Position numbers and translations under genes: made by a program | NCBI GenBank assembly: GCA_902612825.1 | Contig: CACMET010000001.1 | Coordinates: forward strand, 35,014 to 99,013 | Reading direction: 5' to 3' | Source: an uncultured Alphaproteobacteria bacterium | GTDB taxonomy: Bacteria > Pseudomonadota > Alphaproteobacteria > HIMB59 > GCA-002718135 | DNA: 64,000 nt | Shown: piece after piece, positions 1-64,000 of the stretch | How positions within the stretch are numbered: position 1 is the first letter of the stretch | Layout: every line of letters begins with the position of its first letter | Notes under the pieces: model-generated | The model's input: the letters and a program-made list of their open reading frames with translations, nothing else | Databases searched by the model: none | Told to the model about the DNA's origin: nothing

Positions 1-1
1 A

Positions 2-1183
2 ATAACTGTTTTATCAAGGTGTCAGAGATTTGATTTACATAGAATAGAAAATAAAATTTTATCAGATCATTTACTAAAAATTTCTAAACTAGAAAATATT
101 GATATAGATTTAGATGCTATTTCGTTACTTGTAAGATCAGCGGATGGATCTGTAAGAGATGGTCTTAGTCTATTAGATCAAGCAATAACTAGTCCAAATG
201 AAAAAGTTGACTCGCAAACTGTGATAAGCATGCTGGGACTAGCTGATAGAGAAAAAATATTTAACTTAATTGAAATTATTTTAGAAGGAGATACGCTTGG
301 TGCAATTAATAAGTATAAAGAGTTGTATGAGTTAGGGGCAGATATCGCAATGATATTTGATGAACTATTGAACGTAGTACATTTCATTGTTCAAATAAAA
401 ATAGCACCAGATTTAAAAGATGACATTTACATACCTGAATTTGAAAGAAATAAAGGAGCTGAATTGTCATCAAAAATGACATTAAATAATCTGAATATTA
501 TATGGCAAATTTTATTCAAAGGTTATCAAGAATTACAAAATAGCTCTCATTTATACCAACATGGAGAAATGATTATTTTAAGAATTATTTATTTACATGA
601 TGGTCCAAGCCCAGAAGATCTAATTAAAAAAATGGACAAAGAAGTAGTAAAAAAAGAACCCTTAGAGAAAAATCTTGAACTACAAAATGAATCTAATGAA
701 AGTAACAAAGTTCTAAACTTTAATGAAAATAAAAAAGAAATTTCGCCAAAAGAAAATGTAAATATAATACATGTTCAAGACTTCAGACATTTTGTCGATA
801 TGTTTTTTAAAAATAGAGAAGGATTACTCCACACTAAGTTGTACAATGATGTGCAGTTAGTCTCTTTTAAAGAAGGAGAAGTTACCTTAAATACATCTAA
901 AATTAATGACACTGGCTTCAATAGAGCTGTTGCGAAATTAATCTCTAAATGGACAGGAAGAATATGGCAGATACATTCATCTACAAGCAATCTTGGAAAA
1001 AGTTTACACGATGAAGATATTATTAACCAACAAAAAGAAATTGAAATAATGAAAAATCATCCAGAAGTAAAAAAAATATTAAAAGAATTTCCTGAAAGTA
1101 AAATTCACGCTATTACAGAACTAGGTGAAATAAATGATGATGACGCAGATATAAATCAACCAAAAATGAAAAAGGAGAAATAA
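2..1183 (+). CDS. dnaX: DNA polymerase III subunit gamma/tau, C-terminal portion (5' end outside window)
   Basis: Track ORF 221-1183 stays open upstream to the window edge. In-frame translation from nt 2 reads ITVLSRCQRFDLHRIENK...VRSADGSVRDGLSLLDQA (clamp-loader box VII / sensor-2 region). Followed by the conserved ybaB-recR pair. Confidence 0.9.
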   Translation: MTVLSRCQRFDLHRIENKILSDHLLKISKLENIDIDLDAISLLVRSADGSVRDGLSLLDQAITSPNEKVDSQTVISMLGLADREKIFNLIEIILEGDTLGAINKYKELYELGADIAMIFDELLNVVHFIVQIKIAPDLKDDIYIPEFERNKGAELSSKMTLNNLNIIWQILFKGYQELQNSSHLYQHGEMIILRIIYLHDGPSPEDLIKKMDKEVVKKEPLEKNLELQNESNESNKVLNFNENKKEISPKENVNIIHVQDFRHFVDMFFKNREGLLHTKLYNDVQLVSFKEGEVTLNTSKINDTGFNRAVAKLISKWTGRIWQIHSSTSNLGKSLHDEDIINQQKEIEIMKNHPEVKKILKEFPESKIHAITELGEINDDDADINQPKMKKEK

Positions 1184-1506
1184 TGGTTAATTTAGGTAAT
1201 ATGATGAAGCAAGCTCAACAGTTGCAAAAGAAAATGGCTGAAGCACAGAATAAATTAAATGATATTGAAGTTGAAGGTACTTCTGGAGGAGGTCTTATTA
1301 AAGTAACAGCTACAGCAAAAGGTATTTTCAAAAGAATTTCAATTGATGATAGCTTGATTAAACAAGATGAGAAAGAAATACTTGAAGATCTGATTGTAGC
1401 AGCAATAAATGATGCCAAAGAAAAAGGAGAAGCTGCAGCTCAAGAAGAAATGAAAAATCTCACAGGTGGCCTACCATTACCTCCAGGAATGAAACTTCCT
1501 TTCTAA
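1183..1506 (+). CDS. ybaB: Nucleoid-associated protein YbaB/EbfC family
   Basis: 107 aa with MMKQAQQLQKKM...GGGLIKVTATAKG pattern. TAATG overlap with dnaX. dnaX-ybaB-recR synteny. Confidence 0.9.
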   Translation: MVNLGNMMKQAQQLQKKMAEAQNKLNDIEVEGTSGGGLIKVTATAKGIFKRISIDDSLIKQDEKEILEDLIVAAINDAKEKGEAAAQEEMKNLTGGLPLPPGMKLPF

Positions 1507-1508
1507 AA

Positions 1509-2108
1509 ATGGAGCAATCCCCAATAGATAAATTAATAAACGATATTTCAAAACTTCCAGGATTAGGAAGAAGATCAGCTCAAAGAATTGCTCTTTTTTT
1601 ATTAAAAAATAAAGATAAAAATTTATCTCCGTTAATTGAGAGTTTAAACTTATCTTATAATAAAATTATTGAGTGTTCAGAATGCGGAAATATAGATATG
1701 GTAAATCCATGCAATATTTGTGCAAATCCTAAAAGGGACAAAGCAACAATTTGTGTTGTTGAGGATGTGTCAGATTTGTGGACATTAGAAAAAGTAGGAT
1801 TTTATCGAGGTCTTTATAATGTTTTAGGCGGTTCATTATCAGCGATTCAAGGTATAGGAACTGATGAATTGAAAATAGAACATCTACTAAACAGAATTGA
1901 AACAAATAATGTTAAAGAAATTATTCTTGCTTTAAGTACAACTATGGAAGGACAAACAACATCTTTTGTTATTGCAGATAAGTTAGAAAAATTTAAAGAT
2001 TTAAATGTAACTAGACTTGCACAAGGAATCCCTATGGGTGGAGAAGTACACTACTTAGATGAAAACACATTAAATACAGCATTCCAATCTAGAAAAAAAA
2101 TTACATAA
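1509..2108 (+). CDS. recR: Recombination protein RecR
   Basis: 199 aa. HhH (LPGLGRRSAQRIA), C4 zinc finger (CSECGN...CNIC), Toprim-like VVEDVSD. Confidence 0.95.
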   Translation: MEQSPIDKLINDISKLPGLGRRSAQRIALFLLKNKDKNLSPLIESLNLSYNKIIECSECGNIDMVNPCNICANPKRDKATICVVEDVSDLWTLEKVGFYRGLYNVLGGSLSAIQGIGTDELKIEHLLNRIETNNVKEIILALSTTMEGQTTSFVIADKLEKFKDLNVTRLAQGIPMGGEVHYLDENTLNTAFQSRKKIT

Positions 2109-2114
2109 ATAGAA

Positions 2115-2624
2115 ATGGATAAATTACTTTATGTACCAAATCCACTATTACGCCAAAAAGCAGATAAAATTCAGTCTGTTGGAATTAAGGAAAAAGAAAT
2201 TGCCAAAAAAATGATGCAAATAATGATAAAAGCACCAGGTGTAGGTTTAGCAGCAAATCAAATTGGAATTCTAAAACAAATTGTGACTATATTTTTTGTA
2301 GATCAAGAGACTAAAAAAGAAACACAATATACATTGTTTAACCCCAATATTATTTCTTACTCTCAAGAAAAAATTGTTATGGAAGAGGGTTGTTTATCTC
2401 TTCCTGAACAATTTGCAGAAATTGAGAGACCTCAAAATATAGTAATCGAGTACTTAGATGAAAATAACAAACAAATAACAAAAGAAGTTAGCGGAGTGGA
2501 ATCAAGAATTTTACAACATGAAATTGATCATCTTTCTGGAAAGTTATTTGTAGATTATCTTTCTTCATTAAAAAGGAATATAATGATCAAAAAAGTACAA
2601 AAATTTTTAAAAAACAAAAAATAA
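2115..2624 (+). CDS. def: Peptide deformylase
   Basis: 169 aa. GVGLAANQIG, EGCLS and HEIDH metal-site motifs. Confidence 0.95.
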   Translation: MDKLLYVPNPLLRQKADKIQSVGIKEKEIAKKMMQIMIKAPGVGLAANQIGILKQIVTIFFVDQETKKETQYTLFNPNIISYSQEKIVMEEGCLSLPEQFAEIERPQNIVIEYLDENNKQITKEVSGVESRILQHEIDHLSGKLFVDYLSSLKRNIMIKKVQKFLKNKK

Positions 2625-3547
2625 TGAATAATAAGAAAATAATTTTTATGGGTTCACCAAAAATAGCCTCTGACTATCTTGATGCTTTAATTAAAAGTAG
2701 TTTCATAATTACCGCAGTATTTTCACAACCCCCAAAAAAGAAATCTAGAGGAATGAAAATAATTCAATCTGAAGTCCATCAACTTGCTAATAAAAATAAT
2801 ATTGAAGTTTTTTGCCCAAATATATTTGATAAAAATACTATTGAGACAGTGAAAAAATTAAATCCTGATTTAATTGTTGTCATGGCATACGGTAAAATAT
2901 TACCAAAAGATATTTTAGATTTACCACCATTTGGTTGTATCAATATCCATGTCTCTTTGTTGCCTAGATGGAGGGGTGCAGCCCCAATAGAGCATTCTTT
3001 AATGAATGGCGATAAAGAGACGGGTATATCAATAATACAGCTAATCGAAAAATTAGATGCTGGACCAATTATTAATCAAAAAAAAGTAGATATAGAAGAT
3101 GATTGTAATAAAAATGAATTAAGTCAAAAATTAACAGAGGTTGGAATCAAATTATTAGTTGAAACTATTCCTCTTATATTTGATAACAAAATTTCTTATT
3201 CTGATCAGGATGATAATGATGCAACATATGCAAATAAAATTTCTTCACTAAATAGAAAAATTAATTTTAATAAATCTGTAAATGAAGTTTTAAATCTTAT
3301 AAGGGCACATTCACCTAAACCTGGTGCTTGGTTTACTATACAAAATGAAAGAATTAAGATCATTAAAGCAAGAAAATCAAACTCTAACGGCAATGCATCG
3401 ACAATTCTTAATGAGACATTTGATATTGGGTGTAATGATGGAAGTATTGAACCATTAATTTTACAAAGAGAAGGCAAAAATGCTATTTCTAAAGATGATT
3501 TTCTTCGGGGATATAGTTTTAAGGTTAATGAAGTAATAAATGCCTAA
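2624..3547 (+). CDS. fmt: Methionyl-tRNA formyltransferase
   Basis: 307 aa. Formyltransferase core HVSLLPRWRGAAPI. Directly follows def. Confidence 0.93.
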   Translation: MNNKKIIFMGSPKIASDYLDALIKSSFIITAVFSQPPKKKSRGMKIIQSEVHQLANKNNIEVFCPNIFDKNTIETVKKLNPDLIVVMAYGKILPKDILDLPPFGCINIHVSLLPRWRGAAPIEHSLMNGDKETGISIIQLIEKLDAGPIINQKKVDIEDDCNKNELSQKLTEVGIKLLVETIPLIFDNKISYSDQDDNDATYANKISSLNRKINFNKSVNEVLNLIRAHSPKPGAWFTIQNERIKIIKARKSNSNGNASTILNETFDIGCNDGSIEPLILQREGKNAISKDDFLRGYSFKVNEVINA

Positions 3548-4274
3548 CTACAAAATAACATTAGAATATGATGGAACTAATTATGTTGGTTGGCAACGTC
3601 AAGAAAATGGTCCTTCTGTTCAACAATTGGTTGAAGAGGCAATAGAAAAACTATCAAAACAAAAAATAACACTTTTTGGAGCTGGTCGAACAGATGCAGG
3701 CGTTCATGCTAGAGGACAAGTAGCTAATTTTGAATTAGAGCAACAATTTGATACCGATACTATTAGAGATGGCATTAACCATTATCTAAGGCCCCAACCC
3801 ATATCTATTTTACATGCTGAAGAAGTAGATAAAGATTTTAATTCTAGATTTTCCGCAAAATTGAGATGGTATGAATACAAGATCTTAAATAGAAGATCAC
3901 CAATTACGTTAGAGCAAAACAAAGTTTGGTGTGTACACAAAAAAATAGATGCTGAAAAAATAATAAAACAATCACAACAATTTATAGGCAAATTTGATTT
4001 GTCTGCTTTTAGGTCAATAAATTGCCAATCGAAATCACCAATTAAATCTATTAATTCACTGGATATAAATTTTAATCATGATGAAATAAATTTTTTAATA
4101 TCAGCTAAATCCTTTTTACATTCTCAAGTTAGAATCATGGTCGGTACACTGGTTGATATAGGACTTAGTAAAATAGAAAAATCTATTTCAGAAATTATTC
4201 AATCCAAAAAAAGGGAATATGCTGGAGTTACTGCGCCACCTGAAGGATTATATTTATTGAAAATAGATTATTAA
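3540..4274 (+). CDS. truA: tRNA pseudouridine(38-40) synthase TruA
   Basis: 244 aa. GAGRTDAGVHA catalytic-Asp motif. Confidence 0.93.
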   Translation: MPNYKITLEYDGTNYVGWQRQENGPSVQQLVEEAIEKLSKQKITLFGAGRTDAGVHARGQVANFELEQQFDTDTIRDGINHYLRPQPISILHAEEVDKDFNSRFSAKLRWYEYKILNRRSPITLEQNKVWCVHKKIDAEKIIKQSQQFIGKFDLSAFRSINCQSKSPIKSINSLDINFNHDEINFLISAKSFLHSQVRIMVGTLVDIGLSKIEKSISEIIQSKKREYAGVTAPPEGLYLLKIDY

Positions 4275-4834
4275 TAAAAGCCGATTTCTGATAAACAAAT
4301 ATCTGCTTGAAAATCTTTAAATCCAGCAACTAACCCTAATGTCTTGATATTCTGGCCAACTAATTTTTTAGGCTGATAAGCATTTGATTTTTTAAATTCA
4401 CTAAAGGGTGCTTTTATTACTGTCCACTCAGAATTAGTTTTAAAACTATACTTATAATATTGCCATGGAGCTACTGTTAAAGCTGTTCTTACATGAATTG
4501 AATATTCTTCATTATTACCAAACACTTTAAAATAAACACCCTCAAACTCTTCTGTTGATATTGAAGGTTTTAATTGATTTCTTATTTGAATGAAGCCGCC
4601 GTTATTTTCAGTCGTGACATCTCCTGTCATATGATAACAATTAACATCATTAACTTTTGATATGATAGCTTTACCTTGTGACAACCCACCCATTACTCCA
4701 TCAGTAAAAAAGGCCCAATTTTGACCTTGAGAAGAAATTCCGGGTGTTTCTAATTTATCAAGTATCATTTTATTCTGAGATTGAAGATTGAATGAAAAAA
4801 ATAAAATAAAAACAAAAATTATTAAACTTTTCAA
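4271..4834 (-). CDS. CIA30-domain (complex I intermediate-associated protein 30-like) secreted protein
   Basis: 187 aa with hydrophobic N-terminal signal-like segment. FTDGVMGGLS...ENNGGF pattern recalled from the CIA30 family. Confidence 0.6.
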   Translation of the reverse strand: MKSLIIFVFILFFSFNLQSQNKMILDKLETPGISSQGQNWAFFTDGVMGGLSQGKAIISKVNDVNCYHMTGDVTTENNGGFIQIRNQLKPSISTEEFEGVYFKVFGNNEEYSIHVRTALTVAPWQYYKYSFKTNSEWTVIKAPFSEFKKSNAYQPKKLVGQNIKTLGLVAGFKDFQADICLSEIGFY

Positions 4835-5115
4835 TTTTTACGATTTTCTGCTAATTTTTTTTTGATAAGAGATAAACCTGTTTCAACTTTGGATTTATAC
4901 GATTCTTCAAATGCTTTTAACTGCCAATCTGAAAATCTAGATTTTAGTTCAGATAAATTATTTTGTTTCCATTCATTTGAAGTATTTTCATCTTTCCAAA
5001 TATCTTTCTCTTCATTAGTTCTTCCACAGCCATAGCAATACCCTGAGATTGGGTCAGTTTTACATACGCTAATGCAAGGCGAAGTTACTTTGTTCTGTTC
5101 CATGATAATATACAT
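4831..5115 (-). CDS. DUF1289 (YdhL-like) small Cys-motif protein
   Basis: 94 aa. SPCISVCKTDPISGYCYGCGRTNEE four-Cys motif. Confidence 0.6.
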   Translation of the reverse strand: MYIIMEQNKVTSPCISVCKTDPISGYCYGCGRTNEEKDIWKDENTSNEWKQNNLSELKSRFSDWQLKAFEESYKSKVETGLSLIKKKLAENRKN

Positions 5116-5164
5116 ATATTTTTTTTTAGTTTATTCCATTAAAACGATGTAAAACTTTAAAATT

Positions 5165-6133
5165 ATGAATGATTTTAGCTATTTAAACGTTGATAATGCT
5201 TATAAATTAATCAATCAAAAGATAACAAAAACTCCTTTAGTAACTAATGATTATATAAATAATCTTATAGAAGCTGAAATTTATTTTAAACTTGAAAATT
5301 TACAAAATACTGGATCATTTAAACTACGGGGAGCTATACATAAAATTACAAAATTAATAGAAAATGTAAAAGACTCAGGTGTAGTAGCATATTCATCAGG
5401 AAATCATGCACAAGCTGTTGCTTATGCATCTATGATTAATAGCATTAGTGCAAAGATAATAATGCCTAAAACTGCACCTCAAATAAAAATTGAAAACACA
5501 AAAAATTATGGAGCAGAAGTTATATTATATGACAGTTACTTTCAAAGTAGAGAAGAGATAGGAAATGAAATTCAAAAGAAGGATAATAGAGCTCTTATTA
5601 AACCCTATGATGATGAAGATATAATTGCTGGTCAAGGAACTGCAGCTGTTGAAATTGTAAATGATTTGAAAGAGCAATCAATTGAACCTGATCTTTATTT
5701 ATGTTGTTGTGGAGGTGGCGGTCTTATTGCAGGAACATCAACATACTTAAAACATATCTATCCAAATATAAGATCATATTCTGTGGAACCCGATGAATTT
5801 GATGACACAAAAAGATCTTTAGAAGCTGGTAAACTTATAGAAAATAAAAAAAATGCTAAATCTTTTTGTGACGCACTATTGGCACCACAACCTGGTAATA
5901 TAACTTTTCAAATTAATTCAAATAATCTTGAAGGAGGACTAAGTGTTTCTGATGAAGAAGTAACAAAAACTATAATTTTGCTAGCTGAACAACTTAAAAT
6001 AGTTGTGGAACCAGGTGGAGCAGTTGCAGCTGCAGCAGTATTAAATAATAAAATTGATGTTAAAAATAAAAAAATTATAGTTATGATTTCTGGTGGTAAC
6101 ATCGATCTAAGTTTATTTAATAAGTTAAAATGA
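5165..6133 (+). CDS. PLP-dependent threonine/serine dehydratase family enzyme (no regulatory ACT domain)
   Basis: 322 aa. PLP-lysine motif SFKLRGA and CGGGGL glycine loop of fold-type II enzymes. Confidence 0.8.
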   Translation: MNDFSYLNVDNAYKLINQKITKTPLVTNDYINNLIEAEIYFKLENLQNTGSFKLRGAIHKITKLIENVKDSGVVAYSSGNHAQAVAYASMINSISAKIIMPKTAPQIKIENTKNYGAEVILYDSYFQSREEIGNEIQKKDNRALIKPYDDEDIIAGQGTAAVEIVNDLKEQSIEPDLYLCCCGGGGLIAGTSTYLKHIYPNIRSYSVEPDEFDDTKRSLEAGKLIENKKNAKSFCDALLAPQPGNITFQINSNNLEGGLSVSDEEVTKTIILLAEQLKIVVEPGGAVAAAAVLNNKIDVKNKKIIVMISGGNIDLSLFNKLK

Positions 6134-7893
6134 ATCAATCAAATTTAAAAAAATTACAAAATCTATTAAAAGAAAAAGATATCGATATTTTTGTCATTAA
6201 TAGAAGTGATGAATATTTAAATGAGTATATTTCTCCAAATGCAGAAAGATTAAAGTTTATAACAAAATTTTCTGGTTCAGCAGGAAGAGCAATTATTACG
6301 CCAACAGATGCCTTCTTGTATGTTGATGGACGATATACTTTTCAAGCGAATACTCAAATTAATGCCAAAGAGATTCACGCAAAACACTTAAATAACTTTT
6401 GGACAGATTTAGAAAAAATTTTATTAGAAAAAGAACTAAAAATTGCATTAGATCCAACTCTTCATTCAATTATAGAAATTGAAAAAGTGGAAAAAATGTT
6501 AGAGAACTCAAAATCTCAACTCCAACTAATAGATAAAAATTTTGTTGATTTAATATGGGAAAATCAACCAAAAACTCAGTATACAGATATATTTGATCAC
6601 CCAACAAGTTTTGCTGGTCAGGCCAGAAGTGAAAAATTAGATATTTTAAAAACATTTTTAGATCAAAATGAAATTGATCATTACTTTGTTTCTGGGCTTG
6701 ATAATATTGCTTGGCTATTAAATTTAAGAGCAGATGATATTAAATATACACCGTTACTTTATTCTTATCTTCTAATTTCAAAAAATAATAAACACTCTTT
6801 GTATATTAAAGAGTCTTCAATGCCAGAAATTCTAAAAAAAGAAATCCAAACACTAATAAATATTAATAATATTGAAAATATTGGATCAATTTTTAATAAC
6901 ATTAATTCATCCGAATCAATTGGTTTAGATTTTAATTCCACCACTTTTTATTTTTTAGATCTTTTAAGAAAACAAAAAATAAATACTAAAAATTTAGCAA
7001 ATCCATGTATTTTGTTAAAAGCTATCAAAAATGAAACTGAACTAGATGGGGCAAAAAAAGCACATATAAGAGATGGTGTTAGTATTACCAAATATATTTA
7101 TTGGTTAAAAAATATCATGGATCCTAAATCAAATGATGAAATAAGTGTTGCACATCATTTAGAAAATCTCCGAAGAAAAAATGAATTATTTCATTCTCTA
7201 TCTTTTGATACAATATCAGCAATTGATCAAAATGCAGCCCTTCCTCATTACCGTGTTACTGAAGAAGGAAAATCATCTTTCTCAGATAATAATATTTATC
7301 TTGTTGACTCAGGAGGGCAATATTTTGATGGAACAACCGATATAACAAGAACTATAATTTTAGGTGAAGCAACAACAGAACAAAAAGATAGATTTACGAG
7401 AGTTCTTAAAGGTCATATTGCATTATCAAATCATGTTTTTGAAAAGGGAACAAAAGGAACTGATATTGATTATCTAGCAAGAAAAAGTCTACAAGAAATT
7501 AATTTAGATTATGATCATGGTACCGGTCACGGTATAGGAAGTTTTTTGAGTGTCCATGAAGCTCCACAACGTATTGCAAAAAAATCAATGTTTGATAGCG
7601 TTGAGTTGCTTCCAGGAATGATTTTATCCAATGAACCTGGATTCTATAAAGAAAATGAATATGGTATAAGAACAGAAAATTTAGTTGTGATAAAAGAGAA
7701 TAATGATAAGAAATTATATTTTGAAAACATCTCATGGTGTCCAATAGATTTGGATCTCATTGAGAGTAGCATGCTTGATCAAATTGAAATACATTGGCTA
7801 AATAAATATCATAGAAAGGTGTATGAAACATTGCACACGCACCTTGATAATCAAGAAAGAGATTGGCTTAAAAAGGTAACTTCTGAAGTTTAG
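6130..7893 (+). CDS. Xaa-Pro aminopeptidase (M24B, aminopeptidase P family, long form)
   Basis: 587 aa. VDSGGQYFDGTTDITRT, HGTGHGIG, SNEPGFY and RTEN metal-ligand regions. Confidence 0.85.
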   Translation: MNQSNLKKLQNLLKEKDIDIFVINRSDEYLNEYISPNAERLKFITKFSGSAGRAIITPTDAFLYVDGRYTFQANTQINAKEIHAKHLNNFWTDLEKILLEKELKIALDPTLHSIIEIEKVEKMLENSKSQLQLIDKNFVDLIWENQPKTQYTDIFDHPTSFAGQARSEKLDILKTFLDQNEIDHYFVSGLDNIAWLLNLRADDIKYTPLLYSYLLISKNNKHSLYIKESSMPEILKKEIQTLININNIENIGSIFNNINSSESIGLDFNSTTFYFLDLLRKQKINTKNLANPCILLKAIKNETELDGAKKAHIRDGVSITKYIYWLKNIMDPKSNDEISVAHHLENLRRKNELFHSLSFDTISAIDQNAALPHYRVTEEGKSSFSDNNIYLVDSGGQYFDGTTDITRTIILGEATTEQKDRFTRVLKGHIALSNHVFEKGTKGTDIDYLARKSLQEINLDYDHGTGHGIGSFLSVHEAPQRIAKKSMFDSVELLPGMILSNEPGFYKENEYGIRTENLVVIKENNDKKLYFENISWCPIDLDLIESSMLDQIEIHWLNKYHRKVYETLHTHLDNQERDWLKKVTSEV

Positions 7894-7896
7894 TTT

Positions 7897-7917
7897 AAGC
7901 CGCTAATTATGCGGCTT
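7897..7917. terminator. Hairpin AAGCCGC-TAATTAT-GCGGCTT, candidate bidirectional terminator
   Basis: Perfect 7-bp GC-rich stem 4 nt after the aminopeptidase stop, followed by TCTTATT. Also covers the stop codon of the convergent small ORF. Confidence 0.55.
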
Positions 7918-8083
7918 TCTTATTGATATCAAATTCAGTTCTTAGAAGATGCTTGTCTAATTCAATTTTCCATTCTTTTCCATATTCGGATTTGAAATAT
8001 TTAACTAAATCCTCATCATTATTGTAATTTTTGTCGCTTAAATCCTCGTAAACTTTGTTAAAAAAGTTAAAAACATTAATCAT
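7907..8083 (-). CDS. Hypothetical small protein (58 aa), below the track length cut-off
   Basis: ATG at 8083 preceded by GAAAGGAATAAATA. Translation MINVFNFFNKVYEDLSDKNYNNDEDLVKYFKSEYGKEWKIELDKHLLRTEFDINKKAA. No family recognised. Confidence 0.3.
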   Translation of the reverse strand: MINVFNFFNKVYEDLSDKNYNNDEDLVKYFKSEYGKEWKIELDKHLLRTEFDINKKAA

Positions 8084-8286
8084 TATTTATTCCTTTCAAT
8101 TATAAAATAGTAATTATTCTATGCAATCAAAGTATAAAAATATGAATTTTAATATGCAAAAAATGCATATATAAATATTTTAAAAATTTAAATGTACTTA
8201 AATTATTTAATAATAATTAAAATTAATTGTTCCTGATTGACTTTGTACATTAATACTTCATAGATTCTATAATATTATAACTTTCA

Positions 8287-9390
8287 ATGATAATAATTTT
8301 AACACAATGTTTTCCATCTAAAATAGGGGGAATTGAAACATTGATGTATGACATAGCATTAAATTTAAGTCATAAACACGATGTAAAGGTTTTAGCTGAC
8401 CAACAAAACAGTTCTAAGGATTTAGAATTTGATAAAAACAATAAAAATTTTTCAATATTAAGATTTAAGGGTTTAAAATTTTTAAGAAAAAGAAATAAAT
8501 TTAATCAACTTAAAAATATTTGTTCTTCAAATAATATTGAAGCAGTCATCACTGATAGCTGGAAAAGTCTTGAGTTACCAATTAATTTTTTAAAAGAAAA
8601 AAAAATTCCAATTATTAGCCTTGTTCATGGAAACGAAATAATAATCAAAAACAATAATCATCATAAACGAATAAAGAAAGTTTTAGAATTAGCAAACGCA
8701 TTGGTGGTCAATTCATCATATACTAAAAACTTACTTTCAAAAATAAGTAAAAAATTTAAAAAAATTGAGGTTATCCATCCAGGTGTAAAATCTACTAAGA
8801 ATATTATAGAACAAGCAATAGATTTAGATGATAGTTATCCAACGTTGCTTACTCTTGCCAGACTAGAAAAAAGAAAAGGACATTCGTATATTCTTAAATC
8901 TATTTTTAATTTAAAAAAAATTTATCCAGATATTCAATATATAATTGCTGGTGAAGGTGATCAGTTAGAGAATATAAAGAAAGAAATAAAAAATTATAAT
9001 CTAGAATCAAATGTGAAGTTAGTTGGAACAATAAATGAAAATCAAAAAAAATTCATTTTTTCTAAGACTGATATTATGATCATGCCGACAATAGATGAAA
9101 CTCATGCAAATTCTATTGAAGGTTTTGGTATCGCCTACATTGAAGCAGCACAATATGGAATTCCTTCAATTGCCTCAAATGTTGGAGGTACTCCTGAAGC
9201 TGTATTGCATAATAAAACAGGTTTAATTATTAATAATTTTAATGAATTAGATGAATCAATTAAGAATTTAGTTGAGAACAAACAAAATAGAATTGAATTA
9301 GGACAAAATGCAAAAAATAGAGCAGAAAATGAATTAATCTGGGAAAAACAAGTAGTAAAATACAATAAGTTAATAGATGATATTCAATGA
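8287..9390 (+). CDS. Glycosyltransferase family 4 (GT-B fold)
   Basis: 367 aa. C-terminal EX7E region EGFGIAYIEAAQYGIPSIASNVGGTPE. Confidence 0.85.
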   Translation: MIIILTQCFPSKIGGIETLMYDIALNLSHKHDVKVLADQQNSSKDLEFDKNNKNFSILRFKGLKFLRKRNKFNQLKNICSSNNIEAVITDSWKSLELPINFLKEKKIPIISLVHGNEIIIKNNNHHKRIKKVLELANALVVNSSYTKNLLSKISKKFKKIEVIHPGVKSTKNIIEQAIDLDDSYPTLLTLARLEKRKGHSYILKSIFNLKKIYPDIQYIIAGEGDQLENIKKEIKNYNLESNVKLVGTINENQKKFIFSKTDIMIMPTIDETHANSIEGFGIAYIEAAQYGIPSIASNVGGTPEAVLHNKTGLIINNFNELDESIKNLVENKQNRIELGQNAKNRAENELIWEKQVVKYNKLIDDIQ

Positions 9391-10319
9391 CTATTTTATT
9401 TCATAACACAACTTTTGATAAAATTGATGTTTGGAAAAAAACAATAAAAAAATATTTTAAAAATGAAAAAATAATTTCTATAAAAGATTATAAAAATTTT
9501 CATGATGTAAATTGTGCAATTATTTGGAATCTACCAGATAATATTCTTTCAAGACTAAAAAATCTCCAAGTTATTTTCTCTATGGGAGCTGGAGTAGATC
9601 ACATTCTAAAACTTAAAAATTATAATAAAAAAATTCCCATAATCAGAATAAAAGATGAAGAAATGGGGGAGAGAATTGCCAATTATTCTTTAGCTCAAAT
9701 ACTAAATTATCAATTAAATTTTAAAATTTTTCAAAACTCTCAAATCAAACAATACTGGTCTGGAGAAAGGACACCAATTGATAATAAAAATTTAACAGTA
9801 GGTATTCTAGGTCTGGGCTTTCTTGGTAATCATATTGCAAAATTACTAAATAAATTAAATTATAATGTTATTGCATATAAAAAAAATCGAGCAAAAGTAA
9901 AAAATGTAAAAATATATACAGGTAAAAATATTATAAGTTTTATCAAAAGCTCTGATGTTATAATTTCTATTCTACCGTCAACATCTCAAACAAATAATAT
10001 AATAGATAAAAAGTTTTTAAAGAATATGAAAAAAAATTCTTGTTTAATAAATATAGGCAGAGGAAATGCAATTGAAGAGAAAGATCTTCTAAATCATTTA
10101 AAGAAAAACAAAAATTTTTATGCTTATTTAGATGTCTTTAAAGATGAACCTTTAAAATCAAGTAGTCAATTTTGGAAACTGCCAAATGTAACTATTACTC
10201 CACACGTTGCAGGTGTAACAGCTATAGAGCCATCTGTTAAGTACATGTACTCCAAATATAAAAAACTAAGAAAAAATAAAAATATAAAATCAGATGTTAA
10301 TCCATCTCATGGATATTAA
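9387..10319 (+). CDS. ghrA: Glyoxylate/hydroxypyruvate reductase A-like D-2-hydroxyacid dehydrogenase
   Basis: 310 aa. Colinear with E. coli GhrA as recalled (SMGAGVD, GILGLGFLG NAD loop, GRG, ITPHVAG, C-terminal GY). Confidence 0.72.
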   Translation: MTILFHNTTFDKIDVWKKTIKKYFKNEKIISIKDYKNFHDVNCAIIWNLPDNILSRLKNLQVIFSMGAGVDHILKLKNYNKKIPIIRIKDEEMGERIANYSLAQILNYQLNFKIFQNSQIKQYWSGERTPIDNKNLTVGILGLGFLGNHIAKLLNKLNYNVIAYKKNRAKVKNVKIYTGKNIISFIKSSDVIISILPSTSQTNNIIDKKFLKNMKKNSCLINIGRGNAIEEKDLLNHLKKNKNFYAYLDVFKDEPLKSSSQFWKLPNVTITPHVAGVTAIEPSVKYMYSKYKKLRKNKNIKSDVNPSHGY

Positions 10320-11494
10320 TTAACATCAAAATAATTTTCTAAAATTCTAAAATAAATATTTTCTAATTTAATAATATCTTCAACAAAAACAAATTCATCT
10401 ACTTTATGAAGAGTTTGATTTCTAAGACCTAACTCTACTACTTCACAATAGTTCTTTATATATCTTGCATCTGAAGTACCACCATCGGTTGCTTGTTCAG
10501 GCGGACTATTTCTACCTGTGACATCAGAAATTGATTTTGAAATAATATTATATAAATCACCGGCTTTATTCAAAAATGACTCAGCTGTTGCATCATAAGT
10601 ATAAGTGCAACTAGCGTTTTCCAGTTTAGAGAAAATCTTTTCTATTTTATTATCAATCCATTTTATAAGTGAGTCAGATGAGTGCATATCATTAAATCTA
10701 ATATTAACTGTTGCTTTAGCTAATTCCGGAATTACGTTTTGAACAGGATTGCCAATATCAATAGTAGCGATTTGAACTGATGTTGGTAAAAAATTTTCAT
10801 TACCTTCATCTAGCGGCTTTTCTAATATACTATTTAATAAATTCACTAAGTGATGTGAAGAATTTTCAGCTAAATGAGAATTCGCAGTATGCCCTTGAAT
10901 ACCTTTTACCTGAAAAAAGAAACTAACTGATCCTCTTCTTCCAATTTTTACTTTATCTCCGACCTCATTTTTAGAAGTTGGTTCACCAACAAGACAATGA
11001 TCAAATTTATAATTTTGTTTACTTGCCCATTCTAGAATTCTTGGTGTGCCGTTTACAGAATCTCTTTCTTCATCTCCTGTAATAATGAATGAAATCTTAC
11101 CTGGAATATTTTTATATTTATCTACAAATCTTTTAGCGGCACTGATGAAACAAGCAACACTGCTTTTCATATCTTCACTACCTCTTCCATAAAGTTTACC
11201 ATTATCTATTCTTGCTGAAAAAGGAGGATATTTCCAAGAATTTTCATTTCCTACTGGAACTACATCTGTGTGACCAGCATAAGCAAAATGCTTTCCTTCA
11301 TTTCCTATCGTTGCAAATAAATTTTTTACTTCATAAGAATTGTTTCCAGAGAAAATTAATGGATGACAGTCACATCCTATAGCACTTAGATGATTTTCAA
11401 CGACTGTTAAAGCTCCCTCATCTTTTGGAGTTACACTTGCACATTTAACTAAGGATTGTGTAAGAGTAACTGGATCAAAATTAATTTCTGACAT
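10316..11494 (-). CDS. dapE: Succinyl-diaminopimelate desuccinylase
   Basis: 392 aa. M20 motifs AGHTDVVP, GRGSEDMKS, ITGDEE. Adjacent to dapD. Confidence 0.9.
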   Translation of the reverse strand: MSEINFDPVTLTQSLVKCASVTPKDEGALTVVENHLSAIGCDCHPLIFSGNNSYEVKNLFATIGNEGKHFAYAGHTDVVPVGNENSWKYPPFSARIDNGKLYGRGSEDMKSSVACFISAAKRFVDKYKNIPGKISFIITGDEERDSVNGTPRILEWASKQNYKFDHCLVGEPTSKNEVGDKVKIGRRGSVSFFFQVKGIQGHTANSHLAENSSHHLVNLLNSILEKPLDEGNENFLPTSVQIATIDIGNPVQNVIPELAKATVNIRFNDMHSSDSLIKWIDNKIEKIFSKLENASCTYTYDATAESFLNKAGDLYNIISKSISDVTGRNSPPEQATDGGTSDARYIKNYCEVVELGLRNQTLHKVDEFVFVEDIIKLENIYFRILENYFDVN

Positions 11495-12318
11495 TAATCT
11501 CTTAAAAGATCATTGATTGATGTTTTGCTTCTAGTTTTTTCATCAACTCTTTTAACAATAACTGCACAGTATAAAGAAGGATTAATATCTCCTTCTTTTT
11601 TTCCTGGTAATGTACCTGGTACCACAACTGAATACGCTGGAACTTTTCCCATATGAATTTCCCCAGTTGATCGATCGACTATTTTTGTAGACGCTCCAAT
11701 AAATACACCCATTGATAAAACCGCACCTTCACCAACAATAACACCTTCAGCCACTTCACTTCTAGCTCCAATAAAACAATTGTCTTCAATAATCACAGGA
11801 TTTGCTTGAAGAGGTTCAAGTACACCGCCAATACCAGCGCCTCCAGAAATATGACAGTTTTTACCTATTTGTGCACATGATCCAACTGTTGCCCAAGTAT
11901 CAATCATTGTTCCTTCGTCAACATATGCACCAAGATTTACAAAAGAAGGCATTAAAACAACACCTTTAGCAATAAATGCAGATTTTCTTACAACAGCGTC
12001 TGGTACATATCGAAATCCTGCTTTCAGATGATCATCTTTAGTCCAATTTGCAGTTTTGCTTTCTACTTTGTCAAACCAAGTAGCATGCGATGCTTTAATG
12101 ATTTCATTATCATTTAACCTGAAACTTAAAAGAATTGCCTTTTTAATCCATTGATTAACTTGCCATTCATTATTAATTTTTTCACAAACCCTTAAGCTTC
12201 CACTATCAAGTTTGTTTAAAGTTTCATCTACTGCATTTCTAATATCACCTGCAGTATTGACATTAATATTATCTCTCTCCTCAAAGGCATCATTTATAAT
12301 TCTTTCCAGATCACTCAT
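11494..12318 (-). CDS. dapD: Tetrahydrodipicolinate N-succinyltransferase
   Basis: 274 aa. Hexapeptide-repeat core after a DapD-type N-terminal domain. dapD-dapE pair. Confidence 0.93.
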
Positions 12319-12989
12319 ATTTTACCCTCATTTACATCTTTTAAAAATAAACTCAAATCTCTTGTTTGAAAATCTAAATATTCTTTAGATGCTTCAATAT
12401 CATCGGAAAAATTCTCATAACCAGCATCAACCCAGACAGGTGTAAAACCAACTTTTTTTGCTGGAACTAAATTCTTTGCAATATCGTCAAACATTGCGGA
12501 TTTATTTGCTTCGATATCAAATAAGTCGATAATTTTTTCATAGGGAGAAATTTCTGGCTTAGGAATATAATCAGCCATTTTAATATCATATATTTCATCA
12601 AAAAAGTTTGTTAGATTTATTTTATCTAACACATCTAAGACATGTTTCTTATTTGCATTTGTATAAATAATTTTTCTTCCCTCAAGTTTATATAATTCAT
12701 CATTAAGATTTTGATTTGGACCAACAATTGAGTAATCTAACTTATGAACTTCTTCTAAAAAATAATCAGGATCTATACCATGATTATCCATCATACCTCT
12801 TAATGTAGTGCCATGTTGCTTGTAATATTTTGCTTGTAGTTTTTTTGCTTCAGCTAATTCCATATTTAAATTTTTAGCTACAAACTCACCCATTAACTTA
12901 TGTACTTGCTGAAAAATTCCACTGTCTGCAGAGTACAGTGTGTTATCTAGATCAAATATCCAGGTATTGATGTTATCTTTAAAGCTCAT
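12315..12989 (-). CDS. Pyrimidine 5'-nucleotidase-like HAD-IA hydrolase
   Basis: 224 aa. Intact HAD motif I FDLDNTLY. Position between dapD and argB. Confidence 0.72.
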
Positions 12990-13902
12990 TTAATTACTTG
13001 TTATTTGTGTACCAATTCCATGTTCAGTGAATAACTCTAATATTACTGAATGAGGAATTCTTCCATCTAAAATAGTAGATTTTTTAACACCTTTTTTCAT
13101 TGCATCAATACATGTATTAATTTTCGGCTTCATACCTCCAGAAATATATTCTTTATTAGCAATATTTTTAGCTTCTTCTAAAGTTATTGATGAGATTAAT
13201 TTTTCATCTTTGTCTAAAATTCCAGGTACATCGGTTAGTAATAATAATTTACTTGCCTGTAACTCACCCGCTATAAAACCCGCAACAGTGTCAGCATTAA
13301 TATTATATGTAAAATTATTTTCATCCTTACCTAAAGGAGATATGACAGGTATTTGACCATTTTTTTATAAAGCTAGTTAGCATATCTTTGTTTAATTTTT
13401 TTGGTTGTCCAACAAAACCAATATCAACTATTTTTTCAATATTTGAATCACTATCTTTAATTTCTACATTCAATTTAGTTGCAGTGACTAAGTTATCATT
13501 ACCAGATACTCCTATCGCTTTTCCTCCAGATGCACTTATAGATTCTACTATTTCTGAATTGATATCTTTAGATAAAACTTCCTCAACTACCTTAATTGTT
13601 TCTTTATCAGTAACTCGTAATCCTTCAACAAATTGTGTTGATATATTTTTTGATTTAAGTCTCTCACCAATTTGAGGCCCTCCACCATGAATAATAATTG
13701 GTGACACACCTACTTCTTTTAATAACCCAATATCTCTTGAAAAACTCTCAGACAGTTTTTTATCTCCCATTGCATGTCCACCGTATTTTATTACAATGGT
13801 ATCACCACTATGTTCTCGAATGTATGGAAGAGCTTCAACTAAGGTTGAGGCTTTATGAATAAAATAAGCCTGATCACTCTCTGATAAAAAATCAAATTTC
13901 AT
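12990..13902 (-). pseudogene. argB: Acetylglutamate kinase interrupted by a +1 frameshift in a homopolymer (T7 on + strand, 13360-13366)
   Basis: Track ORF 13327-13902 gives the N-terminal 191 aa and stops 11 codons after the run. The next frame continues NGQIPVISPLGKDENNFTYNINADTVAGFIAG...ISGGMKPKINTCIDAM...LELFTEHGIGTQITSN to a stop at 12990. Total span is 913 nt (3n+1); removing one A restores a ~303-aa ArgB. Confidence 0.85.
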
Positions 13903-13904
13903 AT

Positions 13905-14525
13905 TTATTGTGATAACCCGTATATAGATCTTTGAATCTCTGTAATACCATTATTTTTTTTGGTCTCAGATTGATAAATTTTCGTAAATGATTTTGCATA
14001 ATTTTGCATTAAACTTAAAATTGATTTTTTTTGATATTCTAAATAGTTATTAGATATTTTATCTATTTTAGTTAAAATTATTGAAAATTTTCTTGAACAA
14101 TCACTCAATAAATCCAACATATCAATATCAGAATTTTTGATACCAACTTTTGAGTCAATGAGTAAAAAAACATGATCAAGTGTATCTCTATTTTCTATAT
14201 ATTCTTCAATCAGGGTCATTAAGTTTTCTCGAGCAACTTTTGATACTTTGGCAAAACCATAACCTGGTAAATCAATCATATTTATTTTTTCACTAATTAA
14301 AAAAACATTTATAGCCTGAGTTCTTCCTGGAGTTTTACTAGTTTTCGCTAGTTTTTTTGTTTTAGTTAACGAATTTATTAAACTAGATTTTCCAACATTA
14401 GATCTACCTATAAAACAACATTCTTTTTTTATATCTGAATAAGGAATGTCTTTAAATGACTGAAAGGAACCTAAAAACTTATTATTATTAAAAAAGTTAT
14501 TTAAATTTTTATTTAAGCTAGCCAT
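13905..14525 (-). CDS. engB: Ribosome biogenesis GTP-binding protein EngB/YihA
   Basis: 206 aa. G1 GRSNVGKSSLIN, G3 DLPGYG, G4 TKIDK. Confidence 0.9.
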   Translation of the reverse strand: MASLNKNLNNFFNNNKFLGSFQSFKDIPYSDIKKECCFIGRSNVGKSSLINSLTKTKKLAKTSKTPGRTQAINVFLISEKINMIDLPGYGFAKVSKVARENLMTLIEEYIENRDTLDHVFLLIDSKVGIKNSDIDMLDLLSDCSRKFSIILTKIDKISNNYLEYQKKSILSLMQNYAKSFTKIYQSETKKNNGITEIQRSIYGLSQ

Positions 14526-16245
14526 TTTTGGCTAAAATTCTTCTTTGAATATACCATTGCTGCGCAATTGATAAAATATTGTTCACTGACCAATATAAAA
14601 CTAAACCAGCTGCAAAACCAGCTAGTACAAAAGTAAATACAAATGGAAGTAATGCAAAAATTCTAGCCTGTGTTGGATCAGCGGGAGCAGGATTTAGTTT
14701 TTGTTGTAACCACATAGTGAAGCCCATAATGATAGGAAGAATACCAATATCAATTATTGAAAGTATAGGTGGCACATCCCAAGGAACTAATCCAAATATT
14801 GTCATTAAGCCTAATGGGTCTGGCGCAGATAGATCATGAATCCATCCATAAAAAGGAGCGTGATACATCTCTATCGTAACAAACAATACTTTATACAAAG
14901 AGAAGAAAATTGGTATTTGTACTAAAATTGGTAGACAACCCGCAACAGGATTAGCACCCTCTCTTTTATACAAGGCCATTAGTTCTTGCTGCATTTTTTG
15001 TCTGTCATTTGGATATGTTTCTTTTAATCTTTGCATATCAGGCTGAAGTTTTTTCATCTTTGCCATAGATTTAAAAGATGCTTGTGCCAGTGGGAATAAA
15101 ATTAAACGCATTAAAATGGTAAAGGCAATTATTGCTAGACCAAAATTACCTGCATAACCAAAAAACCAATTAATGGCATATGAAACAGGTTTAGTTAAAA
15201 AACTAAACCAGCCCCAGTCAATTGCATCAGTAAATCTTGGTATAGAGAGATTTTCGTCATAAGCACTTAAGACATTTAATTTTTTTGCACCCACAAATAA
15301 TTTTCCGCCGTAAGATATATTTTCACCCGAGTTAATTTTATATATCTGACCAACATAACCTGCCCTATAGCTATCACGTCCATTATTACCATACCTATAA
15401 TTGACGTTAATGGATTGGTCAGCATCAGGAATTAAAGCAGACATCCAATATTTGTCTGTAAAACCTAACCAACCTCCTTGTGTTTTATTATCGCAAAACT
15501 CTTTTTTTGTTTGCATTGATGAATTACAATCATCGGCAATATCATCATAATTTTTTTCCAATAATTCGTCGTTTATTAGACTAATTAAACCCTCGTGAAG
15601 TATAAAAAAATTAATTGTATCTGGTGTGTTTATTCTTTTGATTAATCTGTATGGAAAAACTTCAATATCTTCACCACTGTTATTTTCTATTTCCTGTGTA
15701 ATTGTAAACATATACTCATCATCAACTTGATAGTTGATTTTGAAAGTTATATTTTTATTATTCGTCCAACTAAGTGTAACAGGGCTTGAGGGGTTTAGAG
15801 TGGTAGAGTTAGTTTTCCAATTTGTTTCTAAATTAGGTAATTCAATGTTAGAATTTTTTAGCTCTTTCCAACCTGTTTCAATATAATATGGATTAGCAGT
15901 CCCATCCGGTAACAAAAGCTGTATATTATTCGAATCAGGTTCTAAGCTAGTTTTATATTTTGATAATATGAGGTCATCTAAAATTGCTCCTTTTAAATTT
16001 ATAGAACCTTTAATAGATGCATTTTCAAAAATAACTCTATCGGTTTGAATTAAAGCTTCATCTCTACTTTGTATTTCTGAAACAGCTTGGCTGCTTTGTC
16101 CGTCAATGGATGTTGCGGGCTGTAATACTTCATCTTCTTCAAAGGATGTTGTTTGAATTGGTTGAGTTGGAAATAATAATTGAAAAAAAATAATTATCGC
16201 AATTGAAATACCAATAGCCAAATATAAATTTCTTTGCTCGTTCAT
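14518..16245 (-). CDS. yidC: Membrane protein insertase YidC
   Basis: 575 aa. N-terminal TM, large periplasmic domain, C-terminal multi-TM insertase core. rpmH-rnpA-yidD-yidC cluster. Confidence 0.95.
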
Positions 16246-16487
16246 TTATTTAACTCAGATTTTTTTGGTACTGGATCAAATCCGTGGGAACCCCAGGGAT
16301 GACATTTTGAAATTCTTTTCACCGATAAAATTGATCCTTTAAATAACCCATGTTCCTTTAATGCTTTAATAGAATACTCAGAACAGGTTGGTAAATACCG
16401 ACAATTCTGCCCAAGTATTGGTGAAATCAATAACTGGTATAATCTAATTATTATGATTAAAGGTAATGAAATATATTTACTAACCAT
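16242..16487 (-). CDS. yidD: Membrane protein insertion efficiency factor YidD
   Basis: 81 aa. [10 protein letters not shown] and CHPWG motifs. Confidence 0.9.
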
Positions 16488-16809
16488 TTATCTTTCCCTT
16501 AAGTTCTAATAAAAGTTTATCAAATTTCTCTTCGAGCAATGACGTTTTAGCTATTAACACATAATATGAATTAATTTTACCATTAATAATAATTTTTCTA
16601 GCTAATTCTCTCATTATTCTCTTTGCTCTATTTCTTTTTACTGCGTTGCCAATTTTTTTGGAAGCTGTGTATCCTACACCTATAGAATTTTCTAGATCTT
16701 GATTGTGTAAAATTTGGATATTCATATTTTTACCTTTTATAAATTCTCCCTCGTTTCGTATCATAACGAAAGTCGATCTTTTCTTAATTGTAAATAATGT
16801 TTGGGCCAT
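16480..16809 (-). CDS. rnpA: Ribonuclease P protein component
   Basis: 109 aa, basic. [14 protein letters not shown] region. Immediately downstream of rpmH. Confidence 0.88.
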
Positions 16810-16818
16810 TTGGCCTTT

Positions 16819-16953
16819 TTAAGCGCTTAATTGAGCTCTTCCTTTTGCACGTCTTCTATTAATGATTTGACGACCTGCTTTAGTTGCCATTCTAGCCCTA
16901 AAACCGTGTCTTCTTTTTCTAATTACTCTACTAGGTTGGTAAGTGCGTTTCAT
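16819..16953 (-). CDS. rpmH: 50S ribosomal protein L34
   Basis: Not in the track (44 aa). Minus-strand translation is [44 protein letters not shown]. Confidence 0.95.
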
Positions 16954-17016
16954 AATAAATCTCTGGGCCTAATACGAATTCATTATATATAAGTCAAATA
17001 TTTACTTATGTAATCG

Positions 17017-17847
17017 ATGAAAATTTTCAGAAAAGCTAGTGAATTAGAGCCAAATTTAGTTTCAATCAAAGACAAGGGTCAGTCTATTGGTTTAGTTTTA
17101 ACAATGGGAAACTTACACGATGGACATTTATCTCTCATTAGAGAAGCACAATTACATAACGAATTTGTGATCTGTTCAATATTTATTAATCCTACTCAAT
17201 TTAACAATGAAAATGATTTCAATTCTTATCCAAAGACAATTGATGAAGATATTTCTAAATTAGAAAATATTGGTTGTAATTTACTCTTCTTACCTGAAGT
17301 TCAAGAGATATACCCTAAAGGATTGGCAAAGAAAAAAATTGTAAACAATTTTAGAAATATTTTATGTGATAAATTTCGACCTGGCCATTTTGATGGAGTT
17401 ACTACTGTTGTGGATCTTTTTTTTAATATGATTAAACCAACGAATAGTTATTTTGGTGAGAAGGATTTTCAGCAAGTAAAAATAATACAAGATTTAGTAA
17501 AAATTAATCATCACAATATTAAAATAATTCAATGCCCATCTGTACGAGATAAAATGGGTATGAGTTTATCTTCAAGGAACTCTAAATTTTCTAATGATCA
17601 ATTAAAAATTTTCAATGTATTAGGAAATAAAATTAAAGAACATATTAATCGATTAACACAAAATGAAATTAATAATTTAGATCAATTAAAAATAGAGCTC
17701 CTCCAAAATAATATAAATAAAATTGACTATTTAGAGATAAGAAATGAAAATAATTTAGAAATAACAAAAAATTATTCTGAAGCTAGATTATTTATTGCTT
17801 TATATATTGGTGATATAAGAATTATTGACAATTTTAAGTTATATTAA
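17017..17847 (+). CDS. panC: Pantoate--beta-alanine ligase
   Basis: 276 aa. TMGNLHDGHLSL (HxGH) and GEKDFQQ motifs. Confidence 0.92.
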   Translation: MKIFRKASELEPNLVSIKDKGQSIGLVLTMGNLHDGHLSLIREAQLHNEFVICSIFINPTQFNNENDFNSYPKTIDEDISKLENIGCNLLFLPEVQEIYPKGLAKKKIVNNFRNILCDKFRPGHFDGVTTVVDLFFNMIKPTNSYFGEKDFQQVKIIQDLVKINHHNIKIIQCPSVRDKMGMSLSSRNSKFSNDQLKIFNVLGNKIKEHINRLTQNEINNLDQLKIELLQNNINKIDYLEIRNENNLEITKNYSEARLFIALYIGDIRIIDNFKLY

Positions 17848-18452
17848 GGTATTAACCAATTATATTCTGGTTCACTATTTTTAAATGTTAATTTTAATCT
17901 ACGATGACCTGAAATTTCTAAATAAAGCCAATCAATTTCATTAATTTTATTTTCAACTACTGTAAAATTTTTATATCCTTTTTCACTTTCTTCATGACTT
18001 GGCTCCTTGCCAGTTAAATGTTCAGGGATACCATCTTCTGGAAACTCAGTGATTGAACTTGGATCTTTTAATGTTAAGTAACATTTTCTACTAAACAATC
18101 TTGTTTTGTCCCACATTTCTTTAGCTTTATCATTTTGATTATTAACCAAAGACGTTGTTTTGATTCGCATTTGAATTTTTAATTTATGATCATAAAAAAC
18201 AAATTGAGAACTACTATTTTTTTTTAAATTAGGCACTTTGGGAGATCTGAAGTCTGTGTGAAAATTTAGTGTCATGCTACTAGGATCAAATTTTCTTAAG
18301 ACTACAACTCTAGAATCTATTCCACCTTCACTATCAATATTACTAAAGACTGGCGTATGAAATGCGTGTTTTCTATCTTTAACTCCTCTAGTTAAATTTT
18401 TCTTTATATCCTCAAATATTTCTGGAGCATTTTCTTTTGAAGAAGTCGACAT
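17844..18452 (-). CDS. Pyridoxamine 5'-phosphate oxidase-like FMN-binding family protein
   Basis: 202 aa. RVVVLRKFD...FHTDFRSPK pattern of PNPOx-like split-barrel proteins. Family-level call only. Confidence 0.5.
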   Translation of the reverse strand: MSTSSKENAPEIFEDIKKNLTRGVKDRKHAFHTPVFSNIDSEGGIDSRVVVLRKFDPSSMTLNFHTDFRSPKVPNLKKNSSSQFVFYDHKLKIQMRIKTTSLVNNQNDKAKEMWDKTRLFSRKCYLTLKDPSSITEFPEDGIPEHLTGKEPSHEESEKGYKNFTVVENKINEIDWLYLEISGHRRLKLTFKNSEPEYNWLIP

Positions 18453-18493
18453 TGTTAATGTAATATAAATTGTTTTGAAGAAATAGCTAGATA

Positions 18494-19288
18494 ATGGAAA
18501 TAAATAAAATTACGAATTTATTGAATCTGGAGCATGTTAAGTTTTTAATATCTATCTTTAAAGAAAATAATATTGAAATTCGATTAGTAGGAGGATGTAT
18601 ACGAGATGCTCTTCTTGAAAGAGAAATCAAAGATATTGATACAGCAACAACCTTGGAGCCTCAGGATGTTTTGTCATTACTAAAAGAGAACAATATTGAA
18701 TATGATGATTTTGCTATTCGATATGGATCTATAATTGCTTATCCTCATAATCGAAAAATACAAATTACAACTTTACGTGAAGATATTAATCAAATGGGAA
18801 GACATACAAATGTAATTTACACCAACAGCTGGAAAAAAGATTCAGCCAGAAGAGATTTTACTTTCAATGCTTTATATGTTGGAAACAATAATAAACTACA
18901 TGATTATTACAATGGCCAATCAGATTTAAATGAGAGTAAAATTTGTTTTATTGGTGAAATAGAGGATAGAATAAAAGAAGATTACCTAAGAATCTATCGA
19001 TACTTTAGATTTAGAGGTTTATTTAATTTACCTAATACATCTTTAAGTGATCAAAAAATTGTAGAAAAATACATTCACGAATCTTTGGCAGTGTTGACCA
19101 ACGATGTAATAAGGCAAGAAATATTAAAAATGTTTAATATGTCTTTTCCTTTAAATTGTTTTTACATATCTCATCAAACGTTACAAAAATTTAAATGGGT
19201 TGAGATAGTACAAGAGCATTTCATACGAACAAAATATGATCTTGGATTAAATAAATGTCTGAATAAGATTGATAATTTAATAAATTAG
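18494..19288 (+). CDS. Class II tRNA nucleotidyltransferase / poly(A) polymerase family, head+neck only (264 aa)
   Basis: GGCIRDALL, DIDTAT, TLRED, RRDFTFNALY and EDYLRIYRYFRF motifs. Ends where the convergent zur gene ends. Confidence 0.8.
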   Translation: MEINKITNLLNLEHVKFLISIFKENNIEIRLVGGCIRDALLEREIKDIDTATTLEPQDVLSLLKENNIEYDDFAIRYGSIIAYPHNRKIQITTLREDINQMGRHTNVIYTNSWKKDSARRDFTFNALYVGNNNKLHDYYNGQSDLNESKICFIGEIEDRIKEDYLRIYRYFRFRGLFNLPNTSLSDQKIVEKYIHESLAVLTNDVIRQEILKMFNMSFPLNCFYISHQTLQKFKWVEIVQEHFIRTKYDLGLNKCLNKIDNLIN

Positions 19289-19689
19289 TTTTTTAGTTTA
19301 CAATTTTCGCACAAACCAAATATTTCTAAATTATGTTTTTTATAATTGAAGTTATTTTTTTCTGCTTGTTTTGAAAAATAAGAAAACAAATTATTTCCAG
19401 TTAGCTCAGTAACACTATCACAGTTTTCACATATCAAAAAAGATGTAGAAGTTTTTGCATTACAGCCTTCATGCTTACAAGCAACATATGAATTTCTACT
19501 TTCTATTTTATGTACTTTGCCAATTTCTATAAGCTTATCTAAAGCTCTATAAACTTGAAGAGGAGATTTAATTCCTTTTTTTTGAATATCAAAAAGAATT
19601 GTATATGCCTTAAGAGGTTCTGATGCGCTTTCTAAAATATCAAGAACTGTTTGTTGATTTTTAGTTAAGTTTAAAGTTTCTAAAGACAT
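19285..19689 (-). CDS. zur: Fur-family zinc uptake regulator
   Basis: 134 aa. Winged-helix N-terminus and two CENC pairs. Last gene of the znuC-znuB-zur string. Confidence 0.75.
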   Translation of the reverse strand: MSLETLNLTKNQQTVLDILESASEPLKAYTILFDIQKKGIKSPLQVYRALDKLIEIGKVHKIESRNSYVACKHEGCNAKTSTSFLICENCDSVTELTGNNLFSYFSKQAEKNNFNYKKHNLEIFGLCENCKLKN

Positions 19690-19708
19690 ATTCTAGATTA
19701 CCAAATTG

Positions 19709-20515
19709 CTATCGTTTTTGCAACTGACCCTTAATTTCAAGAGGAACTAATGAAATAATGAAAAGTATTAAAGCCACCACTATTATCGAAGGCCCTGAAG
19801 AAGTATTTATTTCTAAAGAAGCAAATAATCCAACTACTACTGATAAAATACCTGATAAGATTGCGATAACAATCATTTGTCTAGGACTGTTGCTAATGTT
19901 TCTGGCAATAGCTGCAGGAATTAAAAGCAAACCTGTAATTAATAGTGCCCCAATCATTTTTATAGACAAAGCAATTACTCCTGCCAATAAAAGGGTAAAT
20001 ATAAAATTAGAAAATTCAGGCCGCATACCTTCAGCAGCTGACAAATCATAATTTACAGTTGCTGAAAATAAAGATTTCCAAATAAAATATAAGATAATTA
20101 ATATTATGCTTCCACCTATCCAAACTAAACCAATGTCTGCAGTTGTCACTGCAAGAATATCGCCAAATAATAATCCCATGAGATCAAATCGGATGTAAGA
20201 TAAAAAACCAATCAATACTAAACCGATGGCAAGTGTTGAGTGAGCAAGAAGTCCAAGTAAAGAATCTCCAGCTAGTTTTGTTCTTTTTTGTAAGCTTACA
20301 AGAAGTAAAGCAACAACAGCTGATATTACAAACACAGAAAAAGCAATATTTAAACTAAATGAGTATGCTAATGTTACTCCTAAAAGGGCTGAGTGAGATA
20401 AGGTGTCACCAAAATATGATAACCTCCTCCAGATAACTAAACATCCAAGTGGTCCAGCAACAATAGCTATACCAACCCCTGCAACAAGTGCACGAATAAA
20501 AAAATCATCAAACAT
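19709..20515 (-). CDS. znuB: Zinc ABC transporter permease
   Basis: 268 aa, multi-TM ABC-3 type permease between znuC and zur. Confidence 0.88.
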   Translation of the reverse strand: MFDDFFIRALVAGVGIAIVAGPLGCLVIWRRLSYFGDTLSHSALLGVTLAYSFSLNIAFSVFVISAVVALLLVSLQKRTKLAGDSLLGLLAHSTLAIGLVLIGFLSYIRFDLMGLLFGDILAVTTADIGLVWIGGSIILIILYFIWKSLFSATVNYDLSAAEGMRPEFSNFIFTLLLAGVIALSIKMIGALLITGLLLIPAAIARNISNSPRQMIVIAILSGILSVVVGLFASLEINTSSGPSIIVVALILFIISLVPLEIKGQLQKR

Positions 20516-21258
20516 TAATTTTTAACACTCCCATCTGTCTGATGTGAATGATCATGTTCATGTTGATAGAGCGATAGGGTAGCAGCATTATGTTCTCCAA
20601 ATAATTCTATGTAGGAAGAATTTTTTACTATTGATTTAGGTGATCCAGAACAACAAATGTGACCATTTAAACAAATTACATGATCTGTTGCAGACATAAC
20701 AAAATGGAGATCATGAGATATAAGAAGGATGCCACAATTTAATTTGGTACAAATTTCTTTTATAAGATTGTATAGAGCTATTTCTCCATTAAAATCTACT
20801 CCCTGCACAGGTTCATCTAAAACAAGTAGATCTGGTTTTTTAGCAATTGCTCTTGCGATTAAAACTCTCTGAAATTCTCCACCAGATAAGTTATGAATCT
20901 CATTGTATATTAAATGCTGAACCCCTGTTAATTCTAGAGCTTCAATAATTTCATCTTTATTAATATGACTTGTTAGATTCATAAAATCTATAACTCGAAG
21001 TGGCATAGTCCAATCAATACTAATTTTTTGAGGAACATATGCCATTTTTGTTGAATAATTTTCAATTGAACCTTCATCTGATTTTAGAATATTAAGTGCC
21101 ATTTTAGCGGTAGTTGTTTTTCCTGAGCCATTTGGGCCAATCAAGGTTACAATTTTGCCCTTGTGAATTTCAAGAGAGATACCTTTTACAATCCATTTTG
21201 AAGATTTTTGGACACCGCAATCTTTTAATCTTACCAATAAATTATTATTTTCGTTCAT
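20515..21258 (-). CDS. znuC: Zinc ABC transporter ATP-binding protein
   Basis: 247 aa. Walker A GPNGSGKTT, signature LSGGEFQR, Walker B LLVLDEP, His-rich tail HEHDHSHQ. Confidence 0.88.
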   Translation of the reverse strand: MNENNNLLVRLKDCGVQKSSKWIVKGISLEIHKGKIVTLIGPNGSGKTTTAKMALNILKSDEGSIENYSTKMAYVPQKISIDWTMPLRVIDFMNLTSHINKDEIIEALELTGVQHLIYNEIHNLSGGEFQRVLIARAIAKKPDLLVLDEPVQGVDFNGEIALYNLIKEICTKLNCGILLISHDLHFVMSATDHVICLNGHICCSGSPKSIVKNSSYIELFGEHNAATLSLYQHEHDHSHQTDGSVKN

Positions 21259-21280
21259 TTTTGTATTTACAATCTAAAAT

Positions 21281-21298
21281 GTAATATTATAACATTAC
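21281..21298. promoter_or_regulatory. Zur-box-like palindrome in the znuC / znuA divergent region
   Basis: GTAATATTATAACATTAC, an 18-bp inverted repeat with one mismatched pair. Right half TATAACATTAC resembles the recalled Zur consensus half TATAACATTTC. Lies 23 bp from the znuC start and 40 bp from the znuA start. Confidence 0.6.
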
Positions 21299-21337
21299 GT
21301 TCATTAACAGACTTAATTATTAATAGGAACATTTTTT

Positions 21338-22429
21338 ATGAGACAAAACAACATTTTTTTGATGCTTTTGAAAGTATTTTTCTTTTCATTAATTTTAGTT
21401 GCAACTTCAGCTGTAAGAGCAGAATTAAAAGTTGTAACTACAATTAAACCACTTCATTCACTAATTGCGAATGTAATGGATGGTGTAGGTGAGCCAGCAC
21501 TTATAATTGAAGGAAGTACTTCCCCCCATAGCTTTACATTAAAACCTTCTCATGCCAAACTTTTAGAAGAAGCAGATATCATATTCTGGGTTGGTGAAAG
21601 TATAGAAACGTTCATGGAAAGACCTCTTGAGTCAATTGTCAAAAATGCAGAAGTTGTAGAGTTCATGGAAGTTGAAAGTATTAATAGATTGAAGTTTAGA
21701 GAAGAATCGATTTTTGAAGATCACGATGACCATGATGATCACGATGACCATGATGATCATGACGACCACGATGACCATGATGATCATGACGACCACGATG
21801 ACCACGATGATCATGACGACCACGATGACCACGATGATCATGACGATCATGACGACCACGATGATCATGACGATCATGATGATTACGATGATCACAGTGG
21901 ACACGATCACCACGGTCATGCACATGGTGAATTCGATTCTCACATTTGGCTAGATCCAATGAATGCTAAAGAAATGGTTCATGAAATTGCTCATGAGTTA
22001 GGTGATTTAGATCCAGCAAATAAGAATAAATATGAAGCTAATGCACAAGCTACAATCCAAGCGCTAGATCAATTAGTTAACGATATTGAAAAAGGAATAA
22101 ATAAAGATGCAAAGTTTGTTGTCTTCCATGATGCTTATCAATACTTTGAAGAAAGATTTGGAGTTAGGGCTGCTGGAGCACTTACTTTGAATACAGATGT
22201 TTTACCTGGTGCTAAACAGATCACTGATATTCAAGATGTAATTAAGGAAAGAGGAATAAAATGTATTTTTTCTGAACCTCAGTTTAATCCAAAGATAATT
22301 ACAACAATAGCTGAAGACATGAATATCAAAACAGGAGTTTTTGATCCTCTAGGTGCTAATATTGACTCAAATAAAGATCTTTATTTTAAGTTAATACAAA
22401 ACCTAGTAAATGAACTTAAAGGTTGTTAG
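21338..22429 (+). CDS. znuA: Zinc ABC transporter substrate-binding protein with giant His/Asp-rich loop
   Basis: 363 aa. Signal peptide, cluster A-I SBP fold pattern (LKPSHA, FVVFHDAYQYF, FSEPQF). Central (HDD)18-YDD-HSGHDHHGHAHG insert. Confidence 0.9.
   Translation: MRQNNIFLMLLKVFFFSLILVATSAVRAELKVVTTIKPLHSLIANVMDGVGEPALIIEGSTSPHSFTLKPSHAKLLEEADIIFWVGESIETFMERPLESIVKNAEVVEFMEVESINRLKFREESIFEDHDDHDDHDDHDDHDDHDDHDDHDDHDDHDDHDDHDDHDDHDDHDDHDDHDDHDDYDDHSGHDHHGHAHGEFDSHIWLDPMNAKEMVHEIAHELGDLDPANKNKYEANAQATIQALDQLVNDIEKGINKDAKFVVFHDAYQYFEERFGVRAAGALTLNTDVLPGAKQITDIQDVIKERGIKCIFSEPQFNPKIITTIAEDMNIKTGVFDPLGANIDSNKDLYFKLIQNLVNELKGC
21722..21883 (+). repeat. Coding tandem repeat: 18 x 9-nt (CAY GAY GAY) units with an exact 27-nt tandem duplication (21785-21811 = 21812-21838)
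   Basis: Counted codon by codon from the sequence. Units differ only at synonymous third positions. Confidence 0.95.
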
Positions 22430-22458
22430 AAATATATTTTAAATATTAAATTTAAATA

Positions 22459-22483
22459 GAGGGTGTTAACTAACAGCACCCTC
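22459..22483. terminator. Hairpin GAGGGTG-(11 nt)-CACCCTC downstream of znuA
   Basis: Perfect 7-bp stem 30 nt after the znuA stop. On the minus strand it is followed by a T/A-rich run. Overlaps the 3' end of the Cys-rich micro-ORF. Confidence 0.45.
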
Positions 22484-22553
22484 CACCTTCACAAGTACAG
22501 CAACAGCTACAACTGCAACCACACTTTGGTGGGTTTGGATTTTGATTTTTCAT
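22470..22553 (-). CDS. Cys-rich micropeptide (27 aa, 9 Cys), metallothionein-like candidate
   Basis: ATG at 22553, TAG at 22470. Translation MKNQNPNPPKCGCSCSCCCTCEGGGCC. The segment is visibly GC-richer than other spacers here. It is the only ATG-initiated ORF in the znuA-pirin gap. Confidence 0.4.
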   Translation of the reverse strand: MKNQNPNPPKCGCSCSCCCTCEGGGCC

Positions 22554-22596
22554 AATCATACCTATATCTATATCTGAATAATTTTTAAACAAATTT

Positions 22597-23454
22597 ATGA
22601 GAAAAATTATAGAAATTAAAGAGTGTATGAAGACTTTCGAGGGTGACGGGATACCTGTAACGAGAGCTTTCCCTGTCCCTGGAATGAGAGAAAATGATCC
22701 TTTTCTTCTTTTTGATCATTTCGGCCCAATTAATTATGAACCAGGAGGGGCAACTGGTGTACCAGCACATCCTCATTGTGGATTTGAGGCAATTACTTAC
22801 ATGCTTGGTGGTGAAGTAGAACACAGAGACTCATTTGGTGGACAAGCAGAAATTGAAACTGGTGATGTACAATGGATGACAACTGGATCAGGTTTAATCC
22901 ACTCTGAATTAGTAACAGAAAAATTTAAGAAGAGTGGAGGTGTCATGCAAGGATTACAAATCTGGGTTAACCTTCCAAAAAAAAATAAAAAAGTTAAACC
23001 TTGGTATCAACATATTAAAAGAAACACTATTCCAACAGTATCTGAAAATGCAAATATAGAAATTAAAGTTCTTGTGGGTGAAATAAATGGAACCAAATCC
23101 AAAGTTCAAACATATTCACCTGTATCAATATTTGATATTCAATTTTCAAAACCAGATATGACAAAGTTTAATGTTGATAAAGAACAAAATCTTATGATCT
23201 ATATTATCGATGGTCAATTACAATTTAATGAGGAAGATAAAATCGCTAATAAAGGTGATATGATTTACTTTGATCAGTCAAGTGATGAGATTAAACTTAC
23301 ATCGATATCAGAAAAAGGATCCTACCTAGTTTTAGCAGGTAAGCCGCTTAAAGAACCTGTAGCACGTTATGGTCCTTTTGTGGCAAATTCTGAAGGAGAA
23401 ATCAAGCAAGCAATGATGGACTATCAAGAAGGAAAGATGGGAAGCTTAGCTTAA
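22597..23454 (+). CDS. Pirin family protein
   Basis: 285 aa. HPHCGFE metal motif, bicupin length. Confidence 0.9.
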   Translation: MRKIIEIKECMKTFEGDGIPVTRAFPVPGMRENDPFLLFDHFGPINYEPGGATGVPAHPHCGFEAITYMLGGEVEHRDSFGGQAEIETGDVQWMTTGSGLIHSELVTEKFKKSGGVMQGLQIWVNLPKKNKKVKPWYQHIKRNTIPTVSENANIEIKVLVGEINGTKSKVQTYSPVSIFDIQFSKPDMTKFNVDKEQNLMIYIIDGQLQFNEEDKIANKGDMIYFDQSSDEIKLTSISEKGSYLVLAGKPLKEPVARYGPFVANSEGEIKQAMMDYQEGKMGSLA

Positions 23455-23897
23455 GTTAATTGACGTAACATTTCACCAGCTACAATAGCAACTGAACTAC
23501 TAAGATTAATCGATCTAGGCCCCTTTATCATTGGTATTGTTAATCTTTCATCGACAGAGCTATGGACAAAATCAGGCGCTCCTGCACTTTCTCTACCAAA
23601 TAAAATAATATCATTTGATTGAAATTTATAATCGAAATAACTATTTTTACTTTTTGTTGTTAGAAGAACGAGTCGATATGAATTTTCTCTTGACCACTCA
23701 TAAAATTTTTCCCAACTTAAATGTTTTTTTAATTCTAGATAATTATAGTAATCCATTGATGCTCTTTTTAATCTCTTATCATCAATTACAAAACCAGCTG
23801 GCTCTATTATATCTACTGGTATTCCAAGACAGGCACCTAGTCTAAATATGTTTCCTGCATTCTGTGGTATGTCGGGTTCAAATAGAGCAATTCTCAT
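23451..23897 (-). CDS. trmL: tRNA (cytidine/uridine-2'-O)-methyltransferase TrmL (SpoU family)
   Basis: 148 aa. NAGNIFRLGA and C-terminal SINLSSSVAIV knot motifs. Confidence 0.85.
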   Translation of the reverse strand: MRIALFEPDIPQNAGNIFRLGACLGIPVDIIEPAGFVIDDKRLKRASMDYYNYLELKKHLSWEKFYEWSRENSYRLVLLTTKSKNSYFDYKFQSNDIILFGRESAGAPDFVHSSVDERLTIPMIKGPRSINLSSSVAIVAGEMLRQLT

Positions 23898-23992
23898 GTT
23901 TTTTTACTATATTATTTTATTACTTGCGTCACGCTGGCACATATTTAAAAAGTATTTTTTTGAGTAATTAAGATATAAGAAATTCACAATAA

Positions 23993-24520
23993 ATGGCTAA
24001 AAAACCCAAAAATAAGAGAAGAGATTTCCTACAACTTAGTACCGTAACGCTTGGTGCTGTTGGAACAGCTGCTTTTATATGGCCTTTTCTAAAAAGTATG
24101 AGTCCAGCAGAAGACACATTAGCTGCAGGATCAACTGAAGTAGATATTAGTGCTATTGAAGAAGGTCAAAGTATAACAATAAAGTGGCGTGGAAAACCTG
24201 TTTTCATAAAAAAAAGAACAAAAGATGAGATTGATGCAGCTAAAATGGTTCAAGCTTCTGACTTAAGAGATCCACAAGATGATGCTGATAGAGTACAAAA
24301 AGAAGAATGGTTAGTTTTAGTGGGAGTATGTACACACTTAGGTTGTGTTCCACTTGGTCAGAAGGTTTCTGATATGAAAGGTGAGTACGATGGTTGGTAC
24401 TGCCCATGTCATGGTTCACATTACGATACATCAGGTAGGATAAGAAAGGGACCAGCTCCTAAAAACTTGGACGTTCCGCCCTATACCTTTTTAAATGATA
24501 ATACTATAAAGATAGGATAA
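23993..24520 (+). CDS. petA: Ubiquinol-cytochrome c reductase Rieske iron-sulfur subunit
   Basis: 175 aa. CTHLGC and CPCHGSHY motifs. RRDFL Tat-like N-terminus. Confidence 0.95.
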
Positions 24521-24521
24521 C

Positions 24522-25814
24522 ATGGATAAGAATCGAAAAGTACATCAGTTTAAAAATCCCGTCCTTAATTGGATAGAGTTTCGTTTACCAATTATTTCTT
24601 ACTTCAAAAAAGAATACGGTGATTATCCAATGCCTAAAAATTGTAATTATTTTTGGAGTTTTGGTGCATTAGCAACAATTACGCTTGTTACAATGATAGT
24701 AAGTGGAATTTTTCTTGCAATGAATTACACACCACATACTGATATGGCATTTGATAGTGTTGAAAGAATAATGCGAGATGTCAATTATGGATGGTTAATG
24801 CGATACATCCATTCCAATGGTGCAGCCTTTTTCTTCATCATAGTCTACATTCATATAGTAAGAGCAATGTATTTTGGTTCTTACAAATATCCAAGAGAGC
24901 TTAATTGGATTTTAGGTGTATTTATATTTTTATTAATGATGGCAACTTCTTTTCTTGGTTACACATTACCGTGGGGACAAATGTCTTATTGGGGAGCTAC
25001 AGTTATAACAAATTTATTTAGTGCAATTCCATTTATTGGTGAGGGATTAAAGACATGGCTTCTTGGTGATTACAATGTTGGAAATGCTACATTAAACCGT
25101 TTCTTTGCTCTTCATTATGTTTTACCATTTGTTATTTTTGGTGTTGTAGGATTACATGTTGCTGCAGTCCATGTTCATGGTTCAAATAACCCTGATGGGA
25201 TTGATATTAAAACTAACAATGACTCAGTAAACTTTTTTCCGTATATGTTAATTAAAGATACAGTAGCTATGTGTGCTTTTGGTGTTGCTATTTCTGCAGT
25301 AATATTCTTTGGACCAAATCTTATGGCTGAAGTTGATAATTATATTCCAGCAGATCCACTTGTTACTCCAGCTCACATTGTTCCAAACTGGTATCTTGCA
25401 CCTTTTTATGCAATTTTAAGAGCAGTACCTGATAAATTAGGAGGAGTTCTTCTAATGTTTGGTGCGATAGTAATTCTCTTTGTTCTACCTTGGCTTGATA
25501 GATCAAAAGTGAGAAGCTGTAATTATAGACCAATATATAAGTGGTTTATGATGGGCTTTTTTGTTAACTTCTTTGCATTAGGCTACGTTGGTATGCTTCC
25601 TGCTGAAGGTTTATATCTTTTAATTGCTAGAGTAGGTTTACTTTACTACTTTGGTTTTTTCTTTATCATTACACCTTTTGTTGGTTGGATAGAGAAGCCA
25701 AGTAAGCTACCACTCAGTATTAGTGATGTTTATGCTAAAAATATAGCTCCTAATATTGGTGGAGGAGAAAAAGGAATTCCTTCACCAGCAATGCAAAAAG
25801 ATACAAATCTATAA
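24522..25814 (+). CDS. petB: Cytochrome b
   Basis: 430 aa. Haem-ligand helices (RYIHSNGAAFFF, HYVLPF). The Qo motif reads PNWY. Confidence 0.95.
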   Translation: MDKNRKVHQFKNPVLNWIEFRLPIISYFKKEYGDYPMPKNCNYFWSFGALATITLVTMIVSGIFLAMNYTPHTDMAFDSVERIMRDVNYGWLMRYIHSNGAAFFFIIVYIHIVRAMYFGSYKYPRELNWILGVFIFLLMMATSFLGYTLPWGQMSYWGATVITNLFSAIPFIGEGLKTWLLGDYNVGNATLNRFFALHYVLPFVIFGVVGLHVAAVHVHGSNNPDGIDIKTNNDSVNFFPYMLIKDTVAMCAFGVAISAVIFFGPNLMAEVDNYIPADPLVTPAHIVPNWYLAPFYAILRAVPDKLGGVLLMFGAIVILFVLPWLDRSKVRSCNYRPIYKWFMMGFFVNFFALGYVGMLPAEGLYLLIARVGLLYYFGFFFIITPFVGWIEKPSKLPLSISDVYAKNIAPNIGGGEKGIPSPAMQKDTNL

Positions 25815-26563
25815 TGCGCCTATTACTTATTATTTTTTTATTATTCTCTTCAAATTTATTTGCTGCAGAAATGAGTACTGAAAAAATGCCAAAACATGAT
25901 TGGTCTTTTAAAGGTGTAACGGGAACTTTTGATAGAGCCGCAATTCAAAGGGGCTATAAAGTTTATAGAGAAGTATGTGCAGGATGTCATTCAATGAAAC
26001 TGCTATATTACAGAGATCTTATTGATGTTGGTTTTTCTGAGGCTCAAGTAAAAGTAATTGCTTCTGAATATACTGTTTTAGACGGTCCAAACGATGATGG
26101 AGAAATGTTTGAAAGACCGGCTAGACCAGCAGACAGATTTGTTAATCCATACGCCAATGACAATGAAGCAAGAGCAAATAATAATGGAGCCTATCCTCCT
26201 GATTTAAGTGTAATTACAAAAGCTAGAAAATATGGAGTTGATTATATTTACAATCTTCTTCTTGGTTATGTTGAACCTCCAGAGGGAATGGAGGTCGGTA
26301 ATGGAATGTGGTACAATAAATGGATGGCTGGAAATCAAATAGCTATGCCAGCACCTATAGCCGATGGAAGCGTAGATTATGATGATGGCACTGATAATAA
26401 TGCAGAACAGTTATCGGCTGATGTAACACATTTTCTGCACTGGGCTGCTGAACCAGAGATGGAAGAAAGAAAAAATTTAGGAATCAAAGTAATATTATTC
26501 TTTATTATTCTAGGAACAATTGTGTACTTAGCAAAAAACAGACTTTGGCGAGACGTCACTTAG
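25814..26563 (+). CDS. petC: Cytochrome c1
   Basis: 249 aa. Signal peptide, CAGCHS haem motif, C-terminal TM anchor. Confidence 0.92.
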   Translation: MRLLLIIFLLFSSNLFAAEMSTEKMPKHDWSFKGVTGTFDRAAIQRGYKVYREVCAGCHSMKLLYYRDLIDVGFSEAQVKVIASEYTVLDGPNDDGEMFERPARPADRFVNPYANDNEARANNNGAYPPDLSVITKARKYGVDYIYNLLLGYVEPPEGMEVGNGMWYNKWMAGNQIAMPAPIADGSVDYDDGTDNNAEQLSADVTHFLHWAAEPEMEERKNLGIKVILFFIILGTIVYLAKNRLWRDVT

Positions 26564-27660
26564 ACATTAAATAAAAAGTTCATCACATCACCATCTTTGA
26601 CGATATAATCTTTACCTTCTTGTCTTAGCTTTCCTGAATCTCTACTTCCAGCATCACCATTATTTTCTATATAGTCGTCATAAGAGACAGTCTCTGCTCT
26701 AATAAATCCTTTTTCAAAATCAGTGTGAATTTTTCCAGCAGCTTGAGGTGCAAGTGTTTCCTTTTTTATTGTCCATGATCTTGTTTCTTTTGGACCACAT
26801 GTAAAATAGTTTATCAAACCTAAAAGTTCATATCCTGATTTTATAACCTTATTCAATGTTGTTTGATCTAAATTAAGTTCTTTAAGAAATTCAAGTTTTT
26901 CTTCTTCATTATCTAATTCTGCTATTTGTGCTTCTATTGATGCAGAGATTAAAACTACAGAATGATTATTTTTTTTGGCAAACTCAATGACTTTTTTTGA
27001 TAATTCGTTTCCAGTATGTATCGATTCTTCATCTATATTACATATGTACATTGTTGGCTTTAGACTAATCAAGTTTAGACTATTTACAAAGTCAATTTCA
27101 TTGCCAGCAAATTCATCAATTTTTAAGATACTATTAGAATCTAGCATTTGTAAGATTTTATTTATTATCTCAAATTGATTTTTAGCTTCTTTATCATTTG
27201 CTTTTAATTTTTTTTCTAAACTAGTTTTTTTATTATTTAAGCTTTCAAGATCTGCCAATTGCAATTCTAACTTTATTGTTTCAATATCATCTAGTGGATC
27301 AATTTTTGATGATACATGAGTAATGTTAGTATCTTCAAAGCATCTCACAACATGTGCTATTGCGTCAACTTCCCTAACATGTCCTAAAAATTTATTTCCT
27401 AAACCTTCTCCTTGAGAGGCTCCTTTTACTAATCCTGCAATATCAACAAAATCCATGAAAGATGGGATTATTTTTTCACTTTTTCCAATGATTGCAAGTT
27501 TGTCTAATCTGTCATCGGGCACTGCAACTCTTCCTATATTTGGTTCTATAGTTGCAAATGGATAATTTGCCGCCTCTGCTTTATTTGATTGGGTAAGAGC
27601 ATTAAATAAAGTAGACTTACCAACATTTGGTAATCCAACTATCCCACACTTAAATCCCAT
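26560..27660 (-). CDS. ychF: Redox-regulated ATPase YchF
   Basis: 366 aa. GLPNVGKSTLFNA P-loop and C-terminal TGS-like domain. Confidence 0.95.
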   Translation of the reverse strand: MGFKCGIVGLPNVGKSTLFNALTQSNKAEAANYPFATIEPNIGRVAVPDDRLDKLAIIGKSEKIIPSFMDFVDIAGLVKGASQGEGLGNKFLGHVREVDAIAHVVRCFEDTNITHVSSKIDPLDDIETIKLELQLADLESLNNKKTSLEKKLKANDKEAKNQFEIINKILQMLDSNSILKIDEFAGNEIDFVNSLNLISLKPTMYICNIDEESIHTGNELSKKVIEFAKKNNHSVVLISASIEAQIAELDNEEEKLEFLKELNLDQTTLNKVIKSGYELLGLINYFTCGPKETRSWTIKKETLAPQAAGKIHTDFEKGFIRAETVSYDDYIENNGDAGSRDSGKLRQEGKDYIVKDGDVMNFLFNV

Positions 27661-27662
27661 AA

Positions 27663-28223
27663 TTAATTTTGCTCACTTATTTTTGTTAAAAATAGAGGAA
27701 TATCTGAAAATATTAATTCTATATTTTTAACCATTTTATCAATTTTTATATTTATTATTTCTTCTTCTGATTTTGAAAATTTATTTAAAACATAACTTGA
27801 AACTAAATCTTTATGTCCAGGATGATCAATCCCAATACGTATTCTAAAATAATTTTCCCCTATAAATTGGTCAATACTTTCCAATCCATTATGACCTCCG
27901 TTTCCACCACCTTGTTTTATTTTTACTTTCGATAATTCTAAATCAAGGTCATCATGTATAACAAAAGTATGGTCTAATTTTAATTTATAAAAATTTATAA
28001 TTTCTGAAACAGCTTTTCCTGATAAATTCATGAATGTAAGAGGTTTTAACACAAAGATTTTTTGATTATTAATTACACCTGTATATAATTCTTTTATTTT
28101 ATCTTCTTTGATTTTATTCAAATTAAAATGTGAGATTATATTATCTGCTAAATGGAAACCTACATTATGTCTGGTGTTTTTGTAATTTACACCTGGGTTC
28201 CCAAGTCCACAAATTAAAAACAT
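27663..28223 (-). CDS. pth: Peptidyl-tRNA hydrolase
   Basis: 186 aa. GLGNPG...Y..TRHNVGF N-terminal motif. Confidence 0.93.
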   Translation of the reverse strand: MFLICGLGNPGVNYKNTRHNVGFHLADNIISHFNLNKIKEDKIKELYTGVINNQKIFVLKPLTFMNLSGKAVSEIINFYKLKLDHTFVIHDDLDLELSKVKIKQGGGNGGHNGLESIDQFIGENYFRIRIGIDHPGHKDLVSSYVLNKFSKSEEEIINIKIDKMVKNIELIFSDIPLFLTKISEQN

Positions 28224-28244
28224 ATAATGAAATATAAAGTAAAG

Positions 28245-28922
28245 TTACTTAGATTCTTTATTTTCTTCTTTATTATCAGAAGATTCTTCTTTCTTTTCGT
28301 CTGATTTCTCTTCACCACCTTCTGCTGCACCTTCTTCAGTTGTTTCCTCAGTTTTAGTTTCAACTTCTACAGTTGGCGGAACTAAAGTAGCTATTACGAA
28401 ATCTCTATCTGATATAGTTGGAGCAACTCCTTCAGGTAGTTGAATATTACTAATTTTAACTGCATCACCTATTTCACTTTCAATTAAATCAAATTCAAGT
28501 TTGCTAGGTATATTATTTGCGTTACATGTTAGTTCAACAAGTCTTCTAACAGAATTTAAAACTCCACCTTTTTTTAAACCAGGACATCTATCTTGATTTA
28601 AAAACTCAACAGGAATTTCAACGTTTACTTTAGTATTTTCTTGAACTCTTAGAAAATCAAAATGTATAAGTCGATCACTTACAGGATGATATTGTAATTG
28701 TTTAGGAAGTATTTTTTCTTTCTTTCCATCAACATCAAGATCTATAATTGTTGAATAAAAAGAACCAGTACCCATTAATTTTTTAAGTATTTTATCCTCT
28801 AGAGCAATTTTTTTAGGCTCAGTTCCCTTGCCATAAATAATACCAGGAACCAATCCTTTAATCAAAAGACTATGATTTGAACCAATATCTTTATTTCTTT
28901 CTATAGCTTTAAAATCACTCAT
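28245..28922 (-). CDS. rplY: 50S ribosomal protein L25/general stress protein Ctc
   Basis: 225 aa. L25 domain plus acidic/Lys-rich tail. pth-rplY-prs order. Confidence 0.9.
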   Translation of the reverse strand: MSDFKAIERNKDIGSNHSLLIKGLVPGIIYGKGTEPKKIALEDKILKKLMGTGSFYSTIIDLDVDGKKEKILPKQLQYHPVSDRLIHFDFLRVQENTKVNVEIPVEFLNQDRCPGLKKGGVLNSVRRLVELTCNANNIPSKLEFDLIESEIGDAVKISNIQLPEGVAPTISDRDFVIATLVPPTVEVETKTEETTEEGAAEGGEEKSDEKKEESSDNKEENKESK

Positions 28923-28933
28923 AAAATAAAAAA

Positions 28934-29869
28934 TTAATCGAAAAGGGCAGACACTGAAGTATCAGTGTTAATCCTTTTAATCGCATCACCCATTAAAGGA
29001 GCAATACTAATATGTCTAATGTTTTTTGTGCTTTTTACCTCTTTAGAAGGCTCAATTGTATCTGTTAACACCAATTCTTTTATGCTTGAATTTTCAATCT
29101 TTTTAAGTGCATCTCCAGATAGTACACCGTGAACAATATAAGAATAAATTTCTTTTGCCCCATTTTTACTAAGGGCTTCAGCAGCATTACATAATGTACC
29201 TGCAGAGTCAGCTATATCATCTAATAAGATACAAGTTTTATCTTTTACATCTCCGATGATATTCATTACTTCAGACTCACCAGCTTTTTCTCTTCTTTTA
29301 TCAGCAATTGCTAGTCCCGCCTCTAATCTTTTTGCAAAAGCTCTGGCTCTTACAACACCGCCAACATCAGGTGAAGCAACAACTAAATCTTTATTGCCAT
29401 TAAATTTTTCTTTAACATCATCGATTATTGGTCTCACAGAAAAAATATTATCTAATGGGATGTCAAAAAACCCCTGAATTTGACCAGCATGTAAATCCAT
29501 TGTTAATACTCTATCAGCACCCGCGGATGTAATTAAATTTGCTACAAGTTTGGCAGTGATCGGTGTTCTAGGCCCAGTCTTTCTATCTTGTCTTGCATAT
29601 CCATAATATGGAATAACAGCAGTAATCCTTTTTGCTGATCCCCTTCTTGCAGCATCTATTGTAATTAAAAGTTCCATTAAATGGTCATTAGCCGGATGTG
29701 ATGTGGATTGAATAATAAACACGTCTTCACCTCTAATATTTTCATTTATTTCCACAAATATTTCTCTGTCATTAAAAGTTCTAACTGAGGCATCTGCTAA
29801 TGGCACATTAATGTGTTTAGAAATTTTTTCTGCTAGGGATTTGCTACTATTACAGGCGATTATTTTCAT
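28934..29869 (-). CDS. prs: Ribose-phosphate pyrophosphokinase
   Basis: 311 aa. PRPP loop [12 protein letters not shown]. Confidence 0.95.
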
Positions 29870-29916
29870 ATAATCAAATTAATTACTATATTAGAATAAT
29901 AATAGATCAACCAAAA

Positions 29917-30681
29917 TTAATCATTAAATGCAATGATATTGAGCATTCTTCCAGTATCTCTAAATTTTTGTGATTCCCTTCGATGGCTAAAAAAAAATCT
30001 CTTGTTTGAGAAGGTATCCTTGTTAATATTATATATATTTTTAATACCCAATTCCTTAAATTGATAGTTAATCAATCTTCTCAAATTAAATAAATCTTTG
30101 TATTTATTTTTGTGTTTGAAGAAAATAGAGTATTTATTATTTTTGCTTATAAACTTACTTTTAAAGTCTTTTGATACTTCAAAGTTTTTAAAGCTCAAAC
30201 AAGGACCAATAAGAACCACAATATTTTTTTTAATTATTTTTTGTTTAACAAAATATTCTATACCTTTAGCAGCTATATTTTTTAATGACCCTTTCCAACC
30301 CGAATGAAGAGCGCAAATATATTTTTTATTTTTATCAAATATAAAAATTGGACAACAATCTGCAGTTAAAACCCCTAACGCTATTTGCTTATTGCTTGTG
30401 ATTAATCCATCTCCAGAATATTTATTACCAATATTTTTTTTATTAATTTCTACAATCTTGTTTGAGTGTATTTGACTAATAAATTTAATTTTTTTTTTGA
30501 TCTTTAAATTTTTAAGACAGATATCAATATTTTTATTTACATTTACCTTTGTATCTTTGCTGTTTAAGCTACAGTTCAATGAATAGTTTTCTTTTTTTGA
30601 TACTCCGCCATTTCTAGTAAAAAAACCAGCTTTAACAAAAGACTTAATTTTCGTGTGTGTAAAATAATTTTTAATTATCAT
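29917..30681 (-). CDS. pgeF: YfiH/PgeF (DUF152) purine nucleoside phosphorylase / peptidoglycan editing factor family
   Basis: 254 aa. QIHSNKIV, LTADCCPIF and ALHSGWKGS motifs. Confidence 0.8.
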   Translation of the reverse strand: MIIKNYFTHTKIKSFVKAGFFTRNGGVSKKENYSLNCSLNSKDTKVNVNKNIDICLKNLKIKKKIKFISQIHSNKIVEINKKNIGNKYSGDGLITSNKQIALGVLTADCCPIFIFDKNKKYICALHSGWKGSLKNIAAKGIEYFVKQKIIKKNIVVLIGPCLSFKNFEVSKDFKSKFISKNNKYSIFFKHKNKYKDLFNLRRLINYQFKELGIKNIYNINKDTFSNKRFFFSHRRESQKFRDTGRMLNIIAFND

Positions 30682-31727
30682 AAATTAGAAACAACAAGAA
30701 AATTAAATAATTTTCCCATCCTATCATTATTAATTAATCTATCCACTTCTTCATCTAATAAATTTTTATTCAAATTTGAATTTTTAGTTAGCAATTTTTT
30801 CTTTCGTTCTAGAATCCCATATTTTATTAAAAAATCTCTTTGTGTAACAAATTCGTTGATTTGTAATTTGTTTTGTTTTGCTATTTCAATTAGTTCATTG
30901 AAATTTACATGACTTGAAATGTCTTGTTGGCCAATATTTTCAAATATACTTGTTTTTTTATGATTATATATTGCTTGTAACGTAAAGTTTTTTAATTTTT
31001 TATTATATCCATAATCGATTAAAATACATATACCTCTATTTTTTTTTAGATTTTTACAAATTTGTTCGAAATATCTATTTCTTGAAAAAGAAACTTCATA
31101 AATTTTTTGTTTTTTGTATTTATTTAAATAATCTAATATTTTTTTACTAATTACTCGTTTATTTATAGAATAATATTTATTTTCCTCTTCATTTAATTTT
31201 ACATATCTTTCAAACCAATGATTATTATCATTTGAAAATTGTCTTACAGGAAAGCAGTCAAAAAATTCATTAGAATATATTATTGAAGGCAGTTTAGATC
31301 TGAAATTTAAAGCTTTTGACCATCTAATTTTTGATTGCTTAAAATAATTTAAATTTTTCTCTTGTATTTTTCTTAATTCTTTATTTATTTCTATTAAATT
31401 AACATTAGCATTTTCGAAAAAGTTAGGAAGTATTTTTGCAGTTCTTTCAATATCCTTAAATAAGGTTCCATTCCCTGGTCCTAATTCAATTAAATTAAAT
31501 TTTGAGTTAATTTTTTCTTTCCAATTATAAACTAAATACACACCAATAATTTCTCCAAACATTTGTGAAATTTCTGGAGATGTAACAAAGTCAAATTTTC
31601 TTCCTATGGGTTTTTTTCTTAGGTAATAACCATTTTTTCCAAAAAGAGCCATTTCTATAAATTTATCTAAACGAAAATTTTTTTTATTAAGAATTTTTAC
31701 TTTATTAATTTTTCTTTTGCTTAACAT
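30678..31727 (-). CDS. SAM-dependent methyltransferase, DUF185 (NDUFAF7/MidA-like)
   Basis: 349 aa. ELGPGNGTL SAM loop and family-typical length. Confidence 0.7.
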   Translation of the reverse strand: MLSKRKINKVKILNKKNFRLDKFIEMALFGKNGYYLRKKPIGRKFDFVTSPEISQMFGEIIGVYLVYNWKEKINSKFNLIELGPGNGTLFKDIERTAKILPNFFENANVNLIEINKELRKIQEKNLNYFKQSKIRWSKALNFRSKLPSIIYSNEFFDCFPVRQFSNDNNHWFERYVKLNEEENKYYSINKRVISKKILDYLNKYKKQKIYEVSFSRNRYFEQICKNLKKNRGICILIDYGYNKKLKNFTLQAIYNHKKTSIFENIGQQDISSHVNFNELIEIAKQNKLQINEFVTQRDFLIKYGILERKKKLLTKNSNLNKNLLDEEVDRLINNDRMGKLFNFLVVSNL

Positions 31728-32496
31728 TTATAATTATCAATATTCCAAAAATAAAAAAAGGTATACAAAGTATTTGCCCCATTGAAATAAAATTAAAAAA
31801 TAATCCTAGGTGCAAATCTGGTTCTCTGACGTATTCAATTATAAATCTAAATATGGAATAAAATATTAAAAAGAGACCACTAATTGCTCCATAAATTTTG
31901 TATTTTCTTGTCTTGTAAAAATAGATTAATAATATGAGAAATAAAATAATTCCTTCGAGAAAAGCTTCATATATTTGAGAGGGATGCCTTTGTATATTAT
32001 CTATTGATGGATAAATAACTGAAATATAAAAATCAGTTGGTCTACCTATTAGTTCTGTATTAATAAAGTTTGCAATTCTACCAAAAAATAATCCAATAGG
32101 AGCTACGATTGAAACTAAATCACATAGGTAGAAAAAACTTTTGCTATTAATTTTTGCAAAAATTAAAGTACTTATTATTATGCCCATCAACCCACCATGA
32201 AATGACATTCCTCCATTCCAAATTTCAAATAGATAAAAAGGATTAGTTAAAAATTCATTAAATTGATAAAAAATCACATAACCTGTTCGCCCTCCGATAA
32301 TTACACCTAATACTGCCCAAATAAGAAAGCTATCTATATTTTTATTACTGTATTGATTTCCATAAATTGGGTTTAATTTTTTAATAATATAAATTCCTAA
32401 TAGAAATCCCAAGATATATGCTAAACTGTACCATCTTATCTCGATGAAACCGATTGATACGATCACAGGATCTATTGATGGTTGAATAAAATTCAT
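31705..32496 (-). CDS. lgt: Prolipoprotein diacylglyceryl transferase
   Basis: 263 aa. FFGRIANFINTELIGRPT and RHPSQIYE motifs. Confidence 0.92.
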   Translation of the reverse strand: MNFIQPSIDPVIVSIGFIEIRWYSLAYILGFLLGIYIIKKLNPIYGNQYSNKNIDSFLIWAVLGVIIGGRTGYVIFYQFNEFLTNPFYLFEIWNGGMSFHGGLMGIIISTLIFAKINSKSFFYLCDLVSIVAPIGLFFGRIANFINTELIGRPTDFYISVIYPSIDNIQRHPSQIYEAFLEGIILFLILLIYFYKTRKYKIYGAISGLFLIFYSIFRFIIEYVREPDLHLGLFFNFISMGQILCIPFFIFGILIIINVKQKKN

Positions 32497-32519
32497 TTAT
32501 CTATATTTAATATTATAAC

Positions 32520-32810
32520 ATGGTTGATAGAAACAAAATACTTTCCGATTTATCAAAATTTGCGGTGGATGCTATGAGTACTTTTTCAGGTGTTAAAGAA
32601 GAGATTGAAACAATTGTATCTTTACGAGTTAACAAAATAATAAAAAAAATGAATCTTGTTAAAAAAGATGAATTTGATGCACTGAAAAAAATGGTGCAAA
32701 AAGTAATGATGGAAAATGAAAAATTTAAAAAAACATCTTCAAGATCAGTAAAATCTAAGAAAAAAACAGTCAAAAAGAAAAAAACTATTAAAAAGAAATC
32801 AAAAAGGTAG
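32520..32810 (+). CDS. UbiK/YqiC (BMFP) family accessory protein with Lys-rich tail
   Basis: 96 aa. Coiled-coil LVKKDEFDALKKMV pattern of the UbiK family. The antisense 113-aa ORF is low-complexity. Confidence 0.6.
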   Translation: MVDRNKILSDLSKFAVDAMSTFSGVKEEIETIVSLRVNKIIKKMNLVKKDEFDALKKMVQKVMMENEKFKKTSSRSVKSKKKTVKKKKTIKKKSKR

Positions 32811-32918
32811 GAATCCTCAACTAATTCACATTTTTTATAGATTTTACCTTGCAAAATACGAGTCCAATCTAGTAATCAAGATATAGTACTAATTATATGT
32901 GCCATGACTATATAGTGT

Positions 32919-33407
32919 ATGGAAAATGAGAATATATTGTTAAATCCCATAGATATCATTGAAGATGTTATTCATCAAAAAAAATGGAATTTTAGTAGAG
33001 CTGCTGATCATGAATTGGTTGCTGAGATAGCATCCCATTGGTGCGCTTACAGATTATATTTTACATGGTCTGAAAATATTAATGCGCTAAGTTTTTCAAT
33101 AACTTTTGATATTAAGTTTCCTGAAACTAAACTTAGTAAGGCGTATGAACTACTAGGACTTATAAATGAGAATTTATGGATTGGGCATTTTGATATAACA
33201 AGTAAAAATGGTATCCCAGCTTTTAGACATACTTTATTATCAAATAATTCAACAGAAATATTGCACAAAAAATTTGAAGATCTTGTTGATATTGGAATTT
33301 ATGAATGTGAAAAATTTTATCCAAGTTTTCAGCAAGTTCTCTTTGATGATATTCCTCCTAAAGAAGCTATAAAATTTTCTAATTTTGAAGTTATTGGTAG
33401 AGCTTAA
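32919..33407 (+). CDS. YbjN-domain protein
   Basis: 162 aa. Pattern and position immediately upstream of proC, as in many alphaproteobacteria. Confidence 0.6.
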   Translation: MENENILLNPIDIIEDVIHQKKWNFSRAADHELVAEIASHWCAYRLYFTWSENINALSFSITFDIKFPETKLSKAYELLGLINENLWIGHFDITSKNGIPAFRHTLLSNNSTEILHKKFEDLVDIGIYECEKFYPSFQQVLFDDIPPKEAIKFSNFEVIGRA

Positions 33408-33439
33408 TTTTTATAATAAAACTGCTATATTATAGATAG

Positions 33440-34255
33440 ATGAAAAATATCTTATTAATTGGATGTGGTCATATGGGAGGATCTTTAATGTCCAGATGGT
33501 CTAACTCTAAGAATTATATCATCAGTGTTTTAGATAAAAAAAAATATTCAATTCTTAAAAAAAGAAATAGAAATAAGAAGATAAAATTTTTTAAATCAAT
33601 TGATGATATCAATAATCAAAATAATTTTGATTATATAATTTTTGCAACTCGACCAATTGAATTAACAAATGTCTTTAAAGAATTAAAAAATGCAAATTTT
33701 AATAAAAAATCTATAGCAATAAGTGTAATAGCTGGCAAAAAAACAGAAATTTTCAAAAAAAATTTATTAAATATTAGTAAAATTGTAAGAGTAATGCCAA
33801 ACATGCCAGCTTTAATAGGAGAGGGCGTTCATTGCATTTATACGAATAAATATATTAGTAAAAAAGAAATTAAAGAAATTGATAAATTGTTCTCTCTGAG
33901 TGGTAAAACTCTTTTTTTTAATAGTGAAACTTTTATAGACAAAGCAACCGCTGTATCAGGGAGTGGTCCGGGTTTTATATTTCAGTTAATTGATATCATG
34001 GAAAAATCTGCAATTAATTTAGGTTTTTCCAAAAACACAGCTAAAATCTTAATTAATGAAACTTTAAGAGGTTCTTTAAATCTATTAAACTCTAATAATA
34101 TTTCTGCTGAAAAAATGGTTGAAACTGTTGCAACTAGAGGAGGTACAACCGAAGCAGGAATCAAGAAAATGAGAATATATAAGGTTGATAATATTTTTAA
34201 CCAGGTTTTTAAGGCAGCATATATAAGGGCAAAACAACAAGGTGAAGGTAAGTGA
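33440..34255 (+). CDS. proC: Pyrroline-5-carboxylate reductase
   Basis: 271 aa. Rossmann LIGCGHMGGSL and ATRGGTTEAG motif. Confidence 0.88.
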   Translation: MKNILLIGCGHMGGSLMSRWSNSKNYIISVLDKKKYSILKKRNRNKKIKFFKSIDDINNQNNFDYIIFATRPIELTNVFKELKNANFNKKSIAISVIAGKKTEIFKKNLLNISKIVRVMPNMPALIGEGVHCIYTNKYISKKEIKEIDKLFSLSGKTLFFNSETFIDKATAVSGSGPGFIFQLIDIMEKSAINLGFSKNTAKILINETLRGSLNLLNSNNISAEKMVETVATRGGTTEAGIKKMRIYKVDNIFNQVFKAAYIRAKQQGEGK

Positions 34256-34788
34256 ATCAAAATAAAATATCTCTAGCAAAAAAGACTTTACAATATTTAG
34301 AGAAAAAAAAATTAAGAGACATTAATCTTAAAAATTTTTTATCTAATACTAAAGTACCAAATATGAATAATAAAATTGATTTAATTTTAAATATTAATGA
34401 CTTCTTTGATTTTCAATTAAAAAAAAATCTTGTTAATATAGAAAAGTCATCACAGAGAGATATGTTATTTGAAATTATGATGGCACGTTATGATATATTG
34501 AATGAATATAGAACTTCTGTAAAAAATATAATTAATTATTTTATGTTTAGACCACAAGGAGTTTTAAAACTTATTCCTAAATTAATTGAGAGCAAAATTT
34601 TAATTGCTACTTTTGCAGATATTAATCCTAGTGGAATTCAGGGTGTTATAAAAATAAAAATTATTTTTGCGCTTTATTATATAACTTTATTTACTTGGTT
34701 TAATGATGAGAATGAAAGTTTAGAAAAAACAATGAGTGTCTTAGATAAATATTTAAACAATATTGAAAAAGTTATAAAATTTTCATGA
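34252..34788 (+). CDS. COQ9-like / rpsU-divergently-transcribed family protein (tentative)
   Basis: 178 aa, helical. Weak recollection of the alphaproteobacterial COQ9-like family. Confidence 0.4.
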   Translation: MNQNKISLAKKTLQYLEKKKLRDINLKNFLSNTKVPNMNNKIDLILNINDFFDFQLKKNLVNIEKSSQRDMLFEIMMARYDILNEYRTSVKNIINYFMFRPQGVLKLIPKLIESKILIATFADINPSGIQGVIKIKIIFALYYITLFTWFNDENESLEKTMSVLDKYLNNIEKVIKFS

Positions 34789-35132
34789 ACTCTAACAATT
34801 TTATAAATTACAAAGAATTTGAAAATGTAGATATAAGGATAGGAACAGTAATCGAAGCGTATGAATATAATGAACTTAAAAAACCATCCATAATTTTGAA
34901 TATAGATTTTGGTGAAAAAATTGGTATAAAAAAAACTTCTGCACAATTACAAAAAAATTATAAAAGTAATGAATTAATTAATAAGCAAGTAATTGCTGTT
35001 GTAAACTTTGAGCCTAAACAAATTGGTAAAATTATTTCAGAAGTATTAGTGCTTGGTGTGCCAGATTTAGAAAACGAACCAATTTTATTGTCTCCAGATA
35101 AACCAGTAAATAATGGGGGTAAATTATTTTAA
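34785..35132 (+). CDS. tRNA-binding (CsaA/YgjH-like OB-fold) protein
   Basis: 115 aa. DIRIGTVIEA...KKPSIILNIDFGE pattern. Confidence 0.8.
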   Translation: MNSNNFINYKEFENVDIRIGTVIEAYEYNELKKPSIILNIDFGEKIGIKKTSAQLQKNYKSNELINKQVIAVVNFEPKQIGKIISEVLVLGVPDLENEPILLSPDKPVNNGGKLF

Positions 35133-35134
35133 AG

Positions 35135-36427
35135 TCAAAGAGGAAGTAAAACTTTAAGTTGAAGACCTCCTAGATTTGAGTCAGATAATTTAACATCACC
35201 TCCGTGTGATCTAATAATATCCCTTGTAATAGTTAATCCTAAACCGCTTTCTCCTTTAAGTTTGTTCCTTGAGGGATCTAAAGTAAAAAATGGTTTAAAT
35301 ACATCTTCATATCTATCTCTTGGTATACCCTGACCATCATCATTAAATTCAATGACACAATCTTTTTCATTTGTATAAAGAATTATTTCAATTTTTTTTG
35401 CATATCTTTGCGAATTGTCAATTATGTTATTAAAAGCTCTTTTAAGTTGGATCTGTCTACCAGAAGTTTTAATAGTTTTTTTTTCTTTTATAGATAACTC
35501 AATACCACTTTTTTCAACTGTCTTTATAATATCACCAATTAATTCATTAATTATAATTGTTTCTATTGGCTCAGGTGATTCTGTTTTTACAAAACTAACA
35601 TAACTATCCAACATTGAAGTCATTTCATTAACATCTACTTCTAGTTCAGATTTTGCTTTCTCATCTTTCATCAATGAAATTTGCAATTTCATTCTTGTTA
35701 AAGGAGTTCTGAGATCATGGCTAACACCAGCTAGCATTTCTGTTCTTTGCTTTAAAAATCTTTTGATTCTTGTTCTCATCTGATTGAAAGCATTAGCCGT
35801 TTGTCTTATTTCATATGCGCCTGCAGTCTTAATATCTGGAGCATCTAAACCTCTTCCAAATGTCTCAGCAATTATTGCCAGTCTTTTAAGGGGTCTTAAT
35901 TGTCTACTCATTAAAAAGTAAGACATAAAAAAAAGAATAATAGAGGCAAAAATCATCCAAAGCAAAAAGACAAAAGCAGATTCACTATAAAGCCTATCTT
36001 TATTAACATTAATTTCTAAAATATCCTCATCAATTTGAATATATATTAGAACACCCTCTTCAAGATTTGACAAATCATAATCAAAATTTTTTTTCAAATT
36101 ACTTAAAGATTGATTTAATCTATTAGATAATATTCCTGAATTTAAACTAAATTTTGAAGACAATAATTGTTTATCACTAATAATATTAATTTTCATTTTA
36201 AAATCCTGATTTGCTATATTAATTGCATTATCAGTCAGATCACTATTAATTAATTTTACTAAAACATTAATGTCAGCAGCCACAGATTCGGTTAGTCTTT
36301 TAGAAATAATACTCCACGAGGTTTGATAAAAAACAAAAGAAGTAAGTAGGACTATAATAATTATAGGTACAAAGATAATAATTATTGATCTTCCAATTAG
36401 TGTAGAAGGTATTATTTTTTTAATCAT
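35135..36427 (-). CDS. Sensor histidine kinase (EnvZ-like)
   Basis: 430 aa. Two TM segments, H-box AGVSHDLRTPLT, N/G boxes NIIDNSQRY, DDGQGI, GESGLGLTI. Confidence 0.88.
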   Translation of the reverse strand: MIKKIIPSTLIGRSIIIIFVPIIIIVLLTSFVFYQTSWSIISKRLTESVAADINVLVKLINSDLTDNAINIANQDFKMKINIISDKQLLSSKFSLNSGILSNRLNQSLSNLKKNFDYDLSNLEEGVLIYIQIDEDILEINVNKDRLYSESAFVFLLWMIFASIILFFMSYFLMSRQLRPLKRLAIIAETFGRGLDAPDIKTAGAYEIRQTANAFNQMRTRIKRFLKQRTEMLAGVSHDLRTPLTRMKLQISLMKDEKAKSELEVDVNEMTSMLDSYVSFVKTESPEPIETIIINELIGDIIKTVEKSGIELSIKEKKTIKTSGRQIQLKRAFNNIIDNSQRYAKKIEIILYTNEKDCVIEFNDDGQGIPRDRYEDVFKPFFTLDPSRNKLKGESGLGLTITRDIIRSHGGDVKLSDSNLGGLQLKVLLPL

Positions 36428-37107
36428 TAAATTTCATTACAAATTAATTTATATCCTTTACCTCTAATAGTTTTAATAAATTGAGGTTGTTTTGCATTTG
36501 TTTCAATTTTTTGTCTTAAACGCGTAACTTGTACATCAACTTTTCTAAGTTCAGTTTCATCAAACTCCTGTTCTGCTAGTTCTTCTCTTAAAACAATATC
36601 ATTTCTTTTATTTATTAATTTTACAAGTAAATTATTTTCTCCTTCTGTTAAATAAATTAATCTATCATTTTTTTGTAATTTAAAATTAGATGTATCAAAT
36701 GTAAATTCTCCAAACGAAATCTTAATTTTTTTGTTTTTAAGGTTTTCAAATAAATCTAATAAATTTTTAATTCTCAAAAATAATTCTTCTGGCTCAAATG
36801 GTTTAGATAAATAATCATCAGCACCAATTTTTAATCCATCAATTTTATCTTTATCCTCTCCCATTGCTGTAAGCATGATTATTGGTGTATTAGAAAATTG
36901 TTTTATATGTTCAATAAGCTCTATACCATCACCACTTGGCATCATTCTATCAAGAATGATTAAATCAAACAAAACAAGAGATACAATTTCTTTTGCTTCA
37001 TTGTAATCTTCACTTTGATAAACTTGTAATTTTTTTTCAGTTAAATAATCTTTTAGCAGTTCTCTCAATCTTTTATCATCATCAACAATCAAGATATTTT
37101 TATTCAT
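36427..37107 (-). CDS. OmpR/PhoB-family response regulator
   Basis: 226 aa. Receiver domain plus winged helix (VDVQVTRLRQKIE, IKTIRGKGYKL). Overlaps the kinase start. Confidence 0.9.
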   Translation of the reverse strand: MNKNILIVDDDKRLRELLKDYLTEKKLQVYQSEDYNEAKEIVSLVLFDLIILDRMMPSGDGIELIEHIKQFSNTPIIMLTAMGEDKDKIDGLKIGADDYLSKPFEPEELFLRIKNLLDLFENLKNKKIKISFGEFTFDTSNFKLQKNDRLIYLTEGENNLLVKLINKRNDIVLREELAEQEFDETELRKVDVQVTRLRQKIETNAKQPQFIKTIRGKGYKLICNEI

Positions 37108-37109
37108 TA

Positions 37110-37595
37110 TTATCTGTTTATTTCATGAAATTTTGCTTTATTTTTATCTTCGACCAATTCATAAAGTATTTTTTTAAAACCATTAATATCCATTTCATTA
37201 AATTTTAATAAAACATTACGTATTTTTTTTATTTGAATTTCAGATAATCTTTTCTCTAATTCTTGACCTTTTTTTGAAAGTATTAATTTCTTAGTGCGCT
37301 TATCTTCTCCAACAGATAATATAATATATTTTTCTTTTACAAGTTGGTTCAATACTCTAGACAAACTTTGTTTAGTAATTTTTAATATTGAAAGAAGATC
37401 CTTAATTGTAAGATTTTTTTGCTTTCCAACAAAATATATTACTCGATGATGTGCTCTACCAAAATTTATTTTTTCCAAAATTTTATCAGGACCTTCTGTA
37501 AAATCTCTATATGAGAAAAATAATAGCTCTATAATCTTCCTGATTTCCCTCTCATTTAAAAAAAGAGGTGTTAACAATTTATTTAGGTCAGCCAT
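37110..37595 (-). CDS. MarR-family transcriptional regulator
   Basis: 161 aa. wHTH LTIKDLLSILKITKQSLSRVLNQLVKEKYI. Confidence 0.8.
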   Translation of the reverse strand: MADLNKLLTPLFLNEREIRKIIELLFFSYRDFTEGPDKILEKINFGRAHHRVIYFVGKQKNLTIKDLLSILKITKQSLSRVLNQLVKEKYIILSVGEDKRTKKLILSKKGQELEKRLSEIQIKKIRNVLLKFNEMDINGFKKILYELVEDKNKAKFHEINR

Positions 37596-37627
37596 ATTGA
37601 CTTAATTATGCATCACTGATAGTCAAT
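37596..37627. promoter_or_regulatory. Inverted repeat ATTGACT-N18-AGTCAAT abutting the MarR start codon
   Basis: Perfect 7-bp arms in the MarR / ilvE divergent spacer. Candidate MarR operator. Confidence 0.3.
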
Positions 37628-37654
37628 TGTCATTAAAAAAAGTTAATAAAGAAA

Positions 37655-38539
37655 ATGCTTAAATCATTTGAAAATAGAGATGGATGGATTTGGATGAATG
37701 GTAAAATAATTCCATGGCAAGATGCAAATTCCCATGTAATCTCCCAAGGTCTTCATTATGCAAGCGCAGTATTTGAGGGAGAAAGGGCCTACAATGGTAA
37801 GATTTTTAAATCAGAGGAGCATACTAAAAGGTTTTTTAAATCTGCTGAAATAATTGGAATGGAAATTCCTTTCACGCATGATCAGATTAATAATGCAAAA
37901 TACGAACTTATTAATAAAATGAATTATAAAAATTGTTATGTAAGACCACTTGCTTGGAGAGGTGGAGATCAAATGGGTTTATCAACAGGTAAATCAAATA
38001 TCAATGTAGCTATTGCTGTTTGGGATGATTGGGCAACTTATTTTAAAATTGAAGATCAAAAAGCAGGTTTGAGATTAATTACATCTCCTTGGAAAAGACC
38101 TGCACCAGATACTGCTCCATATGAAGCAAAAGCTTCTGGACCCTACATTATTTGTACTCTGTCAAAAGAATTTGCAGAAAAAAAAGGCTATCACGATGCC
38201 TTGATGCTAGATTACAGAGGTTATGTTGCTGAAGGAACAGGAGCAAATATTTTTTTTATTAAGGACAATAATATCCATACTCCTATACCAGATTGTTTTC
38301 TTAATGGGATTACACGTCAAACAGTTATTGAAATGGCAACTAATCAAGGTTTTGAAATAACAGAAAAGCATTTAATGCCTGACGAAATCGGAAATTATGA
38401 TGAAGCTTTTTTAACGGGAACTGCTGCAGAAATTACTCCTATTAAATCCATTGACGATTTTAAATATAATACCGGCGATAATACTACTACTTTTAAATTT
38501 ATGAATGATTTTAGCGATATGGTTAAAAACTCTAGCTAG
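37655..38539 (+). CDS. ilvE: Branched-chain amino acid aminotransferase
   Basis: 294 aa, fold-type IV. FEGERAY and LTGTAAEITP motifs. Confidence 0.9.
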   Translation: MLKSFENRDGWIWMNGKIIPWQDANSHVISQGLHYASAVFEGERAYNGKIFKSEEHTKRFFKSAEIIGMEIPFTHDQINNAKYELINKMNYKNCYVRPLAWRGGDQMGLSTGKSNINVAIAVWDDWATYFKIEDQKAGLRLITSPWKRPAPDTAPYEAKASGPYIICTLSKEFAEKKGYHDALMLDYRGYVAEGTGANIFFIKDNNIHTPIPDCFLNGITRQTVIEMATNQGFEITEKHLMPDEIGNYDEAFLTGTAAEITPIKSIDDFKYNTGDNTTTFKFMNDFSDMVKNSS

Positions 38540-38948
38540 AATTTTCTAGCCATTTATTATCTTTATAATAAAATTCATTTTTCCAGAACGGTGCATCTTT
38601 TTTTAAATAATTCATAATAAACTCACAAGCTTCAAAACTATTTTTTCTATGTTGTGAAAAACAACATACTAAAACAATTTTTTCATTAACAATTAATTTT
38701 CCGTATCTATGAATTATCAAAGTATCAATTAAACTCCATTTTTCAGTCGCGTTATTTTCAATTTTTGATAATTCTTTAAATGCCATTTCTTCATAAACTT
38801 CTAAGTTTAAATATTTAACATCTTTATTGTTATTTAAATCTCTTACATACCCAACAAAAGAAGTTAGTGCCCCTATGTCTGAATGTTTATTTTTAATTTT
38901 TTCTATTTCTTCTTCTAAATTAAAATTTTTTTTTTGTATTTTTATCAT
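38532..38948 (-). CDS. moaE: Molybdopterin synthase catalytic subunit
   Basis: 138 aa. GALTSFVGYVRD, IHRYGKL and PFWKNE motifs. Confidence 0.85.
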   Translation of the reverse strand: MIKIQKKNFNLEEEIEKIKNKHSDIGALTSFVGYVRDLNNNKDVKYLNLEVYEEMAFKELSKIENNATEKWSLIDTLIIHRYGKLIVNEKIVLVCCFSQHRKNSFEACEFIMNYLKKDAPFWKNEFYYKDNKWLENSS

Positions 38949-39193
38949 TATCCACCACTAACTGGCGGAAAGATTGCAATTTCATCAATTGGTTTTAAAT
39001 TCAAATTTTCTGAAACATATTCTTGATTAACTGCGAATCTTAAAACATCTTGTAAAAAATGTTTTTTTAACTCAGGGTATAAATTTTCTAAATATTTTTT
39101 TAATTCTTGTATGGATTTAGGGTGATTTATATCAATTATTTCGTATTCTTTATTTGTTATATCCTTAATCCAAGCAAAATATCGAATTCTCAT
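38948..39193 (-). CDS. moaD: Molybdopterin synthase sulfur carrier subunit
   Basis: 81 aa ending PPVSGG. Immediately upstream of moaE. Confidence 0.8.
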   Translation of the reverse strand: MRIRYFAWIKDITNKEYEIIDINHPKSIQELKKYLENLYPELKKHFLQDVLRFAVNQEYVSENLNLKPIDEIAIFPPVSGG

Positions 39194-39194
39194 T

Positions 39195-39737
39195 TTAAAA
39201 ATGTTTTATTGATCCTTTAATATAATCATAGGCTGTGTAGAGAGTTAGAATTCCGGCAACCCATAGAAAAGTCTTACCTAAATAAATAATAAAAAATAAA
39301 TTTAGATTGCTCTCGGATAATATAAGTAATCCAAGTGAAGCTAGTTGAAGGAAGGTTTTTGCTTTTGCAATTCTTGAAACTGGTATACTAATTTTTATCC
39401 CCGCTAAGTATTCCCTTAAACCTGATACCGTTATTTCTCTTAGTAATATTATTAGGGCTGGAATAGTATCCCAGTCTTTTATTACACCCTTTGAAGTTAA
39501 AATAAGAATAACTGCTGCTACTAATAATTTATCTGCAATTGGATCTAAAAATGTTCCAAAGTTTGTAACTTCATTTCTTAGTCTTGCTAAATAACCATCA
39601 AAGTAATCTGTTATTCCAGCTAAACAAAATAAAATAAAGGCAATCCAGCCAAAGTATGGATTCGTAAGATATATACAAAGCACTATAATTGGGATTATAA
39701 CTATTCTAATTATTGTCAGAATATTTGATAAATTCAT
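39195..39737 (-). CDS. pgsA: CDP-diacylglycerol--glycerol-3-phosphate 3-phosphatidyltransferase
   Basis: 180 aa. DYFDGYLAR...G..LDPIADK CDP-alcohol phosphotransferase motif. Confidence 0.9.
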   Translation of the reverse strand: MNLSNILTIIRIVIIPIIVLCIYLTNPYFGWIAFILFCLAGITDYFDGYLARLRNEVTNFGTFLDPIADKLLVAAVILILTSKGVIKDWDTIPALIILLREITVSGLREYLAGIKISIPVSRIAKAKTFLQLASLGLLILSESNLNLFFIIYLGKTFLWVAGILTLYTAYDYIKGSIKHF

Positions 39738-39764
39738 TTCTATTCTTTGTAGATGAAGAATTTT

Positions 39765-41597
39765 TTAAACGCTATGAAAATATTCATAAATTTTTGTTAG
39801 AATTGACTCAGGTATAGATTTAACCTCTTTTAATTCATCTAAACTAGCTAATTTTAATTTCTCCACTGTGCCAAAGTGTTTTTTTAAAATTTTCTTTCTT
39901 TCAGGACCCACCCCTTCTATTTCATCAAACACAGATCTGACACTCATCTTTGTTCTTTTTGATCGATGTGTTGTTATTGCAAATCTGTGCACTTCATCTC
40001 TAATATTTTGTAAAAAGTGCAGAAGTGGATTATTTTCATTTAATCTATGTGTAAATTTATCATGTATCAGAATTTCTCTACCTGCATCTCTTTCTTCGCC
40101 TTTTGCCATAGAGATAATTGGTATATCTATTTTTAGATTATCTAATACTTTTTTTGCAGAATTATATTGTCCTTTGCCTCCATCAATAAGCAATAAACTT
40201 GGCAAATCTAATTCGTCTTGAAATTTAGAATTACTAAATCTCCTAGTTAGCATTTCTTTCATCATATAATAATCATCAACTTTATTTTTGTTTTCTTCAA
40301 GATCAAATCGAATATTAAATTTTCTATAATTTGATTTTATAAATCCATTTTGATTATAGGCAACCATTACACCTATAGGATGTTTTCCAAATGTATGGCT
40401 GTTATCGTAAGCTTCTATTTTTATAATTTCATCTTTGAATTTAAATATTCTTTTAATTTCTGCATTAAAGTTATCAAAAGATTTAAGTTTATTTAATTTG
40501 ATTTCTAAATTTATTTTAGAATTTCTTTCTGCAAATTTAAGTAAATTTTTTTTAGGTCCTTTTAAAGGTTTAATAAATTTTGTTTTATCAAAATTTTTTC
40601 CTAAAATTTGTGAATTATTTTTTTTATCAATAGTTATGTTAGTAATAATTGTTTCAGGAATATCTTTTTCTGCATAAAATATATTTAAGAAACCTAACAT
40701 TATTTCTTCATGATCCAATAAGTTGTCATGATCTGGGTAGAAAGCTTTACCGCCATAAGAAGTATTATTTCTAAAAAAACTTCCATAAATACATGTTTTG
40801 CCTTCACTTGATGTTATTGCAAAAATATCAGCATTTTTAATATCTTTAATCTTAATTGAATTATTTTGCTCAATATGTTTTAAAGCTTTAAGTCTATCTC
40901 TTAAAGATGCTGCTAATTCAAAATTATTTTTTTTTGAAGCTTTATACATCTGATCTGTAAAATTTTTTTGTATTTTTTGAGAATTACCACTACTGAGAAA
41001 ATCATCTGCTGCCTCTATTAATTTTGAATAGGCTTCTTTGGTTATTTTGCCTCCACAAGGACCAGAACATCTTTTAAGATAATAATTGAAGCACAATTTA
41101 TTTCCTGCATTTACTTCTTTATCTGTGCATGACCTTAAAAGAAATATTCGTTGTATTGTATTGATCGTTCTATTTACTGCATCTGGACTTGCAAATGGCC
41201 CATAATATCTACCTTTTTTCTTTTGAGGACCGCGATGTTTTTCAATTCTAGGAAAATCATGTTCAGATGAAATAAATATATAAGGGAATGATTTGTCGTC
41301 CCTTAACAAAACATTAAATCTAGGTTTATGTTTTTTAATTAAATTACATTCAAGTATGATTGCTTCTAACTCTGTATTTGTTACAAAGAAGTTCATTGAT
41401 TTAGTAAGACTAACCATTCTTTGAATTCTTCTAGTTAGGTTATTTAAAGATAGATAATTCTTTACTCTATTGGATAATACTTTTGCTTTTCCAATATATA
41501 GAATGTTGCCATTTTCATCTCGCATTTGGTAAACACCTGGTTGATTTGGTAAAGTTTTAGATGTAGCCTTAATAATCTCTTGTCCAAGAAGCGTCAT
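39765..41597 (-). CDS. uvrC: Excinuclease ABC subunit C
   Basis: 610 aa. GIY-YIG (GVYQMRDENGNILYIGKA), UVR domain, C-terminal endonuclease plus HhH. Confidence 0.95.
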   Translation of the reverse strand: MTLLGQEIIKATSKTLPNQPGVYQMRDENGNILYIGKAKVLSNRVKNYLSLNNLTRRIQRMVSLTKSMNFFVTNTELEAIILECNLIKKHKPRFNVLLRDDKSFPYIFISSEHDFPRIEKHRGPQKKKGRYYGPFASPDAVNRTINTIQRIFLLRSCTDKEVNAGNKLCFNYYLKRCSGPCGGKITKEAYSKLIEAADDFLSSGNSQKIQKNFTDQMYKASKKNNFELAASLRDRLKALKHIEQNNSIKIKDIKNADIFAITSSEGKTCIYGSFFRNNTSYGGKAFYPDHDNLLDHEEIMLGFLNIFYAEKDIPETIITNITIDKKNNSQILGKNFDKTKFIKPLKGPKKNLLKFAERNSKINLEIKLNKLKSFDNFNAEIKRIFKFKDEIIKIEAYDNSHTFGKHPIGVMVAYNQNGFIKSNYRKFNIRFDLEENKNKVDDYYMMKEMLTRRFSNSKFQDELDLPSLLLIDGGKGQYNSAKKVLDNLKIDIPIISMAKGEERDAGREILIHDKFTHRLNENNPLLHFLQNIRDEVHRFAITTHRSKRTKMSVRSVFDEIEGVGPERKKILKKHFGTVEKLKLASLDELKEVKSIPESILTKIYEYFHSV

Positions 41598-41729
41598 TTT
41601 ATCAATCGTAAATAATTAATTTTTCTTTAAATAGGAATCTTATAAAATTAATAAATAACTAACAAGATTATTGTAGTTCATTTAATAATTAATTTAATGT
41701 AGGTAAGAATAATATATTAAGGATTTATA

Positions 41730-43499
41730 ATGGCAAAAATGACAACAGAAGAGGCTTTCGTAAAAGTTTTACAAAAACACGGTATTCAACACGCTTTTGG
41801 AATAATTGGTTCGGCATTTATGCCGATATCAGATCTTTTTCCTAAAGCTGGAATAACATTTTGGGATGTTGCTCATGAGTCAAACGGTGGAATTATGGCT
41901 GATGGCTATACAAGATCTACTGGTAAAATTGCAATGTGTATTGCGCAAAATGGACCTGGTATAACTGGCTTGGTTACACCTATAAAAACTGCTTTTTGGA
42001 ATCATACTCCAATGCTTTTAGTTACTCCTCAAGCAGCTAATAAAACTATTGGTCAAGGAGGTTTCCAAGAAGTCGAGCAAATGAACTTATTTAAAGATAT
42101 GGTGTGCTATCAAGAAGAAGTAAGAGATCCCTCCAGAGTTGCAGAGGTTTTAAATAGAGTAATTTCAAAAGCTATTAAAGGATCTGCTCCTGCTCAATTA
42201 AATATACCAAGAGATTTTTGGACCCAAGTTGTTGATATTGATCTGCCACCTATAATTAAATTTGAAAGACCTGCTGGTGGAACAGAAGCAATTAAAGAGG
42301 CTGCTGATCTTTTATCTAATGCAAAATTCCCAGTCATTTTGTCTGGTGCTGGAGTGATATTAGCTGACGCTATTGATGATTGCAAAAAACTTGCTGAAAA
42401 ATTAAGCGCTCCTGTTGCTTGCGGATACCAACACAATGATAGTTTTCCAGGCAAACATCCCCTTGCGGTTGGTCCTTTAGGATACAATGGATCTAAAGCA
42501 GCAATGGAAATAATATCTAAGGCAGATGTAGTTTTAGCACTTGGTACAAGATTAAATCCCTTCTCAACTTTACCAGGTTATGGGATAGATTATTGGCCAA
42601 AAAATGCGGCTGTTATTCAAGTTGATATCAATTCTGATCGCATTGGTTTAACAAAAAAAATAAGCGTTGGTATTTGTGGAGATGCAAAATTAGTTGCAGA
42701 ACAAATTTTAGAAAACCTTACAACAAATGCAGGTGATCAAAATAGAAAAGAACGAGAGGATTTAATTCATAAGACAAAGTCAGCTTGGCTTCAAACATTA
42801 ACTGGCCTTGATCATGAAGAAGATGATCCTGGTACATCTTGGAATAAAGATTCACGAGATAGAGAACCAGAAAAAATGTCACCAAGAATGGCATGGCGAG
42901 CTATTCAAGCAGGTCTTCCTGAAGATGCAATTATATCAAGTGATATAGGAAATAATTGTGCAATAGGTAATGCGTATCCAACATTTGAGAATGGTAGAAA
43001 GTATTTAGCACCTGGTTTATTTGGGCCATGTGGGTATGGTTTTCCTTCTGTAATTGGAGCAAAGATAGGTTGTCCTAATACACCAGTTGTTGGTTTTGCA
43101 GGTGACGGCGCATTTGGAATTAGTATGAGTGAAATGACTTCTTGCAATAGGGAAGGTTGGCCAAATATTACAATGATAATTTTTAGAAATTATCAATGGG
43201 GAGCGGAGAAAAGAAATACTACACTTTGGTATAATAATAATTTTGTTGGAACAGAACTTGATCCTAAATTAAGCTATGCAAAGATTGCAGAAGCATGTGG
43301 ATTTAAAGGTGTTAAAGTTTACACTCAAGAGGAACTAACAGAAGCTTTGCAACAATCTTGCAAGGATCAAATGGAAGGCATTACTACTTTTATAGAAGTT
43401 ATGTTAAATCAAGAACTAGGAGAACCTTTTAGACGAGATGCTATGAAGGCCCCAGTTGAAGTTGCTGGAATTGATCCAAAAGATACAGTAGTTCAATAA
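41730..43499 (+). CDS. xsc: Sulfoacetaldehyde acetyltransferase (ThDP-dependent)
   Basis: 589 aa. N-terminus MAKMTTEEAFVKVLQKHGIQHAFGIIGSAFMPISD and QGGFQEVEQM follow Xsc sequences as recalled. ThDP motif GDGAFG...N. Confidence 0.85.
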   Translation: MAKMTTEEAFVKVLQKHGIQHAFGIIGSAFMPISDLFPKAGITFWDVAHESNGGIMADGYTRSTGKIAMCIAQNGPGITGLVTPIKTAFWNHTPMLLVTPQAANKTIGQGGFQEVEQMNLFKDMVCYQEEVRDPSRVAEVLNRVISKAIKGSAPAQLNIPRDFWTQVVDIDLPPIIKFERPAGGTEAIKEAADLLSNAKFPVILSGAGVILADAIDDCKKLAEKLSAPVACGYQHNDSFPGKHPLAVGPLGYNGSKAAMEIISKADVVLALGTRLNPFSTLPGYGIDYWPKNAAVIQVDINSDRIGLTKKISVGICGDAKLVAEQILENLTTNAGDQNRKEREDLIHKTKSAWLQTLTGLDHEEDDPGTSWNKDSRDREPEKMSPRMAWRAIQAGLPEDAIISSDIGNNCAIGNAYPTFENGRKYLAPGLFGPCGYGFPSVIGAKIGCPNTPVVGFAGDGAFGISMSEMTSCNREGWPNITMIIFRNYQWGAEKRNTTLWYNNNFVGTELDPKLSYAKIAEACGFKGVKVYTQEELTEALQQSCKDQMEGITTFIEVMLNQELGEPFRRDAMKAPVEVAGIDPKDTVVQ

Positions 43500-45104
43500 T
43501 TATTTCTGATCTTTAATAATTAAGTCTGATGCTTTTTCAGCAATCATCATAGTAGGGGCATTCGTATTACCTGAAGTTATAGTTGGCATCACAGATGCAT
43601 CAACAACTCTTAAGTTGTTTATTCCTTTTACTTTAAGATTATCACTTACAACTGAGTTTTCATCATTACCCATTTTACAGGTACTTACTGGATGAAAAAT
43701 AGTGTTTGCAAATTTACCCACTTCTTTTGCTAGAGATTGATTATCTTTAAATTGTATTCCTGGTCTATATTCTTCTGGTTCATAATTTTTATATGCTTTT
43801 GATTCTAAAACTATTTTTCTTACAATTTTAATTGATTTTCCTGCAATTTCCCTATCTTCATCAGTAGATAAATAGTTCATTTTTATTTGAGGATAAATTC
43901 TTGTATCTGAAGATTTAATTTCTACAGAGCCTCTACTTGTAGGTTGTATATTTGTTATTGTAGGAGTGAATGCTGGAAATTTATGTAGGTCTGCTTTTCC
44001 TAATAAATCAGTGCTAGCTGGCGAGATATGAAATTGTAGATTAGGGTTTTCTAAATACGAATCACTTTTAATAAAACCGCACAAGTAACTTGCTCCAACT
44101 GTTAAAGGTCCTTTTTTATAAATTAAATAATTTAATCCTGTTAAAAATTTTTTACTCAAACTGTGATATATATCGTTTAATGTTTCTAAGTTTTTAATTT
44201 TGTAAACTGGTCTTAACATTAAATGATCGGTTAAATTTTTTCCAACACCTTTAATTTCTTTTACAATATTAATATTATTTTTATTTAATAATTTACCTGG
44301 ACCAATACCTGAAGCTTGTAATATGTGAGGAGATCCAATTGTTCCTGCAGACAATAAAACTTCTTTATTTACAGAATATGAAAATTCTTCATTATTTTTC
44401 CATAAATTTACAGTTTTTACTTTTAAATTTTCAATTGTTAATTTTTTAACATGTGCCTTGGTTATAATTTTTAAATTTTTTCTATTTTTTATAGGATTTA
44501 AGAAAGCAACTGCAGCACTACATCTATACCCTTTATCAATTGTCATTGGAAAATAACCCATTCCTTCATTGTCACCATCGTTAAAGTCTTCATTTTTTTT
44601 GTATCCAAATTCTTGAGAGGCCTCTAAAAATAAATCTAATAATTTAAAATTTGATCTAATTTTCTCTACTTTTATGGGTCCATTGGTACCATGAAATTCA
44701 CTTTTAGAAATTCTGTAATCTTCAGATTTTTTAAAGTACGGTAATACGTCTTCCCAAGACCATCCCATATTACCTAATTGTCTCCAGTAATTGTAGTCAT
44801 TTGCATGACCTCTTATATATAACATTCCATTAATTGATGAACTTCCACCCAATGTTTTTCCTCTTGGAATAAGCATTTTTCTATTATTACAAAATTTTTC
44901 CTCTTCAGTTGTGAAGCACCAATCAGTTTTAGGATTATGCATTGTTTTAAAATAACCACCCGGAATATGTATCCAAGGATTAGTGTCTTTTCCTCCAGCC
45001 TCAATCAAAAGTACTTTAATGTTTTCATTCTCTGAAAGTCTATTTGCTAATATGCAACCAGCTGTACCTGCACCAATAATAATATAGTCAAAACTTTGGT
45101 TCAT
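43500..45104 (-). CDS. GMC-family FAD oxidoreductase (choline dehydrogenase-like)
   Basis: 534 aa. FDYIIIGAGTAGCILANRLSE and active-site HPVSTCKMG. Confidence 0.88.
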   Translation of the reverse strand: MNQSFDYIIIGAGTAGCILANRLSENENIKVLLIEAGGKDTNPWIHIPGGYFKTMHNPKTDWCFTTEEEKFCNNRKMLIPRGKTLGGSSSINGMLYIRGHANDYNYWRQLGNMGWSWEDVLPYFKKSEDYRISKSEFHGTNGPIKVEKIRSNFKLLDLFLEASQEFGYKKNEDFNDGDNEGMGYFPMTIDKGYRCSAAVAFLNPIKNRKNLKIITKAHVKKLTIENLKVKTVNLWKNNEEFSYSVNKEVLLSAGTIGSPHILQASGIGPGKLLNKNNINIVKEIKGVGKNLTDHLMLRPVYKIKNLETLNDIYHSLSKKFLTGLNYLIYKKGPLTVGASYLCGFIKSDSYLENPNLQFHISPASTDLLGKADLHKFPAFTPTITNIQPTSRGSVEIKSSDTRIYPQIKMNYLSTDEDREIAGKSIKIVRKIVLESKAYKNYEPEEYRPGIQFKDNQSLAKEVGKFANTIFHPVSTCKMGNDENSVVSDNLKVKGINNLRVVDASVMPTITSGNTNAPTMMIAEKASDLIIKDQK

Positions 45105-45178
45105 AATTTAGAAAAATTTATTTATTATATACTATTTAATTTAAACATATAACTAACTTAAATAATTAAAAATTTTCA

Positions 45179-46090
45179 ATGGATATTTTATTTTCGATAA
45201 TTGGATTAGGGCTTCTAGTTTTAGGTGCTGAAATAATTATAAGAGGTTCAGTTAGTTTTGGAAGAAAGATTAATATCTCATTGTTTGCAATTGGGGTTGT
45301 AATTGTAGCTGGGGGAACATCATTACCTGAATTGGCAAGCAGCATTAATGCAGTTCTTAATGATTTTTCGGATCTTGCTTTAGGCGCCGTAGTTGGAAGT
45401 AATGTTGCAAACTTGATACTTGTAATGGCCACCACAACATTAATTTTTCCAATTGTAAATATAAATAAAAATCAAATTAACCAAGCTTGGATAAATATTA
45501 TTTTAGGAATTGTATTAATTATTATGACTTTTTTTTATTTTAATTTTATTTTTGGATTAGTTGCAACTACATCATTGATTTATCTAATGTATGTTCAAAT
45601 AAAAAAAGGAGAAATTGATAATTTAGAAATAGATAAAAACGATTATTCAATAACAATCTCATTAATATTAATTATAATAGGTATAGCGTGTTTAGTATTT
45701 GGTGCAGATTTACTTGTTGGTTCAGCAATTAATATTGCAAGAACTTATAATGTTCCAGCTTCAGTAATTGGATTATCATTAGTAGCTTTTGGAACTTCCC
45801 TTCCAGAACTTGCAGTTGGTATTGTTTCTGCCTTTAGAAAAAAGATCGATTTCGCTTTAGGAAATATTCTGGGGTCTAATATTTATAATGTATTAGGCGT
45901 TCTAGGTATTAGTTCATTTTTTGGTAATTTTAAAGTTCCTGCAGTTTTAGCAAATCAAGACTTATACTTCATGTTATCAATTACAGCATTAATTTTAATG
46001 TTTATGATTTTTGCAAAAAAAATTGGACGTATTTATGGAATTATTGGATTAACATTGTATTTTGGATATATGTATTTCATTTACATATAA
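45179..46090 (+). CDS. Ca2+/Na+ antiporter (CaCA family, YrbG-like)
   Basis: 303 aa, ~10 TM, two GTSLPEL alpha-repeat motifs. Confidence 0.85.
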   Translation: MDILFSIIGLGLLVLGAEIIIRGSVSFGRKINISLFAIGVVIVAGGTSLPELASSINAVLNDFSDLALGAVVGSNVANLILVMATTTLIFPIVNINKNQINQAWINIILGIVLIIMTFFYFNFIFGLVATTSLIYLMYVQIKKGEIDNLEIDKNDYSITISLILIIIGIACLVFGADLLVGSAINIARTYNVPASVIGLSLVAFGTSLPELAVGIVSAFRKKIDFALGNILGSNIYNVLGVLGISSFFGNFKVPAVLANQDLYFMLSITALILMFMIFAKKIGRIYGIIGLTLYFGYMYFIYI

Positions 46091-46124
46091 TTTTAATTAA
46101 TAAAAAAATTCTGTTAAACGAATC

Positions 46125-46916
46125 ATGAACTTAGAATTACATAAATCAAAAAATTTATTAAAAATATTAAATACTGCTATAGATGCAGGTAAGGAAATTC
46201 AAAAAGTATATAAAAAATCTTTTAATGTAGAAATAAAAGATGATAATTCACCTATTACCGAAGCTGACATAAAATCAAATAATTTAATTTTAAATAGATT
46301 AAAATCTTTTAGCCCAAATGTTCCTATATTAAGCGAAGAAAGTCTAATAGAATGGAAAGAAAGAAAAACTTGGAATTCATATTGGTTAATAGATCCATTA
46401 GATGGAACTAAAGAATTTATAAAAAAAAATGGAGAATTTACAGTTAACATTGCATTAATAAAAAATAATTCACCAATATTTGGTATTATATATGCGCCTG
46501 CTAAATCTTTGCTTTATTATGCTTTAAAAAACAATGGCGCATATAAATTAATTACAGAGTCAAATATTGAAACAACTAAAGATTTTATAAAAATAAATAC
46601 AGTAAAAGACAAAAGTAATTTAATAAAGGTTATTGGTAGTCGATCACATTCTAATAAAGATTTTGATAATTGGATAAATGATAATTGTAATAATTTTGAG
46701 TTAATCCAAATTGGTAGTTCTCTTAAATTTTGTTACTTAGCTGAAAGTAAGGCAAATATCTATCCAAGACTAGGTCCAACTTCAGAATGGGATATTGCTG
46801 CGGGACATATTATTCTTGAAGAGGCAGGAGGTTCGGTTAAAGATTTTAATAAAAATATATTACTATACAACACGAAAGAAAGTGTTATTAACCCTTATTT
46901 TATCGCTAAAATATAA
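46125..46916 (+). CDS. cysQ: 3'(2'),5'-bisphosphate nucleotidase
   Basis: 263 aa. LSEES, WLIDPLDGT and WDIAAG inositol-monophosphatase-fold motifs. Confidence 0.85.
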   Translation: MNLELHKSKNLLKILNTAIDAGKEIQKVYKKSFNVEIKDDNSPITEADIKSNNLILNRLKSFSPNVPILSEESLIEWKERKTWNSYWLIDPLDGTKEFIKKNGEFTVNIALIKNNSPIFGIIYAPAKSLLYYALKNNGAYKLITESNIETTKDFIKINTVKDKSNLIKVIGSRSHSNKDFDNWINDNCNNFELIQIGSSLKFCYLAESKANIYPRLGPTSEWDIAAGHIILEEAGGSVKDFNKNILLYNTKESVINPYFIAKI

Positions 46917-46927
46917 ATTATTATCAT

Positions 46928-47341
46928 ATGAAAATACTTATTTGTGGTCTTCCTGGTGCTGGCAAAACTTGGTTAGCTGAAAGGCTTATTAAAGTAATTG
47001 ATAATTGTGCTTGGTATAACGCAGATGTAGTTAGGAAGTCAGCAAACGATTGGGATTTTACGATGGAAGGTAGAATACGACAAGCCAATAGAATGAAAAC
47101 ATTTGCCGATTTCGAAAAACAAAATGGAAGATGGGTAATTTGTGACTTCGTAGCACCAACTGAAAAAGCAAGAGAAGCTTTTGAGCCTGATTTTGTTATC
47201 TGGCTGGATACTATTAAAGAAGGTAGGTTTGAAGATACAAATAAAATGTTTGAACAACCAAATAAAACTGACATTAAAATAACTAAATTTTTATCAGATG
47301 AAGAAATAGAAAATCTAGCAAAGGAGATTAAAAATGTTTGA
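46928..47341 (+). CDS. Short P-loop kinase, adenylyl-sulfate (APS) kinase-like
   Basis: 137 aa. Walker A GLPGAGKT. NADVVRKSANDWDFTMEGRIRQANRM...ICDFVAPTEKAREAF parallels the recalled APS-kinase pattern DGDxxR...DLGFS..DR.ENIRR...FISP...R. Confidence 0.55.
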   Translation: MKILICGLPGAGKTWLAERLIKVIDNCAWYNADVVRKSANDWDFTMEGRIRQANRMKTFADFEKQNGRWVICDFVAPTEKAREAFEPDFVIWLDTIKEGRFEDTNKMFEQPNKTDIKITKFLSDEEIENLAKEIKNV

Positions 47342-47729
47342 TTGGAAAAAACCAACAGTACAAATGTTAGGTAGATGGCAACCATGGCATGACGGACATA
47401 CAGAATTATTTAAAAGAGCACTTCAGAAAACAGGTCAGGTATGTATTATGTATCGTGACGTTGGAGGTGTAGATGCAGGAGTAGAAGGTCAAGCTGACAA
47501 TCCATTTCAATTTGAAGAAGTAAAAGCAAAAATTAATGAAGGTTTAGCTCAACATGGTTTTACTGATGGAAAAGAATATGTAGTTGTTAAGGTTCCAAAC
47601 ATTATTGATATTTCTTATGGAAGAGGAGTTGGTTATTCATTTACAGAACATGATTTAGGAAAAGAAATACATGATATCTCGGCAACAAAAATTAGAAATG
47701 AAATGAGAGTTAAAGGGGAATTAAAATAA
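47334..47729 (+). CDS. Small cytidylyltransferase-fold nucleotidyltransferase (TagD/NMNAT-like)
   Basis: 131 aa. GRWQPWHDGH (HxGH) motif and C-terminal ISATKIRNEM. 8-nt overlap (ATGTTTGA) with the kinase gene. Confidence 0.6.
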   Translation: MFDWKKPTVQMLGRWQPWHDGHTELFKRALQKTGQVCIMYRDVGGVDAGVEGQADNPFQFEEVKAKINEGLAQHGFTDGKEYVVVKVPNIIDISYGRGVGYSFTEHDLGKEIHDISATKIRNEMRVKGELK

Positions 47730-47730
47730 G

Positions 47731-49050
47731 CTAAATTTTTTCTCCTGCTGGTTTTCCATATCCAACATTTTTTTTCCCATATCGTCTTACTCTCACATTA
47801 CATTGTTCTGCATGACCTATAAAACCTTCTAAATGTGAAAGTCTAGATCCATATTCTCCAATGAGAGTTGCAGCTTCATCTGTCATAATCTTTTGATAAG
47901 TATGGGTTTTAATGAACTTACCAACCCACAAACCACCAGTATATCTTCCAGCTTTTTTAGTAGGAAGAGTATGGTTAGTACCTATCACTTTGTCACCGTT
48001 AGCAACATTAGTTCTAGCACCCAAAAATAGAGCTCCATAAGATGTCATATTTTCTAAAAACCAATCATCTTTTTTTGTCATAACTTGAACGTGTTCTGAA
48101 GCTATTTCATTTGCTTTAGATAACATCTCCTCATAAGTATCACATAAAATCATTTCTCCATAATCTCTCCAGCTTGTACTTGCTGTTTCTTTAGTAGGTA
48201 AAATTTCTAAAATTCTATCAATTTCTTTAAATGTTTCTTCTGCAAGTTTTCTTGAATTTGTTATCATCACAGCAGGAGAATTATATCCATGTTCAGCTTG
48301 TCCTAATAAGTCTGTTGCACATATTTCACCATCAACAGTTTCATCTGCAATTACCATTGTTTCAGTTGGACCGGCAAATAAATCGATACCAACTTTGCCA
48401 TACAATTGTCTTTTCGCTTCAGCAACAAATGCATTGCCAGGTCCAACAAGCATATCTACAGGTCTAATAGTTTCTGTACCAATAGCCATAGCACCAACTC
48501 CTTGCATTCCTCCCAAAACATAAATTTCGTGAGCACCACCCATTTTCATTGCTGTAACGACAGCTGGATTTGGCTTACCTTTAAAAGGCGGTGTAGTGGC
48601 AACAATTCTTGGAACCCCAGCAACAGAGGCAGTAACAACTGACATATGAGCAGAAGCTACCATTGGGAATTTTCCGGCAGGTACATAACATCCAACTGCT
48701 TGCACTGGTATATTTTTATGACCAAGTATCACACCTGGATGCGTTTCTACTTCTAATTCACTTAAAGTTTTAAGTTGTGCTTCCGCAAATGATCGCACTT
48801 GTTTTTGAGCAAATTTAATATCTTCTTTGTCATCATCAGAGACTTCACTCATTAATTGATTTATTTGCTCTTCACTTAATCTAAAACTATCTGGAGAATA
48901 GTTATCAAATTTTTGAGATAACTCTCTAATATGTTCATCTCCTTCTGATTCAATTTTACTTAATGTTTCCTCAACAATTTTTTTTACTTTATCATTATCT
49001 TCAATTCTTTGTTTTTCATCCAAACCTTTTTTTAAATATTCAATTGCCAT
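47731..49050 (-). CDS. Histidinol-dehydrogenase-family NAD-dependent dehydrogenase (HpsN-like candidate)
   Basis: 439 aa. GCYVPAG, GPGNAFVAEAK, GQAEHGYNSP, GTNHTLPT and GHAEQ regions retain HisD Zn/catalytic residues. No other his genes nearby. Confidence 0.85.
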   Translation of the reverse strand: MAIEYLKKGLDEKQRIEDNDKVKKIVEETLSKIESEGDEHIRELSQKFDNYSPDSFRLSEEQINQLMSEVSDDDKEDIKFAQKQVRSFAEAQLKTLSELEVETHPGVILGHKNIPVQAVGCYVPAGKFPMVASAHMSVVTASVAGVPRIVATTPPFKGKPNPAVVTAMKMGGAHEIYVLGGMQGVGAMAIGTETIRPVDMLVGPGNAFVAEAKRQLYGKVGIDLFAGPTETMVIADETVDGEICATDLLGQAEHGYNSPAVMITNSRKLAEETFKEIDRILEILPTKETASTSWRDYGEMILCDTYEEMLSKANEIASEHVQVMTKKDDWFLENMTSYGALFLGARTNVANGDKVIGTNHTLPTKKAGRYTGGLWVGKFIKTHTYQKIMTDEAATLIGEYGSRLSHLEGFIGHAEQCNVRVRRYGKKNVGYGKPAGEKI

Positions 49051-49052
49051 AA

Positions 49053-50150
49053 TTATTTTTTATGAATTAATTTAAAGATATCAATGCCTATTTGATCTAA
49101 TATGTGTGCAATATCGATTGGTACCCAATTTTCTCTAATTAACCCTTCATGATGTAAATAAAAATCCATAACTCTTATTGTAATTTTTTTATTAGTTGGC
49201 TCATAACCTAACCATTCTTTTGAACCATGAATGCATTCTATGCTATGCCAACCTCCAGTCATTGAATAATTACCATCACCAATTTCAATATAATGTCCAA
49301 TTTTCCAATAATCCCTTTCTTTAAATGTAAGTCTAAATGGAAGTTGATGATATTCTACATATCCTTTTAAACCTCTTGCAGTTCCTATTCCTGCAGGTCC
49401 GTGCCACATCATTTTTGGATGCCAATAATTTTTTTGAGGATGATTAAGTAATTTATCTCTTATATAATCTTTGTTTGAGTTTGGATCACTTTCGGGCTTA
49501 ATATTTAAACTTCGCTGCATGGTTAATGCTTGATTTAAAGATTCTAAAGATAATTCGTTGTCAAAATTTTCATTATTTTCTCCATCTCCAGTAATAGGCG
49601 CTGACCACATACCTTCTGCTCCTAAAGATTTATTAATTGGCCAGTGTCCAGCTTGTCTAATAAAATCAACTGTATCAATTAAAACATATGATTTTATAAT
49701 TTTACCATTAGAGATTTGATGAGCTTCGCAAGTTCTAAGATAAATATTTTTTTTTGTGGGTGTAACACCGAGCCATTCGTTGACAAATGTTCCAGTTAGA
49801 TAGCTAACAAACGATACAAATACTTTGTCTCTATAAGATCCTCCAATTACAATTATATTTCTTCTTTCGAGATCTGGAAAAGCTTCTTTTAGAGGTATCC
49901 AAAGTTTATTTTTTATATTCTCAACACCACTTATTTCATTTATTGGATGAAAAGCATTTAATTCAGCTTCTTCATGGTATAAGTTTTTTAAATTAACTCC
50001 TAATTCATCTAAAGGAGATTCAGCAACTTTATTTAATAAATATTTAAATTTTTTTTTATTTTCTAAATTTTCACTTGTACTTAAATCTACAAAAATTATT
50101 TTCTTGTTTTCTTTTTCCCCTGTTTCAAAATCTTCAATTTTATTTGTCAT
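49053..50150 (-). CDS. Tandem NTF2-like (SnoaL/ester-cyclase-like) protein, paralogue A
   Basis: 365 aa. Two SnoaL-like halves (FPDLERR... and ...MDFYLHHEGLIRENWVPIDIAHILDQIGIDIF). Clear paralogue of 59334-60407. Confidence 0.6.
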   Translation of the reverse strand: MTNKIEDFETGEKENKKIIFVDLSTSENLENKKKFKYLLNKVAESPLDELGVNLKNLYHEEAELNAFHPINEISGVENIKNKLWIPLKEAFPDLERRNIIVIGGSYRDKVFVSFVSYLTGTFVNEWLGVTPTKKNIYLRTCEAHQISNGKIIKSYVLIDTVDFIRQAGHWPINKSLGAEGMWSAPITGDGENNENFDNELSLESLNQALTMQRSLNIKPESDPNSNKDYIRDKLLNHPQKNYWHPKMMWHGPAGIGTARGLKGYVEYHQLPFRLTFKERDYWKIGHYIEIGDGNYSMTGGWHSIECIHGSKEWLGYEPTNKKITIRVMDFYLHHEGLIRENWVPIDIAHILDQIGIDIFKLIHKK

Positions 50151-50180
50151 AAAAATTATTTACATACTAATAAATATTAA

Positions 50181-50212
50181 TTGATTTATTCAATAATTTG
50201 AATAATATTCAA
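50181..50212. promoter_or_regulatory. Two adjacent palindromes TTGATT-TATTCAA (50181-50193) and TTGAATA-A-TATTCAA (50198-50212), candidate LacI operators
   Basis: Located in the 89-bp divergent spacer between the 49053-50150 and 50240-51211 operons. Same half-site as the perfect palindrome at 54360-54375. Confidence 0.5.
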
Positions 50213-50239
50213 AAAAAATGAATAAAATATCATAAAGAT

Positions 50240-51211
50240 ATGTCAATTAATATTACTACAAGATTAGCAAAATTTGAGGAACTTATTCCAAGTACTATTC
50301 CTTTTGTAGAAGGAAAATTAAAGGGACATCAAGATAGGAAAAATTATTCTGTTATAGGCCCAGGTGTTAGTGAAGATGCTAAACAAAATGTTAAAATAGC
50401 TGAAGCGCATGGCTTCAATATTGGAGCTGTAAGTGCTGCTCCAATGAACGGTTCTGGATTACATAGCCATACAACTGCTGAAGTATTTATAATTCATTCT
50501 GGTGCTTGGCGTTTCTATTGGGGAGTTGATGGCACAGAAGGAGAGGTAATACTTAAAAAAGGTGATATTGCTTCTTTCCCTACAAATATGTTTAGAGGTT
50601 TTCAAAATGTAAGCAAAGAAGAAGCGTTAATGTTTGTAGTTTTAGGTGAAAATGATCCAGGTGTAATCACTTGGACTCCAAAACTTTTAAAAGATGCAAA
50701 AGATTCTGGTATGGTATTAATGAATGATAATTCTTTAGTAGATACAGAAAAACAGAAAATTACTGATGAAACTAAAATTATTCAACCATTAAAAGAAGAT
50801 GAATTAAAGAGTTTTGATCATTATTCCTCAGAAGATATAGAAAAGTTTGTCATTCGATTTGATGAAAAAGATAAATACTTTGTTGATGATGAACACTATC
50901 AATCCAATAAAATTATTAATTACCTTGATCAATTTAATATTCATAATAAATCATTTATTCCAAACATACCGCATTTAACAGGATTTAGCCTTTCACTTCT
51001 CCATGGAAAAAATGCCCATATACATGAATACAAATTTGAGAAATCAGAAGTATATCATTGTTTATCTGGTGAATGGGAAATAGATTGTGATGGAGAGAAA
51101 GTAGTAATTAAGGACAAGGATACTTTTTCAGTACCAAAAAACTCATCACGATCAATTAAGCAGATAAGTGATGAGGATGGAAATTTATTTATTATAAGAC
51201 AAACAAATTAA
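50240..51211 (+). CDS. Bicupin protein
   Basis: 323 aa. N-terminal cupin motif GSGLHSHTTAEVFIIHSG...GDIASFP and a second C-terminal cupin barrel (EVYHCLSGEWEI...DTFSVP). Confidence 0.7.
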   Translation: MSINITTRLAKFEELIPSTIPFVEGKLKGHQDRKNYSVIGPGVSEDAKQNVKIAEAHGFNIGAVSAAPMNGSGLHSHTTAEVFIIHSGAWRFYWGVDGTEGEVILKKGDIASFPTNMFRGFQNVSKEEALMFVVLGENDPGVITWTPKLLKDAKDSGMVLMNDNSLVDTEKQKITDETKIIQPLKEDELKSFDHYSSEDIEKFVIRFDEKDKYFVDDEHYQSNKIINYLDQFNIHNKSFIPNIPHLTGFSLSLLHGKNAHIHEYKFEKSEVYHCLSGEWEIDCDGEKVVIKDKDTFSVPKNSSRSIKQISDEDGNLFIIRQTN

Positions 51212-51223
51212 GAATTCAGTTAT

Positions 51224-52198
51224 ATGAAAGGTTTTAATAACAAGTTTGAAAATCTTCCAGATTATATTCTAAAAATAACTCATCAGATATGGGAAGAAAA
51301 AGATGTTAACTCAATTATGGAATATTATGCTGAAAATATTCCTGTTAGATCACCTATGGGAATCATTTATGGACCTAATACAGTAGTTGATGCAACTAAT
51401 GCAACTTTAGACGAATTTCCAGATAGGCAATTATTAGGTGAAGATGTAATTTGGATTGGTAACGAAGATGAAGGGTTTTTATCTTCTCATAGAATTCTTA
51501 GTAAAGCCACTCATGTAAAAGATGGTTTATATGGGAAAGCAACAAATAAAAAACTTGTATACAGAGTCATTGCTGACTGCGCTTGTAAGAATAATCAAGT
51601 TTATGATGAATGGTTAGTTAGAGATCAAGGAGCAATTGTTAGACAGCTAGAAATAGATCCAAAAAAATATGCAGCAATTTTAATAAAGCAAGAAGGTGGA
51701 ATAAAGAATTGCATTAAACCATTTGATAAGAATTCATCTCAAGAAACAAGTTATGCACCACCAATTTTATCAAAAAATAATATAGCTGATCAATATGCAG
51801 AAAATTTAGAAAACATTCTTAATATTAATTCTAAATCTACAATTGAAAAAAATTATGACAGATCAGTTCAACAATTTCAACCAGGAGGTTTTGTTTGTTA
51901 TGGTATCGATGATGTAACAAATTTCTGGCTAAATTTAAGACAATCTTTCCCAGATGCTCTTTTTAGAATAGAACATAAAAGTTTTACTGTAGAAGAAAAT
52001 CAACCAAAAAAAGTTGCTATACGCTGGTCTTTAGTTGGGAAGCACAGTGGGAATGGTATATTTGGGCAAGCTTCTAATTCTGAGATTTATATTATGGGAA
52101 TTAATCATGCCGAAATAGGACCAAGAGGTATAAAGAACGAATGGGTTTTATTTGATGAAACTGCAATTTGGAAACAAATCTTGATAAAAACAGGTTAA
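51224..52198 (+). CDS. Tandem NTF2-like (SnoaL-like) protein, divergent member B
   Basis: 324 aa. Two halves each ending in the SnoaL-type pattern (NNQVYDEWLVRDQGAIVRQL; PRGIKNEWVLFDETAIWKQI) with FPD motifs. Confidence 0.55.
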   Translation: MKGFNNKFENLPDYILKITHQIWEEKDVNSIMEYYAENIPVRSPMGIIYGPNTVVDATNATLDEFPDRQLLGEDVIWIGNEDEGFLSSHRILSKATHVKDGLYGKATNKKLVYRVIADCACKNNQVYDEWLVRDQGAIVRQLEIDPKKYAAILIKQEGGIKNCIKPFDKNSSQETSYAPPILSKNNIADQYAENLENILNINSKSTIEKNYDRSVQQFQPGGFVCYGIDDVTNFWLNLRQSFPDALFRIEHKSFTVEENQPKKVAIRWSLVGKHSGNGIFGQASNSEIYIMGINHAEIGPRGIKNEWVLFDETAIWKQILIKTG

Positions 52199-52205
52199 TT
52201 AAAAA

Positions 52206-53333
52206 ATGTCTAAAATATTAACTACACATGTAGGCAGCTTGCCTAGATCAAAAGGACTTTCAGAAATTTTATTTTCTAAAGATCGGGGTGAAAAATTTAT
52301 TAAAGAAGATTTCAATAATATATTGAAAAAAAATGTTGAGACAATTGTTAAAAAACAGATCGAAGTTGGTATTGATTATATAAGTGACGGTGAAATGAGT
52401 AAAATAAGTTATGCCACTTATATAAAAGATAGGATAGATGGTTTTTCTGGAGAAAGTGAAAGAAGAGCACCAGCTGATTTAGATGATTTTCCAGAGTATA
52501 AAGAAAAAATAGCTAAAAGTGGGGGTACGCCAACGTATAGCAGACCGTGTTGTACTAATGCATTAAAAATCAAAGATAAAGATTCATTAAATAAAGACTT
52601 AGAGAATTTTAAAAATTCATTAGATAAAAACAATCATCAAAAAGCATTTATGAATGCTGCATCACCAGGTGTCATAAATGTATTTATGCCAAATAGGTTT
52701 TATAAAACAGATGATGAATATTTACATAAACTTTCAGAAATTATGGCTATTGAGTATGAGACAATTACTAAATCAAATATACAAGTGCAATTAGATTGTC
52801 CTGATCTTGCATTAGCTAGACATATGAATTTTAAGGAATTATCCCAACAAGAATTTTTAAAACGTGCGGAAATTCAAATTGAGTGTTTGAATGAAGCTTT
52901 AACTAATGTAGATGTTAATATGACTAGAATGCATATTTGTTGGGGAAACTATGAAGGACCTCATACACATGATATCCCACTAGAAAAAATATTACCAATA
53001 ATTTTAAAATCTAAAATTAAATATTTTTTAATTGAGTCATCAAATCCCAGACACGCACATGAGTGGAAAGTTTTTCAAGATATTAAATTACCAAAAGATA
53101 AAGTTTTAGTTCCTGGTGTTATCGATTCAACATCAAATTTTGTTGAGCACCCTGAGGTTGTAGCAGATAGATTAATTCAGTTTTCAACGGTAATTCCAAA
53201 AGACCAACTAATGGCTGGAACTGATTGCGGATTTAGTACTTTTGCAGGATTTGGCAAAATTGATGAAAATATTTGTTATGAAAAACTTCATTCTTTAGTT
53301 GAAGGAACTAAATTAGCAAACAAAGTTATATAA
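52206..53333 (+). CDS. Cobalamin-independent methionine synthase C-terminal-domain-like (core-MetE-like) Zn alkyltransferase
   Basis: 375 aa. N-terminal TTHVGSLPR. Candidate Zn ligands RMHICWGN (HxC) and GTDCGFS retained. Confidence 0.8.
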   Translation: MSKILTTHVGSLPRSKGLSEILFSKDRGEKFIKEDFNNILKKNVETIVKKQIEVGIDYISDGEMSKISYATYIKDRIDGFSGESERRAPADLDDFPEYKEKIAKSGGTPTYSRPCCTNALKIKDKDSLNKDLENFKNSLDKNNHQKAFMNAASPGVINVFMPNRFYKTDDEYLHKLSEIMAIEYETITKSNIQVQLDCPDLALARHMNFKELSQQEFLKRAEIQIECLNEALTNVDVNMTRMHICWGNYEGPHTHDIPLEKILPIILKSKIKYFLIESSNPRHAHEWKVFQDIKLPKDKVLVPGVIDSTSNFVEHPEVVADRLIQFSTVIPKDQLMAGTDCGFSTFAGFGKIDENICYEKLHSLVEGTKLANKVI

Positions 53334-53334
53334 T

Positions 53335-54333
53335 TTATCTAGATGTTTTTCTTTTTATTAACGTTCCTTGGATTAAATGACTAACGGCCTCATAATCTGG
53401 ATCTTTAATGTTATCATTAATAAGTTGAGTTACTAATTTTGACATTTGTCTCAAGGGCTGTTTTACAGTACTTAAATTGTAAGATGACCAGTTTGCCATT
53501 GAGATATCGTCATATCCAAATATTTCAATATCGTTAGGTATTTCAATTTTTGTATTTTTTTTAATGTAATCTAAACATCCAAATGCCATCGTATCATCTG
53601 CACAAAAAATAGCTGAGATTTTTTTATTCGTTAAGATTTTTGCTGTTGCAGCATATCCACCTTCATATGTAAAATTTCCTTTTTGAGAGTATAATTTTAA
53701 TTTTTTTGATTTTTTTAATTTATTTTTAAATCCTTTACATCTTTCATTACTTACATAAGATCCTGTGGGACCTTCAATTAAACCAACTTCCTGATGGTTA
53801 TTTTTGATTATTTGATCTGCAATTAATTCACCACCAAATCTATGATTACATGCAACTGAACTTATAGTAGGGATATCCCAAGCTCTATTATAGGCTATAA
53901 TTTGAATCTTTTTATTTAAGCAATTTTCAACAAATTGATCTGTTGGTTTAGTTGCTGAAATTATTGCAACTAATCTTTCTTTCAAATATGGCTGAATGAG
54001 CTTATCGTCTAATTCTTCACCATCATCAGTTGTTATCAATAAAATTCTAAAACCCGATAAACGTAGCGCTTCATGCAATTCAGTTAATACCTCTGGATAA
54101 AATCGATTGGTTATATAAGGTAAAATAACTCCCACTAGTCCACTATCTTCAATATTTTGAGAATCTTGCAAAAAAGTTTGAGGTTTATATTTTAGTTTTT
54201 TGGCAGCTTCAAGAACCCTTAGTTTTGTCCTGCTTGAGATGCTTGCACCTTTAGTAAAACATCTTGAAACAGCTGATTGAGATACTCCTGCTAATTTTGC
54301 GACATCTTGGGATGTGGCATTTTTATTCATCAT
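53335..54333 (-). CDS. LacI-family transcriptional regulator
   Basis: HTH ATSQDVAKLAGVSQSAVSRCF plus periplasmic-binding-fold core. The track start at 54375 is a TTG inside the palindrome. ATG at 54333, preceded by AAAGGAAAA, is preferred. Confidence 0.88.
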   Translation of the reverse strand: MMNKNATSQDVAKLAGVSQSAVSRCFTKGASISSRTKLRVLEAAKKLKYKPQTFLQDSQNIEDSGLVGVILPYITNRFYPEVLTELHEALRLSGFRILLITTDDGEELDDKLIQPYLKERLVAIISATKPTDQFVENCLNKKIQIIAYNRAWDIPTISSVACNHRFGGELIADQIIKNNHQEVGLIEGPTGSYVSNERCKGFKNKLKKSKKLKLYSQKGNFTYEGGYAATAKILTNKKISAIFCADDTMAFGCLDYIKKNTKIEIPNDIEIFGYDDISMANWSSYNLSTVKQPLRQMSKLVTQLINDNIKDPDYEAVSHLIQGTLIKRKTSR

Positions 54334-54359
54334 TTTTCCTTTTTTATGTATGCAAATGC

Positions 54360-54375
54360 TTGAATAATTATTCAA
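54360..54375. promoter_or_regulatory. Perfect 16-bp palindrome TTGAATAATTATTCAA, candidate LacI operator
   Basis: In the lacI / ABC-transporter divergent spacer, 27 nt upstream of the preferred lacI ATG and 59 nt upstream of the SBP start. Confidence 0.55.
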
Positions 54376-54433
54376 ACTGTTGCATTAATAAAATATTATA
54401 AATTAATATATTAATAAATTATAGGGGAAACAA

Positions 54434-55648
54434 ATGAAAAAAATACTAGTATTATTTGCGATTTTCACATCATTTTTTTTCTTAGCCGGTACTAATGCAA
54501 AAGCTTGCGAGCTAAACAATTCTGTACCAGTAACTTCTTTATCTGCAGGATTTGATGCCTGGAAAGTTGTTACTTCTGCTATGGAAGAGTGTGGAAATTT
54601 TACACCTACACTTGATCAAGAATACAGAGATAAGCTTGTTGCATCATTAGAAAGCAACCCATCTCAATTTACAATGGCAGGTGTTTCAGCTTCTACAAAT
54701 GTATCGGTTCTTGATGCTGGTGTAACTAGACCACTTGACGATCTAGTTGCTAAATATGGAGACTCTCTACAAGATAATCAAAAAATTGTAATTGATGGAA
54801 AAATTATGGCAATTGCAATGATGACAAATGCTCAACATTTATTTTACAGAGAAGATATTTTGAGTGATCTTGGTATAGATATTCCAACAACTTATGACGA
54901 GCTTTTGAAAGCTGCTAAAGTTATTAAAGATGCTGGAGTTGTAGATTATCCACTTGGTGGAACATTCAAGTCAGGTTGGAATTTAGGAGAAGAATTTGTA
55001 AATATGTATTTGGGCTTTGCTGATTCTTTTTTTGATGGAAATATGCCAGCAGTTAATAATAACGATGGCTATGAAACACTTAAGATGATGAAAAAACTAA
55101 CAGAATATATGGATCCTGAGTATTTAACTTCAGATTCTACATATGTTCAACAACAATTCCAACAGGGTAAGATTGCTCTTGCAAACCTTTGGGCGTCTCG
55201 AGCTGGTGCTATGGATAATGCAGAGGAGTCAACAGTTGTTGGATTAGTAAAGTTTGCATCAGCGCCTAAAGCAAAAAAGAATGGTAAACCAGCATCTACA
55301 TTATGGTGGGATGGTGTTGTTATAGCTAAAAATGTTACTGATGAAGAAGCAGAAGCAGCATTTAAACTAGCTATGGTTGGATTAGATGCAGCAAACTTAG
55401 GAGCGAACCCTGAAGCTGCTCCTTGGCTGTCTAATGCGTTTGATCCAGCTCCATCAAATATTGGTGCAATTTTAACTGCAAAATCTGGAGCAGCTCCTTA
55501 TCCTGCATCAGCAAAAATGAGCACACTCCATGGAGTCTTAGGTGCTGCTATTGGTGATTATTTGACTGGCGCAGCTACTGCAAAAGCTACTCTAGAAAAA
55601 ATTGAGGCTGATTATATTACTGCAGCAACAGAAAAAGGTCTCTTATAA
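54434..55648 (+). CDS. ABC transporter substrate-binding protein (family 1, CUT1 sugar/polyol type)
   Basis: 404 aa. Signal peptide, family-1 SBP length and pattern. Followed by MalF/MalG-type permeases. Confidence 0.88.
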   Translation: MKKILVLFAIFTSFFFLAGTNAKACELNNSVPVTSLSAGFDAWKVVTSAMEECGNFTPTLDQEYRDKLVASLESNPSQFTMAGVSASTNVSVLDAGVTRPLDDLVAKYGDSLQDNQKIVIDGKIMAIAMMTNAQHLFYREDILSDLGIDIPTTYDELLKAAKVIKDAGVVDYPLGGTFKSGWNLGEEFVNMYLGFADSFFDGNMPAVNNNDGYETLKMMKKLTEYMDPEYLTSDSTYVQQQFQQGKIALANLWASRAGAMDNAEESTVVGLVKFASAPKAKKNGKPASTLWWDGVVIAKNVTDEEAEAAFKLAMVGLDAANLGANPEAAPWLSNAFDPAPSNIGAILTAKSGAAPYPASAKMSTLHGVLGAAIGDYLTGAATAKATLEKIEADYITAATEKGLL

Positions 55649-55666
55649 TTTTATATAATTGTATAT

Positions 55667-55696
55667 TACTCCCCTTTTAAAATCTTAAGGGGGGTA
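55667..55696 (+). promoter_or_regulatory. Intercistronic GC-rich hairpin (10-bp stem) between the SBP and permease genes
   Basis: TACTCCCCTT-(10 nt)-AAGGGGGGTA with one G-U pair. The 3' arm contains the only SD-like purine run (GGGGGG) before the permease ATG at 55707. Confidence 0.5.
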
Positions 55697-55706
55697 ATAT
55701 TAGTAA

Positions 55707-56726
55707 ATGAAAAAATCTACTTTTTTAGTTTTTACAATGCCATCATTTATAATGATGACATTATTTATTGCCTTACCTCTTCTAATAGTTTTAATTCAAA
55801 GTTTTCAATTCAACCAAGATGTATTAGAAACGATTGAAAGAGAAAATTGCGATCCTTTTGGATGTAAAACAGAAACAATTACCGTTCCTGTATTAGATGA
55901 AAATGGAAATAAAATAAAAAATAATATTTGGGTAGGCTTTCAAAATTATAAAAATATTTTGAAATTTGAACAATTATCATCTGTTATTTCAAATGATGGT
56001 TTTGAATGGAGTAAAATAAGATCTATTGATTTTTATAAAGCTCTAAGGTTTACACTAACATTTACATTTATTACTTTACCATTTGTAATAATCTTAGGTT
56101 TAATATTAGCTCTATGCGTTAATGTTTTAATTAATAGATTGAAAGGTCCAATAATTTTTATAACCTTGCTCCCATTTATAATTACACCTGTAATAGGTGC
56201 TTTATCAATAAAATGGTTATTTATAGGAGATGGTATATTAACTTTATTTTTAGAAAATATTTTAGATAAAGATATTGCCCTATTTTCTCAAGGCTGGACG
56301 ATAGAGATTCTAATGCTTTTTTATAGAGTTTGGCACACTATACCTTTTGCCTTTGTTATTTTTTATGCAGGACTACAAACTGTCGATAAAGAAAAAATTG
56401 AGGCAGCATTTGTAGATGGGGCAAATAGACTTCAGCGTTTAAGATTTATTATAATTCCGCATATCATGCCATTAATAGTATTTGTTGCTTTAATTCATTT
56501 AATGGATTCATATCGAGTTTTTGATGAAATTGTTGGTTTTAGTGCTTCTGGATTTAGGATTTCATTACAATGGATGACTTATGATTTCTTGAGAATTGAT
56601 GATTCTGGAACAAGATCTATTGGAAGAGCATCAGCTACTTCTGTTCTTACAATGATAGGAATTATAATAATATTAATTCCAGTTTTAAGAAGAACTTTTA
56701 AAGAGCAAAAAGAAAAAAGATTATAA
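55707..56726 (+). CDS. ABC transporter permease (MalF/UgpA-like)
   Basis: 339 aa. EAA-loop region IEAAFVDGANRLQRLRFIIIP. Extended first periplasmic loop. Confidence 0.88.
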   Translation: MKKSTFLVFTMPSFIMMTLFIALPLLIVLIQSFQFNQDVLETIERENCDPFGCKTETITVPVLDENGNKIKNNIWVGFQNYKNILKFEQLSSVISNDGFEWSKIRSIDFYKALRFTLTFTFITLPFVIILGLILALCVNVLINRLKGPIIFITLLPFIITPVIGALSIKWLFIGDGILTLFLENILDKDIALFSQGWTIEILMLFYRVWHTIPFAFVIFYAGLQTVDKEKIEAAFVDGANRLQRLRFIIIPHIMPLIVFVALIHLMDSYRVFDEIVGFSASGFRISLQWMTYDFLRIDDSGTRSIGRASATSVLTMIGIIIILIPVLRRTFKEQKEKRL

Positions 56727-57859
56727 TGGAAAGTAAACTTTTTAACTTAACCACGCCTCTTAAAATTATTGTTTCAATTACAATAATTACGTGGTGTATA
56801 ATTGCTTTATTCCCTCTCTTATGGATTGTTGTAATGTCAATAAAACTTCCTGTTGATTCTTTTGCTTCCAATCCTTTAAAGGTAATAATTGGTCCAAGCA
56901 CAAAAGAACAGGTTGGAGGTCTATCTTTTGTTAACTTTATTTTTCTTTTTCTATCAATTTATTTGTTTTATAAATTATACCAAATAAGAAAAATTTTATT
57001 TGATTTAATTAATCCTATTTTAAAATTTTCTTTAATTACTTTTTTCATTTTATTCATTTTATATATAACTATTTCCTTCATATTATTTTTTTTAATTCAA
57101 AATAATTTATCTGAATTTGTAAATATATTATTTTCAAATTTAGAATTCTTAAAAATTTTTTCTTACCCAATAATAGGTTTTACTCCTCAGCATTATTTGT
57201 CTGTTTGGGTTGGTAATGAATTTTATAAACAATTCTTAAATACTATGATTGTAACAGGTGGGGTTGTTACAATTTCATTAACTGTTGGAACACTAGCTGG
57301 TTATGGATTAGCAAGAAGTAATTCTATGATTGCCTTTTGGCTTTTAATTTTTGCTTTAATTTTTAGAGCCTTACCTCATTCTGTTTTGGTTACTGGTTAT
57401 TTAGAACCTTTTATAAATTATGGATTATATGGAAAAAAAATTGCTGTTATTGTTTTGTTAGTAGCTATTAACCAACCTTTTACAATATGGATGCTGAGAT
57501 CATTTTTTATGAATATACCTCAAGATTTAGATGAAGCTGCTCAAATTGATGGATGTAATCCTTTTCAAGCTTTCTGGAAAGTTGTGATGCCTTTAATGTG
57601 GCCAGGTGTAATTACAACAGGATTATTTTCTTTCTTGTTAGCTTATAATGATTATCTTGTTGCAGCATTATTATTAGATGGACAATCACAAACTATGGTT
57701 CCAGCAATTATGCAATATTTTAATATGGAAACTAAAATGACAGATTTAGTTGAGTCAATTGCTGCTGCTGCATCAATTACCGCACCATTGTTTTTGTTAG
57801 TGATGTTTTTCCAAAAACAAATAGTGTCTGGTTTAACTCAAGGTGCAGTAAAGGGTTAA
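56726..57859 (+). CDS. ABC transporter permease (MalG/UgpE-like) with ~90-aa insertion
   Basis: 377 aa. EAA loop LDEAAQIDGCNPFQAFWKVVMP. Two additional hydrophobic segments at aa 66-85 and 101-124. Confidence 0.85.
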   Translation: MESKLFNLTTPLKIIVSITIITWCIIALFPLLWIVVMSIKLPVDSFASNPLKVIIGPSTKEQVGGLSFVNFIFLFLSIYLFYKLYQIRKILFDLINPILKFSLITFFILFILYITISFILFFLIQNNLSEFVNILFSNLEFLKIFSYPIIGFTPQHYLSVWVGNEFYKQFLNTMIVTGGVVTISLTVGTLAGYGLARSNSMIAFWLLIFALIFRALPHSVLVTGYLEPFINYGLYGKKIAVIVLLVAINQPFTIWMLRSFFMNIPQDLDEAAQIDGCNPFQAFWKVVMPLMWPGVITTGLFSFLLAYNDYLVAALLLDGQSQTMVPAIMQYFNMETKMTDLVESIAAAASITAPLFLLVMFFQKQIVSGLTQGAVKG

Positions 57860-57893
57860 CAATAATATGATAATTATTTATTAAAATTATAAG

Positions 57894-58553
57894 ATGAAAT
57901 ACAAAGCATTACTTTTTGGATCAATTGGAACACTGATTGAATCTTCTAATATCCAACGTAATTCATTTAACGAAGCCTTTAAAGAAGCTGGTTTAGATTG
58001 GTATTGGGACGAGCAAGATTATAGAATTTTATTAAAAAAATCAGGTGGCACTAAGAGAGTAGAAGATTTTGCAGAAAAAAATAATATCAATGTTAATGCA
58101 TCACAAATTAGAGATAGAAAAACAGAATTATTTAGTTCATTCATTATTCAAAACAAACAAAAATTAAGAGAAAGTGTTTATGAAATGATTAGATATACTA
58201 AAGATAATAATATTAAACTTGCATTCTCAACTTCTACAACTGTAAATAATGTAGAAGCTGTATTTGAAAGTCTTTCTAATCAAATTTCAAAAGCGGATTT
58301 TGATTTTATTGGAAATAGATCATTTGTTAACAATGAAAAACCTCATCCAGAGATATATAAAGTAACACTAGAAAAATTAAATTTAAAACCTGAAGAATGT
58401 CTTGCAATTGAAGATACAGAGGAAAGTAGTAATGCCGCTGTTAATGCAAGTGTTAAATGTATTGCATTTCCAGGTGATTTTCACAAAGAAGATAAATTTG
58501 ATATGTGCATCAAAAAAATGAATTTATTAGATCAAACCATTTTTTCATTGTAA
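57894..58553 (+). CDS. HAD-IA (CbbY/beta-PGM-like) protein lacking both motif-I aspartates
   Basis: 219 aa. Motif I reads FGSIGTL instead of FDxDGTL. Motifs II (FSTST), III (KPHPEIY) and IV (IEDTE) are recognisable. Confidence 0.75.
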   Translation: MKYKALLFGSIGTLIESSNIQRNSFNEAFKEAGLDWYWDEQDYRILLKKSGGTKRVEDFAEKNNINVNASQIRDRKTELFSSFIIQNKQKLRESVYEMIRYTKDNNIKLAFSTSTTVNNVEAVFESLSNQISKADFDFIGNRSFVNNEKPHPEIYKVTLEKLNLKPEECLAIEDTEESSNAAVNASVKCIAFPGDFHKEDKFDMCIKKMNLLDQTIFSL

Positions 58554-58566
58554 ATTATACGCATAA

Positions 58567-59334
58567 ATGTTTCTAAAAAAATTCGAAGTAAAAGATAAGA
58601 CTGCGCTTGTTACAGGTGCAGGTAAAGGGATTGGTAAAGCATCTGCAATCGCACTGGCAGAAGCTGGAGCAAATTTAATAATTATAAGTAGAACAGAAAA
58701 AGATCTTATAGCTGTTAAAAACCAAATTAAAAAAATTAAAAGAAAATGCAACTACTTTGTTTGTGATGTAACAAATTTAAAAGAAATAAAAAAAATATTT
58801 TCTAAAATTCCAAAATTAGACATATTAGTAAATAACGCTGGAACAAATAGGCCAGAATATTTTACTAAAATTAAAAGAAAAGATATGAGTGAAGTGGTTG
58901 ATCTTAATATTAAAGCATCATTTGATATTGCTCAATTAGCAACAAAAATTATGCTAAAATCAACAAATAGAAAAAAAAGTGGTGGATCAATTATAAATAT
59001 TTCATCTCAGTTAGGTAAAGTTGGAGCTCCTCTTAGAAGTGTTTACAATATGACCAAGTTTGGCGTTGAAGGTCTAACTAAAGGAATGGCTATCGATTTA
59101 GCAAAACACAACATTAGAGTTAATTCAGTTTGCCCTACATTTGTTGAAACTCCTATGGTTAAAAAATTTTTCAAAGATAAAAATTTTAAAAAATCTGTTA
59201 TTGAAAATATACCTTTAGGAAAAGTAGCAACAGAAAGTGATATTGCTAGTGCAGTAGTGTATCTTGCTTCTGATGCTGCATCGATGATAACTGGCTCTTC
59301 ATTAGTAATTGATGGAGGATGGACTGCTAAATAA
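58567..59334 (+). CDS. SDR-family oxidoreductase
   Basis: 255 aa. TGAGKGIG, NNAG and S...YNMTK catalytic motifs. Confidence 0.9.
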   Translation: MFLKKFEVKDKTALVTGAGKGIGKASAIALAEAGANLIIISRTEKDLIAVKNQIKKIKRKCNYFVCDVTNLKEIKKIFSKIPKLDILVNNAGTNRPEYFTKIKRKDMSEVVDLNIKASFDIAQLATKIMLKSTNRKKSGGSIINISSQLGKVGAPLRSVYNMTKFGVEGLTKGMAIDLAKHNIRVNSVCPTFVETPMVKKFFKDKNFKKSVIENIPLGKVATESDIASAVVYLASDAASMITGSSLVIDGGWTAK

Positions 59335-60407
59335 TGATTTCTAGAGAATTAAAAAATTTTTTTGCCAACTATCAGATTGCAACTCAAGCATTTAACAAAA
59401 AGACAATTGAAAAATCATTAAGCAATTATTTTACAAAAGAATCTTTATTTAATTTTTGCCATCCTTTTGGAACTTTTAAAGGTTTAAATAATTTTCTTTC
59501 TAAATGTATTTTGCCATTATTGGATAGTATCCCTGATCTAGAAAGAAGAGATATGATTATTATGGCGGGAAAAACCCCTGAAGGGCAAAAATGGATAGGT
59601 ACAATGGGTAATTATATGGGAACTTTTATAAAACCATACTTAGATATTCCACCAACAGGCAATTTAATTCATATGCGCTATCATGAGTTTTTTAAAATAG
59701 AGGAAAATAAAATTACTGAAGTACAATCTATTTGGGACTTACCTGAAATTATGATGCAAGCAAATGCATGGCCAATGTCTCCTCAACTTGGTGCATTTCT
59801 GTGTACCCCAGCTCCTATGACTGGAGATGGCTTGTCAATAAATGGAGAAAAGAAAGAAAATTTTGATCATATTATAGATATGTTAAATGATTTATCCTTA
59901 CATCCTAAAAATCCAGATCCAAAAATTATGAATCTAGAAAAATATTGGCACCCAAATCTTAATTGGTACGGACCAGCCGGAATTGGAACAGGTAGAGGTA
60001 TAGCAGGTTTCAGACATTGGCATCAAATCCCATTTTTAAGAGCAATGCCAGATAGAAAAGGTGGTTCATCAAATGAAAAATTAGCCACCGATGGCATGGA
60101 AGATTTGCAAACACACTGGATACATGAAGGAAATTATGTGTGTGAAACAGGTTGGCCTAATATGAGATTAACAATAACCAATGATGGCTGGATGGGTATT
60201 GCTCCATCAAATCAAGCACTAGAAATGAGAAGTCTTGATTTCTGGAGGCTAGAAAATGGTTTGATTAGAGAAAATTGGGTCTTAATTGATTTACTTGATA
60301 TTTATAGACAAATTGGAATCAATATATTTGACAGAATTAAAGAGTTTAATAAAGCTCGTCAAACAGGACATATCAATTTATCTGATGGATTAGATGTTTT
60401 AAAGTAG
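59334..60407 (+). CDS. Tandem NTF2-like (SnoaL/ester-cyclase-like) protein, paralogue C
   Basis: 357 aa. Shares IPDLERR, PxTGDG, YWHPxxxWxGPAGIGTxRG and GLIRENWVxID...QIGIxIF blocks with 49053-50150. Confidence 0.6.
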   Translation: MISRELKNFFANYQIATQAFNKKTIEKSLSNYFTKESLFNFCHPFGTFKGLNNFLSKCILPLLDSIPDLERRDMIIMAGKTPEGQKWIGTMGNYMGTFIKPYLDIPPTGNLIHMRYHEFFKIEENKITEVQSIWDLPEIMMQANAWPMSPQLGAFLCTPAPMTGDGLSINGEKKENFDHIIDMLNDLSLHPKNPDPKIMNLEKYWHPNLNWYGPAGIGTGRGIAGFRHWHQIPFLRAMPDRKGGSSNEKLATDGMEDLQTHWIHEGNYVCETGWPNMRLTITNDGWMGIAPSNQALEMRSLDFWRLENGLIRENWVLIDLLDIYRQIGINIFDRIKEFNKARQTGHINLSDGLDVLK

Positions 60408-61265
60408 CTAATTTTCCTTATTAATAAAATAAGTTGCTACGATTACAATTATACCACCAATAAAAGTAATTAAAGTTGGTATTTCATAAAAAATTATAAA
60501 CGTTAACAACACACCAAATACAGGAAATAGAGCATAAAATGGAAATACTCTATTTACAGGATACATCCTATATAAATAGAACATCGACATGTGTGCAGCA
60601 ATTGAAACAAAGATACCTGAATGAAATATTAATAACCATGACTGAAAACTAATAGTTTTTATTTCGTTTATTGTTTGTCCTTCAAATATTGATGATGAAA
60701 TAATTAATAACATAAATCCTACTAATCCCATTACTGCATTTGTGAGAGTGACCTCTAAATCTTTAAGGTATCTGGAAAATACCTGTGCACTAGCATAAAA
60801 GAATGCCATTAACGTTATTAAGATTAATGCAAAAATTTCACTTCTTATTAAAGGATCAAAGCCTAACAAAATAATTCCAAAAAAAGAAATAAATATAAGC
60901 ACCCATTTTTTAATACTTACTTTCTCTTTTAAAAAAAATGAGCTTAATAATATTGCAAATGGTACAGCCAATTGAGAACCAATAATTATCGGAGAAACTA
61001 TGTTTGCTTCATTTAAAGACAATGTCATAAAAACATTTGCTAAAAAACCCATAGAAATTGAAAAAAAGAGAAGTGGTAACCAGTATTTTTTTTCAGGAAT
61101 TCTAAATCTCCAAAAAGGCAAAAGGCATATGAAAACCACTAACATTCTTAAACTTCCCATTAATAATGGGGGTACATTTTCATTAAAAATAACTTTCTGA
61201 ACGGGGTATGCACTTCCAAATAAAAAAGTGATTATTAAAATTAAAAAATAATGTCTTAAAAGCAT
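60408..61265 (-). CDS. DMT-superfamily (EamA-like) transporter
   Basis: 285 aa, ~10 TM in two similar halves. Confidence 0.85.
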   Translation of the reverse strand: MLLRHYFLILIITFLFGSAYPVQKVIFNENVPPLLMGSLRMLVVFICLLPFWRFRIPEKKYWLPLLFFSISMGFLANVFMTLSLNEANIVSPIIIGSQLAVPFAILLSSFFLKEKVSIKKWVLIFISFFGIILLGFDPLIRSEIFALILITLMAFFYASAQVFSRYLKDLEVTLTNAVMGLVGFMLLIISSSIFEGQTINEIKTISFQSWLLIFHSGIFVSIAAHMSMFYLYRMYPVNRVFPFYALFPVFGVLLTFIIFYEIPTLITFIGGIIVIVATYFINKEN

Positions 61266-61288
61266 TCGAGCTAAAATTTATTTACTGG

Positions 61289-62188
61289 TTAGTTATTTGC
61301 AGCAACTACAGCTGCCATAATTGATGCAAGTTTAGAATTTTTACTATCTGCTCGACTAGGAACCACAACTGGTACTTTACCACCAATTACTATTCCTGCT
61401 GCACAAGCATTCATAAAATAAACCATTATTTTGGATAAAGAATTTCCAGTTTCTAAATTAGGAACTAATAATACATCAGTATTACCAGCAACATCGTTCT
61501 TAATCCCTTTTATTTTAGCTGCTTCCTCAGAAACAGCATTATCAAAAGCAAGCGGCCCATGAACAAAAGCATTAATTTTTTCTTCTAACGCAAGTTCCAT
61601 AACTTTTTTGGCATCAACTGAACTTGGCATACTATCAATTGGATCTTCTGTACCTGATAAAATTGCAACTTTTGGTTTGTTAATGTTTAATTTATTACAA
61701 AACTGCACAGCATTTTTAAGAATTTGTAATTTTATATCAACTCTTGGTAAAACATTTAAGGCGCCATCAGTGATAAAAAGAGGTTTTTTAAGCTGCGGTG
61801 TAGTCATATGCCAAATATGACTTAATCTTCTGCCATCAAGTAAATTAAATTCTTTTTTTAAATAAGAGCGCATTAAAATATCAGTATGGAGGTTCCCTTT
61901 AATTATGATTTTACTTTTATTTTCATTAGACATCTGACAAGCAATTGAAGCACTATCCTCTTCATCTTTAGCCTCTACAATATTAAAATTAGAAATATCA
62001 AAACTTAAATTTTTCGCTGTTTCAGCAATTGAACTTCTATTTCCAATTAAAGTTGGATCGATGAGGTTCATATTCTTACCTTCAATTACAGCTGATAATA
62101 TGCTTTCTTGATTGGGGCACACAACAGCTGCAGGTATGTTAGGAGTTTCTAAAGCTTTACTTTTAAGATCTTCTGGTAATGTGCTCAT
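61289..62188 (-). CDS. pta: Phosphate acetyltransferase (PTA_PTB family, short form)
   Basis: 299 aa. ITDGALNV and VVPSRADS...KLASIMAAV patterns. Same neighbourhood as xsc and the aminotransferase-ald pair. Confidence 0.8.
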   Translation of the reverse strand: MSTLPEDLKSKALETPNIPAAVVCPNQESILSAVIEGKNMNLIDPTLIGNRSSIAETAKNLSFDISNFNIVEAKDEEDSASIACQMSNENKSKIIIKGNLHTDILMRSYLKKEFNLLDGRRLSHIWHMTTPQLKKPLFITDGALNVLPRVDIKLQILKNAVQFCNKLNINKPKVAILSGTEDPIDSMPSSVDAKKVMELALEEKINAFVHGPLAFDNAVSEEAAKIKGIKNDVAGNTDVLLVPNLETGNSLSKIMVYFMNACAAGIVIGGKVPVVVPSRADSKNSKLASIMAAVVAANN

Positions 62189-62306
62189 ATTTGGTATTCT
62201 CTCTATACCACTGCTACAATTTTTCCTATGATATTTCTTTATTGTGTAAGAAATATTCTTTGATTTATCGATAATTTCATATACTCAATCTCTATTAAGG
62301 AAAAAT

Positions 62307-63647
62307 ATGGACTTAGAAAAAAGAACTGAAATACCTAATTCATTAGAAGAACATTGGATGCCATTTACATCTAATAGAGACTATAAAAATAGTCCAAGAT
62401 TAATGGTTAAGGCAGAAGGTGTTTATTACACTGATCATTATGGAAATAAATTAATTGATGCTAGCTCAGGATTATTTTGTAGTCCAGCGGGTCATTCAAG
62501 ACCAGAAATAAGAGAAGCAGTATCAAAACAATTAGAGCAATTAGATTATGTTCAACCATTTCAACAAGGTTTTGGCGGTTCATTTGATTTAGCTAGAAAA
62601 GTTTCAAAACATACGCCCGAAGATTTAAATAAAATATTTTTTACTATTTGTGGTTCATCAGCTGTTGAAACAGCAATTAAAACAGCCATAGCATATTTTA
62701 AAGCAAAAGGAGAAGGTCATAGATCTCACATAGTAGGAAGAGAAAGAGGTTATCATGGAATGAATATTGGAGGAATTTCTGTTGGAGGAATGATTGCTAA
62801 TAGAAAAACTTTCTCAAATATTCTCATGCCAAATGTACATCATCTAAGACATACTCATTTACCTGAAAATTTATTTGTAAAAGGCGAACCTGAAACAGGT
62901 GCTGATCTAGCAGATGATCTTGAAAGAATTGCTGGTAACATAGGTGCTGAAAATATTGCAGCATGTATTGTTGAGCCAGTAGCAGGATCAACAGGAACTT
63001 TAGTTCCGCCAAAAGGATATTTAAAAAGGCTAAGAGAAATTTGTGACAAACACGGAATTCTTTTAATTTTTGATGAAGTTATTACTGGCTGGGGAAGAAT
63101 GGGCGCTCCATTTGCAGCCCAAGCTTTTGATGTTTGTCCTGATATCATGACAATGGCTAAAGCAATTACTAATGGTGTTGTACCTTTAGGAGCAGTAGCT
63201 TCACGTGATCATATCTATGACACTATTGTTGATGCTTCACCTACAGGAGCTATAGAATTTTTCCATGGTTATACTTATTCTGCTATACCTGTTTCAATGG
63301 CAGCTGGTTTAGCAATGCAAGATATAATCGAGAAAGAAGATTTATTTAATAGAGCAAAAGACATGTCTCCATATTTCTTAGATGGTTTATTTACTTTGAA
63401 AGACTTAGATATCGTTACTGATATAAGAGGATATGGGATGATGGGAGGAATTGATATTAAAATGGATGAGCGTTTAGGCAAAGCTGGATATGCTTGTTTT
63501 AAAAAATTATTTGAAGCAGGTTTAAGCTTGAAAGCAACAGGTGATTGTTTAATTGTTGCACCTCCATTTACTTGTGAAAAAAAACATATTGACGAGATAA
63601 TTGAAAAATTAAGAACAGGTATCTCAAACTATATGCATGACAGATAA
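62307..63647 (+). CDS. Class III aminotransferase: omega-amino acid / taurine--pyruvate aminotransferase (Tpa-like)
   Basis: 446 aa. Closely colinear with recalled beta-alanine--pyruvate transaminase sequences (WMPFT.NR, GRERGYHG, VEPVAGSTG.LVPPKGYL, LIFDEVITGWGR, FFHGYTYSA). Translationally coupled to ald. Confidence 0.88.
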   Translation: MDLEKRTEIPNSLEEHWMPFTSNRDYKNSPRLMVKAEGVYYTDHYGNKLIDASSGLFCSPAGHSRPEIREAVSKQLEQLDYVQPFQQGFGGSFDLARKVSKHTPEDLNKIFFTICGSSAVETAIKTAIAYFKAKGEGHRSHIVGRERGYHGMNIGGISVGGMIANRKTFSNILMPNVHHLRHTHLPENLFVKGEPETGADLADDLERIAGNIGAENIAACIVEPVAGSTGTLVPPKGYLKRLREICDKHGILLIFDEVITGWGRMGAPFAAQAFDVCPDIMTMAKAITNGVVPLGAVASRDHIYDTIVDASPTGAIEFFHGYTYSAIPVSMAAGLAMQDIIEKEDLFNRAKDMSPYFLDGLFTLKDLDIVTDIRGYGMMGGIDIKMDERLGKAGYACFKKLFEAGLSLKATGDCLIVAPPFTCEKKHIDEIIEKLRTGISNYMHDR

Positions 63648-64000
63648 TGAAAATAGGTGTTCCCTCTGAGATTAAAGCTCAGGAGTCTAGGGTTGGGCTT
63701 ACTCCACAAAGTGTTAAAGAATTAGTAAAGAATAAACATACAGTGTTAATTCAAAAAGATGCCGGTATTGGTGCTGGATTTTCCAATAGTGATTATGAAT
63801 TATCAGGTGCAAAAATTGTAAATTCAGCAGAGGATATTTTCAATGATTCTGAAATGATTGTAAAAGTTAAAGAACCTCTAATGAATGAAGTAGCAATGAT
63901 AAGAGAAAATCAAATTTTATTTACTTATTTACATCTTTCAGCAGCTCCAGAATTGACAAAGGGTTTAATTGATTCAAATTCGATTTGTATAGCTTATGAA
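63647..64000 (+). CDS. ald: Alanine dehydrogenase, N-terminal 118 codons (3' end outside window)
   Basis: MKIGVPSEIKAQESRVGLTPQSVKELV... Start overlaps the upstream stop (TAATG). Not in the track because no stop lies in the window. Confidence 0.9.
   Translation, partial: MKIGVPSEIKAQESRVGLTPQSVKELVKNKHTVLIQKDAGIGAGFSNSDYELSGAKIVNSAEDIFNDSEMIVKVKEPLMNEVAMIRENQILFTYLHLSAAPELTKGLIDSNSICIAYE

What the first reader, a model, noticed from the sequence alone, without database searches (positions are those of the whole stretch)
22470..22553. Unannotated 27-codon ORF with 9 cysteines next to the zinc-uptake locus: metallothionein-like micropeptide
The minus-strand ORF MKNQNPNPPKCGCSCSCCCTCEGGGCC is one-third Cys, arranged as C-x-C, CCC and terminal CC, with no aromatic residues. 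This is the compositional signature of metallothioneins, but it does not resemble the SmtA/BmtA-type bacterial family as I recall it. It occupies the 167-bp gap between znuA and pirin. The DNA there is conspicuously GC-richer than other spacers in this window, which argues for selection on coding or structure. A 7-bp hairpin (22459-22483) covers its 3' end. It is too short for standard gene callers and for the supplied track. It may be a novel metal-buffering or chaperone peptide coupled to Zn acquisition.
Basis: partly seen in the sequence, partly recalled or inferred. Interest (0 to 1): 0.7.

Follow-up and report, generated by a model that had tools for sequence, protein, structure and literature searches.

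The report
Cysteine-rich micro-gene beside SAR11 zinc locus
A real, strongly conserved but unannotated 27-codon gene in SAR11 ocean bacteria encodes a peptide that is one-third cysteine and always sits at the end of the zinc-uptake gene cluster, so it is probably a tiny metallothionein-like metal-binding peptide, although metal binding itself is still untested.

Summary
Window 22470-22553 (-) encodes MKNQNPNPPKCGCSCSCCCTCEGGGCC. The stretch is 44% GC, against 12-16% in the flanking spacers.

It is a genuine protein-coding gene.
- It occurs in 80 related SAR11 loci: 41 distinct 84-nt versions, 77 of 79 exactly 84 nt, and a start codon in 78 of 79.
- Variable sites fall 5/5/21 by codon position. 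pN/pS is 0.06.
- All nine Cys codons alternate between TGT and TGC.
- The peptide stays 100% identical where the neighbouring ZnuA is only ~73% identical.
- Homology between lineages begins at the ATG and ends at the stop codon.

The gene is always convergent with the last gene of the zur-znuCB/znuA(-COG0523 cassette) zinc cluster (77 of 77 loci that could be scored). Its other neighbour varies between pirin and murJ.

It is an orphan. It has no Pfam, NCBIfam or PDB match. An exhaustive HMM search of 1.84 billion proteins returned only its own mis-called copies. I found no literature on it. Some SAR11 lineages with the same synteny lack it.

It meets the compositional definition of a metallothionein but belongs to no known family. 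No Zur box precedes it.

Best reading: a new metallothionein-like micro-peptide tied to zinc homeostasis. That it codes for a peptide is shown; that it binds metal is inferred.

The parts
22470..22553 (-). 27-codon gene plus TAG stop: MKNQNPNPPKCGCSCSCCCTCEGGGCC
   Evidence: Conserved in 80 loci; pN/pS 0.058; variable sites 5/5/21 by codon position.
22524..22553 (-). Codons 1-10, the hydrophilic Pro/Asn-rich N-terminal segment MKN[Q/E/K]NPN[P/S]PK
   Evidence: It is nearly as conserved as the core. Sequence 5' of this ATG cannot be aligned between lineages, which fixes the start codon.
22473..22523 (-). Codons 11-27, the Cys core CGCSCSCCCTCEGG[G/D]CC with 9 Cys in 17 residues
   Evidence: Every Cys codon is seen as both TGT and TGC. 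15 of 19 variable sites are at third codon positions. Position 25 (G or D) is the only common polymorphism.
22454..22488 (-). Stem-loop overlapping codons 22-27 and the stop codon, followed by an A/U-rich tail; the likely terminator of the micro-gene, possibly bidirectional with znuA
   Evidence: -16.6 kcal/mol, z = -2.8. In murJ-lineage loci a longer version is followed by UUUUU (-24.1 kcal/mol, z = -4.1). It is present only in znuA-adjacent loci, all of which have codon 25 = GGG (26 of 26). The simple consensus scan did not call it a terminator.
22554..22596 (.). 43-nt divergent spacer shared with pirin. It holds a weak candidate promoter for the micro-gene: TTGTTT at 22587-22592 and TAGATA at 22565-22570, read on the minus strand
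   Evidence: Found by eye. In murJ-type lineages a conserved block TTG[A/C]AA-N16-TAnnnn ends 5-8 nt before the start codon, which would suggest a leaderless or nearly leaderless mRNA. The consensus scanner does not detect it. Low confidence.
21338..22429 (+). znuA, the periplasmic zinc-binding protein with a long (DH)n loop; convergent neighbour of the micro-gene
   Evidence: Pfam ZnuA, E = 5e-62.
21281..21298 (.). Zur box GTAATATTATAACATTAC in the divergent znuC/znuA promoter region
   Evidence: the only match in 64 kb, with 0 mismatches. It matches 14 of 15 positions of EMSA-verified Paracoccus denitrificans Zur sites (PMC5387054).
19285..21258 (-). zur (FUR family, 19285-19689), znuB (19709-20515) and znuC (20515-21258)
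   Evidence: Pfam FUR, ABC-3 and ABC_tran.
22597..23454 (+). Pirin, the divergent neighbour in this lineage only
   Evidence: Pfam Pirin and Pirin_C. murJ takes its place in other lineages.

Best explanation
The ORF is a genuine, independently transcribed gene for a 27-residue cytosolic peptide. Its nine thiols form a metal-thiolate cluster, so it is a new, very small metallothionein-like peptide.

It belongs to the SAR11 zinc-homeostasis island (zur, znuCB, znuA, with or without the COG0523/WD40/p84/DUF1636 cassette). Most likely it buffers, stores or hands on Zn(II) brought in by ZnuABC, or captures Cd or Cu that enters by the same route. By analogy with 9-Cys metallothionein domains it would hold about 3 divalent ions.

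Shown: it is protein-coding, it is under strong purifying selection on the amino-acid sequence, and it is linked to the zinc cluster.

Inferred:
- Translation in vivo.
- Metal binding, and which metal.
- That its invariably convergent placement lets Zur-controlled transcription of the zinc operon oppose its expression, so the peptide would be made when zinc is sufficient and silenced when uptake is induced.
For: Evidence that it is coding:
- 60 pirin-anchored loci hold 30 distinct nucleotide versions, 59 of them exactly 84 nt.
- Over 79 loci there are 41 versions. Start codons are ATG in 74, GTG in 2, TTG in 2 and ATA in 1. 77 of 79 are 84 nt. pS is 0.43 against pN 0.025.
- Variable sites fall 5/5/21 by codon position, binomial p = 9e-5, and all nine Cys codons occur as both TGT and TGC.
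- Distinct codon variants split 19 synonymous to 11 nonsynonymous, although there are only 13.3 synonymous sites against 64.7 nonsynonymous sites.
- The peptide is 100% identical with 6-10 synonymous codon differences in loci where ZnuA is ~73-74% identical.
- Alignability between lineages starts at the ATG and stops at the stop codon.
- RNAalifold gives only one-sided G-U/G-C changes and no compensatory pairs.
- The wobble-aligned antisense frame has no start codon.

Evidence for an independent transcription unit:
- A terminator-like stem followed by a U-run lies on the ORF strand.

Evidence for the link to zinc:
- The downstream convergent neighbour is znuA in 26 loci, p84 in 33 and the DUF1636 gene in 18, giving 77 of 77 loci that could be scored.
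- The upstream neighbour is pirin or murJ.
- The window contains no murJ, trpS or nifU, so the zinc cluster plus ORF occupies different genomic places in different lineages.
- The cluster carries a FUR-family gene, a canonical Zur box and a COG0523 GTPase.

Compositional criteria for a metallothionein:
- 27 aa, 33% Cys, C-x-C, CC and CCC motifs, and no aromatic residues or His.

Precedent:
- In the oligotrophic marine Synechococcus WH8102, one Zur represses znuABC and activates a metallothionein that banks zinc (PMC9337993).
- SAR11 keeps high-affinity zinc uptake as its one exception to minimised metal uptake (PMC4771312).
Against: - There is no experimental or omics evidence of transcription, translation or metal binding.
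- It has no sequence similarity to any metallothionein family (Pfam and NCBIfam at E <= 10; PDB).
- No Zur motif lies within 200 nt in any lineage. The best matches have 3-5 mismatches out of 15, the same as background.
- No convincing promoter or Shine-Dalgarno sequence was found.
- The gene is dispensable. It is absent from SAR11-type loci with the same znuA-murJ synteny (L323) and from other ZnuA-bearing relatives (L324-L328). About 4 of 80 copies carry possibly disabling changes: a frameshift in L052, C11F plus E22K in L054, an ATA start in L285 and C27Y in L201.
- The strongly conserved N-terminal decapeptide is not explained by a pure metal-sponge role.
- All copies come from one part of the SAR11 radiation, so synteny could partly reflect shared descent rather than shared function.
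- Fifty-three percent Cys in the core is denser than classical metallothionein domains (from memory), so the coordination chemistry may differ.
Confidence: 0.5

Rival explanations
1. The peptide is real and translated, but its job is not metal buffering. Its dense thiols or its conserved N-terminus could serve another role: a redox or persulfide carrier, a small regulatory partner of a zinc-cluster protein (COG0523, ZnuBC or Zur), a reduced-sulfur reserve in a reduced-sulfur auxotroph, or a precursor that enzymes encoded elsewhere modify.
For: The coding evidence is the same as for the main explanation. The N-terminal MKNxNPNPPK is almost as conserved as the Cys core, which points to a specific interaction rather than a generic metal sponge. 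No metal-responsive operator lies upstream. The family is an orphan with no similarity to metallothioneins.
Against: The only invariant genomic association is with the zinc cluster. The composition fits the metallothionein definition point by point. No modifying enzyme, transporter or redox partner is adjacent in any of three downstream and two upstream contexts. In the window the peptide is kept without the COG0523 cassette, so it does not depend on that cassette.
Confidence: 0.3
2. The conserved GC-rich segment is a non-coding element, either a small RNA, a znuA terminator or antisense element, or a DNA site, and the reading frame is incidental.
For: A stable stem-loop overlaps the 3' end. 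The segment lies between convergent genes, where terminators are expected. ORF-less relatives have a plain hairpin at the same place that shares the arm TTCCACCTT. No promoter or Shine-Dalgarno sequence was detected. A weak Rfam hit to STnc300 scores 18.7 bits against a gathering score of 80 and is not significant.
Against: 21 of 31 variable sites are at third codon positions, and pN/pS is 0.058. Length is fixed at 84 nt with no in-frame stop in 77 of 79 copies, and a start codon is kept in 78 of 79. Conservation covers the whole ORF, including the 5' two-thirds that lie outside the hairpin. The hairpin itself is absent in the 51 loci where the neighbour is p84 or DUF1636, yet the ORF is unchanged there. 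RNAalifold finds no double-sided compensatory changes.
Confidence: 0.06
3. It is a Cys-rich leader or arrest peptide that senses cysteinyl-tRNA or reduced-sulfur supply, or ribosome stalling at the PP motif, and attenuates a downstream gene.
For: It has nine Cys codons in 27. SAR11 depends on exogenous reduced sulfur (general knowledge). An NPNPP stretch and a hairpin at the 3' end look superficially like an attenuator.
Against: No co-oriented gene lies downstream in any of the 77 loci that could be scored. The next gene is always convergent, 27-70 nt away. The hairpin is missing in two of the three contexts. A leader peptide would not need every non-Cys residue conserved.
Confidence: 0.03
4. 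It is a chance ORF in a GC-rich spacer.
For: None beyond its small size.
Against: Shuffles of the window never exceed 7 Cys in a short ORF. The ORF is conserved in 80 loci with the signatures of purifying selection.
Confidence: 0.01

Closest known systems
Bacterial metallothioneins of the SmtA/BmtA family (Pfam PF02069), including the Zur-activated BmtA of marine Synechococcus WH8102
   Same: It is a small cytosolic Cys-rich protein with 9 Cys, as SmtA has (from memory). It occurs in an oligotrophic marine bacterium whose zinc uptake is ZnuABC under Zur. The proposed role of banking or buffering zinc alongside high-affinity uptake matches PMC9337993.
   Different: There is no sequence similarity. 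It is half the length, has no His ligands or aromatic residues, and shows no zinc-finger-like fold signature. No Zur or SmtB operator lies upstream. The gene is physically attached to the znu cluster, whereas bmtA (synw0359) in WH8102 lies apart from znuABC (synw0969-0971).
Minimal eukaryotic metallothioneins and metallothionein domains: the Neurospora crassa 25-26-aa Cu-MT (7 Cys) and the mammalian MT beta-domain (9 Cys, M(II)3Cys9). This comparison is from memory and was not tested here.
   Same: The size class is the same, C-x-C motifs such as CGCS are shared, and aromatic residues are absent. Nine thiols would suit a three-metal thiolate cluster.
   Different: There is no homology. The core is much denser (9 Cys in 17 residues, with CCC and a terminal CC). 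It has a conserved Pro/Asn-rich N-terminal decapeptide. It is bacterial and linked to a zinc-uptake cluster.
MymT, the 53-aa Cu(I) metallothionein of Mycobacterium tuberculosis
   Same: It is a lineage-restricted bacterial metallothionein with no homology to SmtA, found as a short overlooked ORF (mentioned in PMC7387436).
   Different: The sequence and the metal context (the copper regulon) differ. MymT is twice as long. Nothing here points to copper regulation.
Zur-regulon accessory proteins, such as the COG0523 zinc metallochaperones
   Same: It is encoded in the same cluster. A COG0523 gene lies between znuA and the micro-gene in two-thirds of the loci. COG0523 genes are induced by zinc limitation in the alphaproteobacterium P. 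denitrificans (PMC5387054).
   Different: It is a peptide, not a GTPase. It is on the opposite strand and has no Zur box, so if it is regulated by zinc at all, the regulation probably has the opposite sign.
Cys-rich RiPP precursors (methanobactin MbnA, SCIFF/ranthipeptides, MNIO substrates). This comparison is from memory.
   Same: It is a short ORF with clustered Cys that gene callers commonly miss.
   Different: No maturase, radical-SAM, MNIO or export gene is adjacent in any context. There is no leader/core architecture. The genome is streamlined.

Membership tests
Metallothionein (phenomenological class) | Low molecular mass (below about 10 kDa) | tested here: met
   27 residues, about 2.7 kDa.
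Metallothionein (phenomenological class) | High Cys content (about 15-35%) in C-x-C, C-C and C-x-x-C type motifs | tested here: met
   9 of 27 residues (33%), arranged C-x-C-x-C-x-CCC-x-C-x4-CC. All nine are conserved through TGT/TGC changes.
Metallothionein (phenomenological class) | Aromatic residues absent or very rare | tested here: met
   No F, W, Y or H in the window copy. One of 80 copies has C27Y and one has C11F.
Metallothionein (phenomenological class) | Binds several metal ions in metal-thiolate clusters, with the characteristic spectroscopy and stoichiometry | not testable with these tools
   This needs peptide chemistry (ESI-MS, UV/CD titration). Structure prediction without metals would not be informative and was not run.
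SmtA/BmtA bacterial metallothionein family (Pfam PF02069) and all other Pfam/NCBIfam metallothionein families | Significant match to the family profile | tested here: not met
   hmmscan against Pfam-A and NCBIfam at E <= 10 returned 0 families for both the 27-aa and 40-aa forms. phmmer against PDB sequences at E <= 10 returned 0.
SmtA/BmtA bacterial metallothionein family | His residues taking part in the Zn4Cys9His2 cluster, and a zinc-finger-like fold with aromatic residues (feature recalled from memory) | tested here: not met
   The peptide has no His or aromatic residue.
Zur regulon member | A Zur box in the promoter region | tested here: not met
   The best matches within 200 nt upstream, across 11 lineage representatives, have 3-5 of 15 (or at least 6 of 18) mismatches. 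That equals the background level. The znuC/znuA spacer scores 0 mismatches.
Zur regulon member | Zinc-dependent expression | not testable with these tools
   No expression data were accessible.
Leader peptide / transcription attenuator | A co-oriented regulated gene immediately downstream, with alternative terminator and antiterminator structures | tested here: not met
   The next gene is convergent in 77 of 77 loci. The hairpin is present in only one of the three contexts.
RiPP precursor peptide | A neighbouring maturase or modification enzyme, or an export gene | tested here: not met
   The neighbours are ZnuA, cobW/COG0523, WD40, p84, DUF1636, pirin or MurJ.
Structured non-coding RNA (any Rfam family) | Match above the gathering score, or covarying base pairs | tested here: not met
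   The best Rfam hit scores 18.7 bits against a threshold of 80. RNAalifold found no double-sided compensatory pair.

The most novel reading that the evidence does not exclude
SAR11, the most abundant bacterial clade in the ocean, carries an unannotated founding member of a new metallothionein family. At 27 aa it would be the smallest bacterial metallothionein-like peptide, and it is built into the zinc-uptake island. It would let these streamlined cells bank or safely handle zinc (or co-imported Cd or Cu). Its expression would be set inversely to uptake without a dedicated operator, through convergent transcription from the Zur-controlled znuA operon across a terminator that is itself made of the gene's last six codons.
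Probability: 0.3. Interest if true: 0.8.

Novelty: new variant of a known kind. Interest (0 to 1): 0.66.

Why it matters
Zinc in the surface ocean is present at picomolar free concentrations. SAR11 keeps high-affinity zinc uptake as its one exception to an otherwise minimal set of metal transporters (PMC4771312). How these cells hold and distribute zinc once it is inside is not known.

A dedicated thiolate peptide in the zinc island would add a storage or buffering term to models of SAR11 zinc and cadmium quotas, and so to the marine Zn and Cd cycles.

It would also be a new, minimal metallothionein scaffold, with 9 Cys in 17 residues.

It is a concrete example of a strongly selected gene that is invisible to gene callers. 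There are 9 mis-called copies among billions of predicted proteins, and it is absent from a 2026 SAR11 gene catalogue.

The peptide is short enough to synthesise, so the central claim can be tested quickly.

Tried and rejected
- Family searches with the 27-aa and 40-aa forms (Pfam, NCBIfam) found nothing.
- Rfam at a permissive threshold gave only sub-threshold noise.
- PDB sequence search found nothing.
- The word-indexed protein search and an exhaustive profile search of 1.84 billion representatives returned only the family's own mis-called copies, so no distant homologues were found.
A family-specific pattern found no viral copy.
- In the metagenome pattern scan, about 100 of 120 hits were (TGC)n-type low-complexity DNA.
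- Zur-box searches near the ORF were negative.
- Consensus promoter and terminator scans did not call a promoter for the ORF, and did not call the stem-loop a terminator. My by-eye promoter (TTGnnn-N16-TAnnnn, 5-11 nt before the start) is therefore only a suggestion.
- Looking up the window's own pirin to identify the source genome failed because there is no exact match on record.
- The leader-peptide, RiPP, non-coding RNA and chance readings were considered and rejected for the reasons given under the rival explanations.
- Structure prediction was not run. A metal-free model of a 27-residue thiolate peptide would be uninformative.
- Loci L065, L069, L070 and L072, where the zinc cluster has a different arrangement near pirin, end before the 3' end of znuA. 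Presence of the ORF there could not be scored.
Full report
**1. The observation**

The minus strand of window 22470-22553 reads ATG AAA AAT ... TGC TGT TAG. It translates to MKNQNPNPPKCGCSCSCCCTCEGGGCC. Nine of the 27 residues are Cys, arranged C-x-C-x-C-x-CCC-x-C-x4-CC. There is no aromatic residue and no His.

The ORF fills the middle of the 167-bp gap between znuA and pirin.
- znuA is on the + strand and ends at 22429 (Pfam ZnuA, E = 5e-62).
- Pirin is on the + strand and starts at 22597 (Pfam Pirin and Pirin_C).
- The ORF is convergent with znuA, 40 nt stop to stop. It is divergent from pirin, 43 nt between the start codons.

GC content is 0.44 over the ORF. It is 0.125 and 0.16 in the two spacer remnants, and 0.29 for the whole window.

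A stem-loop covers the 3' end.

Chance does not explain the Cys density. In 20 shuffles of the window, the richest ORF of 45 aa or fewer had 4-7 Cys. The only other Cys-dense ORFs in the window are off-frame stretches inside long genes.

**2. Is it a gene?**

I anchored on the pirin protein and fetched 80 loci from one-genome-per-species bacterial assemblies. Nearly all are SAR11-type single-cell genomes. Every locus that had usable upstream sequence and a pirin at least 91% identical to the window's carries the ORF in the same place.

Counts over these loci:
- The 60 copies comprise 30 distinct nucleotide sequences. 59 are exactly 84 nt. One (L052) has a 1-nt deletion in a G-run near the 3' end.
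- Adding copies from metagenome contigs gives 79 loci with 41 distinct 84-nt versions.
- Start codons are ATG in 74, GTG in 2, TTG in 2 and ATA in 1. Length is 84 nt in 77 of 79.

The substitution pattern is that of a protein under strong purifying selection:
- Variable sites fall 5/5/21 on codon positions 1/2/3, binomial p = 9e-5. In the Cys core the split is 2/2/15.
- Each of the nine Cys codons is found as both TGT and TGC.
- Mean pairwise pS is 0.43 and pN is 0.025, a ratio of 0.058.
- Distinct codon variants are 19 synonymous against 11 nonsynonymous, although synonymous sites are only 13.3 of 78.
- In loci where ZnuA is only ~73-74% identical to the window's, the peptide is 100% identical with 6 synonymous codon differences. 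One locus (L273) has 10 synonymous and 0 nonsynonymous differences.

Between lineages the DNA is alignable only from the ATG to the stop codon. The 5' flank varies and carries indels. That rules out the upstream in-frame ATG and TTG as start codons. The 3' flank is completely different in three groups of loci.

Control frames do much worse than the sense frame. One antisense frame shares wobble positions with the sense frame and therefore mimics its synonymous/nonsynonymous split (19:13). That frame has 23 codons between stops and no start codon.

RNAalifold on the 41 versions gives a weak structure with only one-sided G-U/G-C changes and no compensatory pairs. Rfam gives nothing near threshold.

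I therefore regard the coding status as established, short of direct detection of the peptide.

**3. Genomic context**

The window carries these features, in order:
- zur (FUR family, 19285-19689, -)
- znuB (-)
- znuC (-)
- a perfect palindromic Zur box, GTAATATTATAACATTAC, at 21281-21298
- znuA (+)
- the micro-gene (-)
- pirin (+)
- trmL (-)

The Zur box matches 14 of 15 positions of Zur sites verified by EMSA in Paracoccus denitrificans (PMC5387054).

In many close relatives, three or four more genes lie between znuA and the micro-gene. All are co-oriented with znuA:
- a cobW/COG0523 GTPase with a His/Asp-rich stretch
- a WD40 protein
- an 84-aa protein with a CHEPDCPP motif and no family match
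- sometimes a DUF1636 protein

Across all 79 loci the gene convergent with the micro-gene is always the last gene of this zinc cluster: znuA in 26, p84 in 33 and DUF1636 in 18. Two loci end at a contig edge.

The other neighbour is not constant. In contigs found independently of pirin it is murJ in 6 and pirin in 5. The 64-kb window contains no murJ, trpS or nifU. In a murJ-type genome the order is two-component system, zur, znuB, znuC, znuA, murJ, trpS, nifU. So the zinc cluster with the micro-gene at its edge occupies at least two different genomic neighbourhoods.

The link is therefore to the zinc cluster, not to pirin.

**4. Distribution**

The family is an orphan and is patchy.
- A word-indexed search of 5.8 billion proteins found 8 calls. 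An exhaustive profile search of 1.84 billion cluster representatives also found 8 hits, 7 of them the same proteins, for 9 distinct calls in all. All are this same peptide with spurious 5' extensions or the L052 frameshift. None is named.
- No viral contig carries it.
- It is absent from a genome with the same znuA-murJ synteny (L323). There the 210-nt spacer holds only a plain hairpin. It is also absent from three other ZnuA-bearing relatives, including MarineAlpha5.
- About 4 of 80 copies have possibly disabling changes.

So the gene is accessory, yet under strong constraint wherever it is present.

I found no mention of the sequence, or of a SAR11 metallothionein, in the searchable literature. 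That includes a study of SAR11 trace-metal genes and a 2026 SAR11 gene catalogue.

**5. Transcription signals**

Where znuA is the direct neighbour, codon 25 is always GGG (26 of 26). Codons 22-27 then pair with the sequence just after the stop codon.

In murJ-type loci the structure is 5'-AAGGUGGAGGGUGUU...AACACCC...UCCACCUU-3' followed by UUUUU. It folds at -24.1 kcal/mol with z = -4.1. The U-run is on the micro-gene's strand only. This looks like the micro-gene's own intrinsic terminator, perhaps also serving znuA.

Where p84 or DUF1636 is the neighbour, codon 25 is GAT (Asp) or another Gly codon, and this hairpin is absent. Hence the hairpin is a context-specific add-on and not the reason the segment is conserved. 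It also explains the one common amino-acid polymorphism, G25/D25.

ORF-less relatives keep the arm TTCCACCTT in a simple hairpin.

Upstream, murJ-type lineages share a block TTG[A/C]AA-N16-TAnnnn that ends 5-8 nt before the start codon. The window has TTGTTT-N16-TAGATA ending 11 nt before it. This would mean a leaderless or nearly leaderless mRNA. The consensus scanner does not call these sites, so I give this low weight.

No Zur motif lies near the micro-gene in any lineage.

**6. Mechanism**

Shown: a conserved 27-residue coding sequence with nine invariant Cys, attached to the zinc-homeostasis island.

Inferred: the peptide is cytosolic, since it has no signal sequence. Its thiols form a metal-thiolate cluster. 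By analogy with 9-Cys metallothionein domains (from memory, the mammalian beta-domain M(II)3Cys9 and SmtA Zn4Cys9His2) it could hold about three divalent ions or more Cu(I).

Genomic context favours zinc. Cadmium or copper entering through the same route is an alternative.

The closest functional precedent is marine Synechococcus WH8102. There one Zur represses znuABC and activates a metallothionein, allowing zinc to be banked (PMC9337993).

Here no operator is visible. The invariably convergent, tightly spaced arrangement (27-70 nt between the stop codons) suggests an untested alternative. When Zur releases the znuA operon under zinc scarcity, transcription running into the micro-gene could oppose its expression, giving the same inverse logic.

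The conserved N-terminal MKNxNPNPPK is not explained by a pure sponge model. It may be a docking, stability or translation feature. This is the main reason I keep a sizeable rival in which the peptide has another thiol-based or partner-binding role.

**7. Comparison with known families**

By the phenomenological definition of metallothioneins (small, Cys-rich, C-x-C and C-C motifs, no aromatic residues) three of the four features are met. The fourth, metal-thiolate clusters, cannot be tested here.

By homology it belongs to no known family. No Pfam or NCBIfam metallothionein model and no PDB sequence matches it. It lacks the His and aromatic residues of SmtA/BmtA.

It fails the tests for the other classes considered:
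- Zur-regulon member: no Zur box.
- Attenuator leader peptide: no co-oriented downstream gene.
- RiPP precursor: no maturase nearby.
- Known RNA family: no match.

**8. Verdict**

Its interpretation is partly supported: the coding status, the conservation and the zinc-locus linkage are now well founded, while metal binding remains an inference.

I rate it a new variant of a known kind, namely a new and unusually small metallothionein-like family. Interest is moderately high, because it sits in the most abundant marine bacterium, bears on oceanic zinc and cadmium handling, has escaped annotation entirely, and can be tested quickly with a synthetic peptide.

Noticed in passing
window 21338-22429 (znuA), about 21700-21960: ZnuA carries an exceptionally long (DHD)n His/Asp loop of roughly 25 repeats. 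Its repeat number varies among relatives, with ZnuA homologues ranging from 307 to 363 aa. It looks like a rapidly evolving metal-capturing loop.
   Followed up: partly
L001 1110-3809; L004 1583-3853 (absent from the window): An accessory cassette, cobW/COG0523 GTPase, WD40 protein, 84-aa CHEPDCPP protein and sometimes a DUF1636 protein, is present or absent between znuA and the micro-gene among near-identical SAR11 genomes. The 84-aa protein has no Pfam family.
   Followed up: partly
window 21281-21298: A perfect 18-bp palindrome, GTAATATTATAACATTAC, lies in the znuC/znuA divergent spacer. It is the only match in 64 kb and matches 14 of 15 positions of EMSA-verified Zur sites of Paracoccus denitrificans.
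   Followed up: yes
L323 5047-5257; L327 3602-3703: SAR11-type loci without the micro-gene have a simple hairpin, TTCCACCTT-loop-AAGGTGGAA, after znuA. In loci with the micro-gene the arm TTCCACCTT is retained but pairs with codons 22-24 (GAAGGTGGA) of the gene. This hints at how the gene and the terminator became interlocked.
   Followed up: partly
L052 (upstream of the pirin at 4001): A 1-nt deletion in the GGTGGAGG run shifts the frame in the last codons and extends the ORF to 47 aa. This aberrant form is the only copy annotated in an NCBI record (P0008). It could be a single-cell assembly error or a decaying copy.
   Followed up: partly
window 48581-48715 (-) and 25070-25189 (+): Two other Cys-dense ORFs, with 9 Cys in 36 aa and 8 Cys within 20 aa. 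Both lie off-frame inside long genes (a 439-aa ORF at 47731-49050, and petB) and contain aromatic residues. They are artefacts.
   Followed up: yes
L060 (contig CAXRJK010000080.1): A 2.4-kb contig filed under a Winogradskyella MAG encodes SAR11-type pirin and trmL (77% and 65% identity to the window's). This is probably binning contamination.
   Followed up: no
window 22463-22555 (+): A 30-aa GTG-started ORF lies antisense to the micro-gene (MLTNSTLHLHKYSNSYNCNHTLVGLDFDFS). Its start falls outside the conserved segment, and substitutions in its frame are mostly nonsynonymous (4 synonymous against 28 nonsynonymous). It is not a gene.
   Followed up: yes

Follow-up and report, generated by a model that had tools for sequence, protein, structure and literature searches.

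Within the window, as the whole 64,000-nucleotide stretch of DNA analysed here is called, an intact open reading frame on the minus strand at 47731–49050 encodes a 439-aa HisD-family dehydrogenase (P0001), referred to below as the HisD-like protein and placed in an orthologous group denoted group A. The strand is absent from an earlier account of the locus made from the DNA letters (the sequence-only reading). Upstream, also on the minus strand at 49053–50150, lies the gene for a 365-aa tandem SnoaL/NTF2 protein (P0002; PF07366 and PF12680). The TAA stop codon of this SnoaL gene is followed by tt and then by the ATG of the HisD-like gene, and therefore the 2-nt gap between the two genes is real. 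Being co-directional and so closely spaced, the two genes probably form one operon; the junction is bridged by RNA-library contigs from four studies, which is weakly consistent with this arrangement. The pair had been described as co-transcribed and 2 nt apart: the gap and the linkage stand, and co-transcription itself is what we infer from the layout.

A putative divergent promoter region, recognised by reading the sequence at 50181–50212 (no strand assigned), separates the SnoaL/HisD-like operon from a bicupin operon. A perfect palindrome, TTGAATA-A-TATTCAA, occupies 50198–50212 with an imperfect copy at 50181–50193, and the palindromic site TTGAATAATATTCAA is a candidate operator for a LacI-family repressor. 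Scanning 47300–50300 returned promoter-like sites no commoner than in shuffled sequence, and no terminators. The divergent partner operon, on the plus strand, encodes the bicupin (50240–51211), a second tandem SnoaL protein (51224–52198) and a short MetE-like Zn TIM-barrel protein (52206–53333), and it adjoins the HisD-like gene in every relative examined. The LacI-family regulator of the cluster follows on the minus strand at 53335–54375. The plus strand at 54434–60407 carries genes for a sugar-type ABC binding protein of family 1 (54434–55648), for two permeases and a HAD-like protein, and for an SDR and a third tandem-SnoaL protein. The cluster surrounds the HisD-like gene elsewhere in the genus as well, and also in another order and on metagenome contigs. 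Comparison with solved structures gave weak, mixed sugar-binding matches for the ABC binding protein (including SmoF, 41 bits), weak MetE matches for the MetE-like protein, and no match for the bicupin. No description of this gene combination, of a SAR11 HisD paralogue or of mycosporine catabolism was found in the literature, and the AEGEAN-169 paper mentions neither DHPS nor sulfonates.

The HisD-like protein belongs to the HisD superfamily and has an intact catalytic set. It aligns with Pfam PF00815 over the full length of the domain (445.6 bits, residues 15–421 on profile positions 4–411 of 411) and scores 429 bits against TIGR00069 hisD, for which the cut-off is 243.8. The full complement of HisD catalytic and Zn residues claimed by the sequence-only reading is indeed present, and every motif quoted there was located: QAEH at 251–254 followed by GYNSP, AGKFPMVASAHM at 125–136, GTNHTLPT at 357–364 and GHAE at 412–415. 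All Zn ligands are kept (Q251, H254, D353 and H413, the last contributed by the partner chain), as is the catalytic pair E319/H320, and in the alignment the Zn and catalytic residues correspond one-to-one with E318, H319, D352, H359, QAEH and the partner-chain His of CpHpsN. K354, within GDK 352–354, is also kept and corresponds to CpHpsN Lys353. The substrate loop reads G126-K-F-P-M130, with H134.

Profile searches of its neighbourhood found no his genes near the HisD-like gene. A second PF00815 gene with a better score (509.7 bits) lies directly downstream of hisG on a different contig (C10) of the same genome, and thus the HisD-like gene is a paralogue and not the sole hisD. The position outside any his operon was therefore read correctly, as was the departure from HisD signatures: AGKFPMVASAH stands in place of the loop GG.A.YPSS, QAEHG in place of QAEHD and GDK in place of GDY. 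It is extremely improbable that the protein serves as a redundant or back-up histidinol dehydrogenase. Such a role could be read from the score above the TIGR00069 cut-off and from the name "histidinol dehydrogenase" that relatives bear in NCBI records, but the genome already holds a canonical hisG-hisD pair, its own HisD is only 35% identical to the HisD-like protein, the HisD motifs are replaced, the tree places the protein outside the HisD clade with 97/95 support, and a streamlined genome of 1.4–1.7 Mb is unlikely to keep a duplicate.

Among solved structures the best matches are HpsN enzymes (400.5 bits to CpHpsN and 358 bits to the Ruegeria pomeroyi enzyme), with every HisD at 261 bits or below, and identity to canonical HpsNs is 42–48%. 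In an IQ-TREE phylogeny rooted on HisD, group A comprises 15 sequences together with P0125 and P0128 and forms a clade with 100/96 support; the clade of characterised HpsNs, also at 100/96, is its sister, and the two are joined at 100/98. The HisD-like protein falls in group A, outside the HpsN clade. The HpsN-specific motif is G-R-Y-A/S-H, in which His126 of CpHpsN hydrogen-bonds the sulfonate (PMC11382572). This His is present in 9/9 canonical HpsN sequences of the alignment and is missing in 15/15 group-A orthologues: the position reads G-K-F-P-M in the HisD-like protein and its 12 closest group-A orthologues and G-K-Y-P-L in three more distant ones, giving the group-A loop consensus G-K-[FY]-P-[ML]-V-A-S-A-H. 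R123, Y124 and His126 of CpHpsN are thus K, F and Met130 here. With the loop G-K-F-P-M the HisD-like protein therefore lacks the sulfonate-binding His, and because this residue is Met130 the protein lies outside the published sequence definition of HpsN. Eighteen further positions are fixed differently in group A and the HpsN clade (for example R414 to E415, and S to W375). The second sulfonate contact, Lys353, is retained, and this Lys is common to a wider clade that includes groups of unknown function. The genes next to the HisD-like gene encode SnoaL, bicupin, MetE-like, LacI and ABC proteins, in place of the DHPS uptake and downstream genes (TRAP hpsKLM, hpsO/hpsP, suyAB, slcD or cuyA) expected beside an hpsN.

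A group-A orthologue (54–85% identity) was found in 43 of 400 sampled Alphaproteobacteria genomes, nearly always within one conserved LacI / sugar-type ABC / SnoaL / bicupin cluster. In eight alphaproteobacterial genomes a group-A copy was verified to occur alongside a GRY[ASR]H copy, and this coexistence of group A with canonical-motif HpsN argues against the two having the same function. In genome G127, the only one whose second locus was annotated in full, that locus is a textbook TRAP/hpsN/hpsO/hpsP/suyAB arrangement with TRAP DctPQM, HpsN, an SDR, a Zn-ADH, split SuyA/SuyB and a YeiH exporter; roughly 0.9 Mb separates it from the group-A copy, which sits in an ABC/SDR/SnoaL/bicupin cluster. 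The group-A clusters of G127 and G196 contain no desulfonation or sulfite-export gene. In the wider sample at least one of Xsc and SuyB is present in 82% of the genomes that have an HpsN-type copy (a set defined by an identity band, with the loop verified in eight genomes only), against 26% of those with group A only and 8% of all others. These counts are not phylogenetically independent and cover the markers Xsc and SuyB. Neither marker is present in 23 of the 31 group-A-only genomes (74%). The suggestion that the gene encodes an HpsN-like enzyme thus holds insofar as HpsN is the nearest characterised relative, but the proposed phylogeny with HisD and HpsN places the protein in a sister clade and not among the HpsNs, His126 is lost, and group A coexists with canonical-motif HpsN. 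The HisD-like protein is probably not HpsN.

Genes of sulfur and sulfonate metabolism are found nearby. Sulfoacetaldehyde acetyltransferase Xsc is encoded at 41730–43499 (plus; TIGR03457, 956 bits), a Pta-type phosphotransacylase at 61289–62188 (minus) and an omega-aminotransferase at 62307–63647 (plus); cysQ also lies near the cluster here, and cysDN or aprAB do so in relatives. SuyB was not found in the genome, which is 79% complete, or in the family, and AprA had no significant match in the same genome. The only PF04295 match in this genome, considered as a proxy for SuyB, proved to be a 500-aa fused GarD-like dehydratase beside a xylose-dehydrogenase-like SDR and not SuyAB. SuyAB and SlcD are missing from the window, as the sequence-only reading had noted, but its view that the route beyond the acid product is open needs revision: ComD and ComE (sulfopyruvate decarboxylase), both above NCBIfam cut-offs, lie on the same contig about 14 kb past the end of the window, beside a D-2-hydroxyacid dehydrogenase, a GalM-like epimerase and a PfkB kinase, and the sulfolactate route is for this reason not fully open.

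Because xsc, pta and comDE are nearby, a sulfolactate-forming role is possible. The substrate of the HisD-like protein would be DHPS, perhaps in the S form, or sulfolactaldehyde that the cluster releases from a sulfonated sugar, and the sulfolactate formed would pass through the 2-hydroxyacid dehydrogenase, ComDE, Xsc and Pta. Consistent with such a role are the sister relationship to HpsN with Lys354 kept, the genes in and 14 kb beyond the window, the occupation of the same slot by HpsN-clade proteins in relatives, the preference of CpHpsN for sulfolactaldehyde over DHPS (PMC11382572), and the label sulfopropanediol 3-dehydrogenase given by JGI to close relatives. Of 104 genomes of the genus, 85 encode ComE, but some of the genomes with ComE have no HpsN-like gene. 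The Xsc and Pta genes cited earlier as a sign of sulfonate metabolism are real, but orthologues of the HisD-like gene occur mostly in genomes without Xsc or SuyB. Together with the replacement of His126 by Met and of R123 and Y124 by K and F, the lack of desulfonation and sulfite-export genes in the G127 and G196 clusters, and the eight genomes in which group A stands beside canonical-motif HpsN, in G127 with a complete hps-suy locus, this makes a sulfolactate-forming role rather unlikely.

A still more doubtful alternative is that the substrate is a 2-amino alcohol distinct from histidinol, such as cysteinolate or a compound of the serinol or homoserine type, which would be oxidised to the amino acid. 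Such substrates suit HisD chemistry, an omega-aminotransferase lies in the window, and P0128, a distant member of the clade, is encoded beside an aminotransferase, a D-serine-dehydratase-like gene and a TRAP transporter. Bilophila HpsN prefers L-cysteinolate, but it does so with canonical HpsN binding residues (PMC12814064) that are missing from the HisD-like protein. The conserved partners, moreover, are the sugar-type ABC transporter, LacI, SDR, SnoaL and bicupin proteins, and the cluster contains no aminotransferase or racemase.

Elsewhere in the genus, the slot downstream of the SnoaL gene is in some genomes filled by an HpsN-clade protein with the loop G-R-Y-N-N (type B), which itself lacks His126; GRYNN and GRYAH types cannot be separated by identity values (54–62% either way). 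The SAR11 "hpsN" genes of the literature are 57–59% identical to Ruegeria HpsN, which fits the HpsN clade proper. The sole kinetic data for a SAR11 HpsN give a Km of 106 mM for R-DHPS (PMC11131964); the enzyme, CuHpsN of HTCC1002 (WP_006997118.1), may or may not be type B, and its Km is not used here as evidence on the HisD-like protein. HTCC1062 and HTCC1002 were not among the 80 loci of the genome-contig scan. In some Pelagibacteraceae-labelled genomes a canonical GRYAH HpsN lies at the edge of the same cluster, and the step of the cluster could accordingly be DHPS-like.

On balance we consider it reasonably probable that the HisD-like protein performs the NAD- and Zn-dependent alcohol-to-acid step of the pathway encoded by the orphan cluster, and not the oxidation of free DHPS. 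Under this explanation the protein would be catalytically active, using NAD+ and Zn2+ in a four-electron oxidation that takes a primary alcohol via the aldehyde to the carboxylate by HisD/HpsN chemistry. Group A is a separate orthologous group, uncharacterised so far, and the sister clade of HpsN. The gene would be transcribed with the tandem-SnoaL gene under control of the local LacI-type repressor, and the alcohol-to-acid (or aldehyde-to-acid) step would act on an imported substrate or an intermediate of a pathway constituted by the conserved ABC / SnoaL / bicupin / MetE-like (or RraA-aldolase) cluster. The compound that is oxidised probably carries a vicinal C2-OH or C2-NH2 that binds Zn and would not be free (R)-DHPS; we infer that it is not a sulfonate. 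Several observations count against this explanation: HpsN is still the nearest characterised enzyme, with Lys354 kept; the surroundings of the cluster in this lineage are made up of sulfur and sulfonate genes; and a canonical GRYAH HpsN borders it in some Pelagibacteraceae-labelled genomes.

The assignment matters since hpsN serves as a marker gene for the turnover of DHPS, a major carbon and sulfur currency between phytoplankton and bacteria, and SAR11-type bacteria are reported to be top contributors of hpsN transcripts (PMC11131964). The HisD-like protein and many close relatives are labelled "histidinol dehydrogenase" by NCBI or "sulfopropanediol 3-dehydrogenase" by JGI. The label of DHPS gene is probably wrong because the protein sits on a sister branch, lacks the sulfonate-binding His and travels with an orphan nutrient-breakdown cluster. 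If group A does not oxidise DHPS, the NCBI and JGI labels are both wrong, and similarity-based hpsN counts are inflated wherever thresholds admit 42–48% identity. The loop motif offers a simple means of splitting the three kinds, GK[FY]P[ML]..ASAH, GRY[AS]H and GRYNN. The HisD-like gene is, in addition, a marker of an orphan catabolic cluster, presumably under LacI control, which is present in about one-tenth of the sampled Alphaproteobacteria and expressed in marine RNA libraries; ligand screens with the binding protein and the repressor should reveal its substrate. Tentatively, and with less confidence, group A may be the signature dehydrogenase of an undescribed but widespread algal-metabolite pathway, whose step in SAR11-type bacteria would have been taken over twice by His-less HpsN-family proteins. 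The metabolite would be abundant, small and polar, with a hydroxymethyl carbinol, candidates being glyceryl or 6-deoxy-sugar derivatives; if this is true, a sizeable share of the SAR11-like "hpsN" reads in ocean surveys represents this pathway and not DHPS oxidation.

Three known systems bear comparison with the HisD-like protein. HisD (L-histidinol dehydrogenase, EC 1.1.1.23; for example E. coli 1K75 and Brucella 4G07) shares with it the full-length PF00815 domain, the Zn site, the catalytic His/Glu and a score above the TIGR00069 cut-off, but differs in its his-operon context, loop, QAEHD, GDY and membership of the HisD clade, none of which the HisD-like protein has. HpsN ((R)-DHPS 3-dehydrogenase, EC 1.1.1.308; Cupriavidus pinatubonensis, PDB 8V35, PMC11382572; Ruegeria pomeroyi, PDB 8WWE, PMC11131964) has the same fold and length, with Zn ligands, the Glu/His catalytic pair and Lys353 in common, and its chemistry, in which NAD+ accepts two hydride transfers as the alcohol becomes the acid, is presumably the same; its genomic context is TRAP-hpsOP-suyAB, whereas that of the HisD-like gene is the sugar-type ABC/LacI/SnoaL/bicupin cluster. 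Type B, the SAR11-type "HpsN" with GRYNN, stands in the equivalent position after the tandem-SnoaL gene in roughly 15 genomes of the genus, but it falls within the HpsN clade (525 bits to CpHpsN), is 47–49% identical to the HisD-like protein, and agrees with HpsN at 15 of the 18 clade-specific positions.

The open reading frame at 47731–49050, on the minus strand, encodes a 439-aa protein that Pfam PF00815 matches across its entire profile (445.6 bits) and that scores 429 bits against NCBIfam TIGR00069 (hisD), for which the cut-off is 243.8. The motifs quoted in the sequence-only reading are all found in the protein: QAEH occupies residues 251–254 and is followed by GYNSP, GTNHTLPT lies at 357–364, and GHAE at 412–415; residues 125–136 read AGKFPMVASAHM. 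Alignment indicates that the catalytic residues E319/H320, the zinc ligands and the Asp-Lys pair D353/K354 are retained. The gene is genuine and undisrupted, and its product belongs to the HisD family. The source assembly (1.36 Mb, 43 contigs, 79% complete, ∼29% G+C) contains exactly two PF00815 genes, and the true hisD is indeed located elsewhere, directly downstream of hisG, its product scoring 509.7 bits, above the window copy. The window gene is thus a paralogue and not a his-pathway enzyme; that a protein 35% identical to the hisG-linked HisD of its own genome should serve as a back-up for it is hardly credible, even with a score well above the hisD cut-off.

A search of solved structures returned HpsN of Cupriavidus pinatubonensis (CpHpsN; 8V35, 400.5 bits) as the best match and also the Ruegeria pomeroyi dehydrogenase of (R)-2,3-dihydroxypropane-1-sulfonate (DHPS; 8WWE, 358 bits), with the top HisD reaching only 260.8 bits. 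The HpsN family is defined by the motif G-R-Y-A/S-H at CpHpsN residues 122–126, where His126, conserved in HpsN homologues, hydrogen-bonds the sulfonate jointly with Lys353, and where HisD has mostly Leu at the His126 position (PMC11382572). In the alignment the corresponding positions of the window protein are G126-K-F-P-M130. A tree was computed in IQ-TREE (LG+C20+F+G4) from 42 full-length sequences, comprising representatives of clusters at 50% identity, taken from 1.84 billion proteins searched, same-genus copies and copies from other Alphaproteobacteria, with HisDs as the outgroup. The earlier proposal of an HpsN-like enzyme holds insofar as HpsN is the nearest characterised relative, but the window protein lies outside the HpsN clade (support 100/96) in a sister clade, here called group A (100/96), the two being joined at 100/98. 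Apart from a single basal sequence and type B (see below), every member of the HpsN clade carries G-R-[YF]-x-H, whereas 15 orthologues within group A form a 97/89 clade with the loop [AG]-G-K-[FY]-P-[ML]-V-A-S-A-H. At another 18 positions of the alignment, group A and HpsN each have a fixed residue that differs between them (e.g., K127/R, H111/Q, W375/S, E415/R), and group A is 42–48% identical to canonical HpsNs. Judged by tree and motif, the window protein is a relative of HpsN that falls outside the present definition of that enzyme. Close relatives are named sulfopropanediol 3-dehydrogenase by JGI and histidinol dehydrogenase by NCBI, and a literature search found no description of group A.

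Immediately upstream of the dehydrogenase gene lies a gene with two SnoaL-type domains (49053–50150, minus strand), and the 2-nt gap reported earlier is present in the sequence, the TAA stop of the SnoaL gene being followed by tt and the dehydrogenase ATG. Marine metatranscriptome libraries from several studies contain 42–67% of the sampled words of this two-gene stretch, and RNA-library contigs from four studies bridge the junction (X1 and X5, 48896–49085; X7, 48482–49141; X10, 48482–49393). These matches fit expression and co-transcription of the pair and are not proof of either, because DNA carry-over is possible and a contig is not one transcript. Farther upstream are bicupin, second tandem-SnoaL, short MetE-like and LacI-family regulator genes, then a family-1 ABC binding protein, two permeases, a HAD-like protein, an SDR and a third tandem-SnoaL, and beyond these an EamA transporter, a Pta-type phosphotransacylase and an omega-aminotransferase. 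A perfect palindrome, TTGAATA-A-TATTCAA, within the divergent promoter region (50198–50212) is a plausible candidate operator for the LacI-type regulator. The downstream side holds a small convergent gene pair, cysQ, a Ca/Na antiporter, a GMC oxidoreductase and xsc. The sole content between cysQ and the dehydrogenase gene here is a 137-aa APS-kinase-like P-loop gene overlapping a 131-aa nucleotidyltransferase-like gene (46924–47729); among relatives this interval varies, holding cysD and cysNC in some and aprA/aprB (aprAB/aprM) with a QmoC-like membrane protein in others (loci compared: L038 9229–12029 and L035 3932–7103). The GMC (choline-dehydrogenase-like) gene (43500–45104) is convergent with xsc, stop-to-stop, and GMC genes likewise flank canonical hpsN loci of other Alphaproteobacteria (L082, L084, L086, L090) and SAR11-type loci with a canonical-motif HpsN, termed type C (L166–L168).

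Among 400 surveyed Alphaproteobacteria of at least 85% completeness, 43 carry a group A orthologue (54–85% identity) and 34 a copy at 43–50% identity. Copies with GK[F]PM and GRY[ASR]H loops occur together, loop-verified, in eight genomes (G127, G196, G219, G350, G377, G386, G458, G482). In G127, a 2.0 Mb alphaproteobacterium, the second copy (GRYAH) sits in a complete, compact textbook DHPS locus (L078 4533–15016) with a LacI-type regulator, TRAP DctP/Q/M, HpsN, an SDR, a Zn-ADH, split UxaA-type SuyA/SuyB and a YeiH-family exporter. Group A thus constitutes an orthologous group in its own right, present alongside genuine HpsN. At most loci examined, the exceptions being the G377 copy and a second copy in G424, the group A gene lies inside one conserved cluster, constant in membership and differing in gene order among genomes: an ABC ATPase, binding protein and two permeases, the dehydrogenase, two tandem-SnoaL genes, an SDR, LacI, a bicupin, and either a MetE-like gene or an alpha/beta-hydrolase with an RraA-like aldolase. 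The same partners stand beside a metagenomic clade-A representative. The window protein is probably an alcohol-to-acid dehydrogenase of this conserved orphan cluster, acting on a substrate other than free DHPS. The swap of the MetE-like gene for the hydrolase and the RraA-like (class II pyruvate) aldolase, seen at L077 13113–14517 and L081 14147–14887, suggests that the pathway ends with cleavage of a 4-hydroxy-2-oxo acid. A distant clade-A member (L045 327–8492; loop GGKYPMVACAH) is accompanied by a TRAP transporter, an AraC-type regulator, an aminotransferase and a D-serine-dehydratase-like gene, a context that looks like amino-alcohol metabolism; for the window dehydrogenase, with its ABC, SnoaL and bicupin partners, an amino-alcohol substrate is considered quite improbable.

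Formation of sulfolactate by the window dehydrogenase would accord with the xsc and pta-type genes in the window, with the cysD/cysNC or aprAB/aprM genes between cysQ and the dehydrogenase gene in relatives, and with ComD (161 bits, cut-off 148) and ComE (222.1, cut-off 221.5) on the same contig 14 kb past the window end; ComE is present in 85 of the 104 genomes of the genus. ComD and ComE belong to one co-directional block (contig C1 of the source assembly, 108810–115792; L175 4810–11792), 10–17 kb past the window end, in which they are flanked by two Gfo/Idh/MocA oxidoreductases, an EamA transporter, a GalM-like aldose epimerase, a PfkB sugar kinase and a D-2-hydroxyacid dehydrogenase; the block may be a module that supplies Xsc from a sulfosugar or sulfolactate. 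SuyB is absent from all 116 genomes searched in the family. Given xsc, the pta-type gene and ComDE, this organism could plausibly convert sulfolactate to acetyl phosphate by way of sulfopyruvate and sulfoacetaldehyde. ComE is nevertheless also found in genomes of the genus without any HpsN-like gene. Across 399 of the surveyed genomes, scored for the two desulfonation markers Xsc (TIGR03457) and SuyB, Xsc and/or SuyB is present in 28 of 34 genomes with an HpsN-type copy (82%), 8 of 31 with group A only (26%) and 28 of 334 with neither (8%), these being counts over related, non-independent genomes in which the HpsN-type set is an identity band with the motif verified in eight genomes only. A sulfolactate-forming role is accordingly regarded as unlikely, and a cluster substrate other than free DHPS is preferred.

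Within the genus, an orthologue at 83% identity or more is found in ∼75 of 104 genomes, and ∼15 further genomes carry in its place an HpsN-clade protein, type B, that is 47–49% identical to the window protein. Type B occupies the same slot, directly downstream of and co-directional with the same tandem-SnoaL gene (e.g., L033 9212–10498, L037 9152–10438, L036 9071–10357), amid the same bicupin, SnoaL, MetE-like, LacI and ABC genes at 60–75% identity to those of the window. It nests within the HpsN clade and scores 525 bits to CpHpsN; its loop is G-R-Y-N-N, so that type B too is without His126. In SAR11-type single-cell relatives (loci L095–L165 among them) GRYNN accounts for 71 of 79 copies and canonical GR[YF]AH for seven. 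In genomes labelled Pelagibacteraceae, type B and type C copies lie behind pta on the same strand as it and converge on the SnoaL cluster, with taurine-type ABC genes, a ComC-like dehydrogenase and an omega-aminotransferase upstream. Elsewhere (L166 and L168 6813–14288) a SAR11-type canonical-motif HpsN is found without the SnoaL cluster, beside TRAP genes, an SDR, a rhamnonate-dehydratase-like enolase-superfamily gene and a PdxA-like dehydrogenase. The published SAR11 HpsN homologues are 57–59% (and 54%) identical to HpsN of R. pomeroyi, and for the enzyme of HTCC1002 the same study reports a Km of 106 mM with R-DHPS and a kcat/Km only 2.2-fold higher than with histidinol (Liu et al. 2024, PMC11131964). 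Those identities agree with types B and C, and not with group A.

Follow-up and report, generated by a model that had tools for sequence, protein, structure and literature searches.

The lac repressor tolerates an additional base pair at the dyad centre, since it accepts both lac O1 and the symmetric lac operator; of the two, it is the odd operator that occurs naturally, and a change of the hinge is not involved. Across the LacI family, the operator consensus is TGnAAnCGnTTnCA. Of the regulators in this family, 72% are autoregulated, and a position 30-140 nt before a start codon is found for more than 75% of the sites (Ravcheev et al. 2014, PMC4052901). Orthologous groups usually keep to one arm spacing, odd palindromes are used by approximately 4% of regulators, and the operator centre is degenerate or other than CG in 78 of 1303 (PMC4052901). 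A more permissive member is E. coli CytR, which tolerates variable half-site spacing (PMC3454398), a property that PMC3454398 and the title of Jorgensen et al. 1998 attribute to a flexible, unstructured interdomain linker.

The locus described here lies in a window of 64,000 nucleotides (the whole stretch of DNA that was analysed) from a SAR11 genome of 29% GC. Like the local LacI/GalR repressors of PMC4052901, its regulator combines an HTH_LacI domain with a periplasmic-binding-protein-like effector domain, and it appears to be autoregulated and to serve divergent catabolic and transport operons, with a palindrome 30-140 nt upstream of the starts, a site before its own gene, and an adjacent ABC transporter and enzymes under its presumed control. 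Unlike those repressors, the putative SAR11 operator has a centre of A/T only instead of CG, the hinge motif is missing, even and odd dyads are mixed in one regulon, and two extra conserved half-sites flank each dyad. Overall, the palindromes are very likely to be operators of the island's own LacI-family regulator, which would switch four neighbouring operons.

The regulator and the two divergent spacers

The regulator gene (53335-54333, minus strand, ATG at 54333) encodes 332 amino acids with the recognition helix VSQSAVSR. An N-terminal HTH_LacI domain (PF00356) spans residues 9-52 with 45.9 bits (cut-off 27), the effector/dimerisation domain gives above-threshold matches to Peripla_BP_1, _3 and _4, and the protein aligns over its full length with the RbsR, CcpA, PurR and LacI structures. 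CytR is among its better NCBIfam matches, yet far below cut-off. In the hinge helix, the A-x-x-L "leucine lever" that follows Y-x-P-N is absent: the segment reads YKPQTFLQDSQ, compared with YAPSALARSL in RbsR and YRPNAVARGL in CcpA. An AlphaFold2 model had a mean pLDDT of 61.7, with values below 50 at residues 53-64, and as a whole was too poor for statements about the hinge.

Three presumed target operons surround this gene. Downstream of the lacI/ABC spacer, the plus-strand genes at 54434-60407 encode a CUT1-type substrate-binding protein (SBP), two permeases, a HAD hydrolase, an SDR and a tandem-SnoaL protein; an ATPase gene is absent, and their tight spacing suggests a single operon. A second plus-strand group (50240-53333), co-conserved with the regulator, encodes a bicupin, a tandem-SnoaL protein and a MetE-like protein (Meth_synt_2). 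Divergent from it, on the minus strand at 47731-50150, lie a tandem-SnoaL gene (SnoaL_A) and a HisD-family dehydrogenase gene.

The initial annotation had listed three palindromic elements, TTGAATAATTATTCAA, TTGAATAATATTCAA and TTGATTTATTCAA, and all were found where it had placed them, as was the 89-bp length of the SnoaL_A/bicupin spacer between start codons 50150 and 50240. In the lacI/ABC spacer, the putative central operator dyad TTGAATAATTATTCAA (54360-54375; core TGAAT-N4-ATTCA at 54361-54374) has its centre 34 nt away from the start codon of lacI and 66 nt from that of the SBP gene (ATG at 54434). It is embedded in a 36-bp array of four half-sites, ATGCA-N6-TGAAT-N4-ATTCA-N6-TGCAT (54350-54385). 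The corresponding dyad of the SnoaL_A/bicupin spacer, TTGAATAATATTCAA (50198-50212; core TGAAT-N3-ATTCA at 50199-50211), lies between the start codons of bicupin (50240) and SnoaL_A (50150), at 35 nt and 55 nt from its centre, respectively, and its array is ATTCA-N6-TGAAT-N3-ATTCA-N7-TGAAT (50188-50223). The two arrays are thus equal in total length, with the third half-site alone moved, by 1 bp. Both sites fit the family norms of PMC4052901 for autoregulation and for a distance of 30-140 nt. The imperfect element TTGATTTATTCAA (50181-50193; reverse complement TTGAATAAATCAA) lies 4 nt upstream of TTGAATAATATTCAA and is nearly invariant among orthologues. An outer half-site of the bicupin array is formed by the right half of this element, while the left half would give an N1 dyad of different geometry, so that the element is an uncertain candidate for a LacI site.

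Short AT-rich palindromes may arise by chance, and this caveat of the initial annotation holds for any single palindrome because generic perfect 7+7 palindromes are common in the window (50 in total; 5 in non-ORF DNA against 4.1 expected). The half-site by itself is likewise not enriched (39 against 41.8 expected). The caveat does not extend to the pair with the same core: TTGAATA-N0-6-TATTCAA occurs twice against 0.05 expected (at least two in 0 of 100 shuffles), and TGAAT-N3/4-ATTCA occurs twice in 4,154 nt of non-ORF DNA against a mean of 0.077 (at least two in 0 of 300 Markov simulations). The motif was not found in the window's other spacers, in agreement with the earlier observation of no further intergenic copy. 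The sole additional perfect core, at 32483-32495, extends over the start of lgt, and a relaxed match (32669-32681) lies inside a BMFP-family gene.

Conservation among SAR11 and distant homologues

Phylogenetic footprinting, which the initial annotation had proposed as a check, was carried out on approximately 20-kb loci from 25 SAR11 genomes whose LacI proteins are 70-100% identical to the window regulator. The motif is kept in both spacers and the flanks have diverged. Mean column identity in the bicupin spacer is 0.94 inside the array versus 0.56 in other non-coding columns, and in the lacI spacer 0.85 inside versus 0.62 outside. Across these loci the perfect core hardly occurs outside the island spacers. 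Among the orthologues, 29 distinct lacI spacers retain the N4 dyad, and N3 occurs in 21 of the 21 bicupin spacers examined. Most other strains have an additional SnoaL gene pair, preceded by a further, third array, which also has N4 spacing. Thus, although arm spacing is not constant within the orthologous group, it is fixed for each spacer. The 1-bp difference between the two best sites, previously counted as a reservation, is therefore real and conserved in every orthologue, and it is not fatal to the operator reading. In contrast to lac, the even and the odd dyad both occur naturally here, each of them constant at one promoter. The lacI array of the orthologues takes the form [wTKCA]-N6-[TGAAT]-N4-[ATTCA]-N6-[TGMAT], and the outer half-sites are often in the ancestral TGCAT form.

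The dyad centres in SAR11 are AATT, TGAT, TAAT, AAAT or TTTT for N4 and AAT or ATT for N3. Hence the even length and central CG of a usual LacI operator are not found, one of the two window sites being odd, but an inverted repeat is conserved upstream of the presumed regulated genes. The missing CG, a further caveat of the initial annotation, is a real feature; it accompanies degeneracy of the hinge region among the SAR11 regulators, where the segment is hypervariable among orthologues and the canonical motif (YRPNxxARSL) is gone, and it is thereby explained and not fatal. Hinge loss may be causally tied to the CG-less centre or to the spacing.

A wider subfamily is represented by 55 homologues with 32-37% identity, mostly from GC-rich Proteobacteria and including Ruegeria, Leisingera, Sphingomonas, Pseudomonas and SAR324. 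All 55 carry LAGVSQSAVSR and a Y[RQ]PNxxA[RQ][SG]L hinge. Their predicted operator, TTGCAT-nCGn-ATGCAA, shares the geometry of the SAR11 dyad and its half-site except for a change of C to A at position 3. In these loci, 54 TGMAT-N4-ATKCA sites were found, compared with approximately 5.7 expected and with 0-9 sites at other spacings, and the motif is present at 34 of the 55 loci; the 6 matches with N3 spacing are at chance level. Because these genomes are mostly GC-rich, an AT-rich chance match is no explanation for the distant sites. In several GC-rich loci, a promoter of recognisable TTGACA...TATGAT type lies directly beside the site. Neighbouring genes are also shared (HpsN-like, tandem SnoaL, bicupin, MetE-like, SDR and CUT1 ABC; 19-40 of 55 loci, depending on the gene). 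In contrast to SAR11, the subfamily retains a canonical hinge (YRPNAIARSL) and a CG centre (46 of 54 sites), and marine relatives with the canonical hinge keep the CG at 37-40% GC. A literature search found no paper describing a TTGCAT-nCGn-ATGCAA operator.

Alternative explanations

The conserved arrays could be overlapping divergent sigma-70 promoters, independent of any transcription factor, with TTGAAT as -35 elements on opposite strands and the outer TGMATAWW as -10-like elements approximately 17 bp away. TTGAAT matches TTGACA at 4 of 6 positions, the left arm is a constant 20 bp from the outer half-site in both N3 and N4 arrays, which would suit a fixed -35/-10 spacing, and the arrays sit where promoters must be, in divergent spacers of 89-100 bp. 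Because of these resemblances, part of the conservation could be promoter sequence. However, distant homologues in GC-rich genomes come with the same N4 dyad, which there stands clearly apart from the promoter hexamers, and the motif is missing from the other spacers of the window. The outer elements in many strains lack the conserved T at position 6 of a -10, and the frequent TGCAT form of the outer half-sites also argues against this explanation. A simple sigma-70 scan found no canonical promoter in the bicupin spacer (0 versus 2.1 expected in shuffles) and only a chance-level number in the lacI spacer (2 versus 1.8), so that overlap of operator and promoter is something we infer. Promoters alone are thus an improbable account, and only partly a rival one, since operator half-sites may double as promoter elements.

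Even less probable is that a different regulator binds the sites. The pairing with the adjacent LacI-family protein is based on sequence, a degenerate centre and mixed spacing are atypical for the family, and it is also unusual in this family for one dimer to use cores of both 13 and 14 bp, which counts against the operator reading in general. Nevertheless, no other regulator gene was seen in the island, the motif travels with this regulator through the 25 orthologous loci and the 34 distant ones, and the outer TG...CA at +/-7 and +/-6 fit the general shape of a LacI-family operator.

The nested inverted repeats could also form an RNA hairpin in a 5' leader or a DNA cruciform, and the lacI-side transcript (54334-54390) does fold at -13.5 kcal/mol (z = -5.1). 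This is highly improbable, as covariation is absent (376 of 500 shuffles reach the same level), substitutions lack compensation (TGAAT...ATGCA in loci L007 and L016), and the outer stem is only 73% paired. Moreover, the bicupin spacer folds ordinarily (z of approximately -1.5), its N3 dyad would give an A/U-rich stem with a loop of 3 nt, and Rfam matches in the window were absent. Finally, chance palindromes in an AT-rich genome are effectively refuted by the same-core statistics and by conservation of the motif through approximately 30% protein divergence of the regulator.

Proposed regulation and the function of the cluster

The footprints, the sites of distant homologues and the co-conservation of the enzyme genes support the earlier proposal of LacI autoregulation together with control of target operons across four transcription units. 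In this model, the operator reading, a regulator dimer would read TGAAT half-sites through its helix-turn-helix. The site in the lacI/ABC spacer would mediate autoregulation and control of the transporter-HAD-SDR-SnoaL operon, and the site between SnoaL_A-HpsN-like and bicupin would control both divergent enzyme operons. Since most of each short divergent spacer is taken up by a 36-bp array, repressor binding there would shut both outward promoters. A small-molecule inducer, probably the substrate of the cluster or an intermediate, would release it. The SAR11 form is probably derived from the wider subfamily by drift of the half-site to TTGAAT and loss of the central CG and of the canonical hinge, with 13-bp and 14-bp cores both coming into use. 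The use of two spacings, together with a hypervariable, non-canonical linker, may recall the relaxed spacing of CytR, but the SAR11 spacings span a narrow range (N3 and N4, perhaps N1), and the likeness would be functional and not one of membership. CytR is an anti-activator acting with cAMP-CRP at GTTGCATT octamer half-sites that are arranged differently, whereas nothing in the letters of the SAR11 arrays suggests a CRP site (TGTGA-N6-TCACA).

The closest characterised relative of the "HisD-like" gene product is HpsN (sulfopropanediol 3-dehydrogenase) and not histidinol dehydrogenase: it scores 400 bits to 8v35 and 358 to 8wwe (HpsN), versus 261 to the best HisD. It is 75% identical to the homologue in the Ruegeria cluster, and JGI names its close homologues sulfopropanediol 3-dehydrogenase. 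The gene is not located in an hpsNOP/TRAP cluster, its context being LacI, SnoaL, bicupin, MetE-like and CUT1 ABC genes. Ocean surveys count hpsN transcripts as DHPS catabolism, and a SAR11 HpsN homologue, presumably an orthologue of the window gene, has a Km of approximately 106 mM for R-DHPS (PMC11131964).

It is possible, if doubtful, that both peculiarities belong to a single picture, in which a hinge-decayed LacI member with CG-less 13/14-bp dyads governs an uncharacterised cluster whose substrate is not DHPS. The regulator would then read such dyads, within an array of four half-sites, because its hinge helix has decayed, a compact CytR-like solution in which one protein closes two back-to-back promoters in a streamlined genome. 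The cluster would comprise, across Proteobacteria, HpsN-like, several tandem NTF2/SnoaL, bicupin, MetE-like, SDR and CUT1 ABC genes. If this is true, the "hpsN" transcripts that are abundant in SAR11 and serve as a DHPS turnover marker reflect some other compound. The losses of the hinge motif and of the central CG coincide, with a fixed N3/N4 split in one regulon, and together these features form a natural experiment on the role of the hinge in setting the spacing and in reading the operator centre.

What emerges is very probably a regulator-operator pair in an uncharacterised nutrient-utilisation cluster of SAR11, a switch of ordinary type in which a few details are unusual. The SAR11 hpsN homologue sits in a LacI-linked cluster whose conservation extends to Ruegeria, Sphingomonas, Pseudomonas and SAR324. 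A passage in PMC13198564 describes SAR11 as having few transcriptional regulators, and a well-supported operator-regulator pair with a four-operon regulon is for that reason a usable handle on SAR11 substrate sensing. Once found, the inducer of the regulator would name the substrate of the cluster.

Position and chance expectation of the two dyads

The three sequences reported in the initial annotation were all found at their positions: the palindrome of the spacer between lacI and the ABC operon (TTGAATAATTATTCAA, 54360-54375), that of the spacer between the SnoaL/HisD-family and bicupin operons (TTGAATAATATTCAA, 50198-50212), and an imperfect element, TTGATTTATTCAA (50181-50193), which ends 4 nt upstream of TTGAATAATATTCAA. 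The gene arrangement was likewise the same, with four units: a tandem-SnoaL gene and a HisD-family gene (47731-50150, minus strand); a bicupin gene, a tandem-SnoaL gene, and a MetE-like gene (50240-53333, plus strand); the LacI-family gene (53335-54333, minus strand); and genes for a CUT1-type solute-binding protein (SBP), two permeases, a HAD, an SDR, and a tandem-SnoaL protein (54434-60407, plus strand). In a mechanical list, the longest lacI ORF begins at a TTG (54375), which would place the palindrome inside the gene; the N-termini of orthologues support a start at ATG 54333.

The GC content of the window is ~29%, and the concern that AT-rich palindromes arise by chance is fair for any one site alone. 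Perfect 7+7 palindromes are common, numbering 50 across the window, and in non-ORF DNA they are near expectation (5 vs 4.1 expected); the half-site by itself shows no enrichment (39 vs 41.8 expected). The unexpected feature is not palindromes as such but two dyads with identical arms: TTGAATA-N0-6-TATTCAA is present in 2 copies against 0.05 expected, and TGAAT-N3/4-ATTCA, in which N3 or N4 denotes the bases between the arms, has 2 copies in the 4,154 nt of non-ORF DNA where 0.077 would be expected, with two or more copies in none of 300 simulations. As had been claimed, no other intergenic copy was found in the window, the remaining matches being coding and at chance level. The sole other perfect core (32483-32495, N3) lies across the lgt start, and a relaxed N3 match (32669-32681), 190 bp from the 32483 match, lies within a BMFP-family gene; the two were rejected as extra sites. 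Another perfect palindrome in the lacI/SBP spacer, ATTAATATATTAAT (54402-54415), is of a generic AT-only type at chance level, and no conservation of it was found in orthologous spacers.

Conservation and array structure in SAR11

Close homologues of the regulator carry the name Pelagibacteraceae. In a locus scan with one genome per species, 25 SAR11 loci encode regulators 70-100% identical to that of the window, and in these the island is constantly positioned between aminotransferase/PTA/EamA genes and the HisD-family gene. Phylogenetic footprinting, which had been proposed as a check, was positive, with the motif kept in both spacers. All lacI spacers (29 distinct versions, metagenome contigs included) retain TGAAT-N4-ATTCA or TGAAT-N4-ATGCA, and all bicupin spacers retain TGAATAWTATTCA, with a spacing that is invariably N3. 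Column identity in the conserved block is 0.85 for the lacI spacer (vs 0.62 outside) and 0.94 for the bicupin spacer (vs 0.56 outside), and across the 25 loci of ~20 kb the perfect core is nearly confined to island spacers.

Alignment of all versions places each dyad in the middle of a 36-bp array of four half-sites, at 54350-54385 in the lacI spacer and 50188-50223 in the bicupin spacer. The array before lacI, and before an extra SnoaL pair found in other strains, reads [wTKCA]-N6-[TGAAT]-N4-[ATTCA]-N6-[TGMAT]A, and that before the bicupin operon reads ATTCA-N6-TGAAT-N3-ATTCA-N7-TGAAT; the two types are equal in total length, and the third half-site alone is displaced, by 1 bp. The imperfect element TTGATTTATTCAA includes the outer half-site of the bicupin array and a nearly invariant extension, and is predicted from this conservation to be functional DNA, but its N1 geometry is unlike that of the dyads. 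Beside the operators of distant GC-rich genomes, no consistent third half-site was found, and thus the four-half-site array looks SAR11-specific.

The extra divergent, tandem-SnoaL pair lies between lacI and the MetE-like gene in most SAR11 strains (8974-11207 in SAR11 locus L006; also L005, L010-L015, L020-L023, and L025) and is absent from the window strain; its spacer has its own N4 site within a four-half-site array (L006 10133-10168). The ABC transporter slot also exists in two versions among strains (window 54434-57859 vs L006 4203-7413), whose SBPs are ~40% identical, and the window's version was also seen in L004 and a few metagenome contigs. In spacers of the second transporter version, a second palindrome, GTGTGAAATTCACAT, is present near the SBP ribosome-binding site (L006 7437-7447; L011 9887-9897; L020 9886-9898). 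Its L020 form is GTGCAAAATGCAC, with both arms altered jointly, and another factor might bind this palindrome.

Probable assignment of the dyads to the LacI-family regulator

The next 55 loci of the scan encode homologues 29-37% identical to the regulator (32-37% bar one), mostly in GC-rich Proteobacteria, and the recognition-helix string LAGVSQSAVSR is present in all 55. There are 54 matches to TGMAT-N4-ATKCA in these loci, compared with ~5.7 in Markov simulations, and 0-9 matches at other spacings; N3 sites are at chance level, without enrichment. A CG centre is present in 46 of the 54 sites (consensus TTGCAT-nCGn-ATGCAA), and in several loci the site adjoins a clear TTGACA/TATGAT-type promoter, in the classical position for a repressor. 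A shared helix thus goes with a shared half-site and spacing in genomes where AT-richness cannot account for the match, and no other evidence argues as strongly for assigning the SAR11 dyads to the LacI-family protein. Together, the orthologue footprints and the distant homologues' sites support the original interpretation of the palindromes as LacI operators. A literature search for the operator sequences found in the GC-rich homologues returned no relevant paper. In a single case, a Hyphomicrobiales MAG whose homologue has a canonical hinge (L054), an N3, A/T-centred site (TGCATAATATGCA, 9912) lies just upstream of the regulator's own gene, and two CG-centred N4 sites lie downstream.

The main rival explanation, that the repeats are overlapping divergent promoters with no factor involved, draws on the usability of TTGAAT as a -35 and TGMATAWW as a -10-like element, but is very unlikely, as it explains neither the orthologue footprints nor the matching sites of distant homologues. 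A sigma-70 consensus scan found 0 canonical promoters in the bicupin spacer, at or below shuffle level, and 2 promoter-like matches in the lacI spacer, at chance level; a terminator scan of both spacers was uninformative. Because of these scan results, the hand assignments, in which TTGAAT may double as -35 and TGMATAWW/MATAWW as a -10-like element, are put forward as a suggestion. That the nested repeats form an RNA hairpin is scarcely credible, since covariation support is absent and no Rfam family matched.

If the dyads are LacI-family operators, the central dyad of each array would be bound by a regulator dimer, with the outer half-sites possibly assisting. The divergent spacers are short (89 and 100 bp) and the arrays take up most of their length, so that a dimer in place would obstruct both outward promoters until released by an effector, which is probably the substrate of the cluster or an intermediate. 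The lacI-spacer site would confer autoregulation, which is found in 72% of LacI-family members (PMC4052901).

A metagenome scan with a 26-nt module pattern matched at least 120 loci and gave no usable estimate of regulon size; among the matches listed, most were unrelated, many of them on GC-rich soil contigs. Island contexts were found for at least 13 matches, and the expected array pair for at least 2 of these. The module was also observed in intergenic DNA of AT-rich metagenome contigs without island genes (L083, L105, L106, L110, L112, L139, L173, L175, L192, L193, and others), and these matches may be additional members of the regulon, short pieces of SAR11 DNA, or chance hits given that the collection is very large.

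In PurR and LacI structures, the hinge helices contact the operator centre from the minor groove, where a leucine inserts into the central CpG step. Residues 7-50 of the SAR11 orthologues are nearly invariant and the following dozen hypervariable, and the hinge motif Y[RQ]PNxxA[RQ][SG]L, present in every distant homologue, RbsR, and CcpA, is missing (window regulator, YKPQTFLQDSQNIEDS; canonical counterpart, YRPNAIARSLITRRS). Where the motif is lost, the CG centre is gone as well and two spacings are in use; in marine relatives of 37-40% GC whose hinge is canonical, the CG centre is retained. Hinge loss may thus be causally tied to the CG-less centre and the two spacings; confidence in the AlphaFold2 model of the regulator was too low for judging the hinge. 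Most LacI-family motifs are palindromes of even length around a central CG, and a degenerate centre or an odd length is rare but known (PMC4052901); the SAR11 sites lack a CG centre and mix N3 and N4. Relaxed spacing is known for one LacI-family member, CytR, and has been attributed to an unstructured linker (PMC3454398).

The gene cluster and its substrate

In the 55 distant loci, genes beside the regulator homologue encode HisD-family (40), SnoaL (32-37), SDR (33), MetE-like (32), and bicupin (31) proteins and ABC parts (19-23). Because these enzyme genes are co-located with the homologue in many distant loci, the island is likely to be a conserved catabolic gene cluster served by its own regulator. 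Among the genes of the ABC operon (54434-60407) are those for a binding protein and two permeases but none for an ATPase subunit, which is likewise missing from the distant clusters. The full gene set (HpsN-like, several tandem SnoaL, bicupin, MetE-like, SDR, and CUT1 ABC) adjoins the regulator homologue in Ruegeria, Leisingera, Sphingomonas, Pseudomonas, SAR324, and others (loci L026-L080; for instance, L059 600-14500, L036 1-14000, and L048 8500-21000). The neighbours of a Pseudomonas homologue (L064) encode an HpsN-like protein, a 493-aa protein without a Pfam match, and an MFS transporter, and do not reveal the substrate. A literature search for the gene set (SnoaL, histidinol dehydrogenase, cupin, LacI) found nothing relevant and no described function, and the island's SBP was not identified from a survey of SAR11 solute-binding proteins (PMC11485210). 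The homarine (hom) operon was rejected as a match, its "lacI" being part of a cloning vector and its genes unlike those of the island.

The HisD-family protein (47731-49050, minus strand) scores 400 bits to the solved HpsN (sulfopropanediol 3-dehydrogenase) versus 261 to histidinol dehydrogenases, its close homologues are named sulfopropanediol 3-dehydrogenase by JGI, and its identity with the copy in the Ruegeria cluster is 75%. For one SAR11 HpsN homologue in the literature, CuHpsN (PU1002_02401), the affinity for R-DHPS is very low (Km ~106 mM), and this enzyme was called promiscuous and unclustered (PMC11131964), and SAR11 DHPS uptake has been attributed to a TRAP protein, not a CUT1 system (PMC13335735). 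Since the HpsN-like gene belongs to a cluster predicted to be LacI-controlled, DHPS may not be the real substrate of the 47731-49050 enzyme.

Overall, the comparisons support the SAR11 pair as a putative new case of a LacI operator and repressor. Its rare features are operators without a central CG, spacings fixed at N3 or N4 according to the spacer, arrays of four half-sites, and a degenerate hinge. Its interest would be higher if the link between hinge and spacing, or the re-assignment of the SAR11 "hpsN", proves true.
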